From assembly GCA_963826715.1 (NCBI GenBank), contig CAWGYA010000002.1, forward strand, positions 448,001 through 512,000: a stretch of DNA of 64,000 nucleotides, in the 5' to 3' direction. A program made the translations under genes and the position numbers. The notes under the pieces are model-generated. The model saw only the letters and a program-made list of their open reading frames with translations, had not been told where the DNA came from and did not search any database. Positions within the stretch are counted from its first letter, which is position 1; each line of letters begins with the position of its first letter. This document shows, one piece after another, positions 1 to 64,000 of this stretch. Origin of the DNA: Candidatus Bathyarchaeota archaeon. GTDB lineage: Archaea; Thermoproteota; Bathyarchaeia; Bathyarchaeales; Bathycorpusculaceae.

Positions 1-58
1 AAACTCTTCTAAAAAAGGTTATAAGAAGCGCCTGCTTTTTTTGTAAGGAGGAAATTTT

Positions 59-340
59 GTGGTTGAAATTACAAGGTTATTTTGGAAACGAGTTTATACT
101 TCTGACGCAGTGATGTTGGGAGAACTAGAAAGCGCAGACGTAGACATGGAAACCTGGCAAGTTAAAAACTTCTTTATAGCACTAAGCGACGAAGCTATCC
201 AAGCTCTAGGTTTTAGGCATCCGTACCTTGGCAAAGTAATAGTTTGTCTTCCTGTCTCAGAAGTTAAAACAATCAAGGATACCGCCATCTTAAACAAGAC
301 CCTTGAAGAGTTAGGCAACATTCGCGTGTGCAAAGAATAG
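59..340 (+). CDS. PRC-barrel domain protein
   Basis: 93 aa; KRVYTSDAVMLGELESADVDMETWQV...LPVSEVKTIKDTAIL fits the PRC-barrel pattern; AGGAGG SD upstream. Confidence 0.7.
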   Translation: MVEITRLFWKRVYTSDAVMLGELESADVDMETWQVKNFFIALSDEAIQALGFRHPYLGKVIVCLPVSEVKTIKDTAILNKTLEELGNIRVCKE

Positions 341-706
341 TAATTTGATAAAAACCTGGAGGGGTTCTTGGGTACCTGTAGGGTTTTCAATTTAAGTCGA
401 AACTCCGTCTTCGCTGAAAACTCAACTGACCCTCAATCTATTGTTTTCAACATCATCGTACCTACGGCGATCTCGCATCGATCCCGGATCTCCTATCAGT
501 GGGTAACACCGCACTTGAAGAATAATAAGCGCAATTAAACAATTTAAGACCATCCGAATTATTATTGTAGCTCTTGGAGTTATGTTGATAATCAGTATCA
601 TAATGACCATTATCAGAGGAATTGACAAAAGCAAGAAGTAACAACTTGGCGGGAAAGAAAAACGAATACTAGAAAAGTCACAAATGCTTTATTAATTTGG
701 ATATTT

Positions 707-1414
707 TTGTCAGTTTTCCTATTATTTAGCGGTTTATTTATTGATCAAGGTCAAGCCGCCATCGTTTTCAGCTCAACCGATCAATATACAGTTCCAAACC
801 AAAATAGCACGATCCGCTTCATCTCAAACGGATCGTTTTCATCAGCCACTATCGAGGAAGAGACCTGGACATTTAGAGACTTAAACCTCAACAATTCTTC
901 AGCAACATTTTTGGGGTTAGAAACCGTGTCAAAACCACAAACACTCAAGTTCTCCGCGAAAAACTCCAACGTCTCAATAATTGCTTTTCAAACTTTCAAT
1001 TATTCCGCACCGATCACTATTTTGAGTTACTTGTCAGAAGGAGAAGGGACCCAAACTGCTAATTTGGGCTTAAACGTAACCCGATCCACTGACAGCAGCG
1101 AATGGAGCATAATTGTCGAAGACAATATTTTTTTAGGTGAAGGACAAGGTTGGAGTCTTCTGCCAGACAATACAGTTGTTATCTCGAAAGCAGCGCATAA
1201 CATAACGATAGTGCATTTCAACTTTAGAACTGCCTCAACAGAAAACGTTGGTTTTCTACTTCAGCATTATGTGATCTTCTTTACAAGCATTGTTTTAGCA
1301 AGTACGATCGGGTTGGCTATTATAGTAAAATTTCGCAGACAACGACTGTTAAAAAAGATTATTTTAGAAACTCAAATAAGCAATCAGGATCAAGATAGAG
1401 TTGATATTTGTTGA
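707..1414 (+). CDS. Secreted/membrane-anchored hypothetical protein
   Basis: N-terminal hydrophobic segment, S/T/N-rich body, C-terminal TM helix followed by KFRRQR. Confidence 0.65.
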   Translation: MSVFLLFSGLFIDQGQAAIVFSSTDQYTVPNQNSTIRFISNGSFSSATIEEETWTFRDLNLNNSSATFLGLETVSKPQTLKFSAKNSNVSIIAFQTFNYSAPITILSYLSEGEGTQTANLGLNVTRSTDSSEWSIIVEDNIFLGEGQGWSLLPDNTVVISKAAHNITIVHFNFRTASTENVGFLLQHYVIFFTSIVLASTIGLAIIVKFRRQRLLKKIILETQISNQDQDRVDIC

Positions 1415-1728
1415 TTAAAGAACTCGAAAAAATAAAAACCCAGCAGATTCTCAAAGAAAGCTTGGGCTGGAATAGTATAGAATGTGCCCAGCAGGGTTTT
1501 TGGCTAAATAAATATACCTTCATCAAGGCCGACTACGTTAAGGTTGTGAGAGTAGATAGACAGATGCTTGACGGCGAAGTGGATACCGGACCCCTACCCA
1601 TGTTGGTCTTGGAAAATGTAGTTGAGATGATGGTTGACTCGGCACATAAAATTCTCGCGGTTGAAGTTAGCGAAAAAATGGGGCTGTGGCTAGATGCCTT
1701 AGGAAAAATCCTAAAAACCAACACTTAA
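1408..1728 (+). CDS. Hypothetical protein
   Basis: 106-aa ORF overlapping the previous stop; no motif. Confidence 0.3.
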   Translation: MLIKELEKIKTQQILKESLGWNSIECAQQGFWLNKYTFIKADYVKVVRVDRQMLDGEVDTGPLPMLVLENVVEMMVDSAHKILAVEVSEKMGLWLDALGKILKTNT

Positions 1729-2168
1729 ACTCATCTAACATACAAAAAAGTAACACCGCTAAGTAAACAAACCCTTGTCTCAAGGGTAGTTTCAAACAGA
1801 TCTGCGCAACTGCACTGAAGTTATTTTTGTGGTTGTTGAAGGAAATGTTACAAAAAATCATGAAGCTCAGAGGTGGGGATGGACTTTTGAGTTGAAGTAC
1901 AATTCTCTACCTTGCTTAGATTTCAAGGAAGTGGTTTGCATGCATATTACCGATCCACCAGTAGCTCAACGGCTTATAAAAATGAGTATCACTCAACGAT
2001 AGGAGATGGAATTGAACCCACATACTTTTGGAGACATCATCCCACTAAACTATTTGGCAGTACACTGATAAATTAGATAAACAAATTTTAAACATCTGTC
2101 TCTAAAATAAAAGACTACACTTTCAAGCACGCAGTCACCACTTTTTTATAAATAACGCATCAAGGTAA

Positions 2169-2411
2169 TTACTCGCTCCGTATGAACGCGAACCCGCTGA
2201 AAAGTGTACCAAATCCTGAAATTAGGAAAATAATGCTTGTAGCAAGAAGAACTGTTACAAAGTCGCCATAAAAAAATCCAAGATTTAGAATTACCGCGCC
2301 AGCTAAAGAATGACTAGGAATGTAGTATGCGAAAAGTATTTCCAAAACAAGAAAAATCGAACCTAAAAATAGAAAGGTGTAACCGATTCGTTTGATAAGT
2401 CTTGGAGACAT
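2169..2411 (-). CDS. Small two-TM membrane protein
   Basis: 80 aa, ATG start, two hydrophobic helices. Confidence 0.55.
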   Translation of the reverse strand: MSPRLIKRIGYTFLFLGSIFLVLEILFAYYIPSHSLAGAVILNLGFFYGDFVTVLLATSIIFLISGFGTLFSGFAFIRSE

Positions 2412-2615
2412 TGTTCTATCAGTTCAATTCTTTGTTTCGTTTTGGAATATAACGTTTGTGCCTTTTTGTTATCACCGGCAAAACCTCTTTTTTTATTTAC
2501 TTTGATAGGTGGTTTTTCAATGTCTTTTATAATGCAACAGACCTAAAATTAAACACGTTATCACTGGAACGCAAATGATAAACCAAAAAACGGTATAAAT
2601 TATAGTTTAGGAATG

Positions 2616-2630
2616 GTAGCCCGGGAGAGA
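2616..2630. repeat. att site (distal copy of tRNA-Gln 3' end)
   Basis: 15/15 match to 39905-39919; on the minus strand it continues ...GGGCTACCA. Confidence 0.9.
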
Positions 2631-2790
2631 CGGGCGCCCAAGCATGAATCTATACGAAATTCGGCCTCGGGCATATAGCTCTTTTTCCCCTTTTTTATTT
2701 TTTTCAATTAATTTTGAGAGTAATCTAAATCAAATTTCTACCAGAGCATTGAAATTCGCTATTTTTGTCTTGGGAGGCTGAAATGGCGTT

Positions 2791-3333
2791 TTGGTAGAGT
2801 ACCAATCAGTTTCCCAAGTTCCGCCTAAGAATCTTATTTGTAATTTTCGTGCCCCTAACTTGGAGGAGTTTCAGCGCTGGAAGGTTTACGTTCAGTGGGC
2901 AAAAGACAATGGAATGGATGTATGTCACCTGACGCTAAGTTTAACTGATTCTTTTATGAAGGGCATAGAGGGAGCGGCTGAGGTCCGAAATGGAAAACAG
3001 GTCGTTAACATTCAGCAGAATAATGTTTTCCAGTATCAGGTTTCTAAGCCTCGCCGAGAACCGTACGACTTGAGTTGTGTAAAGAAGGAGTATCAGAAAA
3101 CAATCAGTAGTGTTCTTTTTGAGGCCTACGTTCTAAACAAGGCCAGAGACTTAACGAGGGAATTTAGCTACAGGGACTTTTTGGAGATTAAACATGACGC
3201 CTTTCGCAGAATCGTACTGCGGTTGAGGCGAAAAGGCAAGATAGTTGCTAATCCGCAACGCACGCTTCCAAGATTCTATTTTTTGGCAGAACGAGTCAGC
3301 GAATACCCACCGGATAATGGAACAATACAGTAA
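2791..3333 (+). CDS. Hypothetical protein with probable C-terminal winged helix
   Basis: 180 aa; FSYRDF...HDAFRRIVLRLRRKGKIV wHTH-like; first gene inside the att site. Confidence 0.6.
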   Translation: MVEYQSVSQVPPKNLICNFRAPNLEEFQRWKVYVQWAKDNGMDVCHLTLSLTDSFMKGIEGAAEVRNGKQVVNIQQNNVFQYQVSKPRREPYDLSCVKKEYQKTISSVLFEAYVLNKARDLTREFSYRDFLEIKHDAFRRIVLRLRRKGKIVANPQRTLPRFYFLAERVSEYPPDNGTIQ

Positions 3334-3494
3334 AACAAATGTTTACGCAAGTTAGTACTAACTATTTCTTCTTAAAATTGTGAAAATTAGTTTATTATCT
3401 TCTCCTTGCAATTTTGTCGACTTTGAAATTCTCGTGTGTTATTTGAATAAAAACTAATAACCTAGCTAGAGTCTAAGTTAAGTTCAGGTGCCAA

Positions 3495-4163
3495 CTGCTG
3501 ACTGACAGAAAAGCGAGAACTGTTCTATGTTTAGGCCCTCGTCATAGCGGTAAATCAGTGTTCAGTTATATCTTATTTAAATCCCTTCTCGAGTTGGGAA
3601 ATGATGCCTGTGTAATGGATGGTGACTATTATGCACCAACCTATAGGCGCATACGCATAGAGGAGTTTGCAAGTCCTGATGAATACATTCGAATCTTTAC
3701 GACACCAAACGCTGTCAAACTTACAAAAATAACGGAAGATAATTTTCGAAGAGGTGTACAGAGCACCCATGACTTGATAGAATATGAAGGAACTATAGTT
3801 CTTGACGGAATAGGCAAGCATTCAGGTAGCACTGAGGCTTTGATAGAACTTGCAGATATTTTGATAGTATTGTGTTCAGACCGATTTGATGTTTCTACTG
3901 AGGCTGAGGCTTGCTCTTTCATTAAAAATAAAGTAGCTCTTCACCCCTTTGATTTCTACAATGGAAGGAAAAAGAAATGCATCTCAATTGAAACACATTA
4001 CCAGAATAAGAAAGTAGCAAGTTTCAATTCTGACAGCTTAACTGCCCAACTATTTGATCTGGAAATATCTTCCGTAAAGAAAGGTAACATTGATTTAATC
4101 CCAATTGAGACTAGAAAGACAATTCAAGAGATTGCAGAATTTATCTTAGCGAATTGGATATAG
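3495..4163 (+). CDS. P-loop NTPase/kinase-like protein (N-terminus extended beyond the ORF track)
   Basis: Frame is open upstream of 3558 and encodes VLCLGPRHSGKS (Walker A); CTG at 3495/3498 follows an AGGTG SD; VMDGD and IVLDGIG motifs. Confidence 0.65.
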   Translation: MLTDRKARTVLCLGPRHSGKSVFSYILFKSLLELGNDACVMDGDYYAPTYRRIRIEEFASPDEYIRIFTTPNAVKLTKITEDNFRRGVQSTHDLIEYEGTIVLDGIGKHSGSTEALIELADILIVLCSDRFDVSTEAEACSFIKNKVALHPFDFYNGRKKKCISIETHYQNKKVASFNSDSLTAQLFDLEISSVKKGNIDLIPIETRKTIQEIAEFILANWI

Positions 4164-4167
4164 ACTT

Positions 4168-5271
4168 TTACTCTACTATCTCGTATTTTGTGCCAGTTTC
4201 TCTTAGTGTTCCAACTACGATTTCAACAGCATTGCGAGGCATAGTTATAAAATCATTTTTTAATTCAATCCCCGGATAATGGTCCTTAATTCCCCTGTAA
4301 AATCTACCTCCAGGTCCTCGACCTCCGATAAGTCTTCTTATCAAAGTTTTTCTAACGAAAAAGCTTGGATTCCCTATAATTTTTATTCTAATATTCTTTT
4401 GGGAAAGCTGACCTACAACTGCTCCCATTTCGACGTCTTCCATATTTTTGGTGAAGATCGCTTCTCGATTCCCTAGCTTTATTCGCGCATTCGGTTTTAC
4501 TTTATATCCATGAAAAACGTGTCCAGCAAACGTAGGTGAATCGGTAAGGACGACAGATCCTTTCTCTCCTTTAACGCTTACAGGCAATTTTCTGAAAAGT
4601 ACTGAATGCATAAATGCTGTTTGAAGAACTTCAGTTTCTGGTTGATTATCAGCAAGAACAATAACTTCAAAGTTGTCGTTTCTTATGTGTTTAGTAAATT
4701 GTGCCTCGGGTTTCGACTTACCTATTTTTTCAAAGAATGTTTCATCATCATTAGCTATCTTTGATACCAAAGAGGCAGGTTCATTTTCCATCGTTTTTAT
4801 TAAACCTTTCAAAATTTGGATAGTTTTCGGGTCTGTGGGTGCAGTCTCTTCCTCAAATGAGGCTATCTTGTTTATTTCAATCCATCGCTTTTCCACTTTT
4901 CCGTTATAGTCTCCTGGGAAGCATTTGTAGATGCTTCTTTGAGGCATTGTAATTACTCCTTTTTCTGATAATATCTTCTTAGTTTCTGGAGTAAATACAA
5001 CAGTTTCACTTGGAACGTAAATAATTGAGTAATCGTAAGGTTCCATAGTTATCGATTTTAATGTCTCATCAGAGGAAACGGGGAAGTTCAAAATAATTAA
5101 TGAGTGATCTTCATCGGCGTATTTTTGAGGCTCTTTCCAAAACTGCTCCTTCTCATCTTCATCGATCAGACATATTTTCGAAGACTCGCCTTTTTCAGCA
5201 TAGTATCTCACTGTCAATCCTGCATTTATCAAATCTGTTAACGAATTCTTCGGAAGGACTATCGATACCAA
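4168..5271 (-). CDS. Hypothetical protein, possibly a degenerate DHH-like fold
   Basis: 367-aa ORF; weak resemblance by eye, catalytic DHH absent. Confidence 0.55.
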   Translation of the reverse strand: MVSIVLPKNSLTDLINAGLTVRYYAEKGESSKICLIDEDEKEQFWKEPQKYADEDHSLIILNFPVSSDETLKSITMEPYDYSIIYVPSETVVFTPETKKILSEKGVITMPQRSIYKCFPGDYNGKVEKRWIEINKIASFEEETAPTDPKTIQILKGLIKTMENEPASLVSKIANDDETFFEKIGKSKPEAQFTKHIRNDNFEVIVLADNQPETEVLQTAFMHSVLFRKLPVSVKGEKGSVVLTDSPTFAGHVFHGYKVKPNARIKLGNREAIFTKNMEDVEMGAVVGQLSQKNIRIKIIGNPSFFVRKTLIRRLIGGRGPGGRFYRGIKDHYPGIELKNDFITMPRNAVEIVVGTLRETGTKYEIVE

Positions 5272-5310
5272 ATTTTAACCTCGACTTTATAATTATGCGA
5301 TAAAACTTAT

Positions 5311-5338
5311 AAATGTAGTCTTTTTTAGGACTACATTT
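5311..5338. promoter_or_regulatory. Inverted repeat (operator-like) in divergent promoter region
   Basis: AAATGTAGTC-N8-GACTACATTT, perfect 10 bp, overlapping TTATAAA. Confidence 0.55.
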
Positions 5339-5378
5339 TAAGAAAGGTGCCTTCTCTTGGTTGGCTGTCAATCTACCG

Positions 5379-5416
5379 CCACTACGTTTATAGACGATAG
5401 TCTATAGACGTAGTGG
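5379..5416. promoter_or_regulatory. 17-bp inverted repeat immediately upstream of the 5424 gene
   Basis: CCACTACGTTTATAGAC-GATA-GTCTATAGACGTAGTGG, 16/17 match. Confidence 0.6.
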
Positions 5417-5423
5417 ATACAGG

Positions 5424-6833
5424 TTGACAATGAGAATGACGTCTGAACCTATTTTAGGCATTCTTACTGATTGCCCGATGTCAACGTTTCAAATATGCGA
5501 AAGATTGTGGCAGAGCCACAAAATTGGAAAAGGCGCTACCTCCAAGCGGTTAGAACGATTGTGCAAAGCAGGCAAGGTTGGCAGATATTTGAGAATAAAA
5601 AATGGCGCTTATATCTATTATATTCCTAGTCTTCATTCGGCTGACCTTCTAAAACAAGTCTCTCTACGTACTGTATTAGAATCCAGTGGAACGTTGTCAA
5701 GACTTGTTCAGATTTTACATTCTGGTCGAATTCTTTCAGTTTTAGAACTCGGTAGAATTAGTAACCTCAAGTTTTACGAGAATGGCAAAATGAACCCTAA
5801 AATTGATGAGTTAATTAACAAGCTAGAAAAGCTTGGGATTGAGCGCCTTGGTACAAACCTATTACTTCCTGCACTACAGCCATCAGAAATCATCTCCTTA
5901 CAAACTCGTTACGCGGCTTCCATAGATCAAGAAGCTTATCTCCTATCTTATGCTAGAAGACTATTCTTGTCCACCGGAAAGGCCGAAGAGATGACCTTGT
6001 ACCGACAGCCTTCGGCAGATTCGCTGGCCAATAACAAGTTTGATTTATTCGGGCATGGGGGTAGAAGAAATAGGATCCGTCTCGTTGTGGAATGTAACTT
6101 GAGAAGAGAAATAACTCCAGCAGATTTAGAAAGTTTTTGCCAAAGAATTGGAGGAACAATAAAAAGGTCTAAGATGCGAAAGAAATTGACCGACCGTTCA
6201 CCAATCGCTCGGTACTATATTGGCAGCGCGTTTTCCGAAAAAGCTAAAGTTTTTGCTAAGCAAAAGAACAAAGGTATACGTCTGTTAAGTGCAGGTTCGA
6301 TTCCAAGAGGGATAATCGATGAGATTAGCCCTTACACAATGGCTTCAACTAGTCGACCTTCGTATTATGGGCGTTTTAAGGAGTTAAAAGGTCTTGCTTT
6401 TGAGGCTGAAATTGAACCAGTTTACCAATTTAGAGGCTTCAAAACAAAACGACGAAAAAAATATTATTTGCTTGGAAATGACGTAAGTGAAGTAGATACC
6501 GGAAAATCACTAACAGATGTCGATTTGTATGCTGAGAGAGGTAACGGTATCCGGGAAATAATATTAATAGAATGTAAAGCCTCTGCTGAGACTTTGACAA
6601 GGAGAAAGTTGTTCCAAAAAAATAGGAAATATCAGCTTATAGCAACCTACATCCAGAAGCAAGACCCTGCATCCAAAATAAAGATTGAGATAATTGCAAA
6701 CGTCAATAGAATTGACCAGGAGGAGCTTTTTAGTAAGTCCAAATACGAGATTGAATTCATTAGCCCAAGTCAATTCTACATGAATAATCCTACTGCTCTG
6801 AAGGGATCTTCTAAATGGATATTCTGCGGTTGA
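5424..6833 (+). CDS. wHTH plus tandem PD-(D/E)xK (Mrr-like) nuclease protein
   Basis: N-terminal wHTH; FDLFG...VVECNL and FE...DVDLYA...LIECKAS motifs. Confidence 0.7.
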   Translation: MTMRMTSEPILGILTDCPMSTFQICERLWQSHKIGKGATSKRLERLCKAGKVGRYLRIKNGAYIYYIPSLHSADLLKQVSLRTVLESSGTLSRLVQILHSGRILSVLELGRISNLKFYENGKMNPKIDELINKLEKLGIERLGTNLLLPALQPSEIISLQTRYAASIDQEAYLLSYARRLFLSTGKAEEMTLYRQPSADSLANNKFDLFGHGGRRNRIRLVVECNLRREITPADLESFCQRIGGTIKRSKMRKKLTDRSPIARYYIGSAFSEKAKVFAKQKNKGIRLLSAGSIPRGIIDEISPYTMASTSRPSYYGRFKELKGLAFEAEIEPVYQFRGFKTKRRKKYYLLGNDVSEVDTGKSLTDVDLYAERGNGIREIILIECKASAETLTRRKLFQKNRKYQLIATYIQKQDPASKIKIEIIANVNRIDQEELFSKSKYEIEFISPSQFYMNNPTALKGSSKWIFCG

Positions 6834-7016
6834 TGATTCTTTATCATATTCAGATATAGTTGAAGCAACCTATGAAAAATTGCTATAGCGGGTAGGTAAA
6901 TGTGAAAAACATGTATTTTCCAAAATTCTTTATTTTACAAAAAAGATTTTTGGGGGATAATCTTTTAGGTTCTCAGTACGATCCTTTGAAACGGTAACAT
7001 TCAGGGGTTATTTGCG

Positions 7017-7985
7017 TTGAAGATCTTGTATTCGTCTGAGGATGTTCGAAATGCTATAATTGATCTGTTTAGTAATTTGCAGAAAAGGCGAGTGGCTATA
7101 GCCGCTTTTGTTGGAGACGGTGCCGAAGCATATCTCCCTAATCCGTCTGGTTTAGAGCTTTACTGTTGGCCCAAGCCAGGTAGTACAGACCCAGATACTT
7201 TGGTCGATCTTATAGAACGTGGTGCTACGGTCTATTTTGTTAACGACCTACATATGAAAGTATATTACTGTGAAAGCGTTGGAGCAGTCGTAACATCAGC
7301 GAACTTATCCACCAATGCTCTTGGTTTTGGAAACCTCTTGGAAGCAGGCGTGTTACTTTCTGCAGAAGAACTATCAATCGATGAGCTGCTTCATGACTTC
7401 AAAGCTAGACTTGCAACCCCCGAGGAAATCCATAAACTTGAGAAGCAACATAAGGATTTCAAATCCAAGTCTCCAGGACAATACATGGCTCCAAGCAAAT
7501 CCCGATCTTTTGACGAATGGTATGAGTCAGAATATTCAAAACCCTGGAAGCTGGCTGTAATAGGCGGAACCGTTAGGTTGGCGTCCGAAGCAAGACAGAT
7601 AGCCGTAAACGAATATGGAAGAAAAAATCCACATAATTGGATCTCAAGTGACATTGGTGATTACAACAAACATGATTGGATTTTGACCTTTAAACTTGAC
7701 AAAGATTCACCGACAGAATTAGGATGGCTTTCAGTCGATTATTTTGCAAAAGTATCGCCTAAGAGATATGATGGCAACCCTTGCCAATTTGTCCAGGTTT
7801 GGCCGTTGGACCGTTATACTCAGCCTCCGTTTAAGCTTGATAGGATTTTCAGAAAACATCTAAAGGAGGGCATTATTCAATATGGACGCTCAAAACTGGA
7901 AAATAAGAGAGCCCCGCCTAAGAAACTCGTGGAACAAATATACATACAATTTAAAAAAGCTAACAACTGCATAATAACAGACTAG
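7017..7985 (+). CDS. PLD-family nuclease (restriction endonuclease-like)
   Basis: LHMKVYY...VVTSANLSTNAL...EAG HKD-type motif. Confidence 0.75.
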   Translation: MKILYSSEDVRNAIIDLFSNLQKRRVAIAAFVGDGAEAYLPNPSGLELYCWPKPGSTDPDTLVDLIERGATVYFVNDLHMKVYYCESVGAVVTSANLSTNALGFGNLLEAGVLLSAEELSIDELLHDFKARLATPEEIHKLEKQHKDFKSKSPGQYMAPSKSRSFDEWYESEYSKPWKLAVIGGTVRLASEARQIAVNEYGRKNPHNWISSDIGDYNKHDWILTFKLDKDSPTELGWLSVDYFAKVSPKRYDGNPCQFVQVWPLDRYTQPPFKLDRIFRKHLKEGIIQYGRSKLENKRAPPKKLVEQIYIQFKKANNCIITD

Positions 7986-8056
7986 CAGTTAACCTTGGCA
8001 TTGCGCGCGCAGACTCAACAACAAAATCTAAACAGTCTACCTAATTCCGGGAAAGG

Positions 8057-8989
8057 TTAGCACGCACACAAATCCCGAAATTCAGCTAAAGTACGCATGC
8101 ACTTAGCGTGTAATCCGTAGCCGGCAAAACTGGCGACATAGAATCTGAGATCAAACAACTCTGACTTTTCGTATTTGCCGATTTCAGGGTCACTGAGTAT
8201 CTTTTTTAGTTTTGGGCTACGCGGATTATGATTGGCAAGAATAAAGATCACTTCAGGCTTATTTTCAGGGTTAAGCTTTACCTTGGCATTACTCGTTCCC
8301 TTGTTGAAGCTTAGCAATCCGAGTTCATCTAGCTGATTGAATTGGCACTCCATAGTCTGTAAAAGATTGGCGTATTGCTTCTTGTCAGAGATGAACGCGT
8401 CCATATCTTTTAGATGCTTGAGCAATCCAGCGTCACCTCCAAGAGCGCCATCACCATATTTCATCTCAATCAAGGCTGCTCTGCATCTTTTTCCGGTTTT
8501 TCGGTCTTTCGCAAGCCAACGGATAGCGATAATATCAAATCGGGTAAGATGAGGTACAGTGACTTCGATATCGGACACGAAGTATTCGCTTTCATTTGAG
8601 ATTGAAGAATTATTGTTTTCCCTAGCCACCAGCTGTTGAAATTCCCGCTCCGTCGTCTTGCTTCCACTTGCGAAGTATTCGTCCATGATAGTTTTCCGTT
8701 CTGGGAGACAATCAATTAATTTCTGTGCATCAGCTTGATTAATGATATCTTTTTCTGGATTTGAGACACTTTGTCCTGATTTAGCGAAATTGACATCGAA
8801 GAAAGTTTGGTAGAAGTCGTCTCGTTCGGTGATTCTGAGGATGTTTCCGCCACGATAGTAGATGTTAATGTATCCTTCTCGAATGGCAAGCATGAGAGTA
8901 TGGTCTTTTTTTACTCGTTCAAGTATAGGATGAAGCTTACCTTCTTGTTTCAACAAATCGTTCATGAATTTTTCAGATAGTCCTCTCAT
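8057..8989 (-). CDS. PD-(D/E)xK nuclease-like protein
   Basis: EREFQQ...DIE...RFDIIAI...LIEMKYG; directly abuts the MBL gene. Confidence 0.7.
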   Translation of the reverse strand: MRGLSEKFMNDLLKQEGKLHPILERVKKDHTLMLAIREGYINIYYRGGNILRITERDDFYQTFFDVNFAKSGQSVSNPEKDIINQADAQKLIDCLPERKTIMDEYFASGSKTTEREFQQLVARENNNSSISNESEYFVSDIEVTVPHLTRFDIIAIRWLAKDRKTGKRCRAALIEMKYGDGALGGDAGLLKHLKDMDAFISDKKQYANLLQTMECQFNQLDELGLLSFNKGTSNAKVKLNPENKPEVIFILANHNPRSPKLKKILSDPEIGKYEKSELFDLRFYVASFAGYGLHAKCMRTLAEFRDLCAC

Positions 8990-10252
8990 TTACAGTTCCC
9001 ACCATTCACCATCATCGTGCACTTCAACATTAGAAAAAATTTCGTTATAACGTTTTGGAAAGAAAGTGTGTATCGGAACAACCTTTGCGGGATTGATTGC
9101 TTCGACGATTTTCTTTAGGTCTTTGAGGCTTGCATGTCCCGAGGTGTGAATGCTGATCTTTGGGATAGCATTTTTTTCTAGCCATTCTTTTAGTTTCTTG
9201 TATGAGTCTTGTTCCCAATAGCCTTCCCATTGAGAATAAATGTAAGCAGCCCCCTCCAAGCAATTGCCTAGTTCAAGATCGCGGCAATGCAGAGGTCGGA
9301 AAAGTAAAACCGATTTATCCCTTGTTTCTCGTAAGTTTTCAACGAAAATTCTTTTTGCTGCATGGTGCTTTAGCAGATCAAACCAGGCGTTTTCTTTAAT
9401 CTGGATGCGTTGTGCTTGGGGAACGAAAAGCGCAACGTCTGGCCAGTTGGATTGTGGAATGTTTGGGTTGCCGGTTGCTTCCAGAATGGCAGCGGTGTAG
9501 AGGTCGATGATTAGTTTTCTTCCTGTTCGTTTGCAAGCTCGTATGATAGAGACGACACGGTCAATATTTTGGGCTGATGCGTGAACTAGAACCAAACCTT
9601 CAGTTTTTGAGAAGGCTTGCACAAGTTGTGCTTCAATATCTGATTCTGTTGGAAATTGTTGGTCGTCTTTGAGTCTTCCAAGTGAAGATCCTTCCAAAAG
9701 TAGTGCATTTATATTCTTGGGAGGATTTTTAATCAGATTCTCTACCAAAACCGCTTTGCGACCATGAATGCGCAAATCACCGCTGTAGAAGAGGCGTTTT
9801 CCCCCACTTTCGATTAAGAGGGCATATGCGTCATAAGCAGCGTGGTCAACGAGAAAGGGGGTTATTTGAAAGGGACCAACATCAAAGCTTTGTTCCGATT
9901 TGAAATCCCAGCCCTTTGCGGGAATAGGCCAGTTGCCCGGCAAAAAAGGAGCTGCTGCCGTTAGGATTCGGCGAGCCGCGGATCCCATTCCCACTGGAAT
10001 TTTCGGGGAGATATGAGTTAGCAATCCAAAATGGTCAAGGTGGGGATGGGAAATAAGGATACCCAGTAACGATGGATCGCTACTGTCTAATCCGACGATA
10101 TCAGGTAAATACTGGACACTATTGTTTTCTGCATCCAGCGGTAAGCCCAAATCAATAAGCAGCCGCTGACCAAAGTTTTCCACTTCAACACAGCTGCCTC
10201 CAATTTGTTTACTCCCACGATGAATACATACTCGCATGATGTTTCTTTCCAC
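8990..10252 (-). CDS. Metallo-beta-lactamase / beta-CASP RNase J-like nuclease
   Basis: IGGSCVE, SHPHLDHFG (HxHxDH), DH, YSGD, HTSGHA, PIH motifs. Confidence 0.88.
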   Translation of the reverse strand: MERNIMRVCIHRGSKQIGGSCVEVENFGQRLLIDLGLPLDAENNSVQYLPDIVGLDSSDPSLLGILISHPHLDHFGLLTHISPKIPVGMGSAARRILTAAAPFLPGNWPIPAKGWDFKSEQSFDVGPFQITPFLVDHAAYDAYALLIESGGKRLFYSGDLRIHGRKAVLVENLIKNPPKNINALLLEGSSLGRLKDDQQFPTESDIEAQLVQAFSKTEGLVLVHASAQNIDRVVSIIRACKRTGRKLIIDLYTAAILEATGNPNIPQSNWPDVALFVPQAQRIQIKENAWFDLLKHHAAKRIFVENLRETRDKSVLLFRPLHCRDLELGNCLEGAAYIYSQWEGYWEQDSYKKLKEWLEKNAIPKISIHTSGHASLKDLKKIVEAINPAKVVPIHTFFPKRYNEIFSNVEVHDDGEWWEL

Positions 10253-10519
10253 TAAATTACTGAATGATTAATTATATTTGTTTACTGAAGTGATTTGCTC
10301 GCGTGTTATATTTTTCTGAGTTCAAAGAATAAAATTCCAAAAACATTGGAAAAACGCCCAATTTTTGCAGCAAAATACGCTTGATAAACGCTTGGATTAG
10401 CTGAAGCGCAACGAAAACGGCTTAAACTCACTGAAAAATTCCAAGAAGTAACCGTGAAATTTCACTACTACTGCCCTATCACCTGACCTATTTAGTTGAT
10501 AGGTCCTCATGCGCTTGCG

Positions 10520-13500
10520 TTAGGTTAATCCAAGTCTGCCGAGTCTGACTCTGATTTCGGTTCTTCGTCTTTGATGTTTTTGAGCAATTTCTCTAATAGT
10601 AAGATTTTGTTTGTATTCAGCGATTAGATCTTGCACTTCTGCCTCTGTCCAATTTTCATAAGCTCTGTCATAGTTAGGTCTAACTTTTTGAGGAGAATCC
10701 TTGGTTACCCAAAGGTTCCGGTTATCCACTTCAGTTACTCTAAAGAAAACAGCCACTCCCGTCTTCTCTGAAACATTAACCAAGTATTTTTCAGCGGCAA
10801 CAAGCTTGTCAAGTTTACGTCTGTCTTTCTGACTCTCCGCAAAATTCAGGTTAGTTGCTTTCCGTCTTATTTGAAATGCAGCTTTGATTTCGTTTCCTTC
10901 TTTCCAAATAACGCTGATAAATCGCTTATAGCCATCGTTAAAAAGATTAAGAGCTTCATATTCAGTATAAGCCTTAAAACCTAAATCTTGTCCGATTTGC
11001 CAAATTCTTCGTTCTGCATTCAATCTAACTTCTTTTCCGGGTTGGACTTTGCCGAAGGCTTTGACGAGATTTGTTGGATTTGAGATGTCGGTTTTTTGGA
11101 GTCTAATAAAAGATTCTCCGGATACATTAGGTTGGTTTTCAGGTTTGGTGTTTTCTGAGATTACTCTGATAGTGGGCTTTTGCTCAGAGTTCGATAGTCT
11201 GCTGTTGGTGTTTTGGTTAGCTAGGTATTCTTTGATTATACTGTCTATACCGAAGTTTCTTATCAGTTGTGCAACTGTCTTTTTTGCTCTGAATGCAATC
11301 ATGCTTTCTGCTGATTCGAATTGAGCCAAGATATTCAGACTGCCATAATATATCACCGAATTGTCAACAAGTGCAAGTTTGAAGTGAAATTTGTCAAATT
11401 CTTCAAATCCTAATTCTTTTGACGCGAAAATGATTTTAACATTATTTGTTAGAAGATCGTCGACTACTTCGCTTTTTGTTTTTCTGGCTATGATATAGAT
11501 TGGAACACCTTTTTGGGAAATGTTATGAAAATCAGCAAGTAGGGTTTCAACTCTTTTTCTTGATATGAACGGGCTGAAAATCACGATTCTTGATTTTGCT
11601 CTTTTCATATCTTCTAGAAAAGCTTGATAAAAGTTTGTTTGATCGTAGATCGCGAAGTTTGAACCCGTAATGATCTTTGTTTGATCTGAGGACGTATTGT
11701 CTCCATTCGACCAACAACCAGTAATGCTTGAATCTACGATTTCACCCTTAGCTCTTATTTGTTCGAGCACCTGTGGGATTGCATCGTTTACTCCGAAGTT
11801 CTTGTCTATGTATTCGCTGTTTCCCACTAAGAAGAATTTTCCCATTGCTCTAGATATTGCTACGTTTATTAAGCGTCCTGGCTCTGAGCGTCTAAAAGGC
11901 CCTTGTGTCAGTAGTCCTGGGCTCAAAGGTTTTCCTTCGACGAGGTCGAATATTATGCAGTCCCTTTCGCTACCTTGAAAGCGGTGTATAGTTGAAGCTA
12001 CAATTTGTGTTGGATCTGCATCATTGTCGTATAGTATCCTAGATATGAGTTTTGCTTGGGCACTATATGGTGTAACAACTCCAACTTTGATTTTGAGACC
12101 TTTTTTTGATGCTTCTTGAACGCATTTCAGAGCTAAATTTGCTGAAACAACTGCAGAGTAAGGACTAATTCTGGAGAAGGAGTTCTTTGGTCTCGCTATG
12201 TAAGGATCAGTTGTGGCAGTATCGCAAAATATTAGAGCTTTATCTTCAAATGGGGGTAATTTTGCAAATTGCTCTTTTAGAACCGCAACATTTTCTGGAG
12301 TTTTGAGTTTTCCATCATATACAACTTCACTAATCAAGTTGCAGATAGAAGGGTGCATTCGGTACTGTTCTCTTAACATGACAAGTCTTTCATCATCTCT
12401 GTTGGAATCTACACGTTCCAATATTCCAGCTTGTGAAAATATGTCTCTTTTTAGCCATTTTTGAACGGCAGGAGTTCTGCCTTGGGCTATGGGAGAGAGC
12501 TGCCTGAAATCTCCAGAAATTACATAATGGCTTGAGCATAAGCCCGCTAAGTAGAAAATATTCGGTAATGGAGCCATACTGGCTTCGTCAACGATTAGGA
12601 CATCAAATTTTTCTTTGATTATTGATTGATCAATACATGCTCGAGCGATCGTTGTAGCTATGACAAGCTTTTCTTTTAGGATGGTTTTTTGTGCTTCCGC
12701 TAGATTTCGCTGAAGATTGCTTACTTCATTTTCACGGTTTTGATTCTTTTGTAAAAGATCCGCTTTCTTTTTTCGGATTAAGTCAATTGTTAGTATTTCG
12801 CCACTTTGTTGGTCAACTTTAGTGTTTGTTTTAATTCTAGCAGTAATTATTTTCTGCTCCTGAATGAGAGAATAAAAAGTTTTTTCAAAGCTCAGTAATT
12901 CAAGTTGAGAGATCTTGTACTTATTTTCATACGTCTTAATGTCATTCTCAATATTTTCTTTTCTGATCCCTGAAAAAATTCTTTTTAAGACACTCGCATT
13001 TTTCGCGGATTCTAACATTTGACAAGAAGTCGATAATAGTTCCTTGAACTGTTCTTGATTTTTCTTTGCAGTTTCAATTTTACTTCGGACAATTTCTATA
13101 TTCATTTGAGTTTTTCTTAAATCACTATTTAATTCTTTTAAAAGTAAATCGTTCGAAACAATGTTTTTCTCTTGTTCATTGTATACGACAATTTTTTGGG
13201 TATCAAGATCTATTTCTTTTTGTATGCTTGCAATAATATTTTTGGTATGTTCGTTTCTTTTTTCGGCGATGACTTTTGGAATTAGTAAAGTCATTCTTTC
13301 GTCTTCAAGCGAGGGATTGCCTAATCGAATTATCTTCCCTTGTTGAATAAAAGAATCATTCTCCTTATTGTCGAGGAATTTTCGGAGTATTTCGTCAACA
13401 GCTGCATTAGTATTAGCTGTAAGTAGTACTTTTTTTCCTGCTGCAATGAGAAGCCCAAGAATAAATGCCAAGGTTTTCGTTTTTCCAGTACCTGGAGGTC

Positions 13501-14104
13501 CCCAAATGAATGTGATCTCTTGACTCAAAGCTTTCCGAATAGCAATTTCTTGTTCACAGTTGGGCTTAAAGGCAACCAACTTTTGTTCACTGAATGATAT
13601 TGGCGTAAAATAGTCAGGTTGATCGAAGCCGAAAAGTTTCATGCTTCCATCTATGTTTATTGCAAATTCTCCGGACTTGATATTTGCAAGCTTGATGTTT
13701 AGTTTCTCAAGTAGGAAAAAAGAGGAATCTTCAAGGGTTGCTTCTTCTATGTACTCTCCTCGGTCAATTTCTAATGCAACATTGATATTTTCTTTGTCAG
13801 CCGAATCAAGTCTTCCAAAAATCTCCTCACCGTTAATTTTAACTGTCAATTCGGTTTGTGGTTTGCGTTTGAACCAGTCATCGACATCGTCTGATGAAAA
13901 TTTGTAAACGTTTACCATATTACTTCTGAAAATTCTGTGGCCATCATATACCTCTGTTTTTCTGCCAGCATTTTGCCTTTTTAACTCTCCGATCTCATCT
14001 ATCAAAGCAGTCTGGAATTCCGAAATCAGAACATTAGGATCAAAAGAGCCAGAAGCCGCAGCTCCCCAGCTCATTCTAGATGTATCGTGATCTTGAACAC
14101 CCAA
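10520..14104 (-). CDS. SF1B (Upf1/DNA2-like) helicase with coiled coil and PLD domain; Mokosh type II-like architecture
   Basis: GPPGTGKT, DEASM, GDFRQL, QYRMHP, FQGSE, NVAISRA; then FHFK...D...GSLN PLD motif; extra C-terminal domains. Confidence 0.8.
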   Translation of the reverse strand: MGVQDHDTSRMSWGAAASGSFDPNVLISEFQTALIDEIGELKRQNAGRKTEVYDGHRIFRSNMVNVYKFSSDDVDDWFKRKPQTELTVKINGEEIFGRLDSADKENINVALEIDRGEYIEEATLEDSSFFLLEKLNIKLANIKSGEFAINIDGSMKLFGFDQPDYFTPISFSEQKLVAFKPNCEQEIAIRKALSQEITFIWGPPGTGKTKTLAFILGLLIAAGKKVLLTANTNAAVDEILRKFLDNKENDSFIQQGKIIRLGNPSLEDERMTLLIPKVIAEKRNEHTKNIIASIQKEIDLDTQKIVVYNEQEKNIVSNDLLLKELNSDLRKTQMNIEIVRSKIETAKKNQEQFKELLSTSCQMLESAKNASVLKRIFSGIRKENIENDIKTYENKYKISQLELLSFEKTFYSLIQEQKIITARIKTNTKVDQQSGEILTIDLIRKKKADLLQKNQNRENEVSNLQRNLAEAQKTILKEKLVIATTIARACIDQSIIKEKFDVLIVDEASMAPLPNIFYLAGLCSSHYVISGDFRQLSPIAQGRTPAVQKWLKRDIFSQAGILERVDSNRDDERLVMLREQYRMHPSICNLISEVVYDGKLKTPENVAVLKEQFAKLPPFEDKALIFCDTATTDPYIARPKNSFSRISPYSAVVSANLALKCVQEASKKGLKIKVGVVTPYSAQAKLISRILYDNDADPTQIVASTIHRFQGSERDCIIFDLVEGKPLSPGLLTQGPFRRSEPGRLINVAISRAMGKFFLVGNSEYIDKNFGVNDAIPQVLEQIRAKGEIVDSSITGCWSNGDNTSSDQTKIITGSNFAIYDQTNFYQAFLEDMKRAKSRIVIFSPFISRKRVETLLADFHNISQKGVPIYIIARKTKSEVVDDLLTNNVKIIFASKELGFEEFDKFHFKLALVDNSVIYYGSLNILAQFESAESMIAFRAKKTVAQLIRNFGIDSIIKEYLANQNTNSRLSNSEQKPTIRVISENTKPENQPNVSGESFIRLQKTDISNPTNLVKAFGKVQPGKEVRLNAERRIWQIGQDLGFKAYTEYEALNLFNDGYKRFISVIWKEGNEIKAAFQIRRKATNLNFAESQKDRRKLDKLVAAEKYLVNVSEKTGVAVFFRVTEVDNRNLWVTKDSPQKVRPNYDRAYENWTEAEVQDLIAEYKQNLTIREIAQKHQRRRTEIRVRLGRLGLT

Positions 14105-14266
14105 AGCGTTGACGCCGATTACAATTAGCTGGTATGTGTATAAATAACTTAAGAATCTTAAGTCACAATATACTGAAAAAGTTAATTACTTTTACTAATT
14201 TCTCGGCGTGAAACGGTATTTTGGGTATCAAAAACAATTAAATAAATACGGTCTGATCTTCAGTCC

Positions 14267-14413
14267 TCAAATACCTTCATCGTCAAAAAAGAGATCCTCG
14301 GAATCCTGATTATCGCCAGAATCGCCTATTTCGTCGAATCTTAAAGTACCACAGAATTCGCACGCTACCGATTCCTCTTTGTTTTCGTGTCCACAGTTCT
14401 TGCAAGGCCACAT
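14267..14413 (-). CDS. RanBP2-type zinc-finger microprotein with acidic tail (48 aa, not in ORF track)
   Basis: MWPCKNCGHENKEESVACEFCGTLRFDEIGDSGDNQDSEDLFFDDEGI matches W-x-C-x2-C-x3-N-x6-C-x2-C. Confidence 0.75.
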   Translation of the reverse strand: MWPCKNCGHENKEESVACEFCGTLRFDEIGDSGDNQDSEDLFFDDEGI

Positions 14414-14489
14414 AATGATCCCATTTTGTCATTTGATTATGTACGCTTTTACACCTTGTATAACAAAGCAGGTCTCTCTTAATAAGGAG

Positions 14490-17400
14490 CTAAACGCCGG
14501 TTTCGGTCTCGGGCTCTGAAGTTTTCTTAAGATGAACCACACTTTTCTTGCCCTTGAGATAACTTAGTCTAACTTTGAATCTCGTTGGTTCCCCAAGGAG
14601 GTTGTTGTACGGTTCTGATATAATAATGATACCAGGCTCTTTGCCGCTCGACTTAGCTAAATTTGTGACCCTATACAGATAGAACGCCTTGTTTTCGGCT
14701 GAAGTTCTGGCAGCGTCCCACTCGGTGGCGGTCATCTCGATTACTTGGACTTCCCCCCTTGAAGATTTGACTTCAATACGCCTCTCCTCCTTTTCGCACT
14801 TTGATAAGAGGTCAAAGCCACATTTTTCTTTCTCCTTGGATTCAACATTGGGTGTACACCCGTGTTCTTTATTGTGCCTCCATCTCTCGTACTTCTCAAC
14901 GCACTTTATTCCAGCTTGGTCGATCCGACTTCGTTCTTCTTTGTTTGTCACATGTGCCGGCTGTGACTGCCCTCCGCCTGAGCCGCCACAGTGTGGCGCT
15001 TGCGTGGCGGAGTTGGGTTGTACCTCTTCAATATCTCCAAATTCCAGCTCACCAGGAGACCAAAGCTCGAGCACTACTGGCTGAGAGGGGGTCACTGTTG
15101 TTTGTTGGACTGCGGGCGGTTCAGAAGTTGCAGTAGGTTGATGTTCTGTTTTCTCCGAAGCCCCTTGAACCTGGAGAGTAACTTCTGGCGCTTTCTCGAA
15201 CGATTGATGTCTCAGCAGCTCTCTCATCCGCCTTATTTCACTCTCAAATATGCCAACTCTTTGAAGAATGCTTGGCCGCTGTTCTTCTTTTGCTTGTGTA
15301 AGCAGTATGAATGAATCCGCGAGATCAATGTCGAGATAACTGGCGATACAGTTACCTATCTCGCTCGCTAGATGAGCGTTTCCCTGTATCGATGACAAGT
15401 CCTTCGCTCCGAACTTTGAAACATCAACGTAAAGCACATTTTTTGTTTCATCAAGATAAACTCCTCCACTGGAAATCTCAGTTAATGAATTTTCTGCAAG
15501 TGTCAAGGTATAGGATACCCTTAATGACTTTAGTGCCTTTGTCGTAAGCCTTCTCAACAGGGAGGCATCCTCTTTCTCCTTACTCGGTCTTTGCTTGTTA
15601 ACCCTTGCTAGAACGTAGGGTTTCAATTCGGTAAGCAAGGTCTGAAGCAAGACTGAAGCCGAATCATCCTCATCACCCAGCTCGACGTTCGACTCGACGC
15701 TGTCATCTAGCATTTTTATTTCGAATATTCTCTTTATTGCGGCTCCCTTATTCTCGTCGTTCTTAATTGAAAACATCGGCAATTTAGGCCCGAACAGACG
15801 TCCAGTCTCTTCACTTTTTGAATACCAAACATCATCCCTTTCTTCAAACTGGTACGAACCGTTTCTCTGGACTAGCAGTTTTCCATTCTCCATGAATTCC
15901 CTCTGAGGTTCGCTATCTTCTTCTATTCCTTTCGTCTTCAGGATTTCTCTGTAGATTGGGTTTATAACCTCAGGGTCTGGAGGAAATAATCGTGGTATGT
16001 CTATTGCAATTCTCCACCAATCATCGGGGGACACCATATCCAAGCTGTTTCTTACGCCAAGCCTAAGAATGAAGGAAGTAGTGTCCTTTTCCTCAACGTA
16101 TATATATGGAACTAGGTCGCCGAGTTTGTCAAAGACTGACTTGGATTTCAGAAACATTTCTGAGGGTTTTCGGAAACTCCATATAACATAGTTGGATGCG
16201 GGCAGCCAGTTTGTATTCTTAAGCCTCCAGTAGAAGTACGACGTTATTCTTGAATCCTTCCAATACCACTCTCGTGAGTTTTTCCACTGGATATCGCATT
16301 CGCTAAAATGTGAATAATAGTTGTCCCAATTTGAAGCTATAACTGAAAGAATTCTCAGGCATTTTACGGGGTCTGTTATCACTTGATCGAATCTGTCTAG
16401 ACACCAGGATGTTGATAGACGCACGCTATCCTTCGACAAAGGGCTATCGCCTAATTTAACGTGTTCTTGATAGACTGACTCTGTATAATTTTCCCAGAAA
16501 GGCAAACTTGAGTGCGGACTTCCCGAACAATGGCCGCCATACCAGTCGTGATAGTAGCGTTCAGTAAATGGTTCATATTCAGGAATAATCCGGGGAAGCC
16601 ATGAAACGCCCAGCCATTGGTAGAACTTTCCCCAGTCCTGTTTGTCCTCGTCGGTCATTCCCCTGTACGGGCCACTCAAGAAGTTTGACTCCCCATAAAT
16701 GAACTCCAAGTTGTCGTTGTTTGTCCATTCTCTGGAGGCATACACAGAATACGCCGGAGCATATTTTTTGTCCCCCGTGATTGGCACTGGCATTAAACAT
16801 TTTGCCTTGATTCTGGCATCTTCAGGTAAATCGTCGTGAAGCAAAGTCTGCATGAATTCCAGTAACTTCTCTGGTTCAAAAAGTGCTTGTTCTGGCCATT
16901 TTTTCCAAAATTCCTTTATTGCAGGAATTACTGTTTTGGCTATTAAAGAAATAGCTCCATACTCATCTATATTTAGTACTTGGTAAAGAAATGTCCCTCT
17001 TATTGTTAGGGATGTCATCTTTCTGTATTCCTCAACAGCTTTGCCATCAAGAAAACGTAGTTTCAAATCACGAGGAGGCATGGGAGCATTTCCCGATGGT
17101 GGGAAGAAAATTGGGATTTCTGTGGTCGATTCCGGGCTAGCTTGAGAATTGTCCGACAAGAGCAGAAGATTTCTTTTCTTTATTTCGCTGACGAAATTGT
17201 TGTCTTTAGAGGAGTCCACGGCCTTTAGGTAGTTGTGAACCTTGTCAAGAACGGAGTAAGTGGTCGCTACCCACTCGACCTCAGATTTGAAAGAGCTTTC
17301 AAGTAATTCAGGGAGTTCCAACACGTTAAACTGGCATGCACCCATCTTTTCAAGCAAATAACGTCTTTTTTCATTTGAGTCTATGGAGTCATAACACAAT

Positions 17401-18848
17401 CGTGCAGCATAATCTCCTAGAAAAACCGACTTTAGTAATTCTATGTCAGTTTTCAGAGGTGAGATCAATACATAATCCGGTGCTAATGTCTTAGTATTGT
17501 TACGGTTAGGTACGAATGGAAATGAAGAGAGGGTCTCTACAATACGGTTCCACAATGCCTGTTCTATAGTCGAGACATTCGATTCTGCTGGGGGACAAAT
17601 GAAATCCAGTATTTGCCCAGGCTCCTCGATGTTTCTACTGATTGCTGAAAGCACTTTGTCTCTAAACAGCTCTGCTGTTTTGGTTAAGGCAAATTCATTC
17701 AAAAAGTCATCCTGCACTAGCAAACGCCGGTCCACGTTAGTTCTAAAGGTTCCGTGAAGAAGCATTTGGAATGGCGTTCTTTCTTGTGTGGGGAAAAAAA
17801 CGTGGAGTAATTGTGGTCCCGACAGTGGTGCATATTTTTCTTTGGAATCTAAAGCAATAGCAAAGGAGATTTTAACGGACTCTGTGTCCTTCCACATGAC
17901 TGGAAGTTTTTCCCTTATTTCCGCAGGCAATGCAAAAGTTCCGCTGATAAGTTGCCATTGGGTTAAAGTGTCTCCGTCGTTTACGCTGGATCTTTCTTCT
18001 TCAAAAATTGTTCTGTTATCCGTCTCTTTGCTAACTTGAGCTTTTGAGATAGTATATATTCTGTCAGAATCATCAACAATTATTTTCACATTGGTAATAT
18101 TATTCATGAAAAGAACCATTGACGCGTTGATGTCACTAATTTTTTGCATTACAACCTGTTTCGCATTATCACTTGAAAAAGGGAACCTGAAGACGGTGGC
18201 AGACGTGCTTAGCAGACTAGCAAGCGTAGCGTCGGCGGCCACCTCTTTCTCAAAATCCAGCAGATGGGGTAGTCTCAAAATAGGGACCTGACCGTCATTC
18301 TTGTAGGTGCTGAGGGCTTTTAGGGAGTCTGGCGCTTGGGACTTTAAAAAAGCCAGAGTTTTCTCTCTAGAAAACGAAACAGCATTATTATGCCAAAAAA
18401 TCTCTGGTTTATCCGTGAATGATAGCACTGACTTGAAACCGATCCCCTTGAAACCTATTACTGGCGTGTTCTTTCTCTTGGGACTGAGGAAGGCTCTGCA
18501 TATGGATTCCAACCCCTCATTAGAAATTGGATAGCCCCCATTTGCACAATATAGAAATTTTTCCGTGACTTCAAAGATAATCTGGGGCTGGCCGAAATAA
18601 TCCGAGTTTAACGAATTCTCTGAAATCTGGGCATCATCAGCATTCTGCAGGAGTTCAAGAATGAACCGTCCCTGTTCGCTCTCCACAAGATTCACCTCGG
18701 TCCTTGCATCCTCAACAAGCCTCTTAGGTGATTGTATGTATTCCTTTGTGATTTCCGAGGCTATCTTTTCTATGTAGGCCTTTTCAATCATTTTAGTCAA
18801 CAAATTGATATTGACACCAAATTGATTTAAAACTTGCACAAAGAGCAT
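14490..18848 (-). CDS. Sacsin-like GHKL ATPase with C-terminal DUF3883/NOV-type nuclease
   Basis: ELLQNADDA, ANGG, IGFKGIGFKSV, TVFRFPF; C-terminal GFDLLS...IEVKSS...EW. Confidence 0.82.
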   Translation of the reverse strand: MLFVQVLNQFGVNINLLTKMIEKAYIEKIASEITKEYIQSPKRLVEDARTEVNLVESEQGRFILELLQNADDAQISENSLNSDYFGQPQIIFEVTEKFLYCANGGYPISNEGLESICRAFLSPKRKNTPVIGFKGIGFKSVLSFTDKPEIFWHNNAVSFSREKTLAFLKSQAPDSLKALSTYKNDGQVPILRLPHLLDFEKEVAADATLASLLSTSATVFRFPFSSDNAKQVVMQKISDINASMVLFMNNITNVKIIVDDSDRIYTISKAQVSKETDNRTIFEEERSSVNDGDTLTQWQLISGTFALPAEIREKLPVMWKDTESVKISFAIALDSKEKYAPLSGPQLLHVFFPTQERTPFQMLLHGTFRTNVDRRLLVQDDFLNEFALTKTAELFRDKVLSAISRNIEEPGQILDFICPPAESNVSTIEQALWNRIVETLSSFPFVPNRNNTKTLAPDYVLISPLKTDIELLKSVFLGDYAARLCYDSIDSNEKRRYLLEKMGACQFNVLELPELLESSFKSEVEWVATTYSVLDKVHNYLKAVDSSKDNNFVSEIKKRNLLLLSDNSQASPESTTEIPIFFPPSGNAPMPPRDLKLRFLDGKAVEEYRKMTSLTIRGTFLYQVLNIDEYGAISLIAKTVIPAIKEFWKKWPEQALFEPEKLLEFMQTLLHDDLPEDARIKAKCLMPVPITGDKKYAPAYSVYASREWTNNDNLEFIYGESNFLSGPYRGMTDEDKQDWGKFYQWLGVSWLPRIIPEYEPFTERYYHDWYGGHCSGSPHSSLPFWENYTESVYQEHVKLGDSPLSKDSVRLSTSWCLDRFDQVITDPVKCLRILSVIASNWDNYYSHFSECDIQWKNSREWYWKDSRITSYFYWRLKNTNWLPASNYVIWSFRKPSEMFLKSKSVFDKLGDLVPYIYVEEKDTTSFILRLGVRNSLDMVSPDDWWRIAIDIPRLFPPDPEVINPIYREILKTKGIEEDSEPQREFMENGKLLVQRNGSYQFEERDDVWYSKSEETGRLFGPKLPMFSIKNDENKGAAIKRIFEIKMLDDSVESNVELGDEDDSASVLLQTLLTELKPYVLARVNKQRPSKEKEDASLLRRLTTKALKSLRVSYTLTLAENSLTEISSGGVYLDETKNVLYVDVSKFGAKDLSSIQGNAHLASEIGNCIASYLDIDLADSFILLTQAKEEQRPSILQRVGIFESEIRRMRELLRHQSFEKAPEVTLQVQGASEKTEHQPTATSEPPAVQQTTVTPSQPVVLELWSPGELEFGDIEEVQPNSATQAPHCGGSGGGQSQPAHVTNKEERSRIDQAGIKCVEKYERWRHNKEHGCTPNVESKEKEKCGFDLLSKCEKEERRIEVKSSRGEVQVIEMTATEWDAARTSAENKAFYLYRVTNLAKSSGKEPGIIIISEPYNNLLGEPTRFKVRLSYLKGKKSVVHLKKTSEPETETGV

Positions 18849-18896
18849 TTGCTATTGTTTCTTTCTTTAGTCAAGTTTAGGTCTCTCCACTTCTAT

Positions 18897-21875
18897 TTAG
18901 TCGCATAGGCAGTTGTAGTCGCAGTAGTTGCACTCCCAACTTCCTTTCTTAGGCTCAAATGATGCAGCCTTAATCTTAGCAGCCATCTCAGCGATTTCGG
19001 CTTGCATAGCTTCTATGGCTTTTTGTTCGGGTTCAAAGAACACTTTCTCGTTAGACCGCAAAAACCAGTCTCCAACCTTCAATTTGCCACCATCGCCATA
19101 CATGCCTCTAACTGCAAGAGCATAAACGAGTAGCTGCATATCTTTTTTAAGCTCATTTAAAGAGGGTGCTTTTTTGCTTGTCTTGTAATCCACCACAGTA
19201 TAGTTGGGTCCGTCTTTGTCGATGCGGTCGATCCTTCCTCGCAGTCTCACTTCGCCTATGGAAGTCTCAAACCATCGTTCGATTTCAAGTATCTCTGTTT
19301 TGCTCTTAGCTTGCTCATCGAGGAAAACTTTGAGGATAGCTTTGGCTTCGTCGTAGTCTCTTTTTTCATCAATATTTGATTTGTAGCCTTTCGGGTCCCA
19401 AAACTTCGCCAGCAGTTCAAAAGCCACTGCATCATCGATGGTTTTTCCGTCTTTCTGCATCCTAGTTAGCTGCTCTGCAATGCTATGAAGAGAAGAGCCA
19501 AAATCAAAGTAGTAACGCGGCTTCTCAGGAATCTTCATGACATGGCGGAACTGGTAGAGTTTGGGGCATTTCTTGTATCCAACAAATTGTGACACGCTAA
19601 AAACGTGATTCTCAGGAACTGTAACGGGTGCTTCTTCTATCTTACTTAGAAGGGAGTAGTCGGGTTCTTTTAATTTTGCAATTAATTCACCTTTGATATC
19701 TAAGGCTTTGTTTGTTGATTTAGCGAATAGAAGCACATTTTCTAAGGCATCACTGAATTTTCCTGTTGTTAGGTTTGAAAGGATTTGTTTCATGAGTTGA
19801 GTTTGTATTTGGTCCTCTTTAGTTGTTGATTCCGGAGAAAGGTCTACTCCGTCTGCTTGCTGGAAGGTTATTTTGTCGTTTTGTTGATAGTCTATTTCGG
19901 TTAGGAACCTGGATGTTTTTGAGTCTGTTTTATTATCTCCATAGCGTTTAGCGTAGGTGATTAGCAGTTTTTCCTTAGCGCGTGTTATTGCTACATAGAA
20001 AAGTCTTCTTTCCTCTTGGATATGGAGCTCTTTTTCATCAAATTCTGATTGGATACCTCTGAGCAACTCTTTTGGGATTGAGAATTTATCTTTTTGATAC
20101 CTTGTTGGCAGCTTATTCTCGACCAAGTCAGGGATAATAACTGCTGGGTACTGCATGCCTTTAACGCCATGAATCGTTGAGATGACAACTGATTGTTCTT
20201 CGAGGTTTTGTTCTTCAATCTCAAAGTTAGAGGCAAATGAGAGGTATTCTGTGAAGTCTTCAATGTCATTGTCTGGGTAGATACTGTTGAATTCCTCCCC
20301 GAACTCGTAGAATTGGTTTATTAGCTGAATGTTTCGGTTGTTTTGCAAAGCGATTTCGTATTTGTAGAATTCGCGTTCGAAAAGCAAACTGTGGATAAGG
20401 TCCAGGGTTCCAAGTCTCTTTTTAGAACTGATTATGTCAGATAGGGTTTTTTTGACTTGAAGGAACTTGAATTTATCGACCTCAATCTTGCTTAGCTGGT
20501 CAAATGCTTCGTAGAGTGACAGCTCATTTTCGCTTGCGTAGCAGTTGAATTTGCATATCTCAATCTGTTTAATTCCATAGTTGGGACGGTTTAGGATCCT
20601 TACGATTTCGGCGTTGCTTTCCAGTGGGTTACTGATTACTTGGAAGTAGGCGGTGATGTCTTTTATGATGGGTTCTTGGAAAAATCCTGTTTCGCCTACA
20701 AAGTTGAATCGGATACCTTGTTTTCGAAATGCCTTAATTATTGGCTCAGCCGTTGCTCTGCGCCTACAAAGGATCGCTATGTCCTGCGGCGAATATTTGG
20801 GTAGCATTTCTTTTACTTTTTCAAGAATGTAGTTAGCTTGTGAATAATCCGTTGGAGTCTCAATAACCGATACGTTTTCTCCGTCTTTGTTTTTGGTGAA
20901 AAGTCTCTTTTTTGTTCTTTCTGTCCTGTTTTCTATTAGTTTGTTAGCTACAGCTACGATTTTTTTGGTGCTGCGATAATTATGCTCTAAGGCGATTTCT
21001 ATGCTGTTGGGAAATATTTTTTTGAATTCAGCTATGTTTGTGAGGTACGCGCCTCGGAATCGGTAGATGCTTTGGTCATCATCCCCTACAACCGTAATAT
21101 GGCCATGCTGGCTAGCTATCAGTTGGACAATTTGCAGTTGAATATAGTTAGTATCCTGGAACTCATCCACGATGACATATTGGAATTTTTCCCGGTAGCT
21201 CTTCAAAATCAACGGTTTACTTTTCAGCAGGTTGTAAACCGTGCAAAGCATGTCTCCAAAATCAATCAAGTTATTATTCAGCTTGTATTCTTCGTAAGCC
21301 CGATAAATCTTCAATATATCTTTAAGGCAATTTAGGTCCTCTTGAGCTTCTTCATCGAGCTCTTCTTTCTCACGTTTTCCAATATACTGCTTAATATCCT
21401 CAGGTGAAACAGATTCGTCTTTGCATCTTGAAATGAACTTAGCCATTTCTTCCGCCAAAGTATATGGCTCATGATTAAACTCCAGATGTTCAATGCCAAA
21501 ACTGTTAATGTTCTTAGTCAAGTAAACTAACTGAGCAGTTTCTGTGATTACTCTAAAATTCGCATTGAGCTTGGTATTTAGAATATTATCTTGGATGAAT
21601 TGGTTACAAAAAGAATGAAAAGTCGAGATACTCAAATCCTCAGCATTTCCAACCATGCCAATGACTCGCATCTTAAGCTCCTCTGCCGCTTTTTGGTTAA
21701 AAGCTAAGGCAAGTATGTTCTCTGTTTTGGCGCCCTGTTCAATTAGATAAGCTATTTTGCTTGCCACTGTCAACGTTTTGCCGGAGCCAGCACCCGCTAT
21801 TATTAGCAGAGGTCTGTCAATTTCTTTTACGGCTTCTGCTTGCTGTGGATTCAAATTATCAAAAATGTTTGGCGT
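18897..21875 (-). CDS. UvrD/PcrA helicase fused to RecB/Cas4-like nuclease with Cys cluster
   Basis: AGAGSGKT, VDEFQDTN, VGDDDQSIYRFRGA, NYRS, EERRLFYVAITRA; GRIDRID...VDYKT; CP...CNYCDYNCLC; probable ACG start at 21875. Confidence 0.88.
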   Translation of the reverse strand, partial: TPNIFDNLNPQQAEAVKEIDRPLLIIAGAGSGKTLTVASKIAYLIEQGAKTENILALAFNQKAAEELKMRVIGMVGNAEDLSISTFHSFCNQFIQDNILNTKLNANFRVITETAQLVYLTKNINSFGIEHLEFNHEPYTLAEEMAKFISRCKDESVSPEDIKQYIGKREKEELDEEAQEDLNCLKDILKIYRAYEEYKLNNNLIDFGDMLCTVYNLLKSKPLILKSYREKFQYVIVDEFQDTNYIQLQIVQLIASQHGHITVVGDDDQSIYRFRGAYLTNIAEFKKIFPNSIEIALEHNYRSTKKIVAVANKLIENRTERTKKRLFTKNKDGENVSVIETPTDYSQANYILEKVKEMLPKYSPQDIAILCRRRATAEPIIKAFRKQGIRFNFVGETGFFQEPIIKDITAYFQVISNPLESNAEIVRILNRPNYGIKQIEICKFNCYASENELSLYEAFDQLSKIEVDKFKFLQVKKTLSDIISSKKRLGTLDLIHSLLFEREFYKYEIALQNNRNIQLINQFYEFGEEFNSIYPDNDIEDFTEYLSFASNFEIEEQNLEEQSVVISTIHGVKGMQYPAVIIPDLVENKLPTRYQKDKFSIPKELLRGIQSEFDEKELHIQEERRLFYVAITRAKEKLLITYAKRYGDNKTDSKTSRFLTEIDYQQNDKITFQQADGVDLSPESTTKEDQIQTQLMKQILSNLTTGKFSDALENVLLFAKSTNKALDIKGELIAKLKEPDYSLLSKIEEAPVTVPENHVFSVSQFVGYKKCPKLYQFRHVMKIPEKPRYYFDFGSSLHSIAEQLTRMQKDGKTIDDAVAFELLAKFWDPKGYKSNIDEKRDYDEAKAILKVFLDEQAKSKTEILEIERWFETSIGEVRLRGRIDRIDKDGPNYTVVDYKTSKKAPSLNELKKDMQLLVYALAVRGMYGDGGKLKVGDWFLRSNEKVFFEPEQKAIEAMQAEIAEMAAKIKAASFEPKKGSWECNYCDYNCLCD

Positions 21876-22023
21876 TGTGGCTGTCTCCTTTTTTAATTAA
21901 CCAATCAACCAAGTAAAGCATAGATTATGATAAAGGAATTCCAAATTTAACTTTTCTTTATCCAAAATTCAGGCTATGGGAAAATTGACGAAACTAATCT
22001 AATCTATTAGTTTTTTGCTTTGA

Positions 22024-22749
22024 CTAAACGGTTACTTTGTTTGTTATTATGACTCTATTAGAATCAGGTCTTTTTTGATATCGCCAATATTCACCGTTGA
22101 ACTCTCTTAATGTGTCTTCTAAATTTGACAGGTCAATATATGTGAAAGGTGTTTCATTTTTGAGGTCCTGAGTATTTATTTCTTGCTTTCCGTTAAAAGC
22201 TCCGTATAGGAGTATCATATCTTTTATAATGTAGCTTGGGCAAACCATTTTTTTTGATTTCCAATTATAATTGTCTTTTGAATTTACGATTATGTCAAAA
22301 TGCTCTAAAATCTTAAGGTAATAGCCCACTACATACTTGACGATGCGGCGGTCACCATATTTTTCAACCGTTGAGAAATATAGTGCACGCCTATCCAAAC
22401 CGTCTGTGTGTAAGTACTTTAGATTAATCTTTTCTTGAATAAATTGTGCGACATCGCTCCTACTGAGTAGAGTAAATAACAAGACCGGCTTAATTGAATC
22501 AAACGTATATTTTACTGAAATATCATGCAAGTAATTAGCATCAAAGTATTCGACTCCACTCACTTTCGTTAAGTTGAGGTAATATCGTCTAATTATTGTC
22601 ATTATGTTTTTTTTCGATTTTAATCCCTGGGGTTCGATGATGGAGTTAAATTCGGGTTCAAGGTTTTTGTATTGCAATCCTGGCTTACTTAATTTAAGGA
22701 TTTTATAAACCCATTCAGGTTTGAAAGCTCTGTCCAGGCCGATTATCAT
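22024..22749 (-). CDS. brxA: BREX type 3 BrxA-like protein
   Basis: 241 aa, IGLDRAFKPEWV start; last gene of the operon, overlapping pglZ. Confidence 0.65.
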   Translation of the reverse strand: MIIGLDRAFKPEWVYKILKLSKPGLQYKNLEPEFNSIIEPQGLKSKKNIMTIIRRYYLNLTKVSGVEYFDANYLHDISVKYTFDSIKPVLLFTLLSRSDVAQFIQEKINLKYLHTDGLDRRALYFSTVEKYGDRRIVKYVVGYYLKILEHFDIIVNSKDNYNWKSKKMVCPSYIIKDMILLYGAFNGKQEINTQDLKNETPFTYIDLSNLEDTLREFNGEYWRYQKRPDSNRVIITNKVTV

Positions 22750-24653
22750 TCAAACACCACTAAAGGTACAATTAACTCCTCAGGTGAGATTCCGCCATGT
22801 GTGATTGCCATGTCCCCGTAGTTTTTAAAGCAATCATTTCCTATAGGAAGAACTAATATCAAATCTTTTGGTAACATAGCATAAGAGTATGAAAATAGCT
22901 TTTGATGATTTTTATCAATAGCCTCTTCTGCAAAAATTTCGCTATCATAGAATAGACATCTCGAAGATTCGGTGCATATCTGCAAATTCTTGTTGACTTT
23001 GATTCCGTTGCCTTTGCAAAAGACATTTCCATGATCTGAAGTCAGAATGATTTGGTATCCATCATTTTTAAGCTGTTTGATGAGCTCTTTAATAGAAGAA
23101 GAATGTATGTGATTTGCTGCATTCTTATAGAAGTTTCTTTTTCCTACATCAATTATAATGTTCTCGTGGCTCAGGTCGTCGAACAGATTACATATTAATG
23201 CTAAGTAATCGTACCCTTTAAGGTGCTCGTATCGCTTTTCCGTGCTTTTGGTTTTTATTGTATTGGTCTTCAGATTTATGTGGCCATATAATACATTGTC
23301 TTTTTTGAATCCTCTTTCTGCCATGGCGCTCAGAAATTCTTTTTCTTCGTTTGGGAATTCAAATTTCGAATTCATGAAATCTTTTGGGGTTTTGCCGGAG
23401 AATATTGCTGTTCTTGAAAACGATGTAACTGTTGGGAGAACTGCGAACAGGCTTTTTTCAGTTATTTTAAATTCTTTGAGGTTTTCTCGAAGGAGGAACC
23501 ATTCATCAAAGGACATTCCGTCCATTACAATTAAAGCTATGTTTCTATTAAATTGGCTTTTTGAATAATCTATGACTTTGTCTATCGTCAAAGGCTTGTT
23601 TGATTGTGACGCATAAAACAAATTTTCATAGTTGTTATTGCTAGTATTGATTAGGTGTTTTCTGAAAAGTCTGTCAAAATTTTCATATTCTGTATCAAGA
23701 TTAACAAAATCATCCATTTTCAAGTTGTCATTTATCTGTATCCGATAGATGATTTCACAAAATAGCCTTGAAACGGTCATGATATCGTCTAGCTCATTAA
23801 AGCTAAATTCCTTTTTTATTAATTCATCGATCTTGTAATGATAATCAGCAACCATTGCAATTATCTTTCTTTGAGTCATTTCTTGATCAGGTGACTCTTT
23901 GAATTTTGCAAGCCAGAGTTCTTTATAGATCATATCATTATCGATAGGCAGCTCCAGATGGTTAGTTAAACTGAGTTTAAGTAAATAAAATTGGATAATA
24001 GGATCGGACAATTTTAAAATAGGAAATTTCCCAGATTCTTTTTGAATTATATATGCCTTAATTTGATTTTTGATCCAATTTATAAAATCAGGCTTGTTAT
24101 TTTTGAATTCTCTTAAATCAACTTCAAGTTTTTTAGAAGCACTGTCAATAATAGATTTCGGAATGTCTCCGTTATCAATAATATAAGATAATGCTATTTT
24201 GAAATTTTCAGTTATGGAGTGAAGTTTACCCAAATCAATATTCCAGATACTTTTAAGAATGAACTCCTCTGTGCTTCCTGCATCCAAACCGAGGTTCTTT
24301 CTTTCGCAATAATCGTTGTATAGCGTCTGGTAATAAGTTGAATCTAATTGTTTTATCATATCAGACTCGAATTCGGGAAAGATATCGGACAGGAGAATTT
24401 CTTTTATCCTGAAATTATTTCTTATAAAAAAACTTTCGTTTCTTTTTGAGGAATAGACAATAATACGATTATTTCTATTTTGACTAAGAAAGATGTGTAG
24501 AGATGCGTCATCTCTAAATTCTTGAAGTTTATAGTTCTTTGCAAGTTCATTTTTGAGATTGCCATCTCTGAGAAGATTCGAGGGGTCATATACATAGATT
24601 TTATCGCCAAGCAATTGAATATCCTTGATTATCGAGGTAAACCATTTCTTCAT
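22746..24653 (-). CDS. pglZ: BREX alkaline-phosphatase-fold protein PglZ
   Basis: IVMDGMS, LPTVTSFSRTAIFSG, TSDHGN, THGGISPEE. Confidence 0.92.
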   Translation of the reverse strand: MKKWFTSIIKDIQLLGDKIYVYDPSNLLRDGNLKNELAKNYKLQEFRDDASLHIFLSQNRNNRIIVYSSKRNESFFIRNNFRIKEILLSDIFPEFESDMIKQLDSTYYQTLYNDYCERKNLGLDAGSTEEFILKSIWNIDLGKLHSITENFKIALSYIIDNGDIPKSIIDSASKKLEVDLREFKNNKPDFINWIKNQIKAYIIQKESGKFPILKLSDPIIQFYLLKLSLTNHLELPIDNDMIYKELWLAKFKESPDQEMTQRKIIAMVADYHYKIDELIKKEFSFNELDDIMTVSRLFCEIIYRIQINDNLKMDDFVNLDTEYENFDRLFRKHLINTSNNNYENLFYASQSNKPLTIDKVIDYSKSQFNRNIALIVMDGMSFDEWFLLRENLKEFKITEKSLFAVLPTVTSFSRTAIFSGKTPKDFMNSKFEFPNEEKEFLSAMAERGFKKDNVLYGHINLKTNTIKTKSTEKRYEHLKGYDYLALICNLFDDLSHENIIIDVGKRNFYKNAANHIHSSSIKELIKQLKNDGYQIILTSDHGNVFCKGNGIKVNKNLQICTESSRCLFYDSEIFAEEAIDKNHQKLFSYSYAMLPKDLILVLPIGNDCFKNYGDMAITHGGISPEELIVPLVVFE

Positions 24654-24656
24654 ACG

Positions 24657-27185
24657 CTAATCATCTTTTGCCAGCGCCCAATCAATTATTGCATAAATCT
24701 CGTCATCAGACTGAATCACTTTACTATCCAACTTCTTTCCAATAGCTCTAATCTGATCGACACCCTTCTTGTTGTATAGCTGAATTAAGCCATGCAACAA
24801 GGCCTCCTTTCTAACGTCAAAAATCTTCTTACCAGCCTTAGTTTCTTCAACTATTTGCTGGAACTCCTTATTCAATCTCTTATCTCGCATATCTTCCTTC
24901 TCTTTCTTTTCAGCTATAGATGGGAGCCTGTACTTTCCAGTCTCAGTCACAAAATTTTCTTCCAACATCAACTTTAATTCAGGAATTTTGTCATCCGAAG
25001 TTAGAAGATTTTTGTTGTACTCAATGGATACTTCACCGTAACTTCTGGGTATTCTCAAGAATTGAGAAAGCCAAATTATTGCTGTCTTCTCACTGTCAAT
25101 TCCTAGCACTGTTTGATCGAGATTAAATTTGCCAATGCTTTTCTTCAGCTTTAATCTCTTTTCATATTCAGATATTTGCTCTTTATTGAACCAAAATCCA
25201 TCTCTTTCCATGAAGTTGTTTCTAAGCAAGCCATAGAACTCAGAGGCATCAATTCTAACTTCAAAACCATTCTGAATATATTGAGCAAGAAGCTTAGAAT
25301 ATAACATTTGTCGGCTTCTCTCAATATTTGGCTCAACAGGTAGCTTTTCTAAATGTACTTCAATGAATTCTTTCTCAAGATTTAATCCACCTTTTCTTAA
25401 GAAAGATACCCGAAATTCATCTGATGGCTTGTAAGCATTAATAATAAGATCATTTTTTACCGAACCTGCTGATGTTACCTGCTTGAAAGTAGTTTGCTTT
25501 TTATCTAACACTGCAACTTGCCCAATAATGAAGCCTGCTTTGACAATAGCTTCATGTATACACTTCCAAACCGATGCTTGAGAATTATGAAATTCTATCG
25601 TTATCCATCTGTTAGGTTTTAAAATGTCAAAATACTCTTTAAAAGAATTTGTCATCAATTGTCGGTATTCATTTAACGTTTTGTTTTGTGTGTTATTAAT
25701 AATTGCCTCCTCTTTATTGTTTGTAAAGACTTTTAACCAAGCCTCCCACATGAAATTTAGTTCTGAATACATTAGATTTCCACCAAACGGTGGATCGGTA
25801 AAAATATAATCGACACTATTTTTAGGAACATTTCTCAATGATGAAGCCGATTGAGTAGAAATACATAAGCAAGGTTTTAGCTCATTCAAAAATTGCTGCA
25901 ATCTACTTGTCTTGTTTATGTGTTCTCTTAAAACCTTAATCATAGAAAGTTCTTTGTTTAAAGAAGGAACATAAAGCGTTCCACTCATAGGTCCACCCCC
26001 AGCTCCAAATTGAGCACCTTGGGATACGAACCTGTATCTTTTCGTTACAGTAGTTCCTACGGATGTTACATTAAAAAATCTTGTCGGTGATCGCATTTTA
26101 GCTGCAAAAGCTGACAAAACCAACAAATTTCTCAAAGAATAAAATTGGTGAATATTAGTAATCCCTCTTTTGTCATTTCTTCTTGATTCGTCCCCTTCCG
26201 GCATCCTATTTATTGGGAACCAGTATGGAATTACGTTGCTCTCTATTTTTTTGAGGGTTTCGTCATCTTGTTTGTCTGGTCTTTTACTATATCTTTTGTT
26301 TTGAAAAACATATGAAATATACACTTGCTTTTGCTTTCTCAATATTACTTCTTCACCTAAGATGGGATCATATACTTTTTCATATGCACTCTTTCCTTTG
26401 CTAGTCGATAGATCTGCACTACATGAAGGGCAAAAATACTGATCTTTTATTTTTCCTATTTCAACATTAACTGCTGTATCCCAAAAAACGTATTCATTAC
26501 TACAATGAGGGCATATGAAAACGTCACTCCATATTGAATAAATTATCTTGCCCATTTTACCTTGGGAGAACGATCTCTCATCATGGACTGTTTCAAACAT
26601 CCATCCATATTCTTTTTCGATTTCGTCAACTGTTTTAGCGGCTTCGTCCCCGTAATTCAGACCCAAAAACGGAAAATTATATCCAAATGCGATGAATGTG
26701 GCAGCTGGGGATAAATCTAGTAATATTGCTCTCCTTTTCGTCGTTGAAGCAGCTATACCAGTCATACCAGTTCCACAAAAACCGTCCAGAATTATATCGC
26801 CAGGATCGGTATAGTGCACTATGAATTTCTCAATTGCCTTGTAGGGTACTTTGGTATGATAACAGTGTGTTAGATATATAGGATCATTCTTACCTTCGCT
26901 TATGTCACCAACAAATGGTTCTTTTTTATAGTTGTCTGTCTCTGAATTGTATGGTTTTCCATATTTTTGTACAAATTGAGTTAGATAGGGGTTAGGATAA
27001 GCTGTATAATAAGGGGGGTTTGATAACTCCAGTATATCCTCATCGTCACCTTTGGGAAACCCCTCTAAAGCTTTCATTCTTTCCATGTCTTGCTTAATCT
27101 TTTCTTGAGTCAGCTCTAATGATTTAACAAAATCATCATCCTTCTGGTTCTCAATTAATCTATTTTGCTTCATGGAATACCACAT
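24657..27185 (-). CDS. pglXI: BREX type 3 DNA methyltransferase PglXI
   Basis: YHTKVP, DGFCGTGMTG (SAM binding), CPHC/CPSC, FTDPPFG catalytic motif. Confidence 0.85.
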   Translation of the reverse strand: MWYSMKQNRLIENQKDDDFVKSLELTQEKIKQDMERMKALEGFPKGDDEDILELSNPPYYTAYPNPYLTQFVQKYGKPYNSETDNYKKEPFVGDISEGKNDPIYLTHCYHTKVPYKAIEKFIVHYTDPGDIILDGFCGTGMTGIAASTTKRRAILLDLSPAATFIAFGYNFPFLGLNYGDEAAKTVDEIEKEYGWMFETVHDERSFSQGKMGKIIYSIWSDVFICPHCSNEYVFWDTAVNVEIGKIKDQYFCPSCSADLSTSKGKSAYEKVYDPILGEEVILRKQKQVYISYVFQNKRYSKRPDKQDDETLKKIESNVIPYWFPINRMPEGDESRRNDKRGITNIHQFYSLRNLLVLSAFAAKMRSPTRFFNVTSVGTTVTKRYRFVSQGAQFGAGGGPMSGTLYVPSLNKELSMIKVLREHINKTSRLQQFLNELKPCLCISTQSASSLRNVPKNSVDYIFTDPPFGGNLMYSELNFMWEAWLKVFTNNKEEAIINNTQNKTLNEYRQLMTNSFKEYFDILKPNRWITIEFHNSQASVWKCIHEAIVKAGFIIGQVAVLDKKQTTFKQVTSAGSVKNDLIINAYKPSDEFRVSFLRKGGLNLEKEFIEVHLEKLPVEPNIERSRQMLYSKLLAQYIQNGFEVRIDASEFYGLLRNNFMERDGFWFNKEQISEYEKRLKLKKSIGKFNLDQTVLGIDSEKTAIIWLSQFLRIPRSYGEVSIEYNKNLLTSDDKIPELKLMLEENFVTETGKYRLPSIAEKKEKEDMRDKRLNKEFQQIVEETKAGKKIFDVRKEALLHGLIQLYNKKGVDQIRAIGKKLDSKVIQSDDEIYAIIDWALAKDD

Positions 27186-30061
27186 TATTTAGTTATTCGA
27201 ATTTGGGTAACTGCAAATAGTTTGATGATGGGTACGAGATTTTTCTTCCTTTCAAGCCCTATTTTTTCTTGAATCCTTTGCTGCAACAGTTCTTTTAGTT
27301 TTGATTCTTTTATATTAGCTATTGCGATATTCTGAATTGCTTTTTCCTTATCATCAAAATACTTTGAGTACTTTTCCTGTTCTTCGGTAACCTTTTTTAT
27401 CAATTCAAGCTTGGCTACGCTAAAAAGTTGCCGCACTTTGCTTTCGAGTTCTAAGTTAGAGACTTCCATTGCTTTATCAGGTTCTGTAATAACTTTCACA
27501 TTTATTCCAGTTTGCAAACTCTGACTGCCTTCCAGATTTTCAAGTAGTCTACTTACATTTTCATTGTATTTCAAATTATCATCTATGAATACAGGGGCCA
27601 AGAATCTTCTTAAGAATCCTTGATTATTTGTGAAATCGACTCTATAATAAAAAAGGAGCCCTTTTGTCTCATAATTCGAATTTAATAGTTCAGCAGTAAA
27701 AGTAAGAAAATCTTTTTCCATAATTTCCTCAGTGATTTTTTGGACCAACGGATGTGTAATGCCTATGTACTCATAATTTTCGTTCTCCAGAGCGATATCC
27801 TTGTCAAAAACAGCATTTCTTAGCCTTGAATCCCCAATTTGCTGGTCTGAATAATACACACCTTTCGACTTTGAATACTCAGTCAATGCTGAGTTGCTCA
27901 TCTTACCATAAGATTCAACGAGATTCTTAATAATTAATGACGCATTCTTAACAACTGAGTTCTGAAGTTTTTTAAAATCTATTGGGTCAGAGAAAGGAAC
28001 AAGATATTCTTGCTTTTCAATAATATCTTGAGCTCGGCTGTAAATTTCGTCACCTATTTTTTGGAGCTCCAAAGCTTTGCTGTTATTGAACTTAATCGCT
28101 TCAATGAATATCTTATCAAAATTGAATTCGTCTTGTAATAGACTCAGCACATCTGTTTTCTTGTCATCGCCAAATTGCGCAGCGATTCTATCCAGCTTTT
28201 CATTGAGAACATCTCTAATTCTTTCTTCAACGGTATCCTTTAGGATAAAATTGAACACAAGGACGTCTTTCTTTTGGCCAATTCTATCAAGCCTTCCGAT
28301 CCTTTGTTCAATTTTCATTGGATTCCAAGGTAAATCGTAATTAATCATAATGTGGGCAAATTGAAGGTTGATGCCTTCCCCGCCTGCGTCTGTTGAAATT
28401 AAAATTTGAAAATCTTCTTTGAACTTCATTTTTGCTTCAATCTTTTTGTCGAGAGGCATTTTTCCATTCAAGTAGGCAACTTTGAAACCCAGACTTTCCA
28501 GTATTTCTCCGAGATATTTCTGAGTTGAGATAAATTCAGTAAAAATCAAAAATTTTGTATGCAAATCGCTTTCTCTTTTGATAACCTCATTTATTATTTC
28601 AACAGCTTTTTTCACTTTAAAATCGTGGCGACCAAAGCTTGCTCTCTTAGCTAACATAACGCATTTAGTTAGTATTTCTATTTCGTCATTTATTTTAGAT
28701 TCAATTGCAATAATATTCCTTTTACTCTCAGCAGGATCGCTTATTAACTCATCATAAGCCTCCTGACCCTGCAAATCATCAAGCTCAACATCGTCTGCAA
28801 TTTTCTTTATTTCTTTTGATGTTTCAGATGATATGCCTCGTAACAATTCAAGTCGTTTGTTAAGCGCCTCGTATATTGCTCGGGAGCTACTGGACACCAT
28901 TCTCTGATACAATATAAGAAGAAACATGAAAGCGAAATTTCCCTCTCTCGATGCTAGGTTATAATAGCTCGAAACATAATCGCTGACTTCATCGTATAGT
29001 TGGACCTCAATATCCTCAGGTTCTCTCTGAATTTTAACAATGCTCGTAATTCTTGATTTAAAGATAAGATTACCATTGAAATCTGTAGCTGCCCTTTTCT
29101 TATTCTTGATCGTTACAGATCTTACGTTATCGGGAATTAGAGAATCTGATGCATAAAACTTGTAAGAGTCAATCAAGGAGAGCAAGTGTCTAAATTTTTC
29201 CCCATCCCCTTGATGAGGTGTCGCAGTCAACAAAAGAAAAATTGGCGTAACCTCAGAAAGCGCTTTCCCAATCTTATATCTTGATGTTTCTGTACCTTCT
29301 GAGTCTTTACTTAACTTGTGCGCTTCATCAAAAATTACCATATCCCAATCTGCGTTAATACATCCGTCAGTAACATTTTGATTATGCTCTTCTCTACTTT
29401 TTCTCACTTGCTCAGATAAAGAATTCCTAATTGCTTTTGGCTTAAGAAAGTCAAGAGAGGTAATAACATAATTGTATTTTTTCCAAACGTTTACATTTCC
29501 ATGAATCTCTTGCAGAGCTCTGAAGGTATTCCTATCTATGATAGTGAAATCTTCATTAAATTTAGTTTTTAATTCATCTTTCCATTGGGATGTTAATCCT
29601 GCGGGAGTTATGATGATTATTCTTTTTACCATATTTCTAAGCTTTAGTTCTTCGAATATCAATGAAGCTTCGATTGTTTTACCTAAACCTACCTCGTCAG
29701 CAATTAGGCATCTTGGCTTGAATTGTTCAATGATTTGGTTTACTGCTAATATTTGATGAGGTAAAGGAACAATTTTGAAATTATTGGCCGCGACAATTTT
29801 GTCCTGGTATAGCAATGCATTGATTTTTTCAGATAATATTCGAAGTTTCAAAAGATGTAAAACATCGAATTCTCCGTTATTTAACTTTTCAAGCGGAGTT
29901 ACTACCTTTGAAGTATCTTTTTCCTCAAGCGTCAAAGTCTCCTTAGATTTAGGAAAATAAATCTCATAATAATTGGTGCCATCAAAGGAATGAATATTGA
30001 TTATTCGACCTTGCTCTAAATCAGCATATACTGGACTTCTGACTATGTCTCCAATTTTCGT
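27185..30061 (-). CDS. brxHII: BREX SNF2/RapA-like helicase BrxHII
   Basis: ADEVGLGKT, FDEAH, LLTATPHQG, STDAGGEGINLQ, EQRIGRLDRIGQ; frame extends 42 codons upstream of 29935 to ACG-KIGDIV. Confidence 0.85.
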   Translation of the reverse strand, partial: TKIGDIVRSPVYADLEQGRIINIHSFDGTNYYEIYFPKSKETLTLEEKDTSKVVTPLEKLNNGEFDVLHLLKLRILSEKINALLYQDKIVAANNFKIVPLPHQILAVNQIIEQFKPRCLIADEVGLGKTIEASLIFEELKLRNMVKRIIIITPAGLTSQWKDELKTKFNEDFTIIDRNTFRALQEIHGNVNVWKKYNYVITSLDFLKPKAIRNSLSEQVRKSREEHNQNVTDGCINADWDMVIFDEAHKLSKDSEGTETSRYKIGKALSEVTPIFLLLTATPHQGDGEKFRHLLSLIDSYKFYASDSLIPDNVRSVTIKNKKRAATDFNGNLIFKSRITSIVKIQREPEDIEVQLYDEVSDYVSSYYNLASREGNFAFMFLLILYQRMVSSSSRAIYEALNKRLELLRGISSETSKEIKKIADDVELDDLQGQEAYDELISDPAESKRNIIAIESKINDEIEILTKCVMLAKRASFGRHDFKVKKAVEIINEVIKRESDLHTKFLIFTEFISTQKYLGEILESLGFKVAYLNGKMPLDKKIEAKMKFKEDFQILISTDAGGEGINLQFAHIMINYDLPWNPMKIEQRIGRLDRIGQKKDVLVFNFILKDTVEERIRDVLNEKLDRIAAQFGDDKKTDVLSLLQDEFNFDKIFIEAIKFNNSKALELQKIGDEIYSRAQDIIEKQEYLVPFSDPIDFKKLQNSVVKNASLIIKNLVESYGKMSNSALTEYSKSKGVYYSDQQIGDSRLRNAVFDKDIALENENYEYIGITHPLVQKITEEIMEKDFLTFTAELLNSNYETKGLLFYYRVDFTNNQGFLRRFLAPVFIDDNLKYNENVSRLLENLEGSQSLQTGINVKVITEPDKAMEVSNLELESKVRQLFSVAKLELIKKVTEEQEKYSKYFDDKEKAIQNIAIANIKESKLKELLQQRIQEKIGLERKKNLVPIIKLFAVTQIRITK

Positions 30062-30130
30062 ATTCTATCCCTCTGACGATTCCTTTAATCTAAAGTCTTT
30101 GCAGGCACCGACTACCGCTATGAGGCTATT

Positions 30131-33100
30131 TTACTTCGTAATTCTCTTGATTTTGAGCCGAACATTTTCTTTGTTGTCTGCTTTCAATATTCCTTCTATG
30201 AAGGAATCGATACTCTCTTTGAAATTGTCAACTTTTAAAATGTCAGTCTCTTCAGTCAACTTTTTGTATAGATCAACAAGGTCTACTTCCTTGATTTCCA
30301 AATGCCGCAGTAAATTGTTTATGGCTTCGACCGTTTTATCATTTATTTCTTTATCTAGATATCCCTGCGAGATTATTCTTTGAATTATTCTTTTTTCGTC
30401 ATGTTCAAGGTTTGAAAAATTATTTTGGTTCTGAATTATTTCTTCAACAATACGAGACTCCCACATTTGTAAAATTTTTTCGAAACCCTGATTCAAAGCC
30501 TCAATTTGCGAATTTATGTTTCGTAGTGAATCCTCATTTAGATTTGGAAACTGGCAATGTGGGCAAATAGTTAGAGTCTTTAATTCATCAACATTAAAAA
30601 CAAGGCATTTTAGGTCCCTAAGTTGGGCAATCCTAAGCATGCCGTCAGTGAATGAGCCGTCATTATTGTAATTTATTTTTTGCAATATCTTTAATCGTTT
30701 TACCGTCTCAGAATTCTCTATATCCTCAAGTGTTCTCCAGTCAACTTTCTTTCCAACATATTTCTCGTGTGTATCATAGTAAATTTGCTGCCATTTTTCT
30801 TTGAAAAGCTTACCTTTGCCTTTTAGTGGTTCTCTTTCATCATTCTTGAGCATTTTTTTAATGCTGCTAACTATTAATTTTGAGTCGTCATAAATTTTGA
30901 GTAGTTGTTCACTTTCATTTGATTTGAAGAAATCAGATTTTATACACTCGTTAACGTTTTTCATGTAACTAATGTCTGATTGAATGTACGTAAAGTAATC
31001 ATTGAAAAAGCTCTTTAATTTCTGAATAGTATCGTAGCCTTGCTTGATCTGATTAATTCTATCTGGGCTGTAATCCAGCTTTTTGAATTCTACAATTGAT
31101 TTTATTCTTAACTTTGAGAAATCGACTTTTTCAATCTCTTGAACCTTCTCATTTAGAGCTTCAATAGGGATCCCAATATCTATCGATTGTTTTAGTCTTT
31201 CAAAATCCTCGCCAATTTCTTTAATGTCCTTTTGTATTCTTTCAACCTTTTCTATGTATTTCCTGTAAGCTTCTGGTCTATCTCTTTGAGTCTGCAAAAG
31301 ACTCTTGTCCTCACCTATTGCATCAAATAACGTTTGAACCTTTGAAACATTGAGGTCTTCTTCTTTTTTGATGTATGAAATATCATCAAAAGCTCTGAGT
31401 CCTCCACTAAATAGCGTATAGAAATCCGAAGCGGAATACAGGTTACCTCTTTTTGAGCTCAATATTATGTCGCCATTTCTTAGAAGCACAGCCAAAATTA
31501 ATTGCGTCAACTCACCCTGAAGACCGAATGGTTTTTTGGAAAACTCAGTTAGCACTTCCTGAATTGATATATTCTTGCCATCCTCTAACTTGTCAAGAAT
31601 GACCTTTGTATATTCGCTCTCTGTTGTATCAAGTCTATTGTCCTTGTACAACCCAAGAGGGAGCAAGATATTTGTTGATTGGGTTAAGAGGTCTTGCACA
31701 ATTCCTTGCTGTTTCTGGGAAATATCCCTTAAAATAGACTCAATTGTCCCTCTGATGTTTTCCGATGAGAGTTTTGACCTAAGTTTAGGGTACTTTGAGA
31801 ATTCTTTTGTAAATTCTTCATTCAAAATTCTCTGCTTTATCTGACTAAATATTTCAGCGCTTACATCAGCTGAAACACCTAAATCCTCCCCAAGTCTGCA
31901 ATTCTTTCCCTGATAGGTAATTTTCGCGTTTTGTAATGCTTCAATGAGGCGAGGTCTTAGCTCTCTATCAATTTCATTTCTTTTTTTATTCTGCATTATA
32001 GAGACATAAGCTTTGGTTTTGATAAACTCGTCAATTGCAGCTAATCTCTTGATACTGTGGCTAAACCGTTCTGAAAAAGCTAAACTAATTTGGATATTTC
32101 TTTTATGATTGACCTTCGTTTCTTTAATGCCATAACCCAAAAAAGTTACTGCATAATCTAGATTGTCTTTGACATCTAGCTCGTATCCAATATCAATCAA
32201 CAGTGTACCATTTCTAAAGGAGTTTCTATCATTCCAATGAGCGGAATCATCAAGAACATATTTTTGACTATTTTCAAAATACGACAGTTTATCAGCTTCA
32301 AGTAAAATATCCAGTTCTTGTAAAAGAAAGCTCTCAGCAAATCTTTCATTAACATACTTGAGATCATCCATATTTGCGACTTTATTTTCAATGATGACAT
32401 CTATGTCAATCGTTTTTTGCAGATCTAAGTAATAAACGCCATCTTCACTTCTGCTGATAAGTTGACCATCAGATACCTTTCTTAAATTTTCAAGAATTCT
32501 TTCTATATCATCCACTGGATTGAGTATTTTACTAGTAGGAATAACGAAAAGCGTATTTGCAAGCTCTTGTGCAGTTGCGCCGTTTTTATTTGAGGCATTA
32601 ATTAAGTTGAGTATTGCTAATGCCTTTACAAGCTTGAGCGCTGTAGGTCTAAGTTTCGCATCAATAAGGTCAATTTTCGATTTAAGAGTGTCAACAGCTT
32701 CACATATTGGTCTAACCTCAGGATTGTTTTTGATTGTTGACACTTTTTCCATATCATCATAGATTTTATCATATGTTATGAAAGCCGGAAATTCTTCATC
32801 TAAGACACGTCTTATCTCCTTACTCAAGAACTGTATGATGCCTCTCTTTTCATAGAAAGGTAACTTTGAGAAAACTTCAATTACGTATGGGTGAATTGGA
32901 TAAATGTTCACGTATTTGGACTCTTCAACGGCTAAATTACTAAAATAGTGAGCGATTTTACCAAACTCTTTTGTTAGTTCCATTTTTTGATTGGCATTCT
33001 TGCTTACAATCCTCTTAGAAATCATTTCTTCTACGCTTTCATTTGTGATGTAGATAGGCAAGTACCTTTGTTGAGCTCTTCCTATTTCGGAGGATTGATC

Positions 33101-33772
33101 AACATATTTTGGATCTTGAAAAATATTCTGCTGCATCGACACCATGAACATAAAATCAAGTGTGTTTGAGCATTCACCTAATTGCCGGTAAACCTGAATA
33201 TCAAAATTCATATCTTCCCTTTTCTTCTGCCTTAGAAAGTCTGAAAACTCATCAAATATAACCAAAAGGCCTTTCTTTGGATCTTTATTTTTTATGTCGT
33301 CAACGATCTCCTGGACAAGTTCTTTGACATTTTTGTCACCTTTTTCGGGATCCATTTCCCTTATCTCAATTCCATAAGTCTCCCTGAGTTGTTTTCTAAC
33401 TCTGTAAAAAAATGTCCTTGCAAGTGATCTGTTTTGAACAGCATCAAGCTCATACTTCACAATAAAGAATTCTCTTTTAATTGAGCCTAACTTTTCTCTA
33501 ATTTTTTCGTTTTTAACATACTCAATTAATGTTGAATTGGATAAGACTAAGGAGAGAAATCCTAAAAGATGGGATTTGCCGGTTCCATAATTTCCGATTA
33601 TGTTGGCTGATTTATGCTTCTGGGAATCCAATACGCTGAGTAAATCAAGCAATTCTTCCTCAAGAGTTGGAGAAATTACATATTCCTCAACTAATTCTTT
33701 CTCGTTCTTAATCGATCCAATCTCTATGACGTCTTGTATTTCTTGGTAGTTGATGATTTGATTGACTTTCAT
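30131..33772 (-). CDS. brxC: BREX ATPase BrxC/PglY (DUF6079-like)
   Basis: GNYGTGKSH Walker A, VIFDEF Walker B, YPIHP, C-terminal CPHCQF. Confidence 0.85.
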   Translation of the reverse strand: MKVNQIINYQEIQDVIEIGSIKNEKELVEEYVISPTLEEELLDLLSVLDSQKHKSANIIGNYGTGKSHLLGFLSLVLSNSTLIEYVKNEKIREKLGSIKREFFIVKYELDAVQNRSLARTFFYRVRKQLRETYGIEIREMDPEKGDKNVKELVQEIVDDIKNKDPKKGLLVIFDEFSDFLRQKKREDMNFDIQVYRQLGECSNTLDFMFMVSMQQNIFQDPKYVDQSSEIGRAQQRYLPIYITNESVEEMISKRIVSKNANQKMELTKEFGKIAHYFSNLAVEESKYVNIYPIHPYVIEVFSKLPFYEKRGIIQFLSKEIRRVLDEEFPAFITYDKIYDDMEKVSTIKNNPEVRPICEAVDTLKSKIDLIDAKLRPTALKLVKALAILNLINASNKNGATAQELANTLFVIPTSKILNPVDDIERILENLRKVSDGQLISRSEDGVYYLDLQKTIDIDVIIENKVANMDDLKYVNERFAESFLLQELDILLEADKLSYFENSQKYVLDDSAHWNDRNSFRNGTLLIDIGYELDVKDNLDYAVTFLGYGIKETKVNHKRNIQISLAFSERFSHSIKRLAAIDEFIKTKAYVSIMQNKKRNEIDRELRPRLIEALQNAKITYQGKNCRLGEDLGVSADVSAEIFSQIKQRILNEEFTKEFSKYPKLRSKLSSENIRGTIESILRDISQKQQGIVQDLLTQSTNILLPLGLYKDNRLDTTESEYTKVILDKLEDGKNISIQEVLTEFSKKPFGLQGELTQLILAVLLRNGDIILSSKRGNLYSASDFYTLFSGGLRAFDDISYIKKEEDLNVSKVQTLFDAIGEDKSLLQTQRDRPEAYRKYIEKVERIQKDIKEIGEDFERLKQSIDIGIPIEALNEKVQEIEKVDFSKLRIKSIVEFKKLDYSPDRINQIKQGYDTIQKLKSFFNDYFTYIQSDISYMKNVNECIKSDFFKSNESEQLLKIYDDSKLIVSSIKKMLKNDEREPLKGKGKLFKEKWQQIYYDTHEKYVGKKVDWRTLEDIENSETVKRLKILQKINYNNDGSFTDGMLRIAQLRDLKCLVFNVDELKTLTICPHCQFPNLNEDSLRNINSQIEALNQGFEKILQMWESRIVEEIIQNQNNFSNLEHDEKRIIQRIISQGYLDKEINDKTVEAINNLLRHLEIKEVDLVDLYKKLTEETDILKVDNFKESIDSFIEGILKADNKENVRLKIKRITK

Positions 33773-33776
33773 AGCA

Positions 33777-34244
33777 TTACCAGCCTATTACGAATCCTTC
33801 GTTGTTGGAGATATCTAACTCCATATAATCGGGAGTACCTTCCTCTGAATAGATAAGTAAGTTATTCTTCCTTTTTGCTTTTATAAATAAAATGATAACT
33901 TTCTTTTTCCTTGTAAGATAATTAAAAGTATTAATCGGATTTATCTTGCCAACTTCCTCACTGAAGAGATAATCGATATTGTCAAATGCAATCACGTCAG
34001 AGCCCATATTATGGAAAAAATCCCGAAGTTTGTCTGCTGCTTCTTGATCTCTATCTTTTTGAGGAATTGCTAGTAGAAGTTGAGCTAACTCGGCGGATAG
34101 ATTGAAGACTTGTATATTATTTTCTAAACAATATTTCTTATAAAAGTCAGGATCGTGTGACTTGGTTCTTTCGTCATTTATTATTATTAGCTTGTTATAT
34201 TGCTCTTTAGCGCTCTCTATCAACTTAGCAAAATCATTCATCAT
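33777..34244 (-). CDS. brxF: BREX type 3 BrxF-like protein
   Basis: 155 aa first gene; NLSAEL...FDNIDYLF...LIYSEEGTPDY. Confidence 0.7.
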   Translation of the reverse strand: MMNDFAKLIESAKEQYNKLIIINDERTKSHDPDFYKKYCLENNIQVFNLSAELAQLLLAIPQKDRDQEAADKLRDFFHNMGSDVIAFDNIDYLFSEEVGKINPINTFNYLTRKKKVIILFIKAKRKNNLLIYSEEGTPDYMELDISNNEGFVIGW

Positions 34245-34498
34245 TAACGCTCACCAAACAACCCATTATACTGAATACTCATACTACCAGTAACCAATTT
34301 TACAGTTACAGATTCGTTCAACGTCAGACATTTTAGATTTTATACAGCCGTCTTGGTATTTAATACTACCGTGTTAGCGGAATTATCAATTCTGTCCTTT
34401 TGCTTTTAGTCATCAATCGCTCTTGACTAAAGGAGGGTATCCGAAAAAATACAGCATTAATATAAACCAAAAAATAGATAAATCAACCCATCTCAAGA

Positions 34499-35239
34499 GT
34501 GATAATAGTGTTAATTGGACTTTACGAAAGTTTCGATCCTGTGTGGGTTTACAAAATTCTGAGGTTAAGTATTCCGGGTGTAAAATATAGTTCAGTTGAG
34601 CCTCAATTTTCTTCTATAATAAAAGTAAGAGGCAACAGAACAAGGAAGAACATCATCACAGAAGTGAGACGACACTACCTAGAGTTAGAAAGAAAAGCTG
34701 GAGTTGAATACTTTAGCAGCAATTATCTCCATACCCTCTCTATTGAGTATTCTTATGAAACGATTAAGCCGATCTTACTCTTTACGCTAATATGTAAAAG
34801 TGGAATTGTAAAGTCAATTCAAGAAAAAATTAACTTGAGATATTTGCATTGCCCAAAAGTAGATATCGACGCTTTATTGAATGCTGCAATCCAAAAATTT
34901 GGGGATAGAATTGTTATCACTCGTGCAGTGCGCAATTACTTATCCATTCTTGAGAATTTTGGGGTAATCAAAAGCTTAGATAATGATGAGTTTGAGATAC
35001 AAAATACGAAATCCAATTGTCCAACCTATGTAATTAAAGACATGATTCTATTGTATGGCCTTTATAACTGTAAAATAGAGATTCATTTGGATGAGCTCCT
35101 AAGCGATGTTTCATTTACTTATGTCAATCTTATTGAAATCGAAGATGTACTAAGAGAATTTAATTCAAAGGATTGGTCATATCAAAAAAGGATTGATTCA
35201 AGCATCTTATACATAAGAAAACAACTAAACAAAAGGTAA
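34499..35239 (+). CDS. Second BrxA-like paralogue, divergent from the operon
   Basis: Colinear with 22024-22749 (WVYKIL, GVEYF, NYL, IKP.LLFTL, IKDMILLYG, LREFN, YQKR.DS). Confidence 0.75.
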   Translation: MIIVLIGLYESFDPVWVYKILRLSIPGVKYSSVEPQFSSIIKVRGNRTRKNIITEVRRHYLELERKAGVEYFSSNYLHTLSIEYSYETIKPILLFTLICKSGIVKSIQEKINLRYLHCPKVDIDALLNAAIQKFGDRIVITRAVRNYLSILENFGVIKSLDNDEFEIQNTKSNCPTYVIKDMILLYGLYNCKIEIHLDELLSDVSFTYVNLIEIEDVLREFNSKDWSYQKRIDSSILYIRKQLNKR

Positions 35240-35410
35240 TATTGTCTATCTGTACCAGTTTAATAGTCTCCTTATGAAGCGACCTTAATTTCGAAAAGAA
35301 AAAACTGCTATTTGGGAAAATGGATTTTTTTATGGAAGTTGTAGTGCGCTCTGCAAAAAAGGGGTGCACTATTTCTGACGAGATTGTTTTGCTGAATAAA
35401 TTTCAGTGTG

Positions 35411-35870
35411 GTAGTAGTTGTTCTAGGTCGAAATTCTTAGGTTGAACAACAACTTCTACTTTGACTTGCTAATAGAATGTTTTGCACCTAAGATTAATGG
35501 TTAAAAGAAGAAGAAGATTGAAAAAAATCGCGCTTCTTCTTCTACTATGTTAACTATGCATTTTTGAAACACATTACATAATACTCGGTAAAAAAAGTTC
35601 TTCAAACAAGAGAAGTAGTAGTCTAGTTGAAATTTGCAGCATCGACTACTACTTCCAAAACTCAATGACAATGGTGAAAGAACAACAACACGTGTTATTT
35701 CAATTGTTGTTCTTCTCTTGGGGTTTGCCATAACACTACTGGGTTGAAAGAAAAAAAATCAGTTTTTTCCTAAAAATAGCAATTTTTTCTTCTTCTCTTA
35801 GAAGCTTATAAAAGTCGGGTTTTTGGTAGAAGAAAAAAGAGTTGGTGCAAACAGCTGTTTTTTTTTCTTC
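35411..35870. repeat. Array of inverted repeats / hairpins in a non-coding region
   Basis: Arms 35411-22/35448-59 (11/12), 35506-16/35533-43, 35612-23/35644-55, 35678-88/35704-14 and 35829-38/35861-70 (all perfect). Confidence 0.8.
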
Positions 35871-36220
35871 AAATAGCAAAGAATTGGAGCAGAACAAAAA
35901 AACTATCTTTTTTTCATGCTATCTGTTTCTTGTCTTATTTTAAAAAGAGAAAAGTTAGAAGCATTCTTTGGGATAAGAGTTAATTTTGTTTTGTTTGCCA
36001 CTTTTGTTCAGACACTCTTACGCCAAGGAAGATTAATGACAGTTAAGTTAAGAGTTAAGCATAAAACACTTTTTCCATTCCGCTTCAAATTCTCAGAATC
36101 CACATCACAATAGACTTGAATAATGAAAATAAACTCTGTTCTGGAACCTGACAAAAAGCTAATTAGAAGCCGTTTAATGGTTAAAATAAGCCTAAATTGA
36201 GATTTTTGAGGCTTTGAAAA

Positions 36221-36940
36221 ATGGCGGAAAAATGCAAAGGCATGGATGATTTTGAAAATGTAAGGGGGTTAGCTGAACACGAAAAGCAGTTGTTGGACTC
36301 ACTTTGTGAATCGGAGCTTGATCTGGGAGTTTTCAGCAACCCTCAAACTGGCAATTCAGCACAAGAAAGTCCTGATCGGAAACGTAAAACAGGTTTGAAG
36401 GGGCCAGGTTACCGTAGAAAGCATGTTTATGTCAAGAGTATTTCGCAATATAGGGAGGAACGCAAACGCAGAAAACAAGTTTGTGAGCTGTCGGGTTTAA
36501 GCCAGGAGGAGATAGCTAAGCGGTTGGGTGTTAGTGTTCGGACGGTTCAGCGAGATCAAGCTAAAGCTAAACCGTATTATCAGGGTAGGTTTAACCGTTT
36601 TTGCAGGGAGCTTCATGAAAAGGAAATGCGGGAGTTTAACGAAACCTCTGAAGGTTTATCTTTGCCTCAAAGAGCCAAGGTTTTGACGAAACTACTTGAT
36701 CGCCAAAGAAAAGAGGAGGAGTCGCATAAGAGGCATTTGCGCACGTTTTTCATAGATATCGATCTGGATCGCTGTAACTCTGAAGGATTTCCCGGAGCGA
36801 AGTCTTTCATAGCAAGCCATAATTTGAATTTGAAAGACGGCATCCAATTTGTAGTTGTTTTTCGAAAGAATGGACAAAAACACGCTATCAACATAGGCAA
36901 TTTGGCTCAAAGCACTAATACATCGAATAATCCATACTAA
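36221..36940 (+). CDS. HTH DNA-binding protein
   Basis: GLSQEEIAKRLGVSVRTVQRD. Confidence 0.75.
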   Translation: MAEKCKGMDDFENVRGLAEHEKQLLDSLCESELDLGVFSNPQTGNSAQESPDRKRKTGLKGPGYRRKHVYVKSISQYREERKRRKQVCELSGLSQEEIAKRLGVSVRTVQRDQAKAKPYYQGRFNRFCRELHEKEMREFNETSEGLSLPQRAKVLTKLLDRQRKEEESHKRHLRTFFIDIDLDRCNSEGFPGAKSFIASHNLNLKDGIQFVVVFRKNGQKHAINIGNLAQSTNTSNNPY

Positions 36941-36970
36941 ATTGACCTGCCGCTAAAACCGTTATTTTAA

Positions 36971-36991
36971 TACACAGAATACACAGAATAC
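36971..36991. promoter_or_regulatory. 9-bp tandem repeat next to TATA-like TTTATA, upstream of the RHH gene
   Basis: TACACAGAA-TACACAGAA-TAC then TTTATA. Confidence 0.4.
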
Positions 36992-37041
36992 TTTATATTA
37001 CAATACAACCCATGTGTACACACCTAAAAGAGGAGTCAAAA

Positions 37042-37515
37042 ATGCCCAAAAACGTAACAATTTATCTTTCCGACGAAATCGCCGGAAAAATGGAAAAATA
37101 TCAAGAAGTAAACTGGTCAGAGATCTGCAGAAAAGCCGTAATTGACTACATAGACACACGCAGCAACATAGATTTAGGCCCTCTTATAGAAAAACTCAAA
37201 GCAGAACGCAACGAAGCCTACAAACAAGGCCAAATACTCTTCTACAAAATAGCGCCAGAAATGGGTCTTAGAGATTTTGAAATTTGGTATCCAAAAATCA
37301 GCCAAACGTTAATTGAAGACATCTGCGTCGCAGAGTCAACCCCCCTCCCAGCTGCCGTAGCCACTACACGAGCAATCAGAGGAATGGCTCATATGATGGG
37401 CAGTTTTTGCCGAGAAAAAAACATACCTTATCCCTCAGATGCTTCTGACGCATTTTGGCAAGGAGCTATAGCTGCATTCATGAGTGTTTTCACAAAATTT
37501 GCCAAAGTCATCTAG
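37042..37515 (+). CDS. Ribbon-helix-helix regulator-like protein
   Basis: MPKNVTIYLSDEIAGKMEKYQEVNWSEICRKAV; GAGGAG SD before ATG 37042. Confidence 0.7.
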   Translation: MPKNVTIYLSDEIAGKMEKYQEVNWSEICRKAVIDYIDTRSNIDLGPLIEKLKAERNEAYKQGQILFYKIAPEMGLRDFEIWYPKISQTLIEDICVAESTPLPAAVATTRAIRGMAHMMGSFCREKNIPYPSDASDAFWQGAIAAFMSVFTKFAKVI

Positions 37516-37762
37516 AGAGGGAAAAAATTTGGCAGCAGCAATCTCACCTAAAAGAAAAGCGCTCTTCATCAAAGGCTTCCATGATGCTGAAAAACTTATC
37601 CGCATAGCTAAGTGTGAAGCGGCTAAAACAGGCTTAAAAGGAAAAATTAACGTGTTGGACCTTGGACACTACATTCCGCACATTGAAGGTCAAGCGGTTA
37701 TAGTAGAAGAGGCTGGTAGTGAATATACGGTTGCAGGTAGCGGCAACTTAAAACATGAGTAA
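37484..37762 (+). CDS. Hypothetical protein (element core)
   Basis: Packed co-directional ORF; true start may be further downstream. Confidence 0.5.
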   Translation: MFSQNLPKSSREGKNLAAAISPKRKALFIKGFHDAEKLIRIAKCEAAKTGLKGKINVLDLGHYIPHIEGQAVIVEEAGSEYTVAGSGNLKHE

Positions 37763-37765
37763 ATT

Positions 37766-38134
37766 ATGGATGAAAAACTAAGAAAGGAACTAAAAGAATT
37801 AGCCCAAATACTAGATGCAGCATCAACTAGGATCTGGCAAACCCTAGAAAACCCTTCTCCCGCCAGCAACTCTGTGTCAACGGTTAATGAGCTTAATTTT
37901 AGCACCCTAAAGTATGAGCCTCAACAAGGCACCAAACTTGGAGACTATGAAATTGCCCACAAGCAAAGTAACCTTGAAGACAAATGGCGTCCAGCCTACG
38001 CAATTCTGCGAAATAGCAACGCAACAATAAAAGACCGCTACCACGGCGAAACCTACCAGTACAGCTATTGGCTTTATGGCGAAGACAAAATCTACAGACA
38101 AAAACTACCCAAAATGGGCAAGATTAAGCCTTAA
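37766..38134 (+). CDS. Hypothetical protein (element core)
   Basis: 122 aa, ATG, operon packing. Confidence 0.65.
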   Translation: MDEKLRKELKELAQILDAASTRIWQTLENPSPASNSVSTVNELNFSTLKYEPQQGTKLGDYEIAHKQSNLEDKWRPAYAILRNSNATIKDRYHGETYQYSYWLYGEDKIYRQKLPKMGKIKP

Positions 38135-38158
38135 TAATCAAGGACAAGGGATAAGCCA

Positions 38159-38533
38159 ATGGTTTCTGTTGATTTTTCCTTGGGTTCAGCCGTATACATC
38201 CGCTATAAAGACCATGTTCTGTTCAAGAATACCAAGCACCCCTTAGAAGAAGCAATAGAACGGGAAACCATAGGCTGGCTATCGAAAGAAAACAACGAAA
38301 TAATTCTTGTAGAACACGACAGAACAACACCAGACATTAAACTAAGTAGCGGCCAAACCACTGGATTAATCATTATAAAAAGCTGCATAACGGAAATTCG
38401 CAAACTGCCACTACAAGAAATTTCAGAGTGGCGCTTAAATTCTCAGAAAACAACAGATGAAGCAGAGTATGCGCTTCAACCAACGAAGCGAAAAACTCGC
38501 CACAACCCAAACAGGACGGGAGCAGCCAAATGA
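38159..38533 (+). CDS. Hypothetical protein coupled to the integrase
   Basis: 124 aa; ATGA overlap with the integrase start. Confidence 0.65.
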   Translation: MVSVDFSLGSAVYIRYKDHVLFKNTKHPLEEAIERETIGWLSKENNEIILVEHDRTTPDIKLSSGQTTGLIIIKSCITEIRKLPLQEISEWRLNSQKTTDEAEYALQPTKRKTRHNPNRTGAAK

Positions 38534-39960
38534 AAACCGTAACCATAACGGAGAGCTCCCGAGGCAATAAACTGCAAAAACCATTGACTCTCACCTTACC
38601 TGAAGCAGAGACAGCCGCCGACAAAAAACTCCAACAATATATTATCGATGCTTTGCTAACCAGAATGCCAAGCCTAGTAACTTTAACCTTTCAAAACACC
38701 ACAACCATAGAACTAGCAAAACACCTTCTGCGACACAGAACTGGTAGTCCAGCGACTCTCTATCAATACATCTACGGTGTCCACCGATTCAGTCTATGGA
38801 CAAACACCCAACCGGACCAACTTGTAAAAGCCTGCCAAGATCAAGACGGCGACCCTAAGCCCAAAGTGCTATCACAAACCAGTCGAATGCTAGATGACTT
38901 CGTAGCCAACTTACAAGCGGAAAATCTGGCTCCAGGAACCGTAAGCAACCACGTCAAAGGCGTCAAAGCACTATTCCGATGCAACGGACTAAAACTCGAA
39001 CTACCTTACAATCTGAGTAAAAGAAGCGTCTACGAAGACCGAGCACCATCACCAGAAGAACTGCAAAAAATGCTTGAATTAGCCGACCTACGCGAACGTG
39101 TACTAATAACGCTCTTAGCGTTAGGCGGATTTCGCATCGGTACCCTATCCAAGCTGCAATATCGCCACGTCAAGCGCGATCTAGAAAAAGGCATAATTCC
39201 AATCCATGTTCATGTCGAATCAGAAATAACTAAGGGCAAATACCACGACTATGACACATTCCTAGGACAGGAAGCAGCCGAATACCTCAAAGCTTACCTG
39301 GATATACGCAGACAAGGCAGCCCAACAGGCAGAAAACACCCAGAAATATTAAACGACAACTCACCCCTACTCCGTGACGGACAAAGCAACCTTGCCAAAC
39401 CAATAACCACAGGCAGAATCCACTCAGTTGTCCACAACCTCTACGTCAAAGCAGGACTAGTCACAAGCAACCCCCGAGGAAGACGCTACGACCTAAGAGC
39501 ACACAGCATACGCAAATACTTCCGAACACAACTAGCATCATTAAGCATTCAAACAGACTACATCGAATACATGATGGGGCACACAATCAGTACCTACCAC
39601 GACATACGCATGAAAGGCATAGAATTCCTCCGCGGAGTGTACATCTCTTCAGGACTAAGCATAAAACCCAAAACACGCCTAAACAAACTAGAAGCCCTCA
39701 AAGAAATGATTCGCGCATGGGGACTTAACCCCGACCAAGTCATGTCAAGAGAAGCACTAGCCCAATCCAACACAACCGTAATCGACCGAGCCCAACAGGA
39801 ACAAACTCAACTGACACAACTAACCGCCGTTTTAAAGCAACAAATGATCAAAGAAATCTACGAGAGTCAAGGTCCAAAAAGTATGAATTCACGCCTGGGA
39901 CACAGTAGCCCGGGAGAGATTCGAACTCTCGTCAAAGGGTCCAAAGCCCTCTATGCTTGA
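38530..39960 (+). CDS. Tyrosine recombinase/integrase; 3' end overlaps tRNA-Gln antisense
   Basis: Catalytic R (GFRIG), K (TKGK), HSIR, MGH, Y. Confidence 0.92.
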   Translation: MKTVTITESSRGNKLQKPLTLTLPEAETAADKKLQQYIIDALLTRMPSLVTLTFQNTTTIELAKHLLRHRTGSPATLYQYIYGVHRFSLWTNTQPDQLVKACQDQDGDPKPKVLSQTSRMLDDFVANLQAENLAPGTVSNHVKGVKALFRCNGLKLELPYNLSKRSVYEDRAPSPEELQKMLELADLRERVLITLLALGGFRIGTLSKLQYRHVKRDLEKGIIPIHVHVESEITKGKYHDYDTFLGQEAAEYLKAYLDIRRQGSPTGRKHPEILNDNSPLLRDGQSNLAKPITTGRIHSVVHNLYVKAGLVTSNPRGRRYDLRAHSIRKYFRTQLASLSIQTDYIEYMMGHTISTYHDIRMKGIEFLRGVYISSGLSIKPKTRLNKLEALKEMIRAWGLNPDQVMSREALAQSNTTVIDRAQQEQTQLTQLTAVLKQQMIKEIYESQGPKSMNSRLGHSSPGEIRTLVKGSKALYA

Positions 39961-39978
39961 CCACTACACCACCGGGCT
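39906..39978 (-). tRNA. tRNA-Gln(TTG)
   Basis: AGCCCGG acceptor stem, anticodon loop CTTTGGA, T-loop GTTCGAATC; no encoded CCA. Confidence 0.95.
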
Positions 39979-40086
39979 GCAATTGTTTCTTTATCTAACC
40001 GTTATTTATGGTTAGAGGTTAAAGGGCATCATTTTGCTTAATAAGCGTTCTTGCATTTTCAAGCTTAAGTTTTCGATACAGAGTCA

Positions 40087-41163
40087 TTAACCGATGAGCT
40101 TTTTTATAACTGGCACCCTCTTGAGCGGCACAATCACAGCCAGACATATCAACAGCGAAATCAAAGCCATCAGAGGAACTCCCACAATCGAATTCAAAGT
40201 GTTCCCGTTTAAAGTAACTCCTAAGTAACCATTCTGAAATGCCACAATTACCATCATATGGAATAAGTATATGGCTAGAGTGTTGGCACTTATTATTGCA
40301 AGCAGCCTTTTTCGCCACGAAGGCGCCTCTGAAGCAGAAACTGCAGGTGGTTTAATGGTGTTTAGCAAAAGGAAGAAAGCAACTGACGAGAGAATCATAG
40401 TTGGGCTTAGATATTCTTGGAAAAAGTAGGTTTCCCCACCGCCCACGGTACGGGCTAGCTGGAACGTACCCAAAGCTGTTAAAAATATCCCTAAAGATAG
40501 TAACGCAACCAAATACTTACGAGGAATTCGCACATTAACAAAGTACGCCCCCAAAACAAAGTAGCCCATATAGCCAGGAATCGAGAATAAGTTGCTATTG
40601 AATTGGTAGTTGCTAACTAAACCAATGAGAGGAACCAAAGCGGAACCGATAAACCAAATTATCATGAAGTACTTGAAGAGGTTCTTTGACATATGAGAAA
40701 CCATCAACCGCAGCATAGGAGTTAGCAAATACAAGCCCATCAACATATAGAGATACCAAAATTGGAAATAGGGTCCAGTTAATACGCCTTGAACCACAAA
40801 TGTCTGTGTAACCTGTTGATTTTCAACGTAAACATCCCATAGGAAATACGCTAAACCCCAAAACAGAAAAGGCAATCCAATCCGTGAAAAGCGTTTCTTA
40901 AAAAACATACCCAACCCTTCATCCTTGCCTGGTGCGAGTAAAAGCGCACCTGAAAGCATAACAAACAACGGGACGCCCATGCGCCCCACGGTTTGATAGA
41001 TATCGACAATTAACCAGCGCCAAATCTCCAAGTTGCCAAGAACTTGGATTGTTAAGTCATTGGCCGAGTGTAATAGCAGCACACCCAATATGGCTACTGT
41101 TCTTATCAAATCTACGGGAATTGTCTCATTTTCTCGATTCAACGGCTTCGACCTAAGGTACAC
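40087..41163 (-). CDS. Acyltransferase family 3 membrane protein
   Basis: DLIRTVAILGVLLLH, VPLFVMLSGALLL, KRFSRI, FWYLY. Confidence 0.85.
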   Translation of the reverse strand: MYLRSKPLNRENETIPVDLIRTVAILGVLLLHSANDLTIQVLGNLEIWRWLIVDIYQTVGRMGVPLFVMLSGALLLAPGKDEGLGMFFKKRFSRIGLPFLFWGLAYFLWDVYVENQQVTQTFVVQGVLTGPYFQFWYLYMLMGLYLLTPMLRLMVSHMSKNLFKYFMIIWFIGSALVPLIGLVSNYQFNSNLFSIPGYMGYFVLGAYFVNVRIPRKYLVALLSLGIFLTALGTFQLARTVGGGETYFFQEYLSPTMILSSVAFFLLLNTIKPPAVSASEAPSWRKRLLAIISANTLAIYLFHMMVIVAFQNGYLGVTLNGNTLNSIVGVPLMALISLLICLAVIVPLKRVPVIKKLIG

Positions 41164-41453
41164 TTAACGACATATAGAGGCTTTGAGAAAATTAACTTTG
41201 CGGATGATTCATGACTATGTGAAAACACTAACTATCGGTTCGTCAGCTTTTACATTTTTATACATTATTTTCCATGCCCTATAGCAGTAGATTTAGATCA
41301 ATTAGAAGGTATTATGTGCAATAGATTTAATAAACCACAAAGCTTAAATAATACGTCTGTTCATCTGCTTAGTTTGCGCGGGCCGAATGTACTATTTTCT
41401 AGCCAGATTGGCCTAAGGTGACGGTTCTACGCACATTAACGAGGTAAATAGAA

Positions 41454-42398
41454 ATGAGTGTAAAAAAAGAAGCACCCAGAACAAGTCAACGTCAGGCTGA
41501 TAAATGCTCCGAATGCGGAGGCGTAAACCTGGTTCATGATTACGACACTGGAGAAACCGTATGCGGCGACTGTGGGTTGGTCCTCTACGAGCAGATGATG
41601 GATAAAGGACCTGAATGGCGAGCCTTCACTCAAGAAGAGAAAGCCTCCAGAAGCCGTGTGGGCGTGCCCACTTCATACTCAGTCCACGATAAAGGATTAT
41701 CCACAGCAATTAGCCAAGTCGATCGCGATGCCTTCGGCAGAAAGCTACCACTTTCCACGAGGCTACAAATGTGGCGTCTGCGTAAATGGCAAATTAGGAG
41801 CCGTGTACACTCCTCAGTTGACCGCAACCTAGCCCAAGCCATGGCTGAGCTTGATCGTTTATCTGACAAAGTCTATATTCCGCCGCCAATAAAAGAAAAA
41901 GCTGCTGTAGTTTACCGTAAGGCCCTTGACAAGGGTTTAGTTCGAGGGCGTTCAATAGCGGCTATAGCGGCTGCTGCGTTATATGCAGCTTGCCGTGGAA
42001 GCGGAACTCCGCGAACGCTACGAGAGATTGCAGAAGCCAGTTTGGTCGACAAAAAAGATGTAGCTAGATGTTATCGGTTACTACTCCGTGAGTTAGATGT
42101 TCATATGCCCATAGCTGATCCACTCACCTACGTTTCTAAAATTGCTGAAAAAACAGGTATTTCTGGAAAAACCCAAGGCGCTGCTATCAACATTCTACGC
42201 GAGGCAAGGCGAAAACGTGCTGCAGCCGGTAAAGACCCCATGGGATTAGCTGCAGCAGCTCTCTACATCGCTTGTTTACAGAATAACGAGAAAAAGACGC
42301 AGAAAGACATTGCAGAAGCTGCGGGAGTAACTGAAGTAACAGTGCGAAACCGCTATAAAACACTCAAAAAACAATTGAACCTTGAATTGCCCGATTAG
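41454..42398 (+). CDS. tfb: Transcription initiation factor IIB
   Basis: Zn ribbon CSEC...CGDCG, GPEWRAF B-reader, two cyclin repeats, GVTEVTVRNRYK. Confidence 0.97.
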   Translation: MSVKKEAPRTSQRQADKCSECGGVNLVHDYDTGETVCGDCGLVLYEQMMDKGPEWRAFTQEEKASRSRVGVPTSYSVHDKGLSTAISQVDRDAFGRKLPLSTRLQMWRLRKWQIRSRVHSSVDRNLAQAMAELDRLSDKVYIPPPIKEKAAVVYRKALDKGLVRGRSIAAIAAAALYAACRGSGTPRTLREIAEASLVDKKDVARCYRLLLRELDVHMPIADPLTYVSKIAEKTGISGKTQGAAINILREARRKRAAAGKDPMGLAAAALYIACLQNNEKKTQKDIAEAAGVTEVTVRNRYKTLKKQLNLELPD

Positions 42399-42646
42399 GG
42401 CTCTTTCTTTTCTATTTGAGAATCAGGGTTTTCTTTTTTAGTTTGTTCTTCTTCGGGCTCCAATTCCATAACAAGAATGCCATGGTAACCACAACTCTCA
42501 CAATAATACTGTTTAGGCGTCAACCATACGTCTAGGCTACTGTTGAGTTGTATTTTTGGGCTGCAACATCTGGGACAAAAAATTTGGGTAGGTTTTCTGC
42601 GTTTGGTGTTTCTCAGAATATCGCGTATACCATCTATCTTATTCAT
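42395..42646 (-). CDS. Small zinc-ribbon protein
   Basis: CPRC...YYCESCGY. Confidence 0.7.
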   Translation of the reverse strand: MNKIDGIRDILRNTKRRKPTQIFCPRCCSPKIQLNSSLDVWLTPKQYYCESCGYHGILVMELEPEEEQTKKENPDSQIEKKEP

Positions 42647-42681
42647 TTAGGAAGAATACACCTTGCTTGGTTGCTTCGCGG

Positions 42682-42990
42682 TTATTGCAGCTCGATGTTT
42701 TCTTGTGGATACCCGATTTTAATGAGAAATTCCTTCACTCGGTCGCGATGGTCGCCTTGTAACATGATTTGCCCGTTTTTATGAGTTCCACCACAAGCGC
42801 AGTAGGTTTTAAGTTTCTGGGCGATGTTTTGCAGGTTAGTGTTTTTATCGTCCATGCCGTCAATTATGGTGGTTGCTTTACCGAATTTTCGGGTTTCAAG
42901 GCGTATGCGTATCCGTTGTTGTTCTTTCTCTATTTCTCCACAAACGCATAGGTCCTTTGGTAATCCGCATGTTGAACAAACTTCAGCCAT
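42682..42990 (-). CDS. Translation initiation factor aIF1 (SUI1/YciH family)
   Basis: CSTCGLPKDLCVC, KLKTYCACGGT, LQGDHRD. Confidence 0.93.
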   Translation of the reverse strand: MAEVCSTCGLPKDLCVCGEIEKEQQRIRIRLETRKFGKATTIIDGMDDKNTNLQNIAQKLKTYCACGGTHKNGQIMLQGDHRDRVKEFLIKIGYPQENIELQ

Positions 42991-43499
42991 GACACTCAAC
43001 AGAGAAATTATCAAATGACGTATATAAGAGTTTCAAGAAGCAAAAATAGATCTTCAGGATTTGTTTTCGGGAAATTTCTTGTTTCTTAGAACTATTGTTA
43101 CTTTCCTTGCAGGTTCTGCCTCAAATAAAGTGTTTCAAGAAAAATTTGATTGTAAGGGTCAATTAGTAAATTCTATTAAATATCTAACTGATTCCAGACG
43201 AGGTTAGGATAGAAGCAGATTTGATTTAGACAATATGAGCTATCCATTATTTCGTCCATCGCACAGAAGGAGCTTGTTATTTTAGGTAAGCTTAGTATGG
43301 TTATTTCAAATGAGTTTTTTCCTTGAATATAGAATGAGGGTGTTTTATGTGTTTACACAATAAAAATGGGGAATCTTTGATCAAAAAATAAAAACCTCTT
43401 TCCTAATTTTAAATCAATACAGAATCCCTTACCGCGACTCGAAAATAATTTATGGAAGACAAAGACAAATTAAAAAAAAATATAAGACTTTATTGAAAA

Positions 43500-46340
43500 T
43501 TAATTGGTCGAAGATTCTGGATTTTCCTTAATCACTGCTTTTGCTTCAATTATTGGAACTTCTATGCTTGTTGCTTTCGATTTAGGTTGCTTTGGCGACT
43601 CAACTACTGGTTTAGCCCGATTCACATCTACGCAACGAGAATCATTGTCTTCTTCTTTGAGGTTAAGGTTTCCTTTGACTGTACCGTCGCTGAGATATTC
43701 GATGCTAAAGCCCATTTTTTTGGTTAAACTGAGTGCTCTATAGTTGTCCTGTAACATTATGGCGTAGACACCCTCAACGCCTTTCTCTTTTGAAATGTCT
43801 AAGGTATAGTCAACTATTTTTGTACCCAAGCCTAAGCCCTGCCAGTAATCACTAACAATAAACGCCATTTCACCATGTTTGCCATCAGATTCAATACTCA
43901 GCCGACTAACACCTAGGATTTTGCGTTTGCCGTTCTCTTCAATTTCTGCGACGATAGCTACTTCACGGTCGTAGTCAATGTTGCAGTAGCGTACCCTGAC
44001 CTCGTGGGGTGTGTCTTTAAGCATTTGGAAGAAACGGTAGCGAATAGATTCTTCTGAGAGACTCTGGAACCACTCAAGCCACATGGGTTCATCTTCAGGT
44101 TTGATGGGCCGCAGCATTATTTCCTGCCCATTTTTAAGCAGCCAGTGGGTTTCGTACTTCTTTGGGTATGGGCTGATAACCATATGTTCGTGAGGTTCGA
44201 ATTTTTTGCAAACGTTCTCTTTGTTTATGACGACTCGGGCGTCAAGAATGACTGCTTCTTTGTCACTGATCAGCAGGGGGTTTATGTCGATTTCTTTTAT
44301 CTGCGGAAAATCTACCAGCAGTTGGCTAAACATTAGAATGGTTTCGTCGAGTTTCTTAAGGTCTACAGGTGTTGAGCCACGATAGCCTTTGAGGAGGCGG
44401 TAAACTTTAGTTTCCTCCATCATACGGTGGATGAGCGTTGTATTTAGTGGTGGAAGCGCAATGGCGTAGTCTTTAAAGAGTTCTACACCGACCCCACCCA
44501 TACCGAAGAGTATGACTGGACCAAAAACAGGATCTGTTTTGCCCCCGATAATGAGTTCCTGCCCTTTTTTGCTAACCATAGGTTGAACTGTTACTCCGAT
44601 GATTTGGGCTTTCGAATTGTAGGCGGTTGCGCGTTGAATGAGAAGCTCAAAGGCTTCACGGACCTCTTTTGCCGAGTTAACGTTTAAGATGACTCCGCCT
44701 GCATCGCTTTTGTGGACGATTTGTGGAGAAAGTATTTTGAGTACAACTGGAAACCCCATCTCTTGCGCAAATGTGACAGCTTCATCGACATTGTTGGCTA
44801 CAGCAGTTTTGACGACTGGGAAATTGTAGTATTTTAGGATTTTTTTAGCTTCATCTTCGGTGAGGATTTCGCGGTCTTCAAAGGCTGCATTACGGATGAT
44901 TGCCATGATGGGTCGTTTTGGCGGAGCAGCATCAACAGGGAGCTCCTCGGGTGTTTCGTAAAGCAATTCGATGTTGCGTTGGTAGTTATACATGTACATG
45001 TAGGTTCTCAGTGCCTGCTCAGGAGTGCTGTAGGTGGGTATGTTGTTGGAATTTAAGATATTGTTAGCTTCCTGCACCGCGCCAAAACCCATAAACGAAG
45101 TTAGGATGGTTTTGTTCTGGTAGGGTTTGTTGCGGACAAGCTCCACGATGCTTTTTGCGATTTCAACTGACTCAGAAACAGCCTGCTGAGTAAAAACAAT
45201 TAATATACCATCAACATTATCGTCGTTTAAAGCTGCATCCATAGCTGCTTTGTAGCGATCAGCCTTCGCATCCCCTAAAACATCAATCGGGTTGCCATGG
45301 CTCCAGAACGGGGGCAAAACAGCATTAAGAGAATCTATGGTTTTCTGACTGATTTTGGCAATTTTGCCGCCTTGAGCAATCAAAGAATCAGTGGCCATGA
45401 CGCCAGGTCCGCCTGCATTAGTAATAATGGCTAAGTTAGGACCCTTGGGCAGCGGTTGTGTACCCAGAACTTCAGCAGCGTTAAATAAATCTGCAATTTC
45501 ACTAACACGAACAACACCTGCCCGTTTAAAGGCTGCATCGTATATGCTATCTTCTCCAGAGAGCGAGCCTGTGTGAGAAGCAGCGGCTTTGGCGCTCTCA
45601 GAGAATTTACCCGATTTAACTACTATAATTGGTTTGGTTCTAGCGAAGTGTCTTGCGGCGCTCATGAACTTACGTGCTTCAGTTATGCCCTCGACATACA
45701 TGAGTATGCTTTTAGTTTTTGGGTCAGCACCGAAGTAATCGATTAAGTCGCCGAAGTCCACGTCAATCATGGAGCCGACGGAAACGAAGTTGCTAAAACC
45801 GATGTTTTCATGAATTGCCCAATCCAAAATTGCTGAACCTAGGGCACCACTTTGAGAGAGAAACGCTATGTTTCCGGCTTTAGGCATTTTATCGAGAAAA
45901 GTTGCGTTGAGGTTTATACGAGGTCGAATAAGGCCTATGCAGTTAGGTCCGATAACTCTTATGCCATTTTGCTTGGCTGCTTGATAGACTTTATCCTCCA
46001 AAGCTTTTCCTTCGGGTCCAGTTTCTTTGAATCCGGCAGAGACTATAATTACGCCTTTTACATGCGCTTTACCGCATTCCACCATGACATCTGGGACAGT
46101 TTTGGCCGGTGTGGCGATGATTGCTAAATCAACAGATTCAGCGATTTGGTCAACTGATGGGTACGTTTTCACGCCTAAAATTTCAGGTTTTCTGACGTTA
46201 ACGAAGTAAATTTTACCTGTGTAGCCCATCTGAGTGAAGTTCTTTACGATGGCATACCCAACTGAGCCTTCTACGTCGCTGGCTCCGATGATAGCAACAC
46301 TTTTAGGATTAAAAATTTTTTCCAGGTTTGTAGTGACCAT
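43500..46340 (-). CDS. ADP-forming acyl-CoA synthetase (alpha+beta) fused to GNAT (Pat-type)
   Basis: CoA-binding IIGAS, GPNC, SQSGA, SHTG, ATP-grasp HKSDAGGV, C-terminal GNAT WQGLGLGT. Confidence 0.9.
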   Translation of the reverse strand: MVTTNLEKIFNPKSVAIIGASDVEGSVGYAIVKNFTQMGYTGKIYFVNVRKPEILGVKTYPSVDQIAESVDLAIIATPAKTVPDVMVECGKAHVKGVIIVSAGFKETGPEGKALEDKVYQAAKQNGIRVIGPNCIGLIRPRINLNATFLDKMPKAGNIAFLSQSGALGSAILDWAIHENIGFSNFVSVGSMIDVDFGDLIDYFGADPKTKSILMYVEGITEARKFMSAARHFARTKPIIVVKSGKFSESAKAAASHTGSLSGEDSIYDAAFKRAGVVRVSEIADLFNAAEVLGTQPLPKGPNLAIITNAGGPGVMATDSLIAQGGKIAKISQKTIDSLNAVLPPFWSHGNPIDVLGDAKADRYKAAMDAALNDDNVDGILIVFTQQAVSESVEIAKSIVELVRNKPYQNKTILTSFMGFGAVQEANNILNSNNIPTYSTPEQALRTYMYMYNYQRNIELLYETPEELPVDAAPPKRPIMAIIRNAAFEDREILTEDEAKKILKYYNFPVVKTAVANNVDEAVTFAQEMGFPVVLKILSPQIVHKSDAGGVILNVNSAKEVREAFELLIQRATAYNSKAQIIGVTVQPMVSKKGQELIIGGKTDPVFGPVILFGMGGVGVELFKDYAIALPPLNTTLIHRMMEETKVYRLLKGYRGSTPVDLKKLDETILMFSQLLVDFPQIKEIDINPLLISDKEAVILDARVVINKENVCKKFEPHEHMVISPYPKKYETHWLLKNGQEIMLRPIKPEDEPMWLEWFQSLSEESIRYRFFQMLKDTPHEVRVRYCNIDYDREVAIVAEIEENGKRKILGVSRLSIESDGKHGEMAFIVSDYWQGLGLGTKIVDYTLDISKEKGVEGVYAIMLQDNYRALSLTKKMGFSIEYLSDGTVKGNLNLKEEDNDSRCVDVNRAKPVVESPKQPKSKATSIEVPIIEAKAVIKENPESSTN

Positions 46341-46488
46341 GCTTTAACCCTCTGCCTTAGGGTCGTATAGTGAGGTAAATTAAAACTTATTGTTCTCGAA
46401 TCGTTATACCTGAGGTTTAACCCTCTCAATTAACTGGAAGCTGCTTTTTATGTTTAATTGAAAGCGGAAGGCAAATTAAAAGAGAAAG

Positions 46489-46935
46489 TCATTTGAAGTC
46501 TTTTTTTATGTCATCAAGTGAAAGAATTTCCACGCCGTTATTCCTAAGCAATTGCTCTGCCTTCTCCGCATTACTGGGACGTAAAATAAACGCTACCTTG
46601 CCTTCAAAATGGACCGCGGAGGAATAAGCATATTCGATGTTTATGCCGTCGTCACCCAAAAGCTTGGTTATCTTTGAGAGCCGTTCGTGGGCGGAGCTGA
46701 AAATCGCAGTGACCTCTGTGTTTTTTTTGGATTTAGCGATATTGAAGCCTGCATTCTCAAGCAACGATGCAGCTTTTGCGGGTTGATCAACTATCATGCG
46801 AACTAAGCCGAATTCACCTGCATCAGCTATGGAAAGTGCGTAAACTTTTATTTTGTTGTTGTCGAGTTGGGACATGGCGTCGAATAGGGAGCCTGGACGG
46901 TTATCGAGAAACACACTAACTTGAGTAATAGGCAA
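46489..46935 (-). CDS. ACT-domain protein (paaK-associated)
   Basis: QVSVFLDNRPGSL, INIEYAY tandem ACT. Confidence 0.85.
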   Translation of the reverse strand: MPITQVSVFLDNRPGSLFDAMSQLDNNKIKVYALSIADAGEFGLVRMIVDQPAKAASLLENAGFNIAKSKKNTEVTAIFSSAHERLSKITKLLGDDGINIEYAYSSAVHFEGKVAFILRPSNAEKAEQLLRNNGVEILSLDDIKKDFK

Positions 46936-47042
46936 ACATTACACCCAGTACTCCGTATATTAAAGTCTATATTTAACTTTAACCAGACAAAATATCCCAC
47001 TATTCTGTTTATTTACCAACATTTATATTTTAACTTGAATAA

Positions 47043-47807
47043 TTGCTTGCTAATCGGAGAAATAGAAACTTGTTAAAGTGCATAGGAGTCTCCAAGCGCT
47101 TCGGGGGGCTTCAAGCTCTAAGAAACGTTGACTTCACCATCAACAGCGGCGAAATAACGGGGCTCGTGGGTCCAAATGGCTCAGGCAAATCCACAATGCT
47201 CAATCTAATCAGCGGTGTCTACAAACCCGATTCAGGACAAATCGTATTCCTCGATGAAGACATAACAAAGCTGCCTCCCTACACAATATGTATCAGGGGA
47301 ATCACTAAAACCGCTCAGACAGTCCAATCCTTCCCAGAAATGACAGCTGCCGAAAACGTACTTACTGCAGCGTTGTTTAATCAGAAAAAAACTAACAAAA
47401 CAGACTCCAGAGCAAAAGCTGAAGAGCTTTTAGAGTTTGTTGGAATTGGCAAAGGAAAATTTGATGTCACAACCAAAAACCTAAACGTTGTTGAGCTTCG
47501 GCGGATTCAACTGGCTAAAGCTCTAGCCACTAATCCCAAGCTGCTTCTCCTTGATGAGTTGCTCACAGGGTTAACGCCTAAGGAATCCGATGAAGCAATT
47601 GCGTTAATCAAACAAATTAACAGACAAGGCATCACCGTACTCATTGTGGAGCATATTATGCGAGTTATCATGGGTCTTTGCGATCGCGTTATAGTCCTTC
47701 AACATGGGGAAAAAATTTGTGAAGGCACTCCTAAACAGGTTTGCACCGATGAGAAGGTTGTTCAGGTTTATTTGGGCAAGCGCTTTACATTTGGAGAAGG
47801 GGAGTGA
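47043..47807 (+). CDS. livG: Branched-chain amino acid-type ABC ATPase
   Basis: FGGLQAL, GPNGSGKS, LLLLDE, VYLG. Confidence 0.88.
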   Translation: MLANRRNRNLLKCIGVSKRFGGLQALRNVDFTINSGEITGLVGPNGSGKSTMLNLISGVYKPDSGQIVFLDEDITKLPPYTICIRGITKTAQTVQSFPEMTAAENVLTAALFNQKKTNKTDSRAKAEELLEFVGIGKGKFDVTTKNLNVVELRRIQLAKALATNPKLLLLDELLTGLTPKESDEAIALIKQINRQGITVLIVEHIMRVIMGLCDRVIVLQHGEKICEGTPKQVCTDEKVVQVYLGKRFTFGEGE

Positions 47808-47814
47808 AAGGAAA

Positions 47815-48519
47815 ATGCTTGAGATAAAAAATGTTTCTGCGTCCTACGGCATGGTCAAGATTCTATATGATGTTAGCTTTAAGGTAGAAAAAGGTGAAAT
47901 CGTTAGCATCATCGGTCCCAATGGTGCAGGCAAAACAACTCTGGTCAAAACCATAATGGGCTTCCTCAAACCTCAAACTGGGAGTATTAAATTCAAAGGG
48001 GAAAACATCGAAAGACTTCCAACTTATGAAATCGTCAAAAAGGGTCTCACGATGATCCCTGAAGGTAGAGAAATCTTTCCCAAAATGACCGTGGAGGAAA
48101 ACTTGATGCTTGGCGCTTATACAATCAATGACAAAGCAAAAATAAAAGAGTCTAAAGAGCGCGTGATGGGAATTTTTTCTGTTTTAAAAAAGAAGGAAAA
48201 AGCTCTTGCACAGACACTTAGTGGTGGAGAGCAACAAATGTTGGTTATTTGCCGAAGTTTAATGTCCAATCCCGAATTGTTGATTCTAGACGAGCCCTCT
48301 TTGGGTTTAGCTCCTATTATCGTTGAGAAAGTCCTTGATACGGTGCGAACCATAAATGAAGAGGGCGTGTCTGTGCTTTTGGTGGAACAGAACATACATG
48401 ATAGTCTCAACGTTGCAAACCGTGGTTATGTTCTCGAGGAAGGGAAGGTTATATTGGAAGGAACGAGTAGGGAACTTTTATCTAATAGCCACATAAAAGA
48501 AGTGTATCTGGGCCTTTAA
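47815..48519 (+). CDS. livF: Branched-chain amino acid-type ABC ATPase
   Basis: GPNGAGKT, PEGREIF, LSGGEQQML, DEPSLGLAP. Confidence 0.9.
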   Translation: MLEIKNVSASYGMVKILYDVSFKVEKGEIVSIIGPNGAGKTTLVKTIMGFLKPQTGSIKFKGENIERLPTYEIVKKGLTMIPEGREIFPKMTVEENLMLGAYTINDKAKIKESKERVMGIFSVLKKKEKALAQTLSGGEQQMLVICRSLMSNPELLILDEPSLGLAPIIVEKVLDTVRTINEEGVSVLLVEQNIHDSLNVANRGYVLEEGKVILEGTSRELLSNSHIKEVYLGL

Positions 48520-48534
48520 AAGAGAGGAATTACC

Positions 48535-49854
48535 TTGGTGGATGGCAGATACTGGAATGAAAAAATCGAAACTATGCCAAGACAGGATATAAAAAATTAT
48601 CAACTGCAAAAACTCAAAGACCAAGTCAAGTATTGTTATGAAAACAGCTCTTTTTACCACAACAAATTCGATGAAATAAGCCTAAAACCTCAAGATATTC
48701 AATCGCTTGATGACCTCCAAAAAATTCCCTTCACAGTTAAAAGCGATTTACGCGATAATTACCCGTTTGGTATGGTCACGGTGAATTCTGATGAAATTGT
48801 TGAAATTCACGCATCTAGCGGAACCACCGGCAATCCGATCGTGGGGGCCTACACGAAAAGCGACCTTGAAATTTGGCAAGAGATAATGGCGCGTTCAATT
48901 TACACGGTCGGAGGTAGATACCAAGATGTCATCCATATTGCCTATGGTTATGGTTTATTCACTGGCGGCTTCGGCTTCCATTACGGTGCCCAGAAAGTGG
49001 GCGCAAAAATCGTGCCTGCCAGTGGCGGAATGACTCAGCGACAAATCAAACTCATGAAAGATTTAGGTGCTACGATTCTCGCATGCACTCCCAGTTTTGC
49101 GGTTTATCTAGCAGAAACTATGGCACAGGAAGGAATTGTTCCAAAAAGAGATCTTAAACTAAGATGTGGCATGTTCGGTGCAGAACCTTGGTCTGATAAA
49201 ATCCGGGAGCGAATCGAGCGAGAGATGAATATCGCAGCTTTTGATATTTATGGTTTAACGGAGCTCTGCGGTCCAGGCGTTTCCATCGAATGCGAACAGC
49301 ATGCGGGACTGCATGTTTGGGAGGATCACTTCATCGTGGAAACCATCAATCCTGATACTGACGAAGTTTTGCTTGAAGGTGAAGAAGGCGAACTTGTCTT
49401 CACCACTCTTACTAGAACAGGGATGCCTATGCTGCGTTATCGCACTCGGGATATCTCTAGAATTGAAACTGCTCCATGTAAATGTGGTCGCACACATGCA
49501 CGAATGAAACGTATTCAGGGCAGATCAGACGATATGCTAATCATCCGGGGTGTCAATGTTTTTCCTTCGCAAATTGAATTCGCAGTTATGTGTTTCTCGG
49601 AACTTGCCACGCAGTACCTAATAGTTATTGACCGCCCAGGAGCTTTGGACACCTTTGTTGTGAAAGTTGAGTTGTCCGAAAAAGCCACACGGGATCCACT
49701 TCTAGACAAAAATGTACTCAAATCAGAGATCCAGAAACGGATTCACATCGTGACAGGTATATCGGCTGAAATTGAAATCGTAAAGCCGGGTGAGCTTCCT
49801 AGAAGCGAGGGCAAAGCTAAGAGAGTTTTGGATTTACGCAAAGGAAAAATGTAA
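48535..49854 (+). CDS. paaK: Phenylacetate-CoA ligase
   Basis: HASSGTTG, YGYGLFTGG, DIYGLTE, RYRTRD, GRSDDMLIIRGVNVFPSQIE. Confidence 0.92.
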   Translation: MVDGRYWNEKIETMPRQDIKNYQLQKLKDQVKYCYENSSFYHNKFDEISLKPQDIQSLDDLQKIPFTVKSDLRDNYPFGMVTVNSDEIVEIHASSGTTGNPIVGAYTKSDLEIWQEIMARSIYTVGGRYQDVIHIAYGYGLFTGGFGFHYGAQKVGAKIVPASGGMTQRQIKLMKDLGATILACTPSFAVYLAETMAQEGIVPKRDLKLRCGMFGAEPWSDKIRERIEREMNIAAFDIYGLTELCGPGVSIECEQHAGLHVWEDHFIVETINPDTDEVLLEGEEGELVFTTLTRTGMPMLRYRTRDISRIETAPCKCGRTHARMKRIQGRSDDMLIIRGVNVFPSQIEFAVMCFSELATQYLIVIDRPGALDTFVVKVELSEKATRDPLLDKNVLKSEIQKRIHIVTGISAEIEIVKPGELPRSEGKAKRVLDLRKGKM

Positions 49855-49863
49855 GGATGTACA

Positions 49864-52056
49864 ATGACGCCCAAGATTTCATCAAATAAGCCTGGCATTT
49901 TTGCCTTACTTAACGGTGATGAGGCAGTTGCACGTGGGGCAGTTGAAGCATCCATCAAAGTTGCCGCTGCCTATCCTGGAACACCATCCACTGAAATTTT
50001 GGAAACCATTGCTGAAGTTGCGAAAGATCATGGGATTTATGCCGAATGGAGCATTAACGAAATCGTTGCCACCGAAGTTGCAGTGGGTGCTTCGATGACG
50101 GGGGTACGCTCGATTGTCTCCATGAAGCATGTAGGTTTAAACGTTGCTGCAGATGCCGTCATGACGCTTGCGTATACGGGAGTAGAAGGGGGCTTGGTTA
50201 TAGCGGTTTGTGATGATCCTGGATTGCACAGTAGCCAAAATGAGCAGGACACCCGCTATTTTGCTGTCCACTCCAAACTTCCGCTACTTGATGCAGGGAA
50301 TCCACAGGAAGCGCTTGAAATGGCACGTGAAGCCTATGAAATCAGCGAAACCCTACATTTGCCTATATTTGTTCGGTTAACTACACGCGTCGCTCATGGC
50401 AAATCACGGGTGAAACTTGGGGAAATCCAAAAGATTAATCGTGTAGCAGAGTTTGACAAGAATTGCTCAAAATGGGTAATGGTTCCCTCAAATGCGATAC
50501 GCCAGCACCGCCTTTTAGAGAACAGATTATTGGAGGCGAAGCAGGAATCCGAGAAATCACGGTTCAATACTATTGAAGATAACGGCGCTGAAATCGGGAT
50601 CATAGGCAGCGGTGTAGGCTACTACTATGCCCGGTCGGTTTTGGACAGCACAAAGTTTTCTTGGCTAAAACTTGGCTTTGTACACCCATTTCCAGCAGAC
50701 CTCACACGAGCCTTTGCAGCAAAAGTAAAAAAAATCATAGTAATAGAGGAACTGCGTCCATACATCGAAGAGAACTTGCAGCGTCTAAAAATTGACGTTA
50801 TCGGTAAAGCTGAGTTAGGTCTTGAGGAAATCGGAGAGTTTACACCCGACAAACTCCGTGCCGCCCTCTCCAAAATTAAGCTAACCACCCCCCCAGAGAA
50901 AAACCTGGAAGTGGGATTACCGCCTCGTCCACCTGCACTTTGCCCCGGATGTCCCCACCGCGCCTTCTACTATGCCCTAAACATGGTTAACCAACATATA
51001 GAATGTGACAGCGTTAAATGTGTGGGGTGCGACATCTGCGAATACACCTGCTCCTTTGAGAAAGAAAAAATTTTCAATCCGCTCAAGTCACGAATTCGCT
51101 CAGTGAGATTGCAGCAAGTCCAAAACACTGCCATTACATGTAAAACATGCTCTAACGCACCCTGCATTGCAGCATGCCCAGAAGATGCGCTTACACAGAA
51201 TAGACAAACAGGAACTGTCAAAGTTGAAGAGGACAAGTGCAAGGGATGCGGCTGGTGCATAGAAGCTTGCCAATATGGCGCCCTCACACTACACCCTATT
51301 ACCCATAAACCACTTATCTGCGATACCTGCAGCGGAGACCCAAAATGCATTCCCACATGCCCCGAGAGCGCCCTTAGTTTAAAAGGTAAATCCGATGACA
51401 AAATAGTCACTGGAGATATCGGCTGCTACACTTTGGGGGTTTTACCTCCTATACAGTCAGTTCAAAGCTGTTTATGTATGGGAGCGGGGATTTCTCAAGC
51501 TTCAGGCATGATTCACGGGGGTGTCAAAGACAAAGTTTTTGCAGTTATTGGAGACTCCACATTCTTCCATGGTGGAATGCCTGGACTACTTAACATAGTG
51601 TATAATCAAGCTAACGTCTGTGTCATCGTCATGGACAACAGCGTAGTAGCTATGACAGGACATCAGCCTACCCCGGGTTCAGGAAAAACCGCAATGGGTA
51701 CCGATGCAAAAATCGTAAACATACCTGAAATTGCTCGCGCCGTTGGAATAGAGAAAGTAATTACCGTAGACCCCTACGATCAAAAAGCTACCATCGATGC
51801 CCTAAGAGAAATTATTAACTACCAAGGACCATCAGTGCTGATATCTAAGCGTCCTTGTCCACTACGCATTGAGAGAGGGAAACCGCGGGAAGTCAAATCG
51901 GAATGCAACAACTGTGGTGTATGCACTAAAGCTTTCGGTTGTCCAGCCATAAGTCAAACCGGTAGCAAAACTGAGATTGACCCCGTCCTATGTAATGGAT
52001 GCGGCGTTTGCGAAACCGTATGCCCATTTGACTCAATAAAGAGGAAAGAACCATGA
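49864..52056 (+). CDS. iorA: Indolepyruvate:ferredoxin oxidoreductase alpha, with internal polyferredoxin insertion
   Basis: YPGTPSTE, MKHVGLNVAAD, SSQNEQD, CPGCPH, GDIGCY, IGDSTFFH, C-terminal ferredoxin. Confidence 0.92.
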   Translation: MTPKISSNKPGIFALLNGDEAVARGAVEASIKVAAAYPGTPSTEILETIAEVAKDHGIYAEWSINEIVATEVAVGASMTGVRSIVSMKHVGLNVAADAVMTLAYTGVEGGLVIAVCDDPGLHSSQNEQDTRYFAVHSKLPLLDAGNPQEALEMAREAYEISETLHLPIFVRLTTRVAHGKSRVKLGEIQKINRVAEFDKNCSKWVMVPSNAIRQHRLLENRLLEAKQESEKSRFNTIEDNGAEIGIIGSGVGYYYARSVLDSTKFSWLKLGFVHPFPADLTRAFAAKVKKIIVIEELRPYIEENLQRLKIDVIGKAELGLEEIGEFTPDKLRAALSKIKLTTPPEKNLEVGLPPRPPALCPGCPHRAFYYALNMVNQHIECDSVKCVGCDICEYTCSFEKEKIFNPLKSRIRSVRLQQVQNTAITCKTCSNAPCIAACPEDALTQNRQTGTVKVEEDKCKGCGWCIEACQYGALTLHPITHKPLICDTCSGDPKCIPTCPESALSLKGKSDDKIVTGDIGCYTLGVLPPIQSVQSCLCMGAGISQASGMIHGGVKDKVFAVIGDSTFFHGGMPGLLNIVYNQANVCVIVMDNSVVAMTGHQPTPGSGKTAMGTDAKIVNIPEIARAVGIEKVITVDPYDQKATIDALREIINYQGPSVLISKRPCPLRIERGKPREVKSECNNCGVCTKAFGCPAISQTGSKTEIDPVLCNGCGVCETVCPFDSIKRKEP

Positions 52057-52634
52057 AACTCGACGTAGTTTTCAGTGGAGTAGGGGGACAAGGAGTAGTT
52101 GTTTTAAGTGACATTTATTGTGAAGCTGCTATGCTTGAGGGTTTTGATGTAGCGAAAGCGGAGATCCATGGAATGGCACAACGTGGAGGTTCAATAGTTG
52201 CCTACACTCGAATAGGAGAAAAAGTTGAATCTCCCCTAATTGAAATAGGAAAAGCAGACGCTATTGTTGGTTTTGAAATATTGGAGACCGCACGTACTCT
52301 TCCGATGCTTAAGAAAAACGGCTCGGTCATAGTCAACATGAAATATATTCCACTTAACTACACCACTTCTGGCTCTAAATCAATAAAAGCAAAAGACTTG
52401 ATTGAATTACTTAAATCTAAAGCGCTGGTTCATGAAATTAAGGGCACCGAAATAGCCCAAGAATTAGGTAACCTACTTGTGGTAAATACGATTCTCTTGG
52501 GCGCCCTCTCAGCACTTCCAGATATACCTGTAAGTGTTGAGAGTTTCAAACAAGCAATTGCAGAAAGACTCAAAGAAAAATACATCAACTTGAACCTAAA
52601 AGCCTTCCAACTCGGTAGAAAAAGCGTTTTTTGA
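52053..52634 (+). CDS. iorB: Indolepyruvate:ferredoxin oxidoreductase beta
   Basis: GVGGQG, EIHGMAQRGGS. Confidence 0.92.
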   Translation: MKLDVVFSGVGGQGVVVLSDIYCEAAMLEGFDVAKAEIHGMAQRGGSIVAYTRIGEKVESPLIEIGKADAIVGFEILETARTLPMLKKNGSVIVNMKYIPLNYTTSGSKSIKAKDLIELLKSKALVHEIKGTEIAQELGNLLVVNTILLGALSALPDIPVSVESFKQAIAERLKEKYINLNLKAFQLGRKSVF

Positions 52635-52694
52635 GTTAATTTTATAAACGATTTGCTTTGATATAACCAAAGAAAAAGCAAAGAGGATGTTATA

Positions 52695-54068
52695 TTGCAA
52701 AAGAAAATTCTAGCCGTTATAGTAGTAATAATAATTGTTGTCGCAATTGTTGCAACGATTCAATTAAGCATGACCCCAGAACCTTCTGCTGATGCACGAA
52801 ATATCAAAATAGGCCTAGTTGCCCCAATATCAGGATCGCCCATCGGACAAGATATGGAACGTGCAGCTCGCATGGCAGTTGATGAAATCAATAATGCAGG
52901 CGGCATACACGTTTCAGGTTGGAACACTAACGTCAACGTAACATTAGTTATTGCTGATACAGTAAATGATGCCCCAGCTAACGCTGTTACTCCAGTAACA
53001 AGAGCTGTTGAAAGCGACCAAGTTGATTTACTCATAGGTGGATACGGCAGTGCAGGCACGCTTGCAAACGAAGTAGTCGCCATCGAAAACAAAATTCCAT
53101 ACATAATCACCGGAGCATCTAACCAACTCGTAACTCGAAGAGGACCCCAAGGCGATTATGGCGGATTCGGAGCAAACGGAGCAAACAGCATTAGTGACTC
53201 TGATGGAATGAGTTACATGTTCCACTATTGTACTACAACATACCATTACAGCAAAACAGTAGTTGACTTTTTTGCCAACGAAATGAAACCTATGGTTGCA
53301 CCCGACCGTGACTTCAGCTTAGCGATACTCTACCGCAACGATGCCTTCGGACAAGGCGTCGAGCAAGCCGTTAAATTCTGGATACAAGATGAAAACCTCC
53401 CAATCACCTTAGTAGCTGACCGAAACTATGACCCAGCAACCACAAACTATCAAACCGACCTAACAGCAGTCGCGACCACCCACCCAGATGCAGTACTTGT
53501 AGTAGACAATCCTGACAAATCACCATTAATAATAAAGCAAGGTTGGAACGACGTTGGCTTAAAAACAGTCTATATCGTTATTGAAAACAACCAAGACCAA
53601 GCATTCTATGACCTTATCGGAAGCACAGGTGATGGACAACTTCTTGAGTCAAGATTCAACCCCTTCATGAACCCCTCATATTCAACAGCGGTACAATCAT
53701 ATGTCACGAAATTCGAGACATTATACCCACATATGATGCCGGGAATGATGGGTGCAGATACGTATGACGCATTCTTCATAGTCAAAGCCGCGATCGAGAG
53801 CGCTGGAACAATCGACAAAGCAGCTGTCAGAGACGCACTTGAAGCAACAAAAATGGACCAGAGTCTCATTCCAACACAATCAGATAAGATTGAATTCAGT
53901 ACTGGCGTTAACTATCATGAAATCGTACCAATGACTTTCGTCGAACAACTAAACTGGGACGCAGAAAACAGCCACCTAACATCACAAATCGTTTGGACTC
54001 CGGATGCCAACAGCAATCTGAAACAAGCAGATTTCACCCTACCCACAGGGTATCAACCTGGACAGTAA
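52695..54068 (+). CDS. ABC substrate-binding protein (LivK/LivJ family)
   Basis: N-terminal anchor, KIGLVAP, EINNAGG, GGYGS. Confidence 0.85.
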   Translation: MQKKILAVIVVIIIVVAIVATIQLSMTPEPSADARNIKIGLVAPISGSPIGQDMERAARMAVDEINNAGGIHVSGWNTNVNVTLVIADTVNDAPANAVTPVTRAVESDQVDLLIGGYGSAGTLANEVVAIENKIPYIITGASNQLVTRRGPQGDYGGFGANGANSISDSDGMSYMFHYCTTTYHYSKTVVDFFANEMKPMVAPDRDFSLAILYRNDAFGQGVEQAVKFWIQDENLPITLVADRNYDPATTNYQTDLTAVATTHPDAVLVVDNPDKSPLIIKQGWNDVGLKTVYIVIENNQDQAFYDLIGSTGDGQLLESRFNPFMNPSYSTAVQSYVTKFETLYPHMMPGMMGADTYDAFFIVKAAIESAGTIDKAAVRDALEATKMDQSLIPTQSDKIEFSTGVNYHEIVPMTFVEQLNWDAENSHLTSQIVWTPDANSNLKQADFTLPTGYQPGQ

Positions 54069-54097
54069 CTGTCCAAACCATCTCTTTTCTTTGTTTC
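54059..54097 (+). terminator. Hairpin plus T-rich tract after the binding-protein gene
   Basis: TGGACAG-TAA-CTGTCCA followed by TCTCTTTTCTTTGTTT. Confidence 0.45.
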
Positions 54098-54166
54098 TCG
54101 CATATTTTAAATAGTTAACTTGAGAATTTATGTCAACCCTAATGTAAAGAGAGGGTTCATTAAAAC

Positions 54167-55045
54167 ATGGACATTACGGCACCAACAATCATTTTAACCT
54201 TAATCTGGGGTCTAGCTATTGGTTGCGTTTACATCTTACTGGCAACAGGGTTAAACATAATTTTTGGCGTCATGAAACTCGTGAACTTTGCGCATGGACA
54301 ACTACTTATGATAGGCGCATATCTAACCTGGACGATAACATATTCTGTTGGATTAAATGCTTACGCATCAATTCTCGTCTCGATGCTAATTGTCGCATTA
54401 ATAGGGGTAGCAGTAGAGCGATTAACTTTCCGCAGAGTTCTGGGGGGAGATAAACTTAATGAGATATTTGTGAGTCTGGGTTTAATTTACATTTTTGAAA
54501 ATGCAGCCATGTTAATTTGGGGAGCAAATTCAAAACAAATTGCAAGTCCATTAAGTGGCATGAGTTTAGCTTTACCCAGTATATCAATAACTTATGATAG
54601 GATAGTCGCGGTATTCGTAGTTGTTGCTACATTAATTGCGTTTGGGTTGCTTATACAGAAAACAAAAATTGGCTTAGCCATGCGAGCGACTAGCCAAAGA
54701 AACAGTACTGCCATGCTTATGGGCATTAATGTTGAAACAATTTATATGCTAACCTTCGCAATCGGTGCAGCTTTAGCAGGTGTTGCTGGAGGATTATACG
54801 GCATCATATTTTCATTTGATTACCAGGTTGGTGCCCTACCAACAATCATTGCCTTTGCCATAATCATACTTGGAGGATTAGGAAGTATAAAGGGCGCCAT
54901 AATTGGAGGCTTACTCTACGGGATCGTTGAACAACTTGCAACTTTATTCTTAGGTGGCGTTTGGGGAAGCGCAGTTGCATTTGCAATGCTCATAGTTGTT
55001 CTCATCATAAGGCCCAACGGAATATTTGGAGAAAAAGGAGAATAA
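54167..55045 (+). CDS. livH: ABC permease
   Basis: GLNIIFGVMKLVNFAHG, GLAMRA, ILGGLGS, RPNGIFG. Confidence 0.9.
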   Translation: MDITAPTIILTLIWGLAIGCVYILLATGLNIIFGVMKLVNFAHGQLLMIGAYLTWTITYSVGLNAYASILVSMLIVALIGVAVERLTFRRVLGGDKLNEIFVSLGLIYIFENAAMLIWGANSKQIASPLSGMSLALPSISITYDRIVAVFVVVATLIAFGLLIQKTKIGLAMRATSQRNSTAMLMGINVETIYMLTFAIGAALAGVAGGLYGIIFSFDYQVGALPTIIAFAIIILGGLGSIKGAIIGGLLYGIVEQLATLFLGGVWGSAVAFAMLIVVLIIRPNGIFGEKGE

Positions 55046-55047
55046 AA

Positions 55048-56151
55048 ATGCAAATTAAACAGTCACTAACATCATTTTTACGCTCCAAAGGCTTCCAAAT
55101 TATGCTAGCCGCATTCGCTATCTTAGCTATAATTCCAATACTTGCTAACAACACCTTTTTTCTCTATGTCTTCACCCTAATCTTTGTATTCGCAATTTAC
55201 GCTTCAAGCTGGAATTTATTAGCAAACTCTGGTCAAGGTTCTCTTGGTCATGCGGCTTTCTTAGGCATTGGCGGTTTTGCGTCAGCACTAATTGGGGGAT
55301 CTATCTCATCAGCCGTAATAGTTAGCTTAGATGTAATAAAAATGCCAATTGGCGTTTTGTCTGTTTTAATTCAAATTGTGGTGATTCTTCTTGGGGGCTT
55401 GCTTTCAGCAGGTGTAGGTCTTTTAATAGGTTTAGCTTGCGTGAGGCTGAAAGCGTGGTATCTCGCGATGGTAACTTTCGGTTTCTCTGTTATCGCAAGT
55501 ACTTTGTCTAGCCAGCTAGATTTTGTCACCAATGGAATAAACGGTTTTGCCCCACCAACGTTGGTGCCTAATGGATACCCATTCTATATTCTTGTCATCT
55601 CATTTGCTGTTGCCTCAATAACAGCGATGTCTTTGATTATGAAATCACCTATGGGTTTAGCATTCCGAGCAATACATGGAAACGAGGCTGAAGCAAAAAT
55701 GATCGGAATAAACACCGCAAAATACAAACTCATCGCATTTGTCATTAGCACTTTCTTTGCAGGTATCGCTGGTGGTTTATACGCGTTTTTTATTAGATTT
55801 ATTCAAAATGATATTTTCTCACCTGCCAACTCTTTTTTGCCGTTGATAATGACCGTAATCGGGGGCTTAGGAACAGTTTCTGGACCCATAATCGGCGCTG
55901 TTTTCCTTGTTTCTCTTCAGCAGACGTTAGTGCTTCCCAGTGTTGTTGAGTCCTTGCGATCATCTCTTGGCGCTTACTTCCCAGGAGTAAGCAATGTTGG
56001 ACCCCCAATAGCGTATTTAACAATAGGCATAATCCTGGTATTGATCGTCATTTTCATGCCGAAAGGATTGGTTTCAGTACCTAACAAACTTAAAGGCCTA
56101 AGTCTTCGGCTTACCAAACTTTATGACCGAATGACAAAAAAAACCAGTTGA
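55048..56151 (+). CDS. livM: ABC permease
   Basis: SWNLL...SLGHAAF, YLAMVT, GGLGT, PKGL. Confidence 0.88.
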   Translation: MQIKQSLTSFLRSKGFQIMLAAFAILAIIPILANNTFFLYVFTLIFVFAIYASSWNLLANSGQGSLGHAAFLGIGGFASALIGGSISSAVIVSLDVIKMPIGVLSVLIQIVVILLGGLLSAGVGLLIGLACVRLKAWYLAMVTFGFSVIASTLSSQLDFVTNGINGFAPPTLVPNGYPFYILVISFAVASITAMSLIMKSPMGLAFRAIHGNEAEAKMIGINTAKYKLIAFVISTFFAGIAGGLYAFFIRFIQNDIFSPANSFLPLIMTVIGGLGTVSGPIIGAVFLVSLQQTLVLPSVVESLRSSLGAYFPGVSNVGPPIAYLTIGIILVLIVIFMPKGLVSVPNKLKGLSLRLTKLYDRMTKKTS

Positions 56152-56167
56152 GGAAGCAGAAATCGAT

Positions 56168-56530
56168 ATGAAAGGAACAGATCATTTTGCCGAAGCGCTA
56201 GGAATTGAAGTACTGGAATCAAAAGATGGCTATGCAAAAGTCTGCATGAAAGTAGAAAGGGTCCACACTAACGCATTGGGTTTTACTCACGGGGGTGCAG
56301 TTTTTTCCTTGGCGGACTACGCTTTTGCATTGGCTTGCAACTTTGGAGACAACGTAGCCGTTGCGGTACAAGTGGACATTAAGTTTTTAAAACCTACAGT
56401 TGAAGGCGACATCTTAACTGCAGAAGCAACAAAAGTTTCTGAAGGTAAGACCACGGGACTTTATCATGTTATGGTTTTGAAAGAAGAAAAAACCGTTGCA
56501 GTTTTTTCAGGTCTGGCTTTCAAAAAATAA
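56168..56530 (+). CDS. paaI: Hotdog-fold thioesterase, PaaI family
   Basis: N.LGFTHGGAVFSLADYAFA. Confidence 0.85.
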   Translation: MKGTDHFAEALGIEVLESKDGYAKVCMKVERVHTNALGFTHGGAVFSLADYAFALACNFGDNVAVAVQVDIKFLKPTVEGDILTAEATKVSEGKTTGLYHVMVLKEEKTVAVFSGLAFKK

Positions 56531-56615
56531 GGTTCTAAAGGATCTAACTAAAACTGTAAAAAGGCTAACAATCCGCCAACAATATTTTTATGTCAGACTC
56601 CAACCTACAGTTATT

Positions 56616-56688
56616 GCTGGGGTGGCCGAATGGTTCAGGCGGTAGCCTGCAGAGCTGCTCTATATGGGTTCAATTCCCATCCCCAGCT
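56616..56688 (+). tRNA. tRNA-Cys(GCA)
   Basis: GCTGGGG/CCCCAGC acceptor stem, anticodon loop CTGCAGA, T-loop GTTCAATTC, U discriminator. Confidence 0.93.
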
Positions 56689-56714
56689 TTTTAGTCCCAT
56701 CCACATAGTTTCAA

Positions 56715-57848
56715 TCATTTAGGCTTCTTGAAGATTTTTCCACCATCATTGTATTCGCCTGTAACGTAGTTGAAGCCATCTTCAATGAGGTCACATGCTT
56801 CCTTAACGTTAGTTGCTACTTTGCAGATGAATTGGTCATCTTCTTTGAATGGAAGTAGCTGAGTGTAAATCAATGTGTTCTTGATGTTCTTGTGACCAAG
56901 CAATTTCATAACGTAAAGAATGTCTTTGGTTCTATGGTATTCCATGGTTGCTTTCCAGTGGCGGAATGTGTGGAAAGTTATTTGTTTAATTCGTGGGTTT
57001 TGTAGTTTTACTGCTAAGGTTTTTCTTTGTTTGTAGTAGCTTGCGGCAAATCCGTTGAGTTCATATGAACCGAACACTCTTGTGCTGTCTTTCTTCTGCG
57101 TTAGTATCATAGCTAAGAGTTTCTCTGAAATCTTGCATACTCTGGGGTTGCTTCCTTTCTCAGGATTGTTCACTCTTATTACTCTGTTGTCAATGTCTAT
57201 GTCTTTCCATTCTACGTGCCATGCTTCTCCAGCTCTAATTGCTGTCTCTTTTAGCAGTTGCAGAAAGGTTGCTGTTTTTCTTCCGCATCCAGCGATTAGG
57301 TCATTGATTTCTTGCTCTTTAGGTATGAATGGGATTTTCTCAATTCTGCGGTATCGTGGTGGTTGCCAAGAAGAGTTATGCATTAGTAGAAAGTTTGTGT
57401 ATGCATCTACGGCGTTTTCTTTTCTGCCTTCGCTCCATTGTTGGTTTGCAATCGTTTCTTTTACTGACTCTGGGTTGGTTAGTACTGCTCCTCTCTGCCA
57501 CAGTATTCTTAGAAGTTTTGATTCTCCTTTTGCTGTGTTTTCTTTTAGTCCTTGTTTGCGCAGATAGATAGCGAATTGTATCAGCTCTATTCTAGTGTCT
57601 GCAAATTGGAGTTCTCCCACAGTTTTGGTTTCTGTGGTAGATACCAAATTTTCCACCTGTATTTTGGCGCATATTTGGTTGGTCCTATCTTCTGGTCCAC
57701 TTCTTAATAGTTTTTTTGTAAAGTTACTGTATCTATAACCACATTTTCTGCAGAGCCAACGCTGAGTTCTTCTCTTTGTGTATCCGTCACGGTATGCTCT
57801 CTTTGAACCGCATTGTGGACACTTGACTTCAGCGTTAACTTCCAGCAT
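56715..57848 (-). CDS. Tyrosine integrase with N-terminal Zn ribbon
   Basis: CPQC...CRKC; AIRAGE, EKG, HTFRH, LGH, IY. Confidence 0.9.
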   Translation of the reverse strand: MLEVNAEVKCPQCGSKRAYRDGYTKRRTQRWLCRKCGYRYSNFTKKLLRSGPEDRTNQICAKIQVENLVSTTETKTVGELQFADTRIELIQFAIYLRKQGLKENTAKGESKLLRILWQRGAVLTNPESVKETIANQQWSEGRKENAVDAYTNFLLMHNSSWQPPRYRRIEKIPFIPKEQEINDLIAGCGRKTATFLQLLKETAIRAGEAWHVEWKDIDIDNRVIRVNNPEKGSNPRVCKISEKLLAMILTQKKDSTRVFGSYELNGFAASYYKQRKTLAVKLQNPRIKQITFHTFRHWKATMEYHRTKDILYVMKLLGHKNIKNTLIYTQLLPFKEDDQFICKVATNVKEACDLIEDGFNYVTGEYNDGGKIFKKPK

Positions 57849-58480
57849 TTGAATCGATTACAATATAATAGTTGAATCAGGTAAGAACTTGGCTATCATA
57901 TCTAACTATGCTATTGACGTGGTTGATACATTTCTCGTATGTTGAAACACACTATGTTGAATGTGAAGAAGACTAAAGCACAGAAGCTCCAACTCAATCA
58001 CAGAAACAGCTAATCAAGTTAACACTTCCCGAAAAGGTGAGATGAAAAAGATGAGGTATGCACATGAAATGTTAGACTGTGTAAACCAAATTAGCGATTC
58101 ATTTCAGCGAGTAGAATTTTGCATTTGATTAATAGCCTTTTTGAGACTTGTTTGACCGTTTCTGTTTTTGTGTTGCAACGATTAGTTTACAGGTTGAAAA
58201 TTGTTCAGTTTAGAAAGCATCAAAAGCGTCTTTTTTGCAATTTTTACTCTTCGAATTGAGCTTTAAAATTCTAATACAGAATAAAATCGATGCTAAGGGC
58301 GAATTTTAGTTCAGAATCACAGTCATAATTTACAATTATGGCAAAATTGCCGAGCTTTAGAAACACAAATAGGCAAAAAATCAATTTTACAGACTTTTTA
58401 CCACTCACAACCTACCCTAAACGCCTTCAAAATCTGTGTTTAGCGCAGTTTCGATATTTTCTGAAAATACCTCTTTTTTA

Positions 58481-58999
58481 TCAGTAACTATCATTGGACA
58501 GCACTCGCCTCATCAGCATTCTTTTCCTTGCTTTTTCTAAGGCTTCCTGTGGAGTCATTTTATCAGCTTCAAAACTCACTTTTCTAACGATGAACACTGA
58601 AGAATGCAATAGTTTTACAAGTTGAGGAAAGCTTCGATTTACTTTGCTTATAGTAATCTCTCCTGTTGGAGAACATGTGAGCCTTGCGCCATAACAATAA
58701 CGCACTTTCGATTTTATGCCGTACTTTGACCGTGGATGCACAATTAGGTCAAAGTAATCAGTAGCTTCAGGAGAGTTACCGTACCGTTGATTATACCTCT
58801 TCATTGCCGTGTAGATTTCTATAAAGTGTGGAAGCTCCGAAAACTTCTGAACTGTGATGAACCGCTTAGGGTACATGTGGGGTTTTCGCTTAAGTGTTGA
58901 AGCGATGTGATGCCAAGTCTGATTTACACCGCTTGCAACTAACCATATACTCATGCTTGCATTGTCATAGTCTTCTTGAAAGCTACTCATTGGTTTCAC
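58481..58999 (-). CDS. Hypothetical protein
   Basis: 172 aa, 3-bp gap from the upstream gene. Confidence 0.55.
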   Translation of the reverse strand: MKPMSSFQEDYDNASMSIWLVASGVNQTWHHIASTLKRKPHMYPKRFITVQKFSELPHFIEIYTAMKRYNQRYGNSPEATDYFDLIVHPRSKYGIKSKVRYCYGARLTCSPTGEITISKVNRSFPQLVKLLHSSVFIVRKVSFEADKMTPQEALEKARKRMLMRRVLSNDSY

Positions 59000-59002
59000 C
59001 GT

Positions 59003-60082
59003 TTAGTCAGGGACATCGATGTATAGTGTTTCTTTTTCTCTATGTGTTAATCTGCTCATTTTACCCCTTTTCGGTGGCTTTGATACTAATCCTTGAACCC
59101 TTGTGTATCGACAGTGAACTTTGTCGTCTTCTATTTTTAGGAATTGAGGACACTTAACACATGTTTGTAGGTTTACTTGACTACCTTTTTTATGAGTAGC
59201 TCCTTTTCCATGTGGGCAGTGAACAAAGATAGCAGTTGGATAGAGTTTACATTGAATTCTAAAGCCTTTAACACTTAGATACTCTGGGCATAGGCGACAT
59301 TCAGCGACATCTATGCCATTGCTTAAGCAGTTCACATTGAGTCTTTGGGAGTAATGTCTTCTTTCTATACCTAAACAATCGACCTTTAAACCAAGTTTTT
59401 TAGTCTTGATTGAATCTTCGTAAAGCCATCTTAAGCAAGGGGTATGCAAGGTTTCTTCTTTAGGTTTCTTTGGTTTGCTGAATCTACAGGTGACGTATTC
59501 GCTCCCAACAGCTTTCGAGTGAGTGCAACAAATTTTCACTTTACTTGCATTTCTAGACTTGTGGAAGCCTTTGAAGAATTGACATCCGATTATCGTTCCA
59601 TCGCTTTGTTGTTTTATGCACTGGTCTATTGTACAAGGTATCCCAGTTTTTGCGCAATTGAAGGAAAAAGGGAACTCTATGTTCAATTGTTTAGTCGGAA
59701 AGAGTTGAACTGTCTTCTCAGTTTTCTTGATTACCTTTCCACATTTAATATAGCCATTAGTTACATCGATTGAATTAAAATAGAAACAGCGTGAACATTC
59801 GCTACTTTTAACGGATTCATGGTTTTTATCAGTACAATTAGTATAGAACTCGAGGAGTTTAATGACGTCTGTAGCTTTGCAGATTAGTCTTGGTGGAATG
59901 TTGGGGTACTTAACAATACCACAGAAGTATTCGCATGCCTTGCAGTGTTTTGTATTAAAAAGAGCTCCAATGAATAGCTTGTTCAGATTTAATGGACACA
60001 AAACGTGAGATGCCTTTCCTGTTGTTGTAGTTACACATTCTTTGTGTTCTTGGAGTGTAGATATGTCGTCTAAAATTTCCAT
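59003..60082 (-). CDS. Cys-rich protein with tandem putative metal-binding repeats
   Basis: About 5 copies of C-xn-CxxCx(Y/F)-xn-C; AGGAG SD. Confidence 0.7.
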   Translation of the reverse strand: MEILDDISTLQEHKECVTTTTGKASHVLCPLNLNKLFIGALFNTKHCKACEYFCGIVKYPNIPPRLICKATDVIKLLEFYTNCTDKNHESVKSSECSRCFYFNSIDVTNGYIKCGKVIKKTEKTVQLFPTKQLNIEFPFSFNCAKTGIPCTIDQCIKQQSDGTIIGCQFFKGFHKSRNASKVKICCTHSKAVGSEYVTCRFSKPKKPKEETLHTPCLRWLYEDSIKTKKLGLKVDCLGIERRHYSQRLNVNCLSNGIDVAECRLCPEYLSVKGFRIQCKLYPTAIFVHCPHGKGATHKKGSQVNLQTCVKCPQFLKIEDDKVHCRYTRVQGLVSKPPKRGKMSRLTHREKETLYIDVPD

Positions 60083-60101
60083 TTGTGTTAACTCCTTGTT
60101 G

Positions 60102-60836
60102 TTAACGGAAAACTGTGTATGTCTCTATGTTTGGGAGATAATCGGGGGTAATAATAATCGCCTTTCGGGTCGTGTGGCGTGACTTGAACAAGAAGGCATT
60201 AGCCCAGTTTGACTTGTGATATTCTTCAAAAATTAGTACGAGACCGCTATGCTGAGATGTGTCTCTGAATGCGTCTTCATCGATGTCTATCATTGCGTTT
60301 AGCTCGATAATCAATGATTTGATTTGCATCATTCCCATTAGGCTGTTTTTTGATGGACAAAACCTTGCATGTTGATTACTTGAAAGTTCAAGTTCTCGGA
60401 TGCTTTTGATTTCTTTCAACATGTCGTATTCGTGGTTTGGGTCAATCAATAGCACTGGGTTCTTGTCTTTTAGTGCTGGAATTAAGGTGTTTTTGACCCA
60501 GTAGCTTTTGCCACTGAGAGGTTTCCCAGTTAGGCACACTGGAACGCATTCATTCATGACTTTAGCTACTGTGACCATTTCTGTTGTTGGTTGGCTTTCA
60601 AGAAGATGATGAATAACAAAACCTGTGTCCTGAAACCCACATTCATGTGCTATAGTTTGCAATTTGTTGTAATCTTCAGGTTTCAGCTTGACTAATGTTA
60701 ATGCTCGTTGTACTGGTTCTTGGTTTGTCAGTATGGTATGTAGAGTTTCCGATATTGATAGTTGACCTGTAGAATTTTGGATTGCTCGAAGAGCTTGAAG
60801 GTCTTCTTTTAGAATCCTTGTGTGAGTTTCGCTCAT
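60102..60836 (-). CDS. Tandem RHH-like domains plus FtsK/HerA-like P-loop ATPase
   Basis: LTGKPLSGKS, LLIDPNHEY, LIFEEYH, SRH. Confidence 0.7.
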   Translation of the reverse strand: MSETHTRILKEDLQALRAIQNSTGQLSISETLHTILTNQEPVQRALTLVKLKPEDYNKLQTIAHECGFQDTGFVIHHLLESQPTTEMVTVAKVMNECVPVCLTGKPLSGKSYWVKNTLIPALKDKNPVLLIDPNHEYDMLKEIKSIRELELSSNQHARFCPSKNSLMGMMQIKSLIIELNAMIDIDEDAFRDTSQHSGLVLIFEEYHKSNWANAFLFKSRHTTRKAIIITPDYLPNIETYTVFR

Positions 60837-60864
60837 TAGTTAACCTCAAAAAAAGAAAAAAGAG

Positions 60865-61167
60865 TTAGAATAGAGGTTCTTGTCCTATTTCGTTTACTTC
60901 TTTTGCTTCTTGCTGGTTTTCTTGCTCAGGTTTTTGCTCTATAATATCTGCCTTAGCTCGGTTATTGAGATAGATATTGACTGTTGAGAAGTCTTGGCTT
61001 GGAAGCTGGTCAGCAAATGTACACCTAACACAGTCATCGTACGACTTGCATGTTTCATTGCATGGATTTGGTGCGGTCAGATACGCTCCTGAGAATTTTC
61101 CACCTTTAATGCGCCACCTGAACGAATCTCGGTAACGGCAATCATTTAATTTTGACATGTTTTTCAC
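60865..61167 (-). CDS. Hypothetical Cys-containing protein
   Basis: GAGGTGA SD; PCNETC...CVRC. Confidence 0.55.
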   Translation of the reverse strand: MKNMSKLNDCRYRDSFRWRIKGGKFSGAYLTAPNPCNETCKSYDDCVRCTFADQLPSQDFSTVNIYLNNRAKADIIEQKPEQENQQEAKEVNEIGQEPLF

Positions 61168-61345
61168 CTCTGTTGTTTTTTTGTGTTACATTGTGTAACT
61201 TTGTTTTCTGATGTGTTCATTTTTTTCTCTTTGTTCTTTTCGTTTTTTCTTGACACATTTTGTTTCGAGAAAGCTCTGGGGAGCAGTGCATGGTTGAAAT
61301 CCTTGCTTGTATCTGCAAAAGATAGAGCAATCTGTTTTCAAAAAA

Positions 61346-61729
61346 TCAAACATTAGCATAGCTCCTTATTTTGTTGATAAGATTGGGATTTTTTCTACAA
61401 CAGCGAATTGTTACAAGTAATTGCTTAACAATTGGAGCGATTCCTTGAGGGTTCATAATGACTACTGTCTTGTCAAACTCCAAATTTCGCCTTGAACTCT
61501 CGACTTTGCCTGAAAATTTGTATCTGCTTTTGGAAAGGTCTTCAATTGTTAGAGTTGTTGTGGTGTTTTCTGAGTTGGAGTCAACTCTTGTGGCTTCCAG
61601 CATCATGGTCTTTTTCATATCGGAGTTGGTTATAGCACACTTTACGCTGTCATTTGGAACTCCGCTAACATCAGCGAAAGCTTTTATGATGTTTTGCTGA
61701 ATCGATTCATCGAACAATTTTTGTTTCAC
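61346..61729 (-). CDS. Hypothetical protein
   Basis: 127 aa co-oriented ORF. Confidence 0.5.
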   Translation of the reverse strand: MKQKLFDESIQQNIIKAFADVSGVPNDSVKCAITNSDMKKTMMLEATRVDSNSENTTTTLTIEDLSKSRYKFSGKVESSRRNLEFDKTVVIMNPQGIAPIVKQLLVTIRCCRKNPNLINKIRSYANV

Positions 61730-61763
61730 CTTTCGTTTTTCTTTGTTGCTTTTTCTTGTTGGT

Positions 61764-61814
61764 TTGAAGTTGGTGAGCGGAGTAAAAATCGCAAAAATGA
61801 CTCACCAACTTCAA
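61764..61814. repeat. Perfect 14-bp inverted repeat
   Basis: TTGAAGTTGGTGAG-N23-CTCACCAACTTCAA. Confidence 0.8.
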
Positions 61815-62271
61815 TGGATGTGGTAGACCACAATTCATCATTGGGCAGTTTTTAAGTATAAATGTGTTTTGGACAATTGTTGACACTAGACAGTGAGTGA
61901 GTAAACATTTGTTTTTAAAATTAGTCTGATACCTTACATTTTACTAGATTCTATTCCTGAGAAATTTTCAGAGAACGATGGAGCTAATGGTTGTGAGCAT
62001 AAAAAAACAGCAAAAGCTTGGACTCAGCTCTTAGCAGACTGCCAATATCTGTTTTGATTATGTTGCTTTTTATAACCTATATTTTGCTTGGACTAGAATT
62101 GGCTTGAACTTGTGATTCTATCTTAGGTTGCTTTGTCGAATGCTTACTGGTGTTGATAGCTTATGCATGTCTTCATACAGTAGTTGACTAACGATATCGA
62201 GTGGTGAGTAAACAAGGAATAGGAGTAGTCTTCTGCTACTGCTAATGGTTTAGCTGTCTGTGGTAGATTTC

Positions 62272-62832
62272 TCATTTTTCATTCCTCAACAATTCAGCTA
62301 TTTTTTCATCGATGTGGGTTGTTCGAGAATACTGATAGGATAGTATAGCTTCATCTTCACTTATTGAACCAAAGATTGTCATTGGCATTATTTCCCTAAA
62401 GTGTTGTTCGTGAATCCTCTGGTATGTAGCTGTTATGTTTACTATTTTCTTTATTTCTGATGGCTTTACTGCTCTTGCTATTATCAATGCTGAACTTTTG
62501 TGACCTAATGCTGAAGTACTGTAATATTGATGAAGCTCTTTCTTGCTTATGTTTAGCTCCAACACTACTGGTCTACCGCCATGATTAACAGCTTTTGGAT
62601 TTGGATTGCATTTGAATTCAGTGCAATGTTCTGTTTCTTCTCCTATCAATTTACTATAACAGTGTTCAAATGCGTAGATTGCGGAAGTCAATGCATTAGA
62701 AGTTACATGAACAACTGGAATTTTTGTTGAGTCTATATCATCTACTGTATTGAATGCGCTTAGTTCTGGTTGTATACCGTTCTTTCTTATGTCATCAAGC
62801 TCTACTGATGATATTCCTCTGTATACTTTCAT
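62272..62832 (-). CDS. ADP-ribosyltransferase-fold protein
   Basis: KVYRGIS...IRKNGIQP...VHVTS...A..YA...PVVLELNI...VKPSEI. Confidence 0.55.
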   Translation of the reverse strand: MKVYRGISSVELDDIRKNGIQPELSAFNTVDDIDSTKIPVVHVTSNALTSAIYAFEHCYSKLIGEETEHCTEFKCNPNPKAVNHGGRPVVLELNISKKELHQYYSTSALGHKSSALIIARAVKPSEIKKIVNITATYQRIHEQHFREIMPMTIFGSISEDEAILSYQYSRTTHIDEKIAELLRNEK

Positions 62833-63914
62833 GCGTCTTCCTCTTCTTCTTCATCGCCAAAGTCAGGTGTTTCTTTGTCTTGTTGTTCTGGTTCGAAGAC
62901 TACACCAATTAATTCTTGCTTCTTCTCGTCAACCTGTTTAAGTTCTTCAGGAGTAATCAAAGCTTGCATTTCACTTAGCGGTCTAATATTGATGTCGTCA
63001 ACGCAGAGTTTCCATTTGCCATCAACAAGTTTAGTGGTCACAATTTTCCCATTGATTGGGTCAACAACCTTCAGGTTAATGTCAAAAAGCACGTTGTACT
63101 TCTCAACAACTTTGTTGACCACATTGTAGAGTAGTTCAGGACTAATTTGGACAACGTGACTCCAACCAACTTTAGAGATGTCTGCTGGGTCTTTACCCCT
63201 TGTTATCTGGTTCAAGTTGAGATACCATGAGTATTGTCCACCAGATTTATCGAGTGTTATGTAGCCTTTATCTTTTAATGATGTCAAGAAATTCTTAACT
63301 GTACCTTGAGCTAACCCATTGCAGTAGTAAGTGTCAGTTATCTCTTTAGATGTTGCACCACCGTTCTTCTCTTCAGTTGTGCGTTCTCTATGGTAGTACA
63401 TGATTGCATTTAGTACGTTCAGTTCTTGTTTAGTAAGTTCTGGGAATGTTGCTCTGATAGCGTTGATGCCTATTCTGCAAGCTAAGTATAGGTCTACCCA
63501 GTCGCATATGTACCATTGACTTTTAGGTAGCCCATGTCTCCGCATCCAGTGTAAAGTTTTAACGATTTCAAAGAACTTTGGTATATCTCTGCGTGAGTCT
63601 GTGATTTTACTGCTAAATAATAAATCAATAAGTTCAGCTTCAGCGTATGGAACAACAATTTGTTTGTTATTGTCAGGAACTTTATCTCGGCAGATGATTC
63701 TCATTGCTTCTCTAAAGATAGCTATTTCATTGTCTGTTGCAAAGATATGTAACCCTTGAAGTTCTCTTAGCTGTTCTTCTTTGATTTTACGTGTAAGTTC
63801 TTCGCTGTCATCCATGTGTATTGTGATTGACCCTGACTTCACTGCATTGTCTTTTGTTAAGTCGTTGACTGTAGCAATTATTGGAACATTGCGCTTAACT
63901 GTTATAGTGTCCAT
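62829..63914 (-). CDS. Replication-protein-like fragment/protein (AAA lid plus winged helix); may extend beyond the window
   Basis: PIIAT, VVPYA, SRRDIPKF, DWVDL...A, then wHTH GTVKNFLTSLKDKGYI; acidic tail. Confidence 0.55.
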   Translation of the reverse strand: MDTITVKRNVPIIATVNDLTKDNAVKSGSITIHMDDSEELTRKIKEEQLRELQGLHIFATDNEIAIFREAMRIICRDKVPDNNKQIVVPYAEAELIDLLFSSKITDSRRDIPKFFEIVKTLHWMRRHGLPKSQWYICDWVDLYLACRIGINAIRATFPELTKQELNVLNAIMYYHRERTTEEKNGGATSKEITDTYYCNGLAQGTVKNFLTSLKDKGYITLDKSGGQYSWYLNLNQITRGKDPADISKVGWSHVVQISPELLYNVVNKVVEKYNVLFDINLKVVDPINGKIVTTKLVDGKWKLCVDDINIRPLSEMQALITPEELKQVDEKKQELIGVVFEPEQQDKETPDFGDEEEEEDA

Positions 63915-64000
63915 TTCGCCTGAATCTTTGTTTTTGTTTGCGTATTGAGTGGTTGACCCAGCGTCCCCTGTTCTTCGATTACGGAGTTCACGTGCTTCTT

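Follow-up and report, generated by a model that had tools for sequence, protein, structure and literature searches.

What does it mean for a mobile element when the gene of its own integrase runs across the attachment (att) site, so that integration rewrites the end of the enzyme? The question is raised by an integrated element in the window, by which we mean the whole 64,000-nucleotide stretch of Bathyarchaeia DNA analysed here, whose positions are used throughout. An earlier note on this DNA had placed the att core inside the last codons of a tyrosine integrase, and had suggested that the tail, differing between the integrated and the excised state, could set the stability or directionality of the enzyme. 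We conclude that the overlap is real; the tail swap itself we regard, with somewhat better than even confidence, as a tolerated by-product of the att architecture.

The element, its target tRNA and its integrase

The integration target is a tRNA-Gln(UUG) gene identified by ARAGORN on the minus strand (39905..39978). The att core is a perfect 15-bp direct repeat that can be extended at neither side, with both copies given here on the plus strand: a tRNA-side copy (39905..39919), antisense to the T-stem and the 3′ strand of the acceptor stem, and a far copy (2616..2630), which is the displaced 3′ end of the tRNA. Read in the tRNA's own direction, the core equals the last bases of tRNA-Gln(UUG) (39978-39905). 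Between the copies lies the element body (2631..39904), measuring 37,289 bp from core to core. Six exact 15-mers are repeated within the window, the att core among them. A chance origin of this repeat is ruled out by the expectation for a second copy of the core in the window (~1e-5), by its occurrence as a single copy pair in the whole 2.64-Mb genome, and by a syntenic empty site in a genome of the same genus (L096), where an acyltransferase homologue and tRNA-Gln(UUG) are followed by a flank with 92% identity over 59 nt to window positions 2572-2630. The empty site fixes the ends of the element, which, with its repeat of the tRNA 3′ end and the tRNA left intact, is a tRNA-targeted integrative element. 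Three relatives (G383, G234, and G398) carry both element ends on a single contig, 41.7, 21, and 12 kb apart, and the nearest homologues are found in Bathyarchaeia.

Just outside the element, the flank 2552..2615 (plus strand) looks like the 3′ end plus att arm found in a sister integrase class with a stop ahead of the core, a resemblance suggesting that it is the relic of an earlier insertion. There is no integrase gene within 16 kb upstream of this flank, and in both L096 and L089 the same relic lies next to the empty site.

The integrase gene (38530..39960, plus strand) encodes 476 aa in the integrated state. The 15-bp core occupies codons 459-464, within the last codons as the earlier note had held, and residues 464-476 are translated antisense tRNA. 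Gene and tRNA are convergent and overlap by 56 nt. The note had added that the integrase transcript would be antisense to the tRNA; this is nothing special to the locus, since of the 20 integrase-like ORFs listed for the genome 6 converge on a tRNA, ending inside it or no more than 60 nt away. The protein matches PF00589 over residues 177-352 (E 4e-11; 43.4 bits against a cut-off of 27.1), and its top fold matches are to archaeal XerA (E 8e-9). In a 53-row alignment R202, K235, H325, R328, and Y356 are invariant and H351 is kept in at least 90% of rows; we take these residues, in the order R202, K235, H325, R328, H351, Y356, to fill the catalytic roles R-K-H-R-H-Y. On the strength of domain and residues, we place the protein in the tyrosine recombinase (phage integrase) family.

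A scripted join of 39919 to 2631, the computed circle, yields an integrase of 468 aa for any crossover within the core, with the five-residue tail TGAQA that had been predicted. Residues 1-463 are common to both states and are followed by 13 residues when integrated and by 5 in the computed circle. Both states retain an intact catalytic domain, which lies more than 100 residues ahead of the swap, and, unlike in SSV1-type splitting, 463 of the 468 codons remain together. AlphaFold places the end of the last ordered helix at residue 446, and residues 448-476 are modelled as disordered (pLDDT <50), with the swap beginning 18 residues past that helix. On the element side, neither core is spanned by another ORF of at least 80 aa. 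Three ORFs conserved in related elements are candidate regulators or directionality factors: the unannotated 36973-37497 and 38164-38533 upstream of the integrase (region 36221-38533), and 2791-3333 beside the right att arm (region 2791-3346).

We infer that this integrase carries out both integration and excision. An excised circle was looked for and not found: this lineage's right arm following a core was seen in none of 80 metagenome loci, no viral contig matched the arm motif, and no loose end at 39919 was among those listed in four sequencing runs, which came from relatives only (at most 0.28 of words shared) and were compared with a 5.5-kb reference too short for both element ends. One attP-like join does occur within chromosomal DNA (L087/L224), where it follows an integrase fragment of 68 codons.

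Read-through and earlier stops in the integrase family

We compiled 189 loci including the window and kept 159 distinct rows, dropping 30 (18 duplicates and 12 that were short, broken or early-stop). The tRNA-Gln core lies in the window's orientation in 56 distinct loci, where the integrase ORF reads through the core in 35, stops inside it in 6, and stops before it in 15, the last class including stops at the first bases of the core. The earlier note had proposed to check whether homologues keep att inside their 3′ end, and took homologues that stop before att as a refutation: the 35 read-through loci keep it, and the other 21 of the 56, along with 72 of the 120 nearest proteins, fall on the refuting side. 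The set of 120 divides into those 72, which terminate short of att, 38 with antisense-tRNA tails, 6 with other tails, and 4 that terminate within the core; tails in this set span 1-95 residues.

The six stop-inside loci share the same frame, and five of them gain a TGA through a variant tRNA acceptor stem; the two that have a paired far end both give 461 aa in either state. In L005, L006, L104, L109, and L110, the host tRNA-Gln carries an acceptor-stem variant with a compensating change, and the far cores of the elements match the variant. The complete read-through loci (32) have integrated lengths of 466-532 aa; for 15 of them the length of 476 aa is set by a stop that the antisense D-arm of the tRNA supplies and other hosts lack, and some read-through integrases continue into the arm of a neighbouring element. 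The integrated tail is conserved in neither length nor sequence among read-through loci. Sister classes end at about residues 446-457, and in one large sister class the tRNA-Gln core has the opposite orientation and the ORF stops before it.

Read-through also occurs on separate branches that use tRNA-Ser (L038-L041), tRNA-Ile (L027 and L029), and tRNA-Lys (L022, probably L023); close relatives stop short, among them the tRNA-Ser paralogue in the window's own genome, which ends 16 nt before its core. The tree, built from 146 columns by a quick method that leaves 70 of 154 forks open, was used solely for the separateness of the Ser, Ile, Lys, and Gln read-through branches. Read-through labels for L031, L121, L131, L151, L166, L171, and L173 came from relaxed-threshold tRNA calls that we judged spurious by eye, and these loci are uncounted.

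Several individual loci show other arrangements around the same core. The tRNA-Gln core is used in either orientation within the integrase family (L132; L014 near 11400), and in L132:1177-3966 two full integrases lie head to head, meeting at one core. Beside a tRNA-Gln gene, L225 (G049:C11:5934-7499) is a 1.5-kb remnant between two cores whose content is solely a frameshifted 3′ fragment of the integrase. The frame of a 95%-identical integrase (L004:11376-16065) continues into a tRNA-Gln end that is broken, and an intact tRNA-Gln(CUG) lies 4.6 kb further along, an arrangement that suggests a later insertion at the same tRNA-Gln site.

Attachment arms and constraint on the last codons

The computed attP is an imperfect inverted repeat of ~65 bp around the 15-bp copy of the tRNA-Gln 3′ end. 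Its left arm (39881..39899, plus strand) coincides with integrase codons 451-457; its right arm (2637..2655, minus strand) matches the left at 15 of 19 bases and contains the TGA (2645..2647, plus strand) where translation of the integrase stops in the computed circle. The arms would be bound by the integrase. The right arm is conserved, with 80% mean column identity over 12 aligned copies, and a motif like the left arm stands ahead of the core across the tRNA-Gln group and in sister classes with earlier-stopping ORFs; the last codons before the core are therefore att DNA read as protein. All 14 right arms examined stop the frame in the core or no more than 5 residues after E463. Right arms without TAG keep TGA, and vice versa, and both are lost only in the stop-in-core lineage, a single event.

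Two other roles for the arms were considered and set aside. The arm motif has what we take to be a likeness to the archaeal BRE-TATA, but the presence of an inverted copy on the far side of the core speaks for an arm used in recombination instead of a promoter. There is no support for the right arm forming a structured or tRNA-like RNA of its own, with a fold z of ~-1.1 on both strands.

Selection on this region was gauged in the 41 same-frame loci, which span a tree of 5.4 changes per site and have identical spacing in 39. By crude parsimony estimates on related sequences, as distinct from likelihood tests, a pN/pS-like ratio is 0.15-0.16 at residues 300-443, 0.48 at 444-450, and 0.73 at 451-458, and synonymous change at codons 451-458 is 5.2 per site, against 10-12 in the folded protein; with the one ratio at 0.73 and the other measure halved, the constraint therefore acts on DNA and hardly on amino acids. 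By estimates of the same crude kind, stops in codons 444-458 are absent from all 41 loci where 14.6 would be expected (6.8 if restricted), and stops in codons 454-458 number 0 against 6.1 expected if neutral (P about 0.002-0.10), an expectation that falls to 2.3 when counting only bases seen at those sites. Stops at codons 461-462 are tolerated in 6 loci. Taken together, the open frame, the fixed spacing, the stops in the arms, and the circle-like tails mean that, in this lineage, the native end of the gene seems to lie across the core; constraint on the arm DNA can explain most of the conservation of frame and stops.

Readings of the tail swap and comparison with known systems

In the by-product reading that we favour, an intact Bathyarchaeia tyrosine integrase has the end of its gene packed against its own recombination site. 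Most family members stop just before or inside the left arm; the window's lineage lacks a stop there, and its frame runs over arm and core. In the computed circle it stops 3-5 residues after the core, in the right arm, and in the integrated element the frame reads antisense tRNA, the arm of a neighbouring element, or other DNA beyond the core. The swapped residues sit on an end predicted to be disordered, beyond the folded protein, most likely with little change in catalysis or directionality. This is favoured by the same-site loci that do without read-through and the nearest proteins that end ahead of att, by the product of 461 aa in both states, by the variable integrated lengths, by the DNA-level constraint at codons 451-458, by the disorder predicted for the tail, and by the placement of read-through on separate tRNA branches. 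Against it stand the frame kept open in 41 of 41 loci and the early stop in 14 of 14 right arms and, by analogy with what is reported for phage Mx8, an att-in-int tail swap can lower activity. Disordered protein ends can also act as degrons. For the state-dependent tail of the earlier note, then, the overlap stands, and the regulatory part fares poorly with a tail of unconserved length and sequence that is predicted to be disordered. A regulatory role may exist, but on balance we doubt it.

The broadest alternative is that, across a widespread Bathyarchaeia lineage, integration itself serves as directionality control through a 3′ end laid across attP, a non-suicidal, reversible third type; we consider this a real possibility, though an unlikely one. 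The circle would then make a properly ended, active integrase, and the integrated copy would be turned down, making either a message that runs on into antisense-tRNA sequence or a protein with the wrong tail; the 3′ end in question would comprise the stop codon, the short Ala-ending tail, half of a hairpin, and a terminator. At the level of the transcript, the stop, hairpin half, and terminator would lie across the core and the mRNA end would be lost on integration, whereupon the mRNA would run antisense into the tRNA and the altered level of integrase mRNA would bias integration against excision. We give this version about one chance in five. It would resemble lambda retroregulation, with the peptide swap incidental. 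It draws on a conserved T-rich tract (2680..2704, plus strand), a candidate archaeal terminator for integrase mRNA in the circle: 13 of 14 right arms carry a T-run of at least 6 at a distance of 60-95 nt from the start of the core, compared with a 4% background, which suggests that integration swaps away stop and terminator and therefore that an effect on mRNA is possible. Most of these right arms were found through similarity to the window's own arm; three were matched over bases 1-56 alone and hence were not selected by the T-tract. The arm-core-arm fold is more stable than the integrated junction in 7 of 9 computed attP joins (a comparison made without shuffle control), but a DNA site built as an inverted repeat gives such a hairpin in any case, whether or not the RNA has a role, and the arm pairs match at just 10-17 of 19 bases across nine paired ends. 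A sigma-70-type scan, which does not cover archaeal types, found no terminator, and the role of the T-tract is putative. In the accessible text of the sources, lambda sib is described as lowering int mRNA from downstream (PMC5300877), and characterised archaeal integrases as needing no directionality factor (PMC8371274), which leaves room for other control.

The protein-level version, closest to what the earlier note proposed, has the short Ala-ending tail of the circle, or its loss, set stability or directionality in the manner of Mx8 or BPs, with any foreign tail serving for the integrated state. It is weakly supported, and we think it improbable. The circle tails are indeed short and alike (11 of the 14 arms give 3-5 residues, mostly Ala-ending, and the remaining 3 stop in the core), three database proteins (P0046, P0055, and P0056) carry a circle-like 3-residue Ala tail from a circle or tandem junction, and the frame is kept open; but the similarity of the tails is accounted for by the conserved DNA arm, and swap-free lineages occupy the same tRNA. 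A hydrophobic-Tyr-X C-terminus is a proteasome-docking motif, and we rejected such an end as a conserved feature of the integrated form, as it occurs in just 5 of the 15 forms of 476 aa. The precedent of Mx8, where 112 residues give way to 13 and the enzyme is reported to be less active (PMC4701971), is likewise weakened by scale, with just 5 versus 13 residues changing here. Least probable of all, at under one chance in ten, is that selection simply keeps the ORF open as far as the core (about residue 461) for some purpose other than switching, for instance ribosome passage over the arm or a minimal tail length in this lineage, the sequence beyond being irrelevant. In its favour, codons 444-458 are stop-free throughout and stops shortly after are tolerated, but sister classes end sooner, and much of the stop expectation comes from codons 444-449, which are open in many sister classes too.

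Swaps of an integrase tail through an internal att site are already known, from Mx8 and from streptococcal rumA ICEs. The note had pointed to mycobacteriophage BPs, but Mx8 is the closer precedent: in the accessible text on BPs, att lies in the repressor gene and integration strips off a 33-residue end that bears an ssrA-like tag (PMC4557955), so that the likeness is confined to the rewriting of a C-terminus, here that of an integrase. In Mx8, as described in the portions available, attP lies inside int, and integration lowers activity by the exchange noted above (PMC4701971, PMC6070905, and PMC4383910); Mx8 and Mx9 IntP share with our case an attP in the coding sequence of a tyrosine integrase, a new 3′ end on integration, and a functional enzyme. 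Here too att lies inside the ORF downstream of the catalytic Tyr (codons 459-464, Tyr 356), but instead of a substantial conserved segment only 5 disordered residues are replaced, by 13; moreover, many relatives do without the swap, and the host is archaeal. By this comparison the layout is a minimal Mx8-like arrangement, a new archaeal variant. The rumA ICEs also have att inside the integrase gene and a state-dependent C-terminus, but are reported to use a serine integrase, a protein-gene target, and reciprocal 3′-end exchange (PMC4701971).

Archaeal integrases are classed, in the accessible text of one review, as gene-splitting or left intact (PMC8371274). The suicidal integrases of SSV1, pTN3, and pT26-2 resemble ours as archaeal tyrosine integrases with att in their own gene and tRNA targets, but are described there as split into int(N) and catalytic int(C) at an att of usually 40-50 bp; here the 15-bp core lies past all catalytic residues and the gene is not split. 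Type II integrases (pNOB8, PYG1, and SNJ2) likewise keep a functional gene after integration, and short cores are reported for them (SNJ2 13-14 bp; Thaumarchaeota median 17 bp; PMC6563490), whereas here the ORF crosses the core and its encoded end changes. The Bathyarchaeia family thus stands between both archaeal classes, with att inside the ORF and an enzyme that survives. In the openly accessible texts searched, we came across no account of its att overlap. As the archaeal integrases studied have no essential directionality factor, a control that depends on integration would fill a gap, and, if true, would define a third archaeal att-in-int type that is non-suicidal and reversible. Should the swap be neutral, a practical lesson still holds: the C-termini recorded for these integrases in databases come from att and antisense-tRNA DNA read as codons, and are not to be taken for domains. 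Either way, read-through, stop-in-core, and stop-before-core forms provide natural controls at one tRNA.

We have also mapped the inverted-repeat att site of an integrase family that carries defence islands. Defence cargo spans window 10520-35239 and includes a BREX type III-like cluster (22024..35239) with PADLOC matches, predicted from genes, for all six components (BrxF, BrxC, BrxH, PglXI, PglZ, and two BrxA, the extra one divergent), as well as a TmtA (Tiamat)-like 1452-aa protein, a UvrD-PD-(D/E)XK fusion, and a Mokosh-like helicase-PLD protein. Outside the element lies the window's second integrase, which belongs to a different family (56616-57848; Zn-ribbon and PF00589; 377 aa). It is convergent with a tRNA-Cys gene, its end 26 nt away, is itself one of the six convergent integrase-like ORFs, and is probably the start of a second island extending beyond the window end. 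Its family has ~16 copies or fragments in the genome, several of them adjoining tRNAs.
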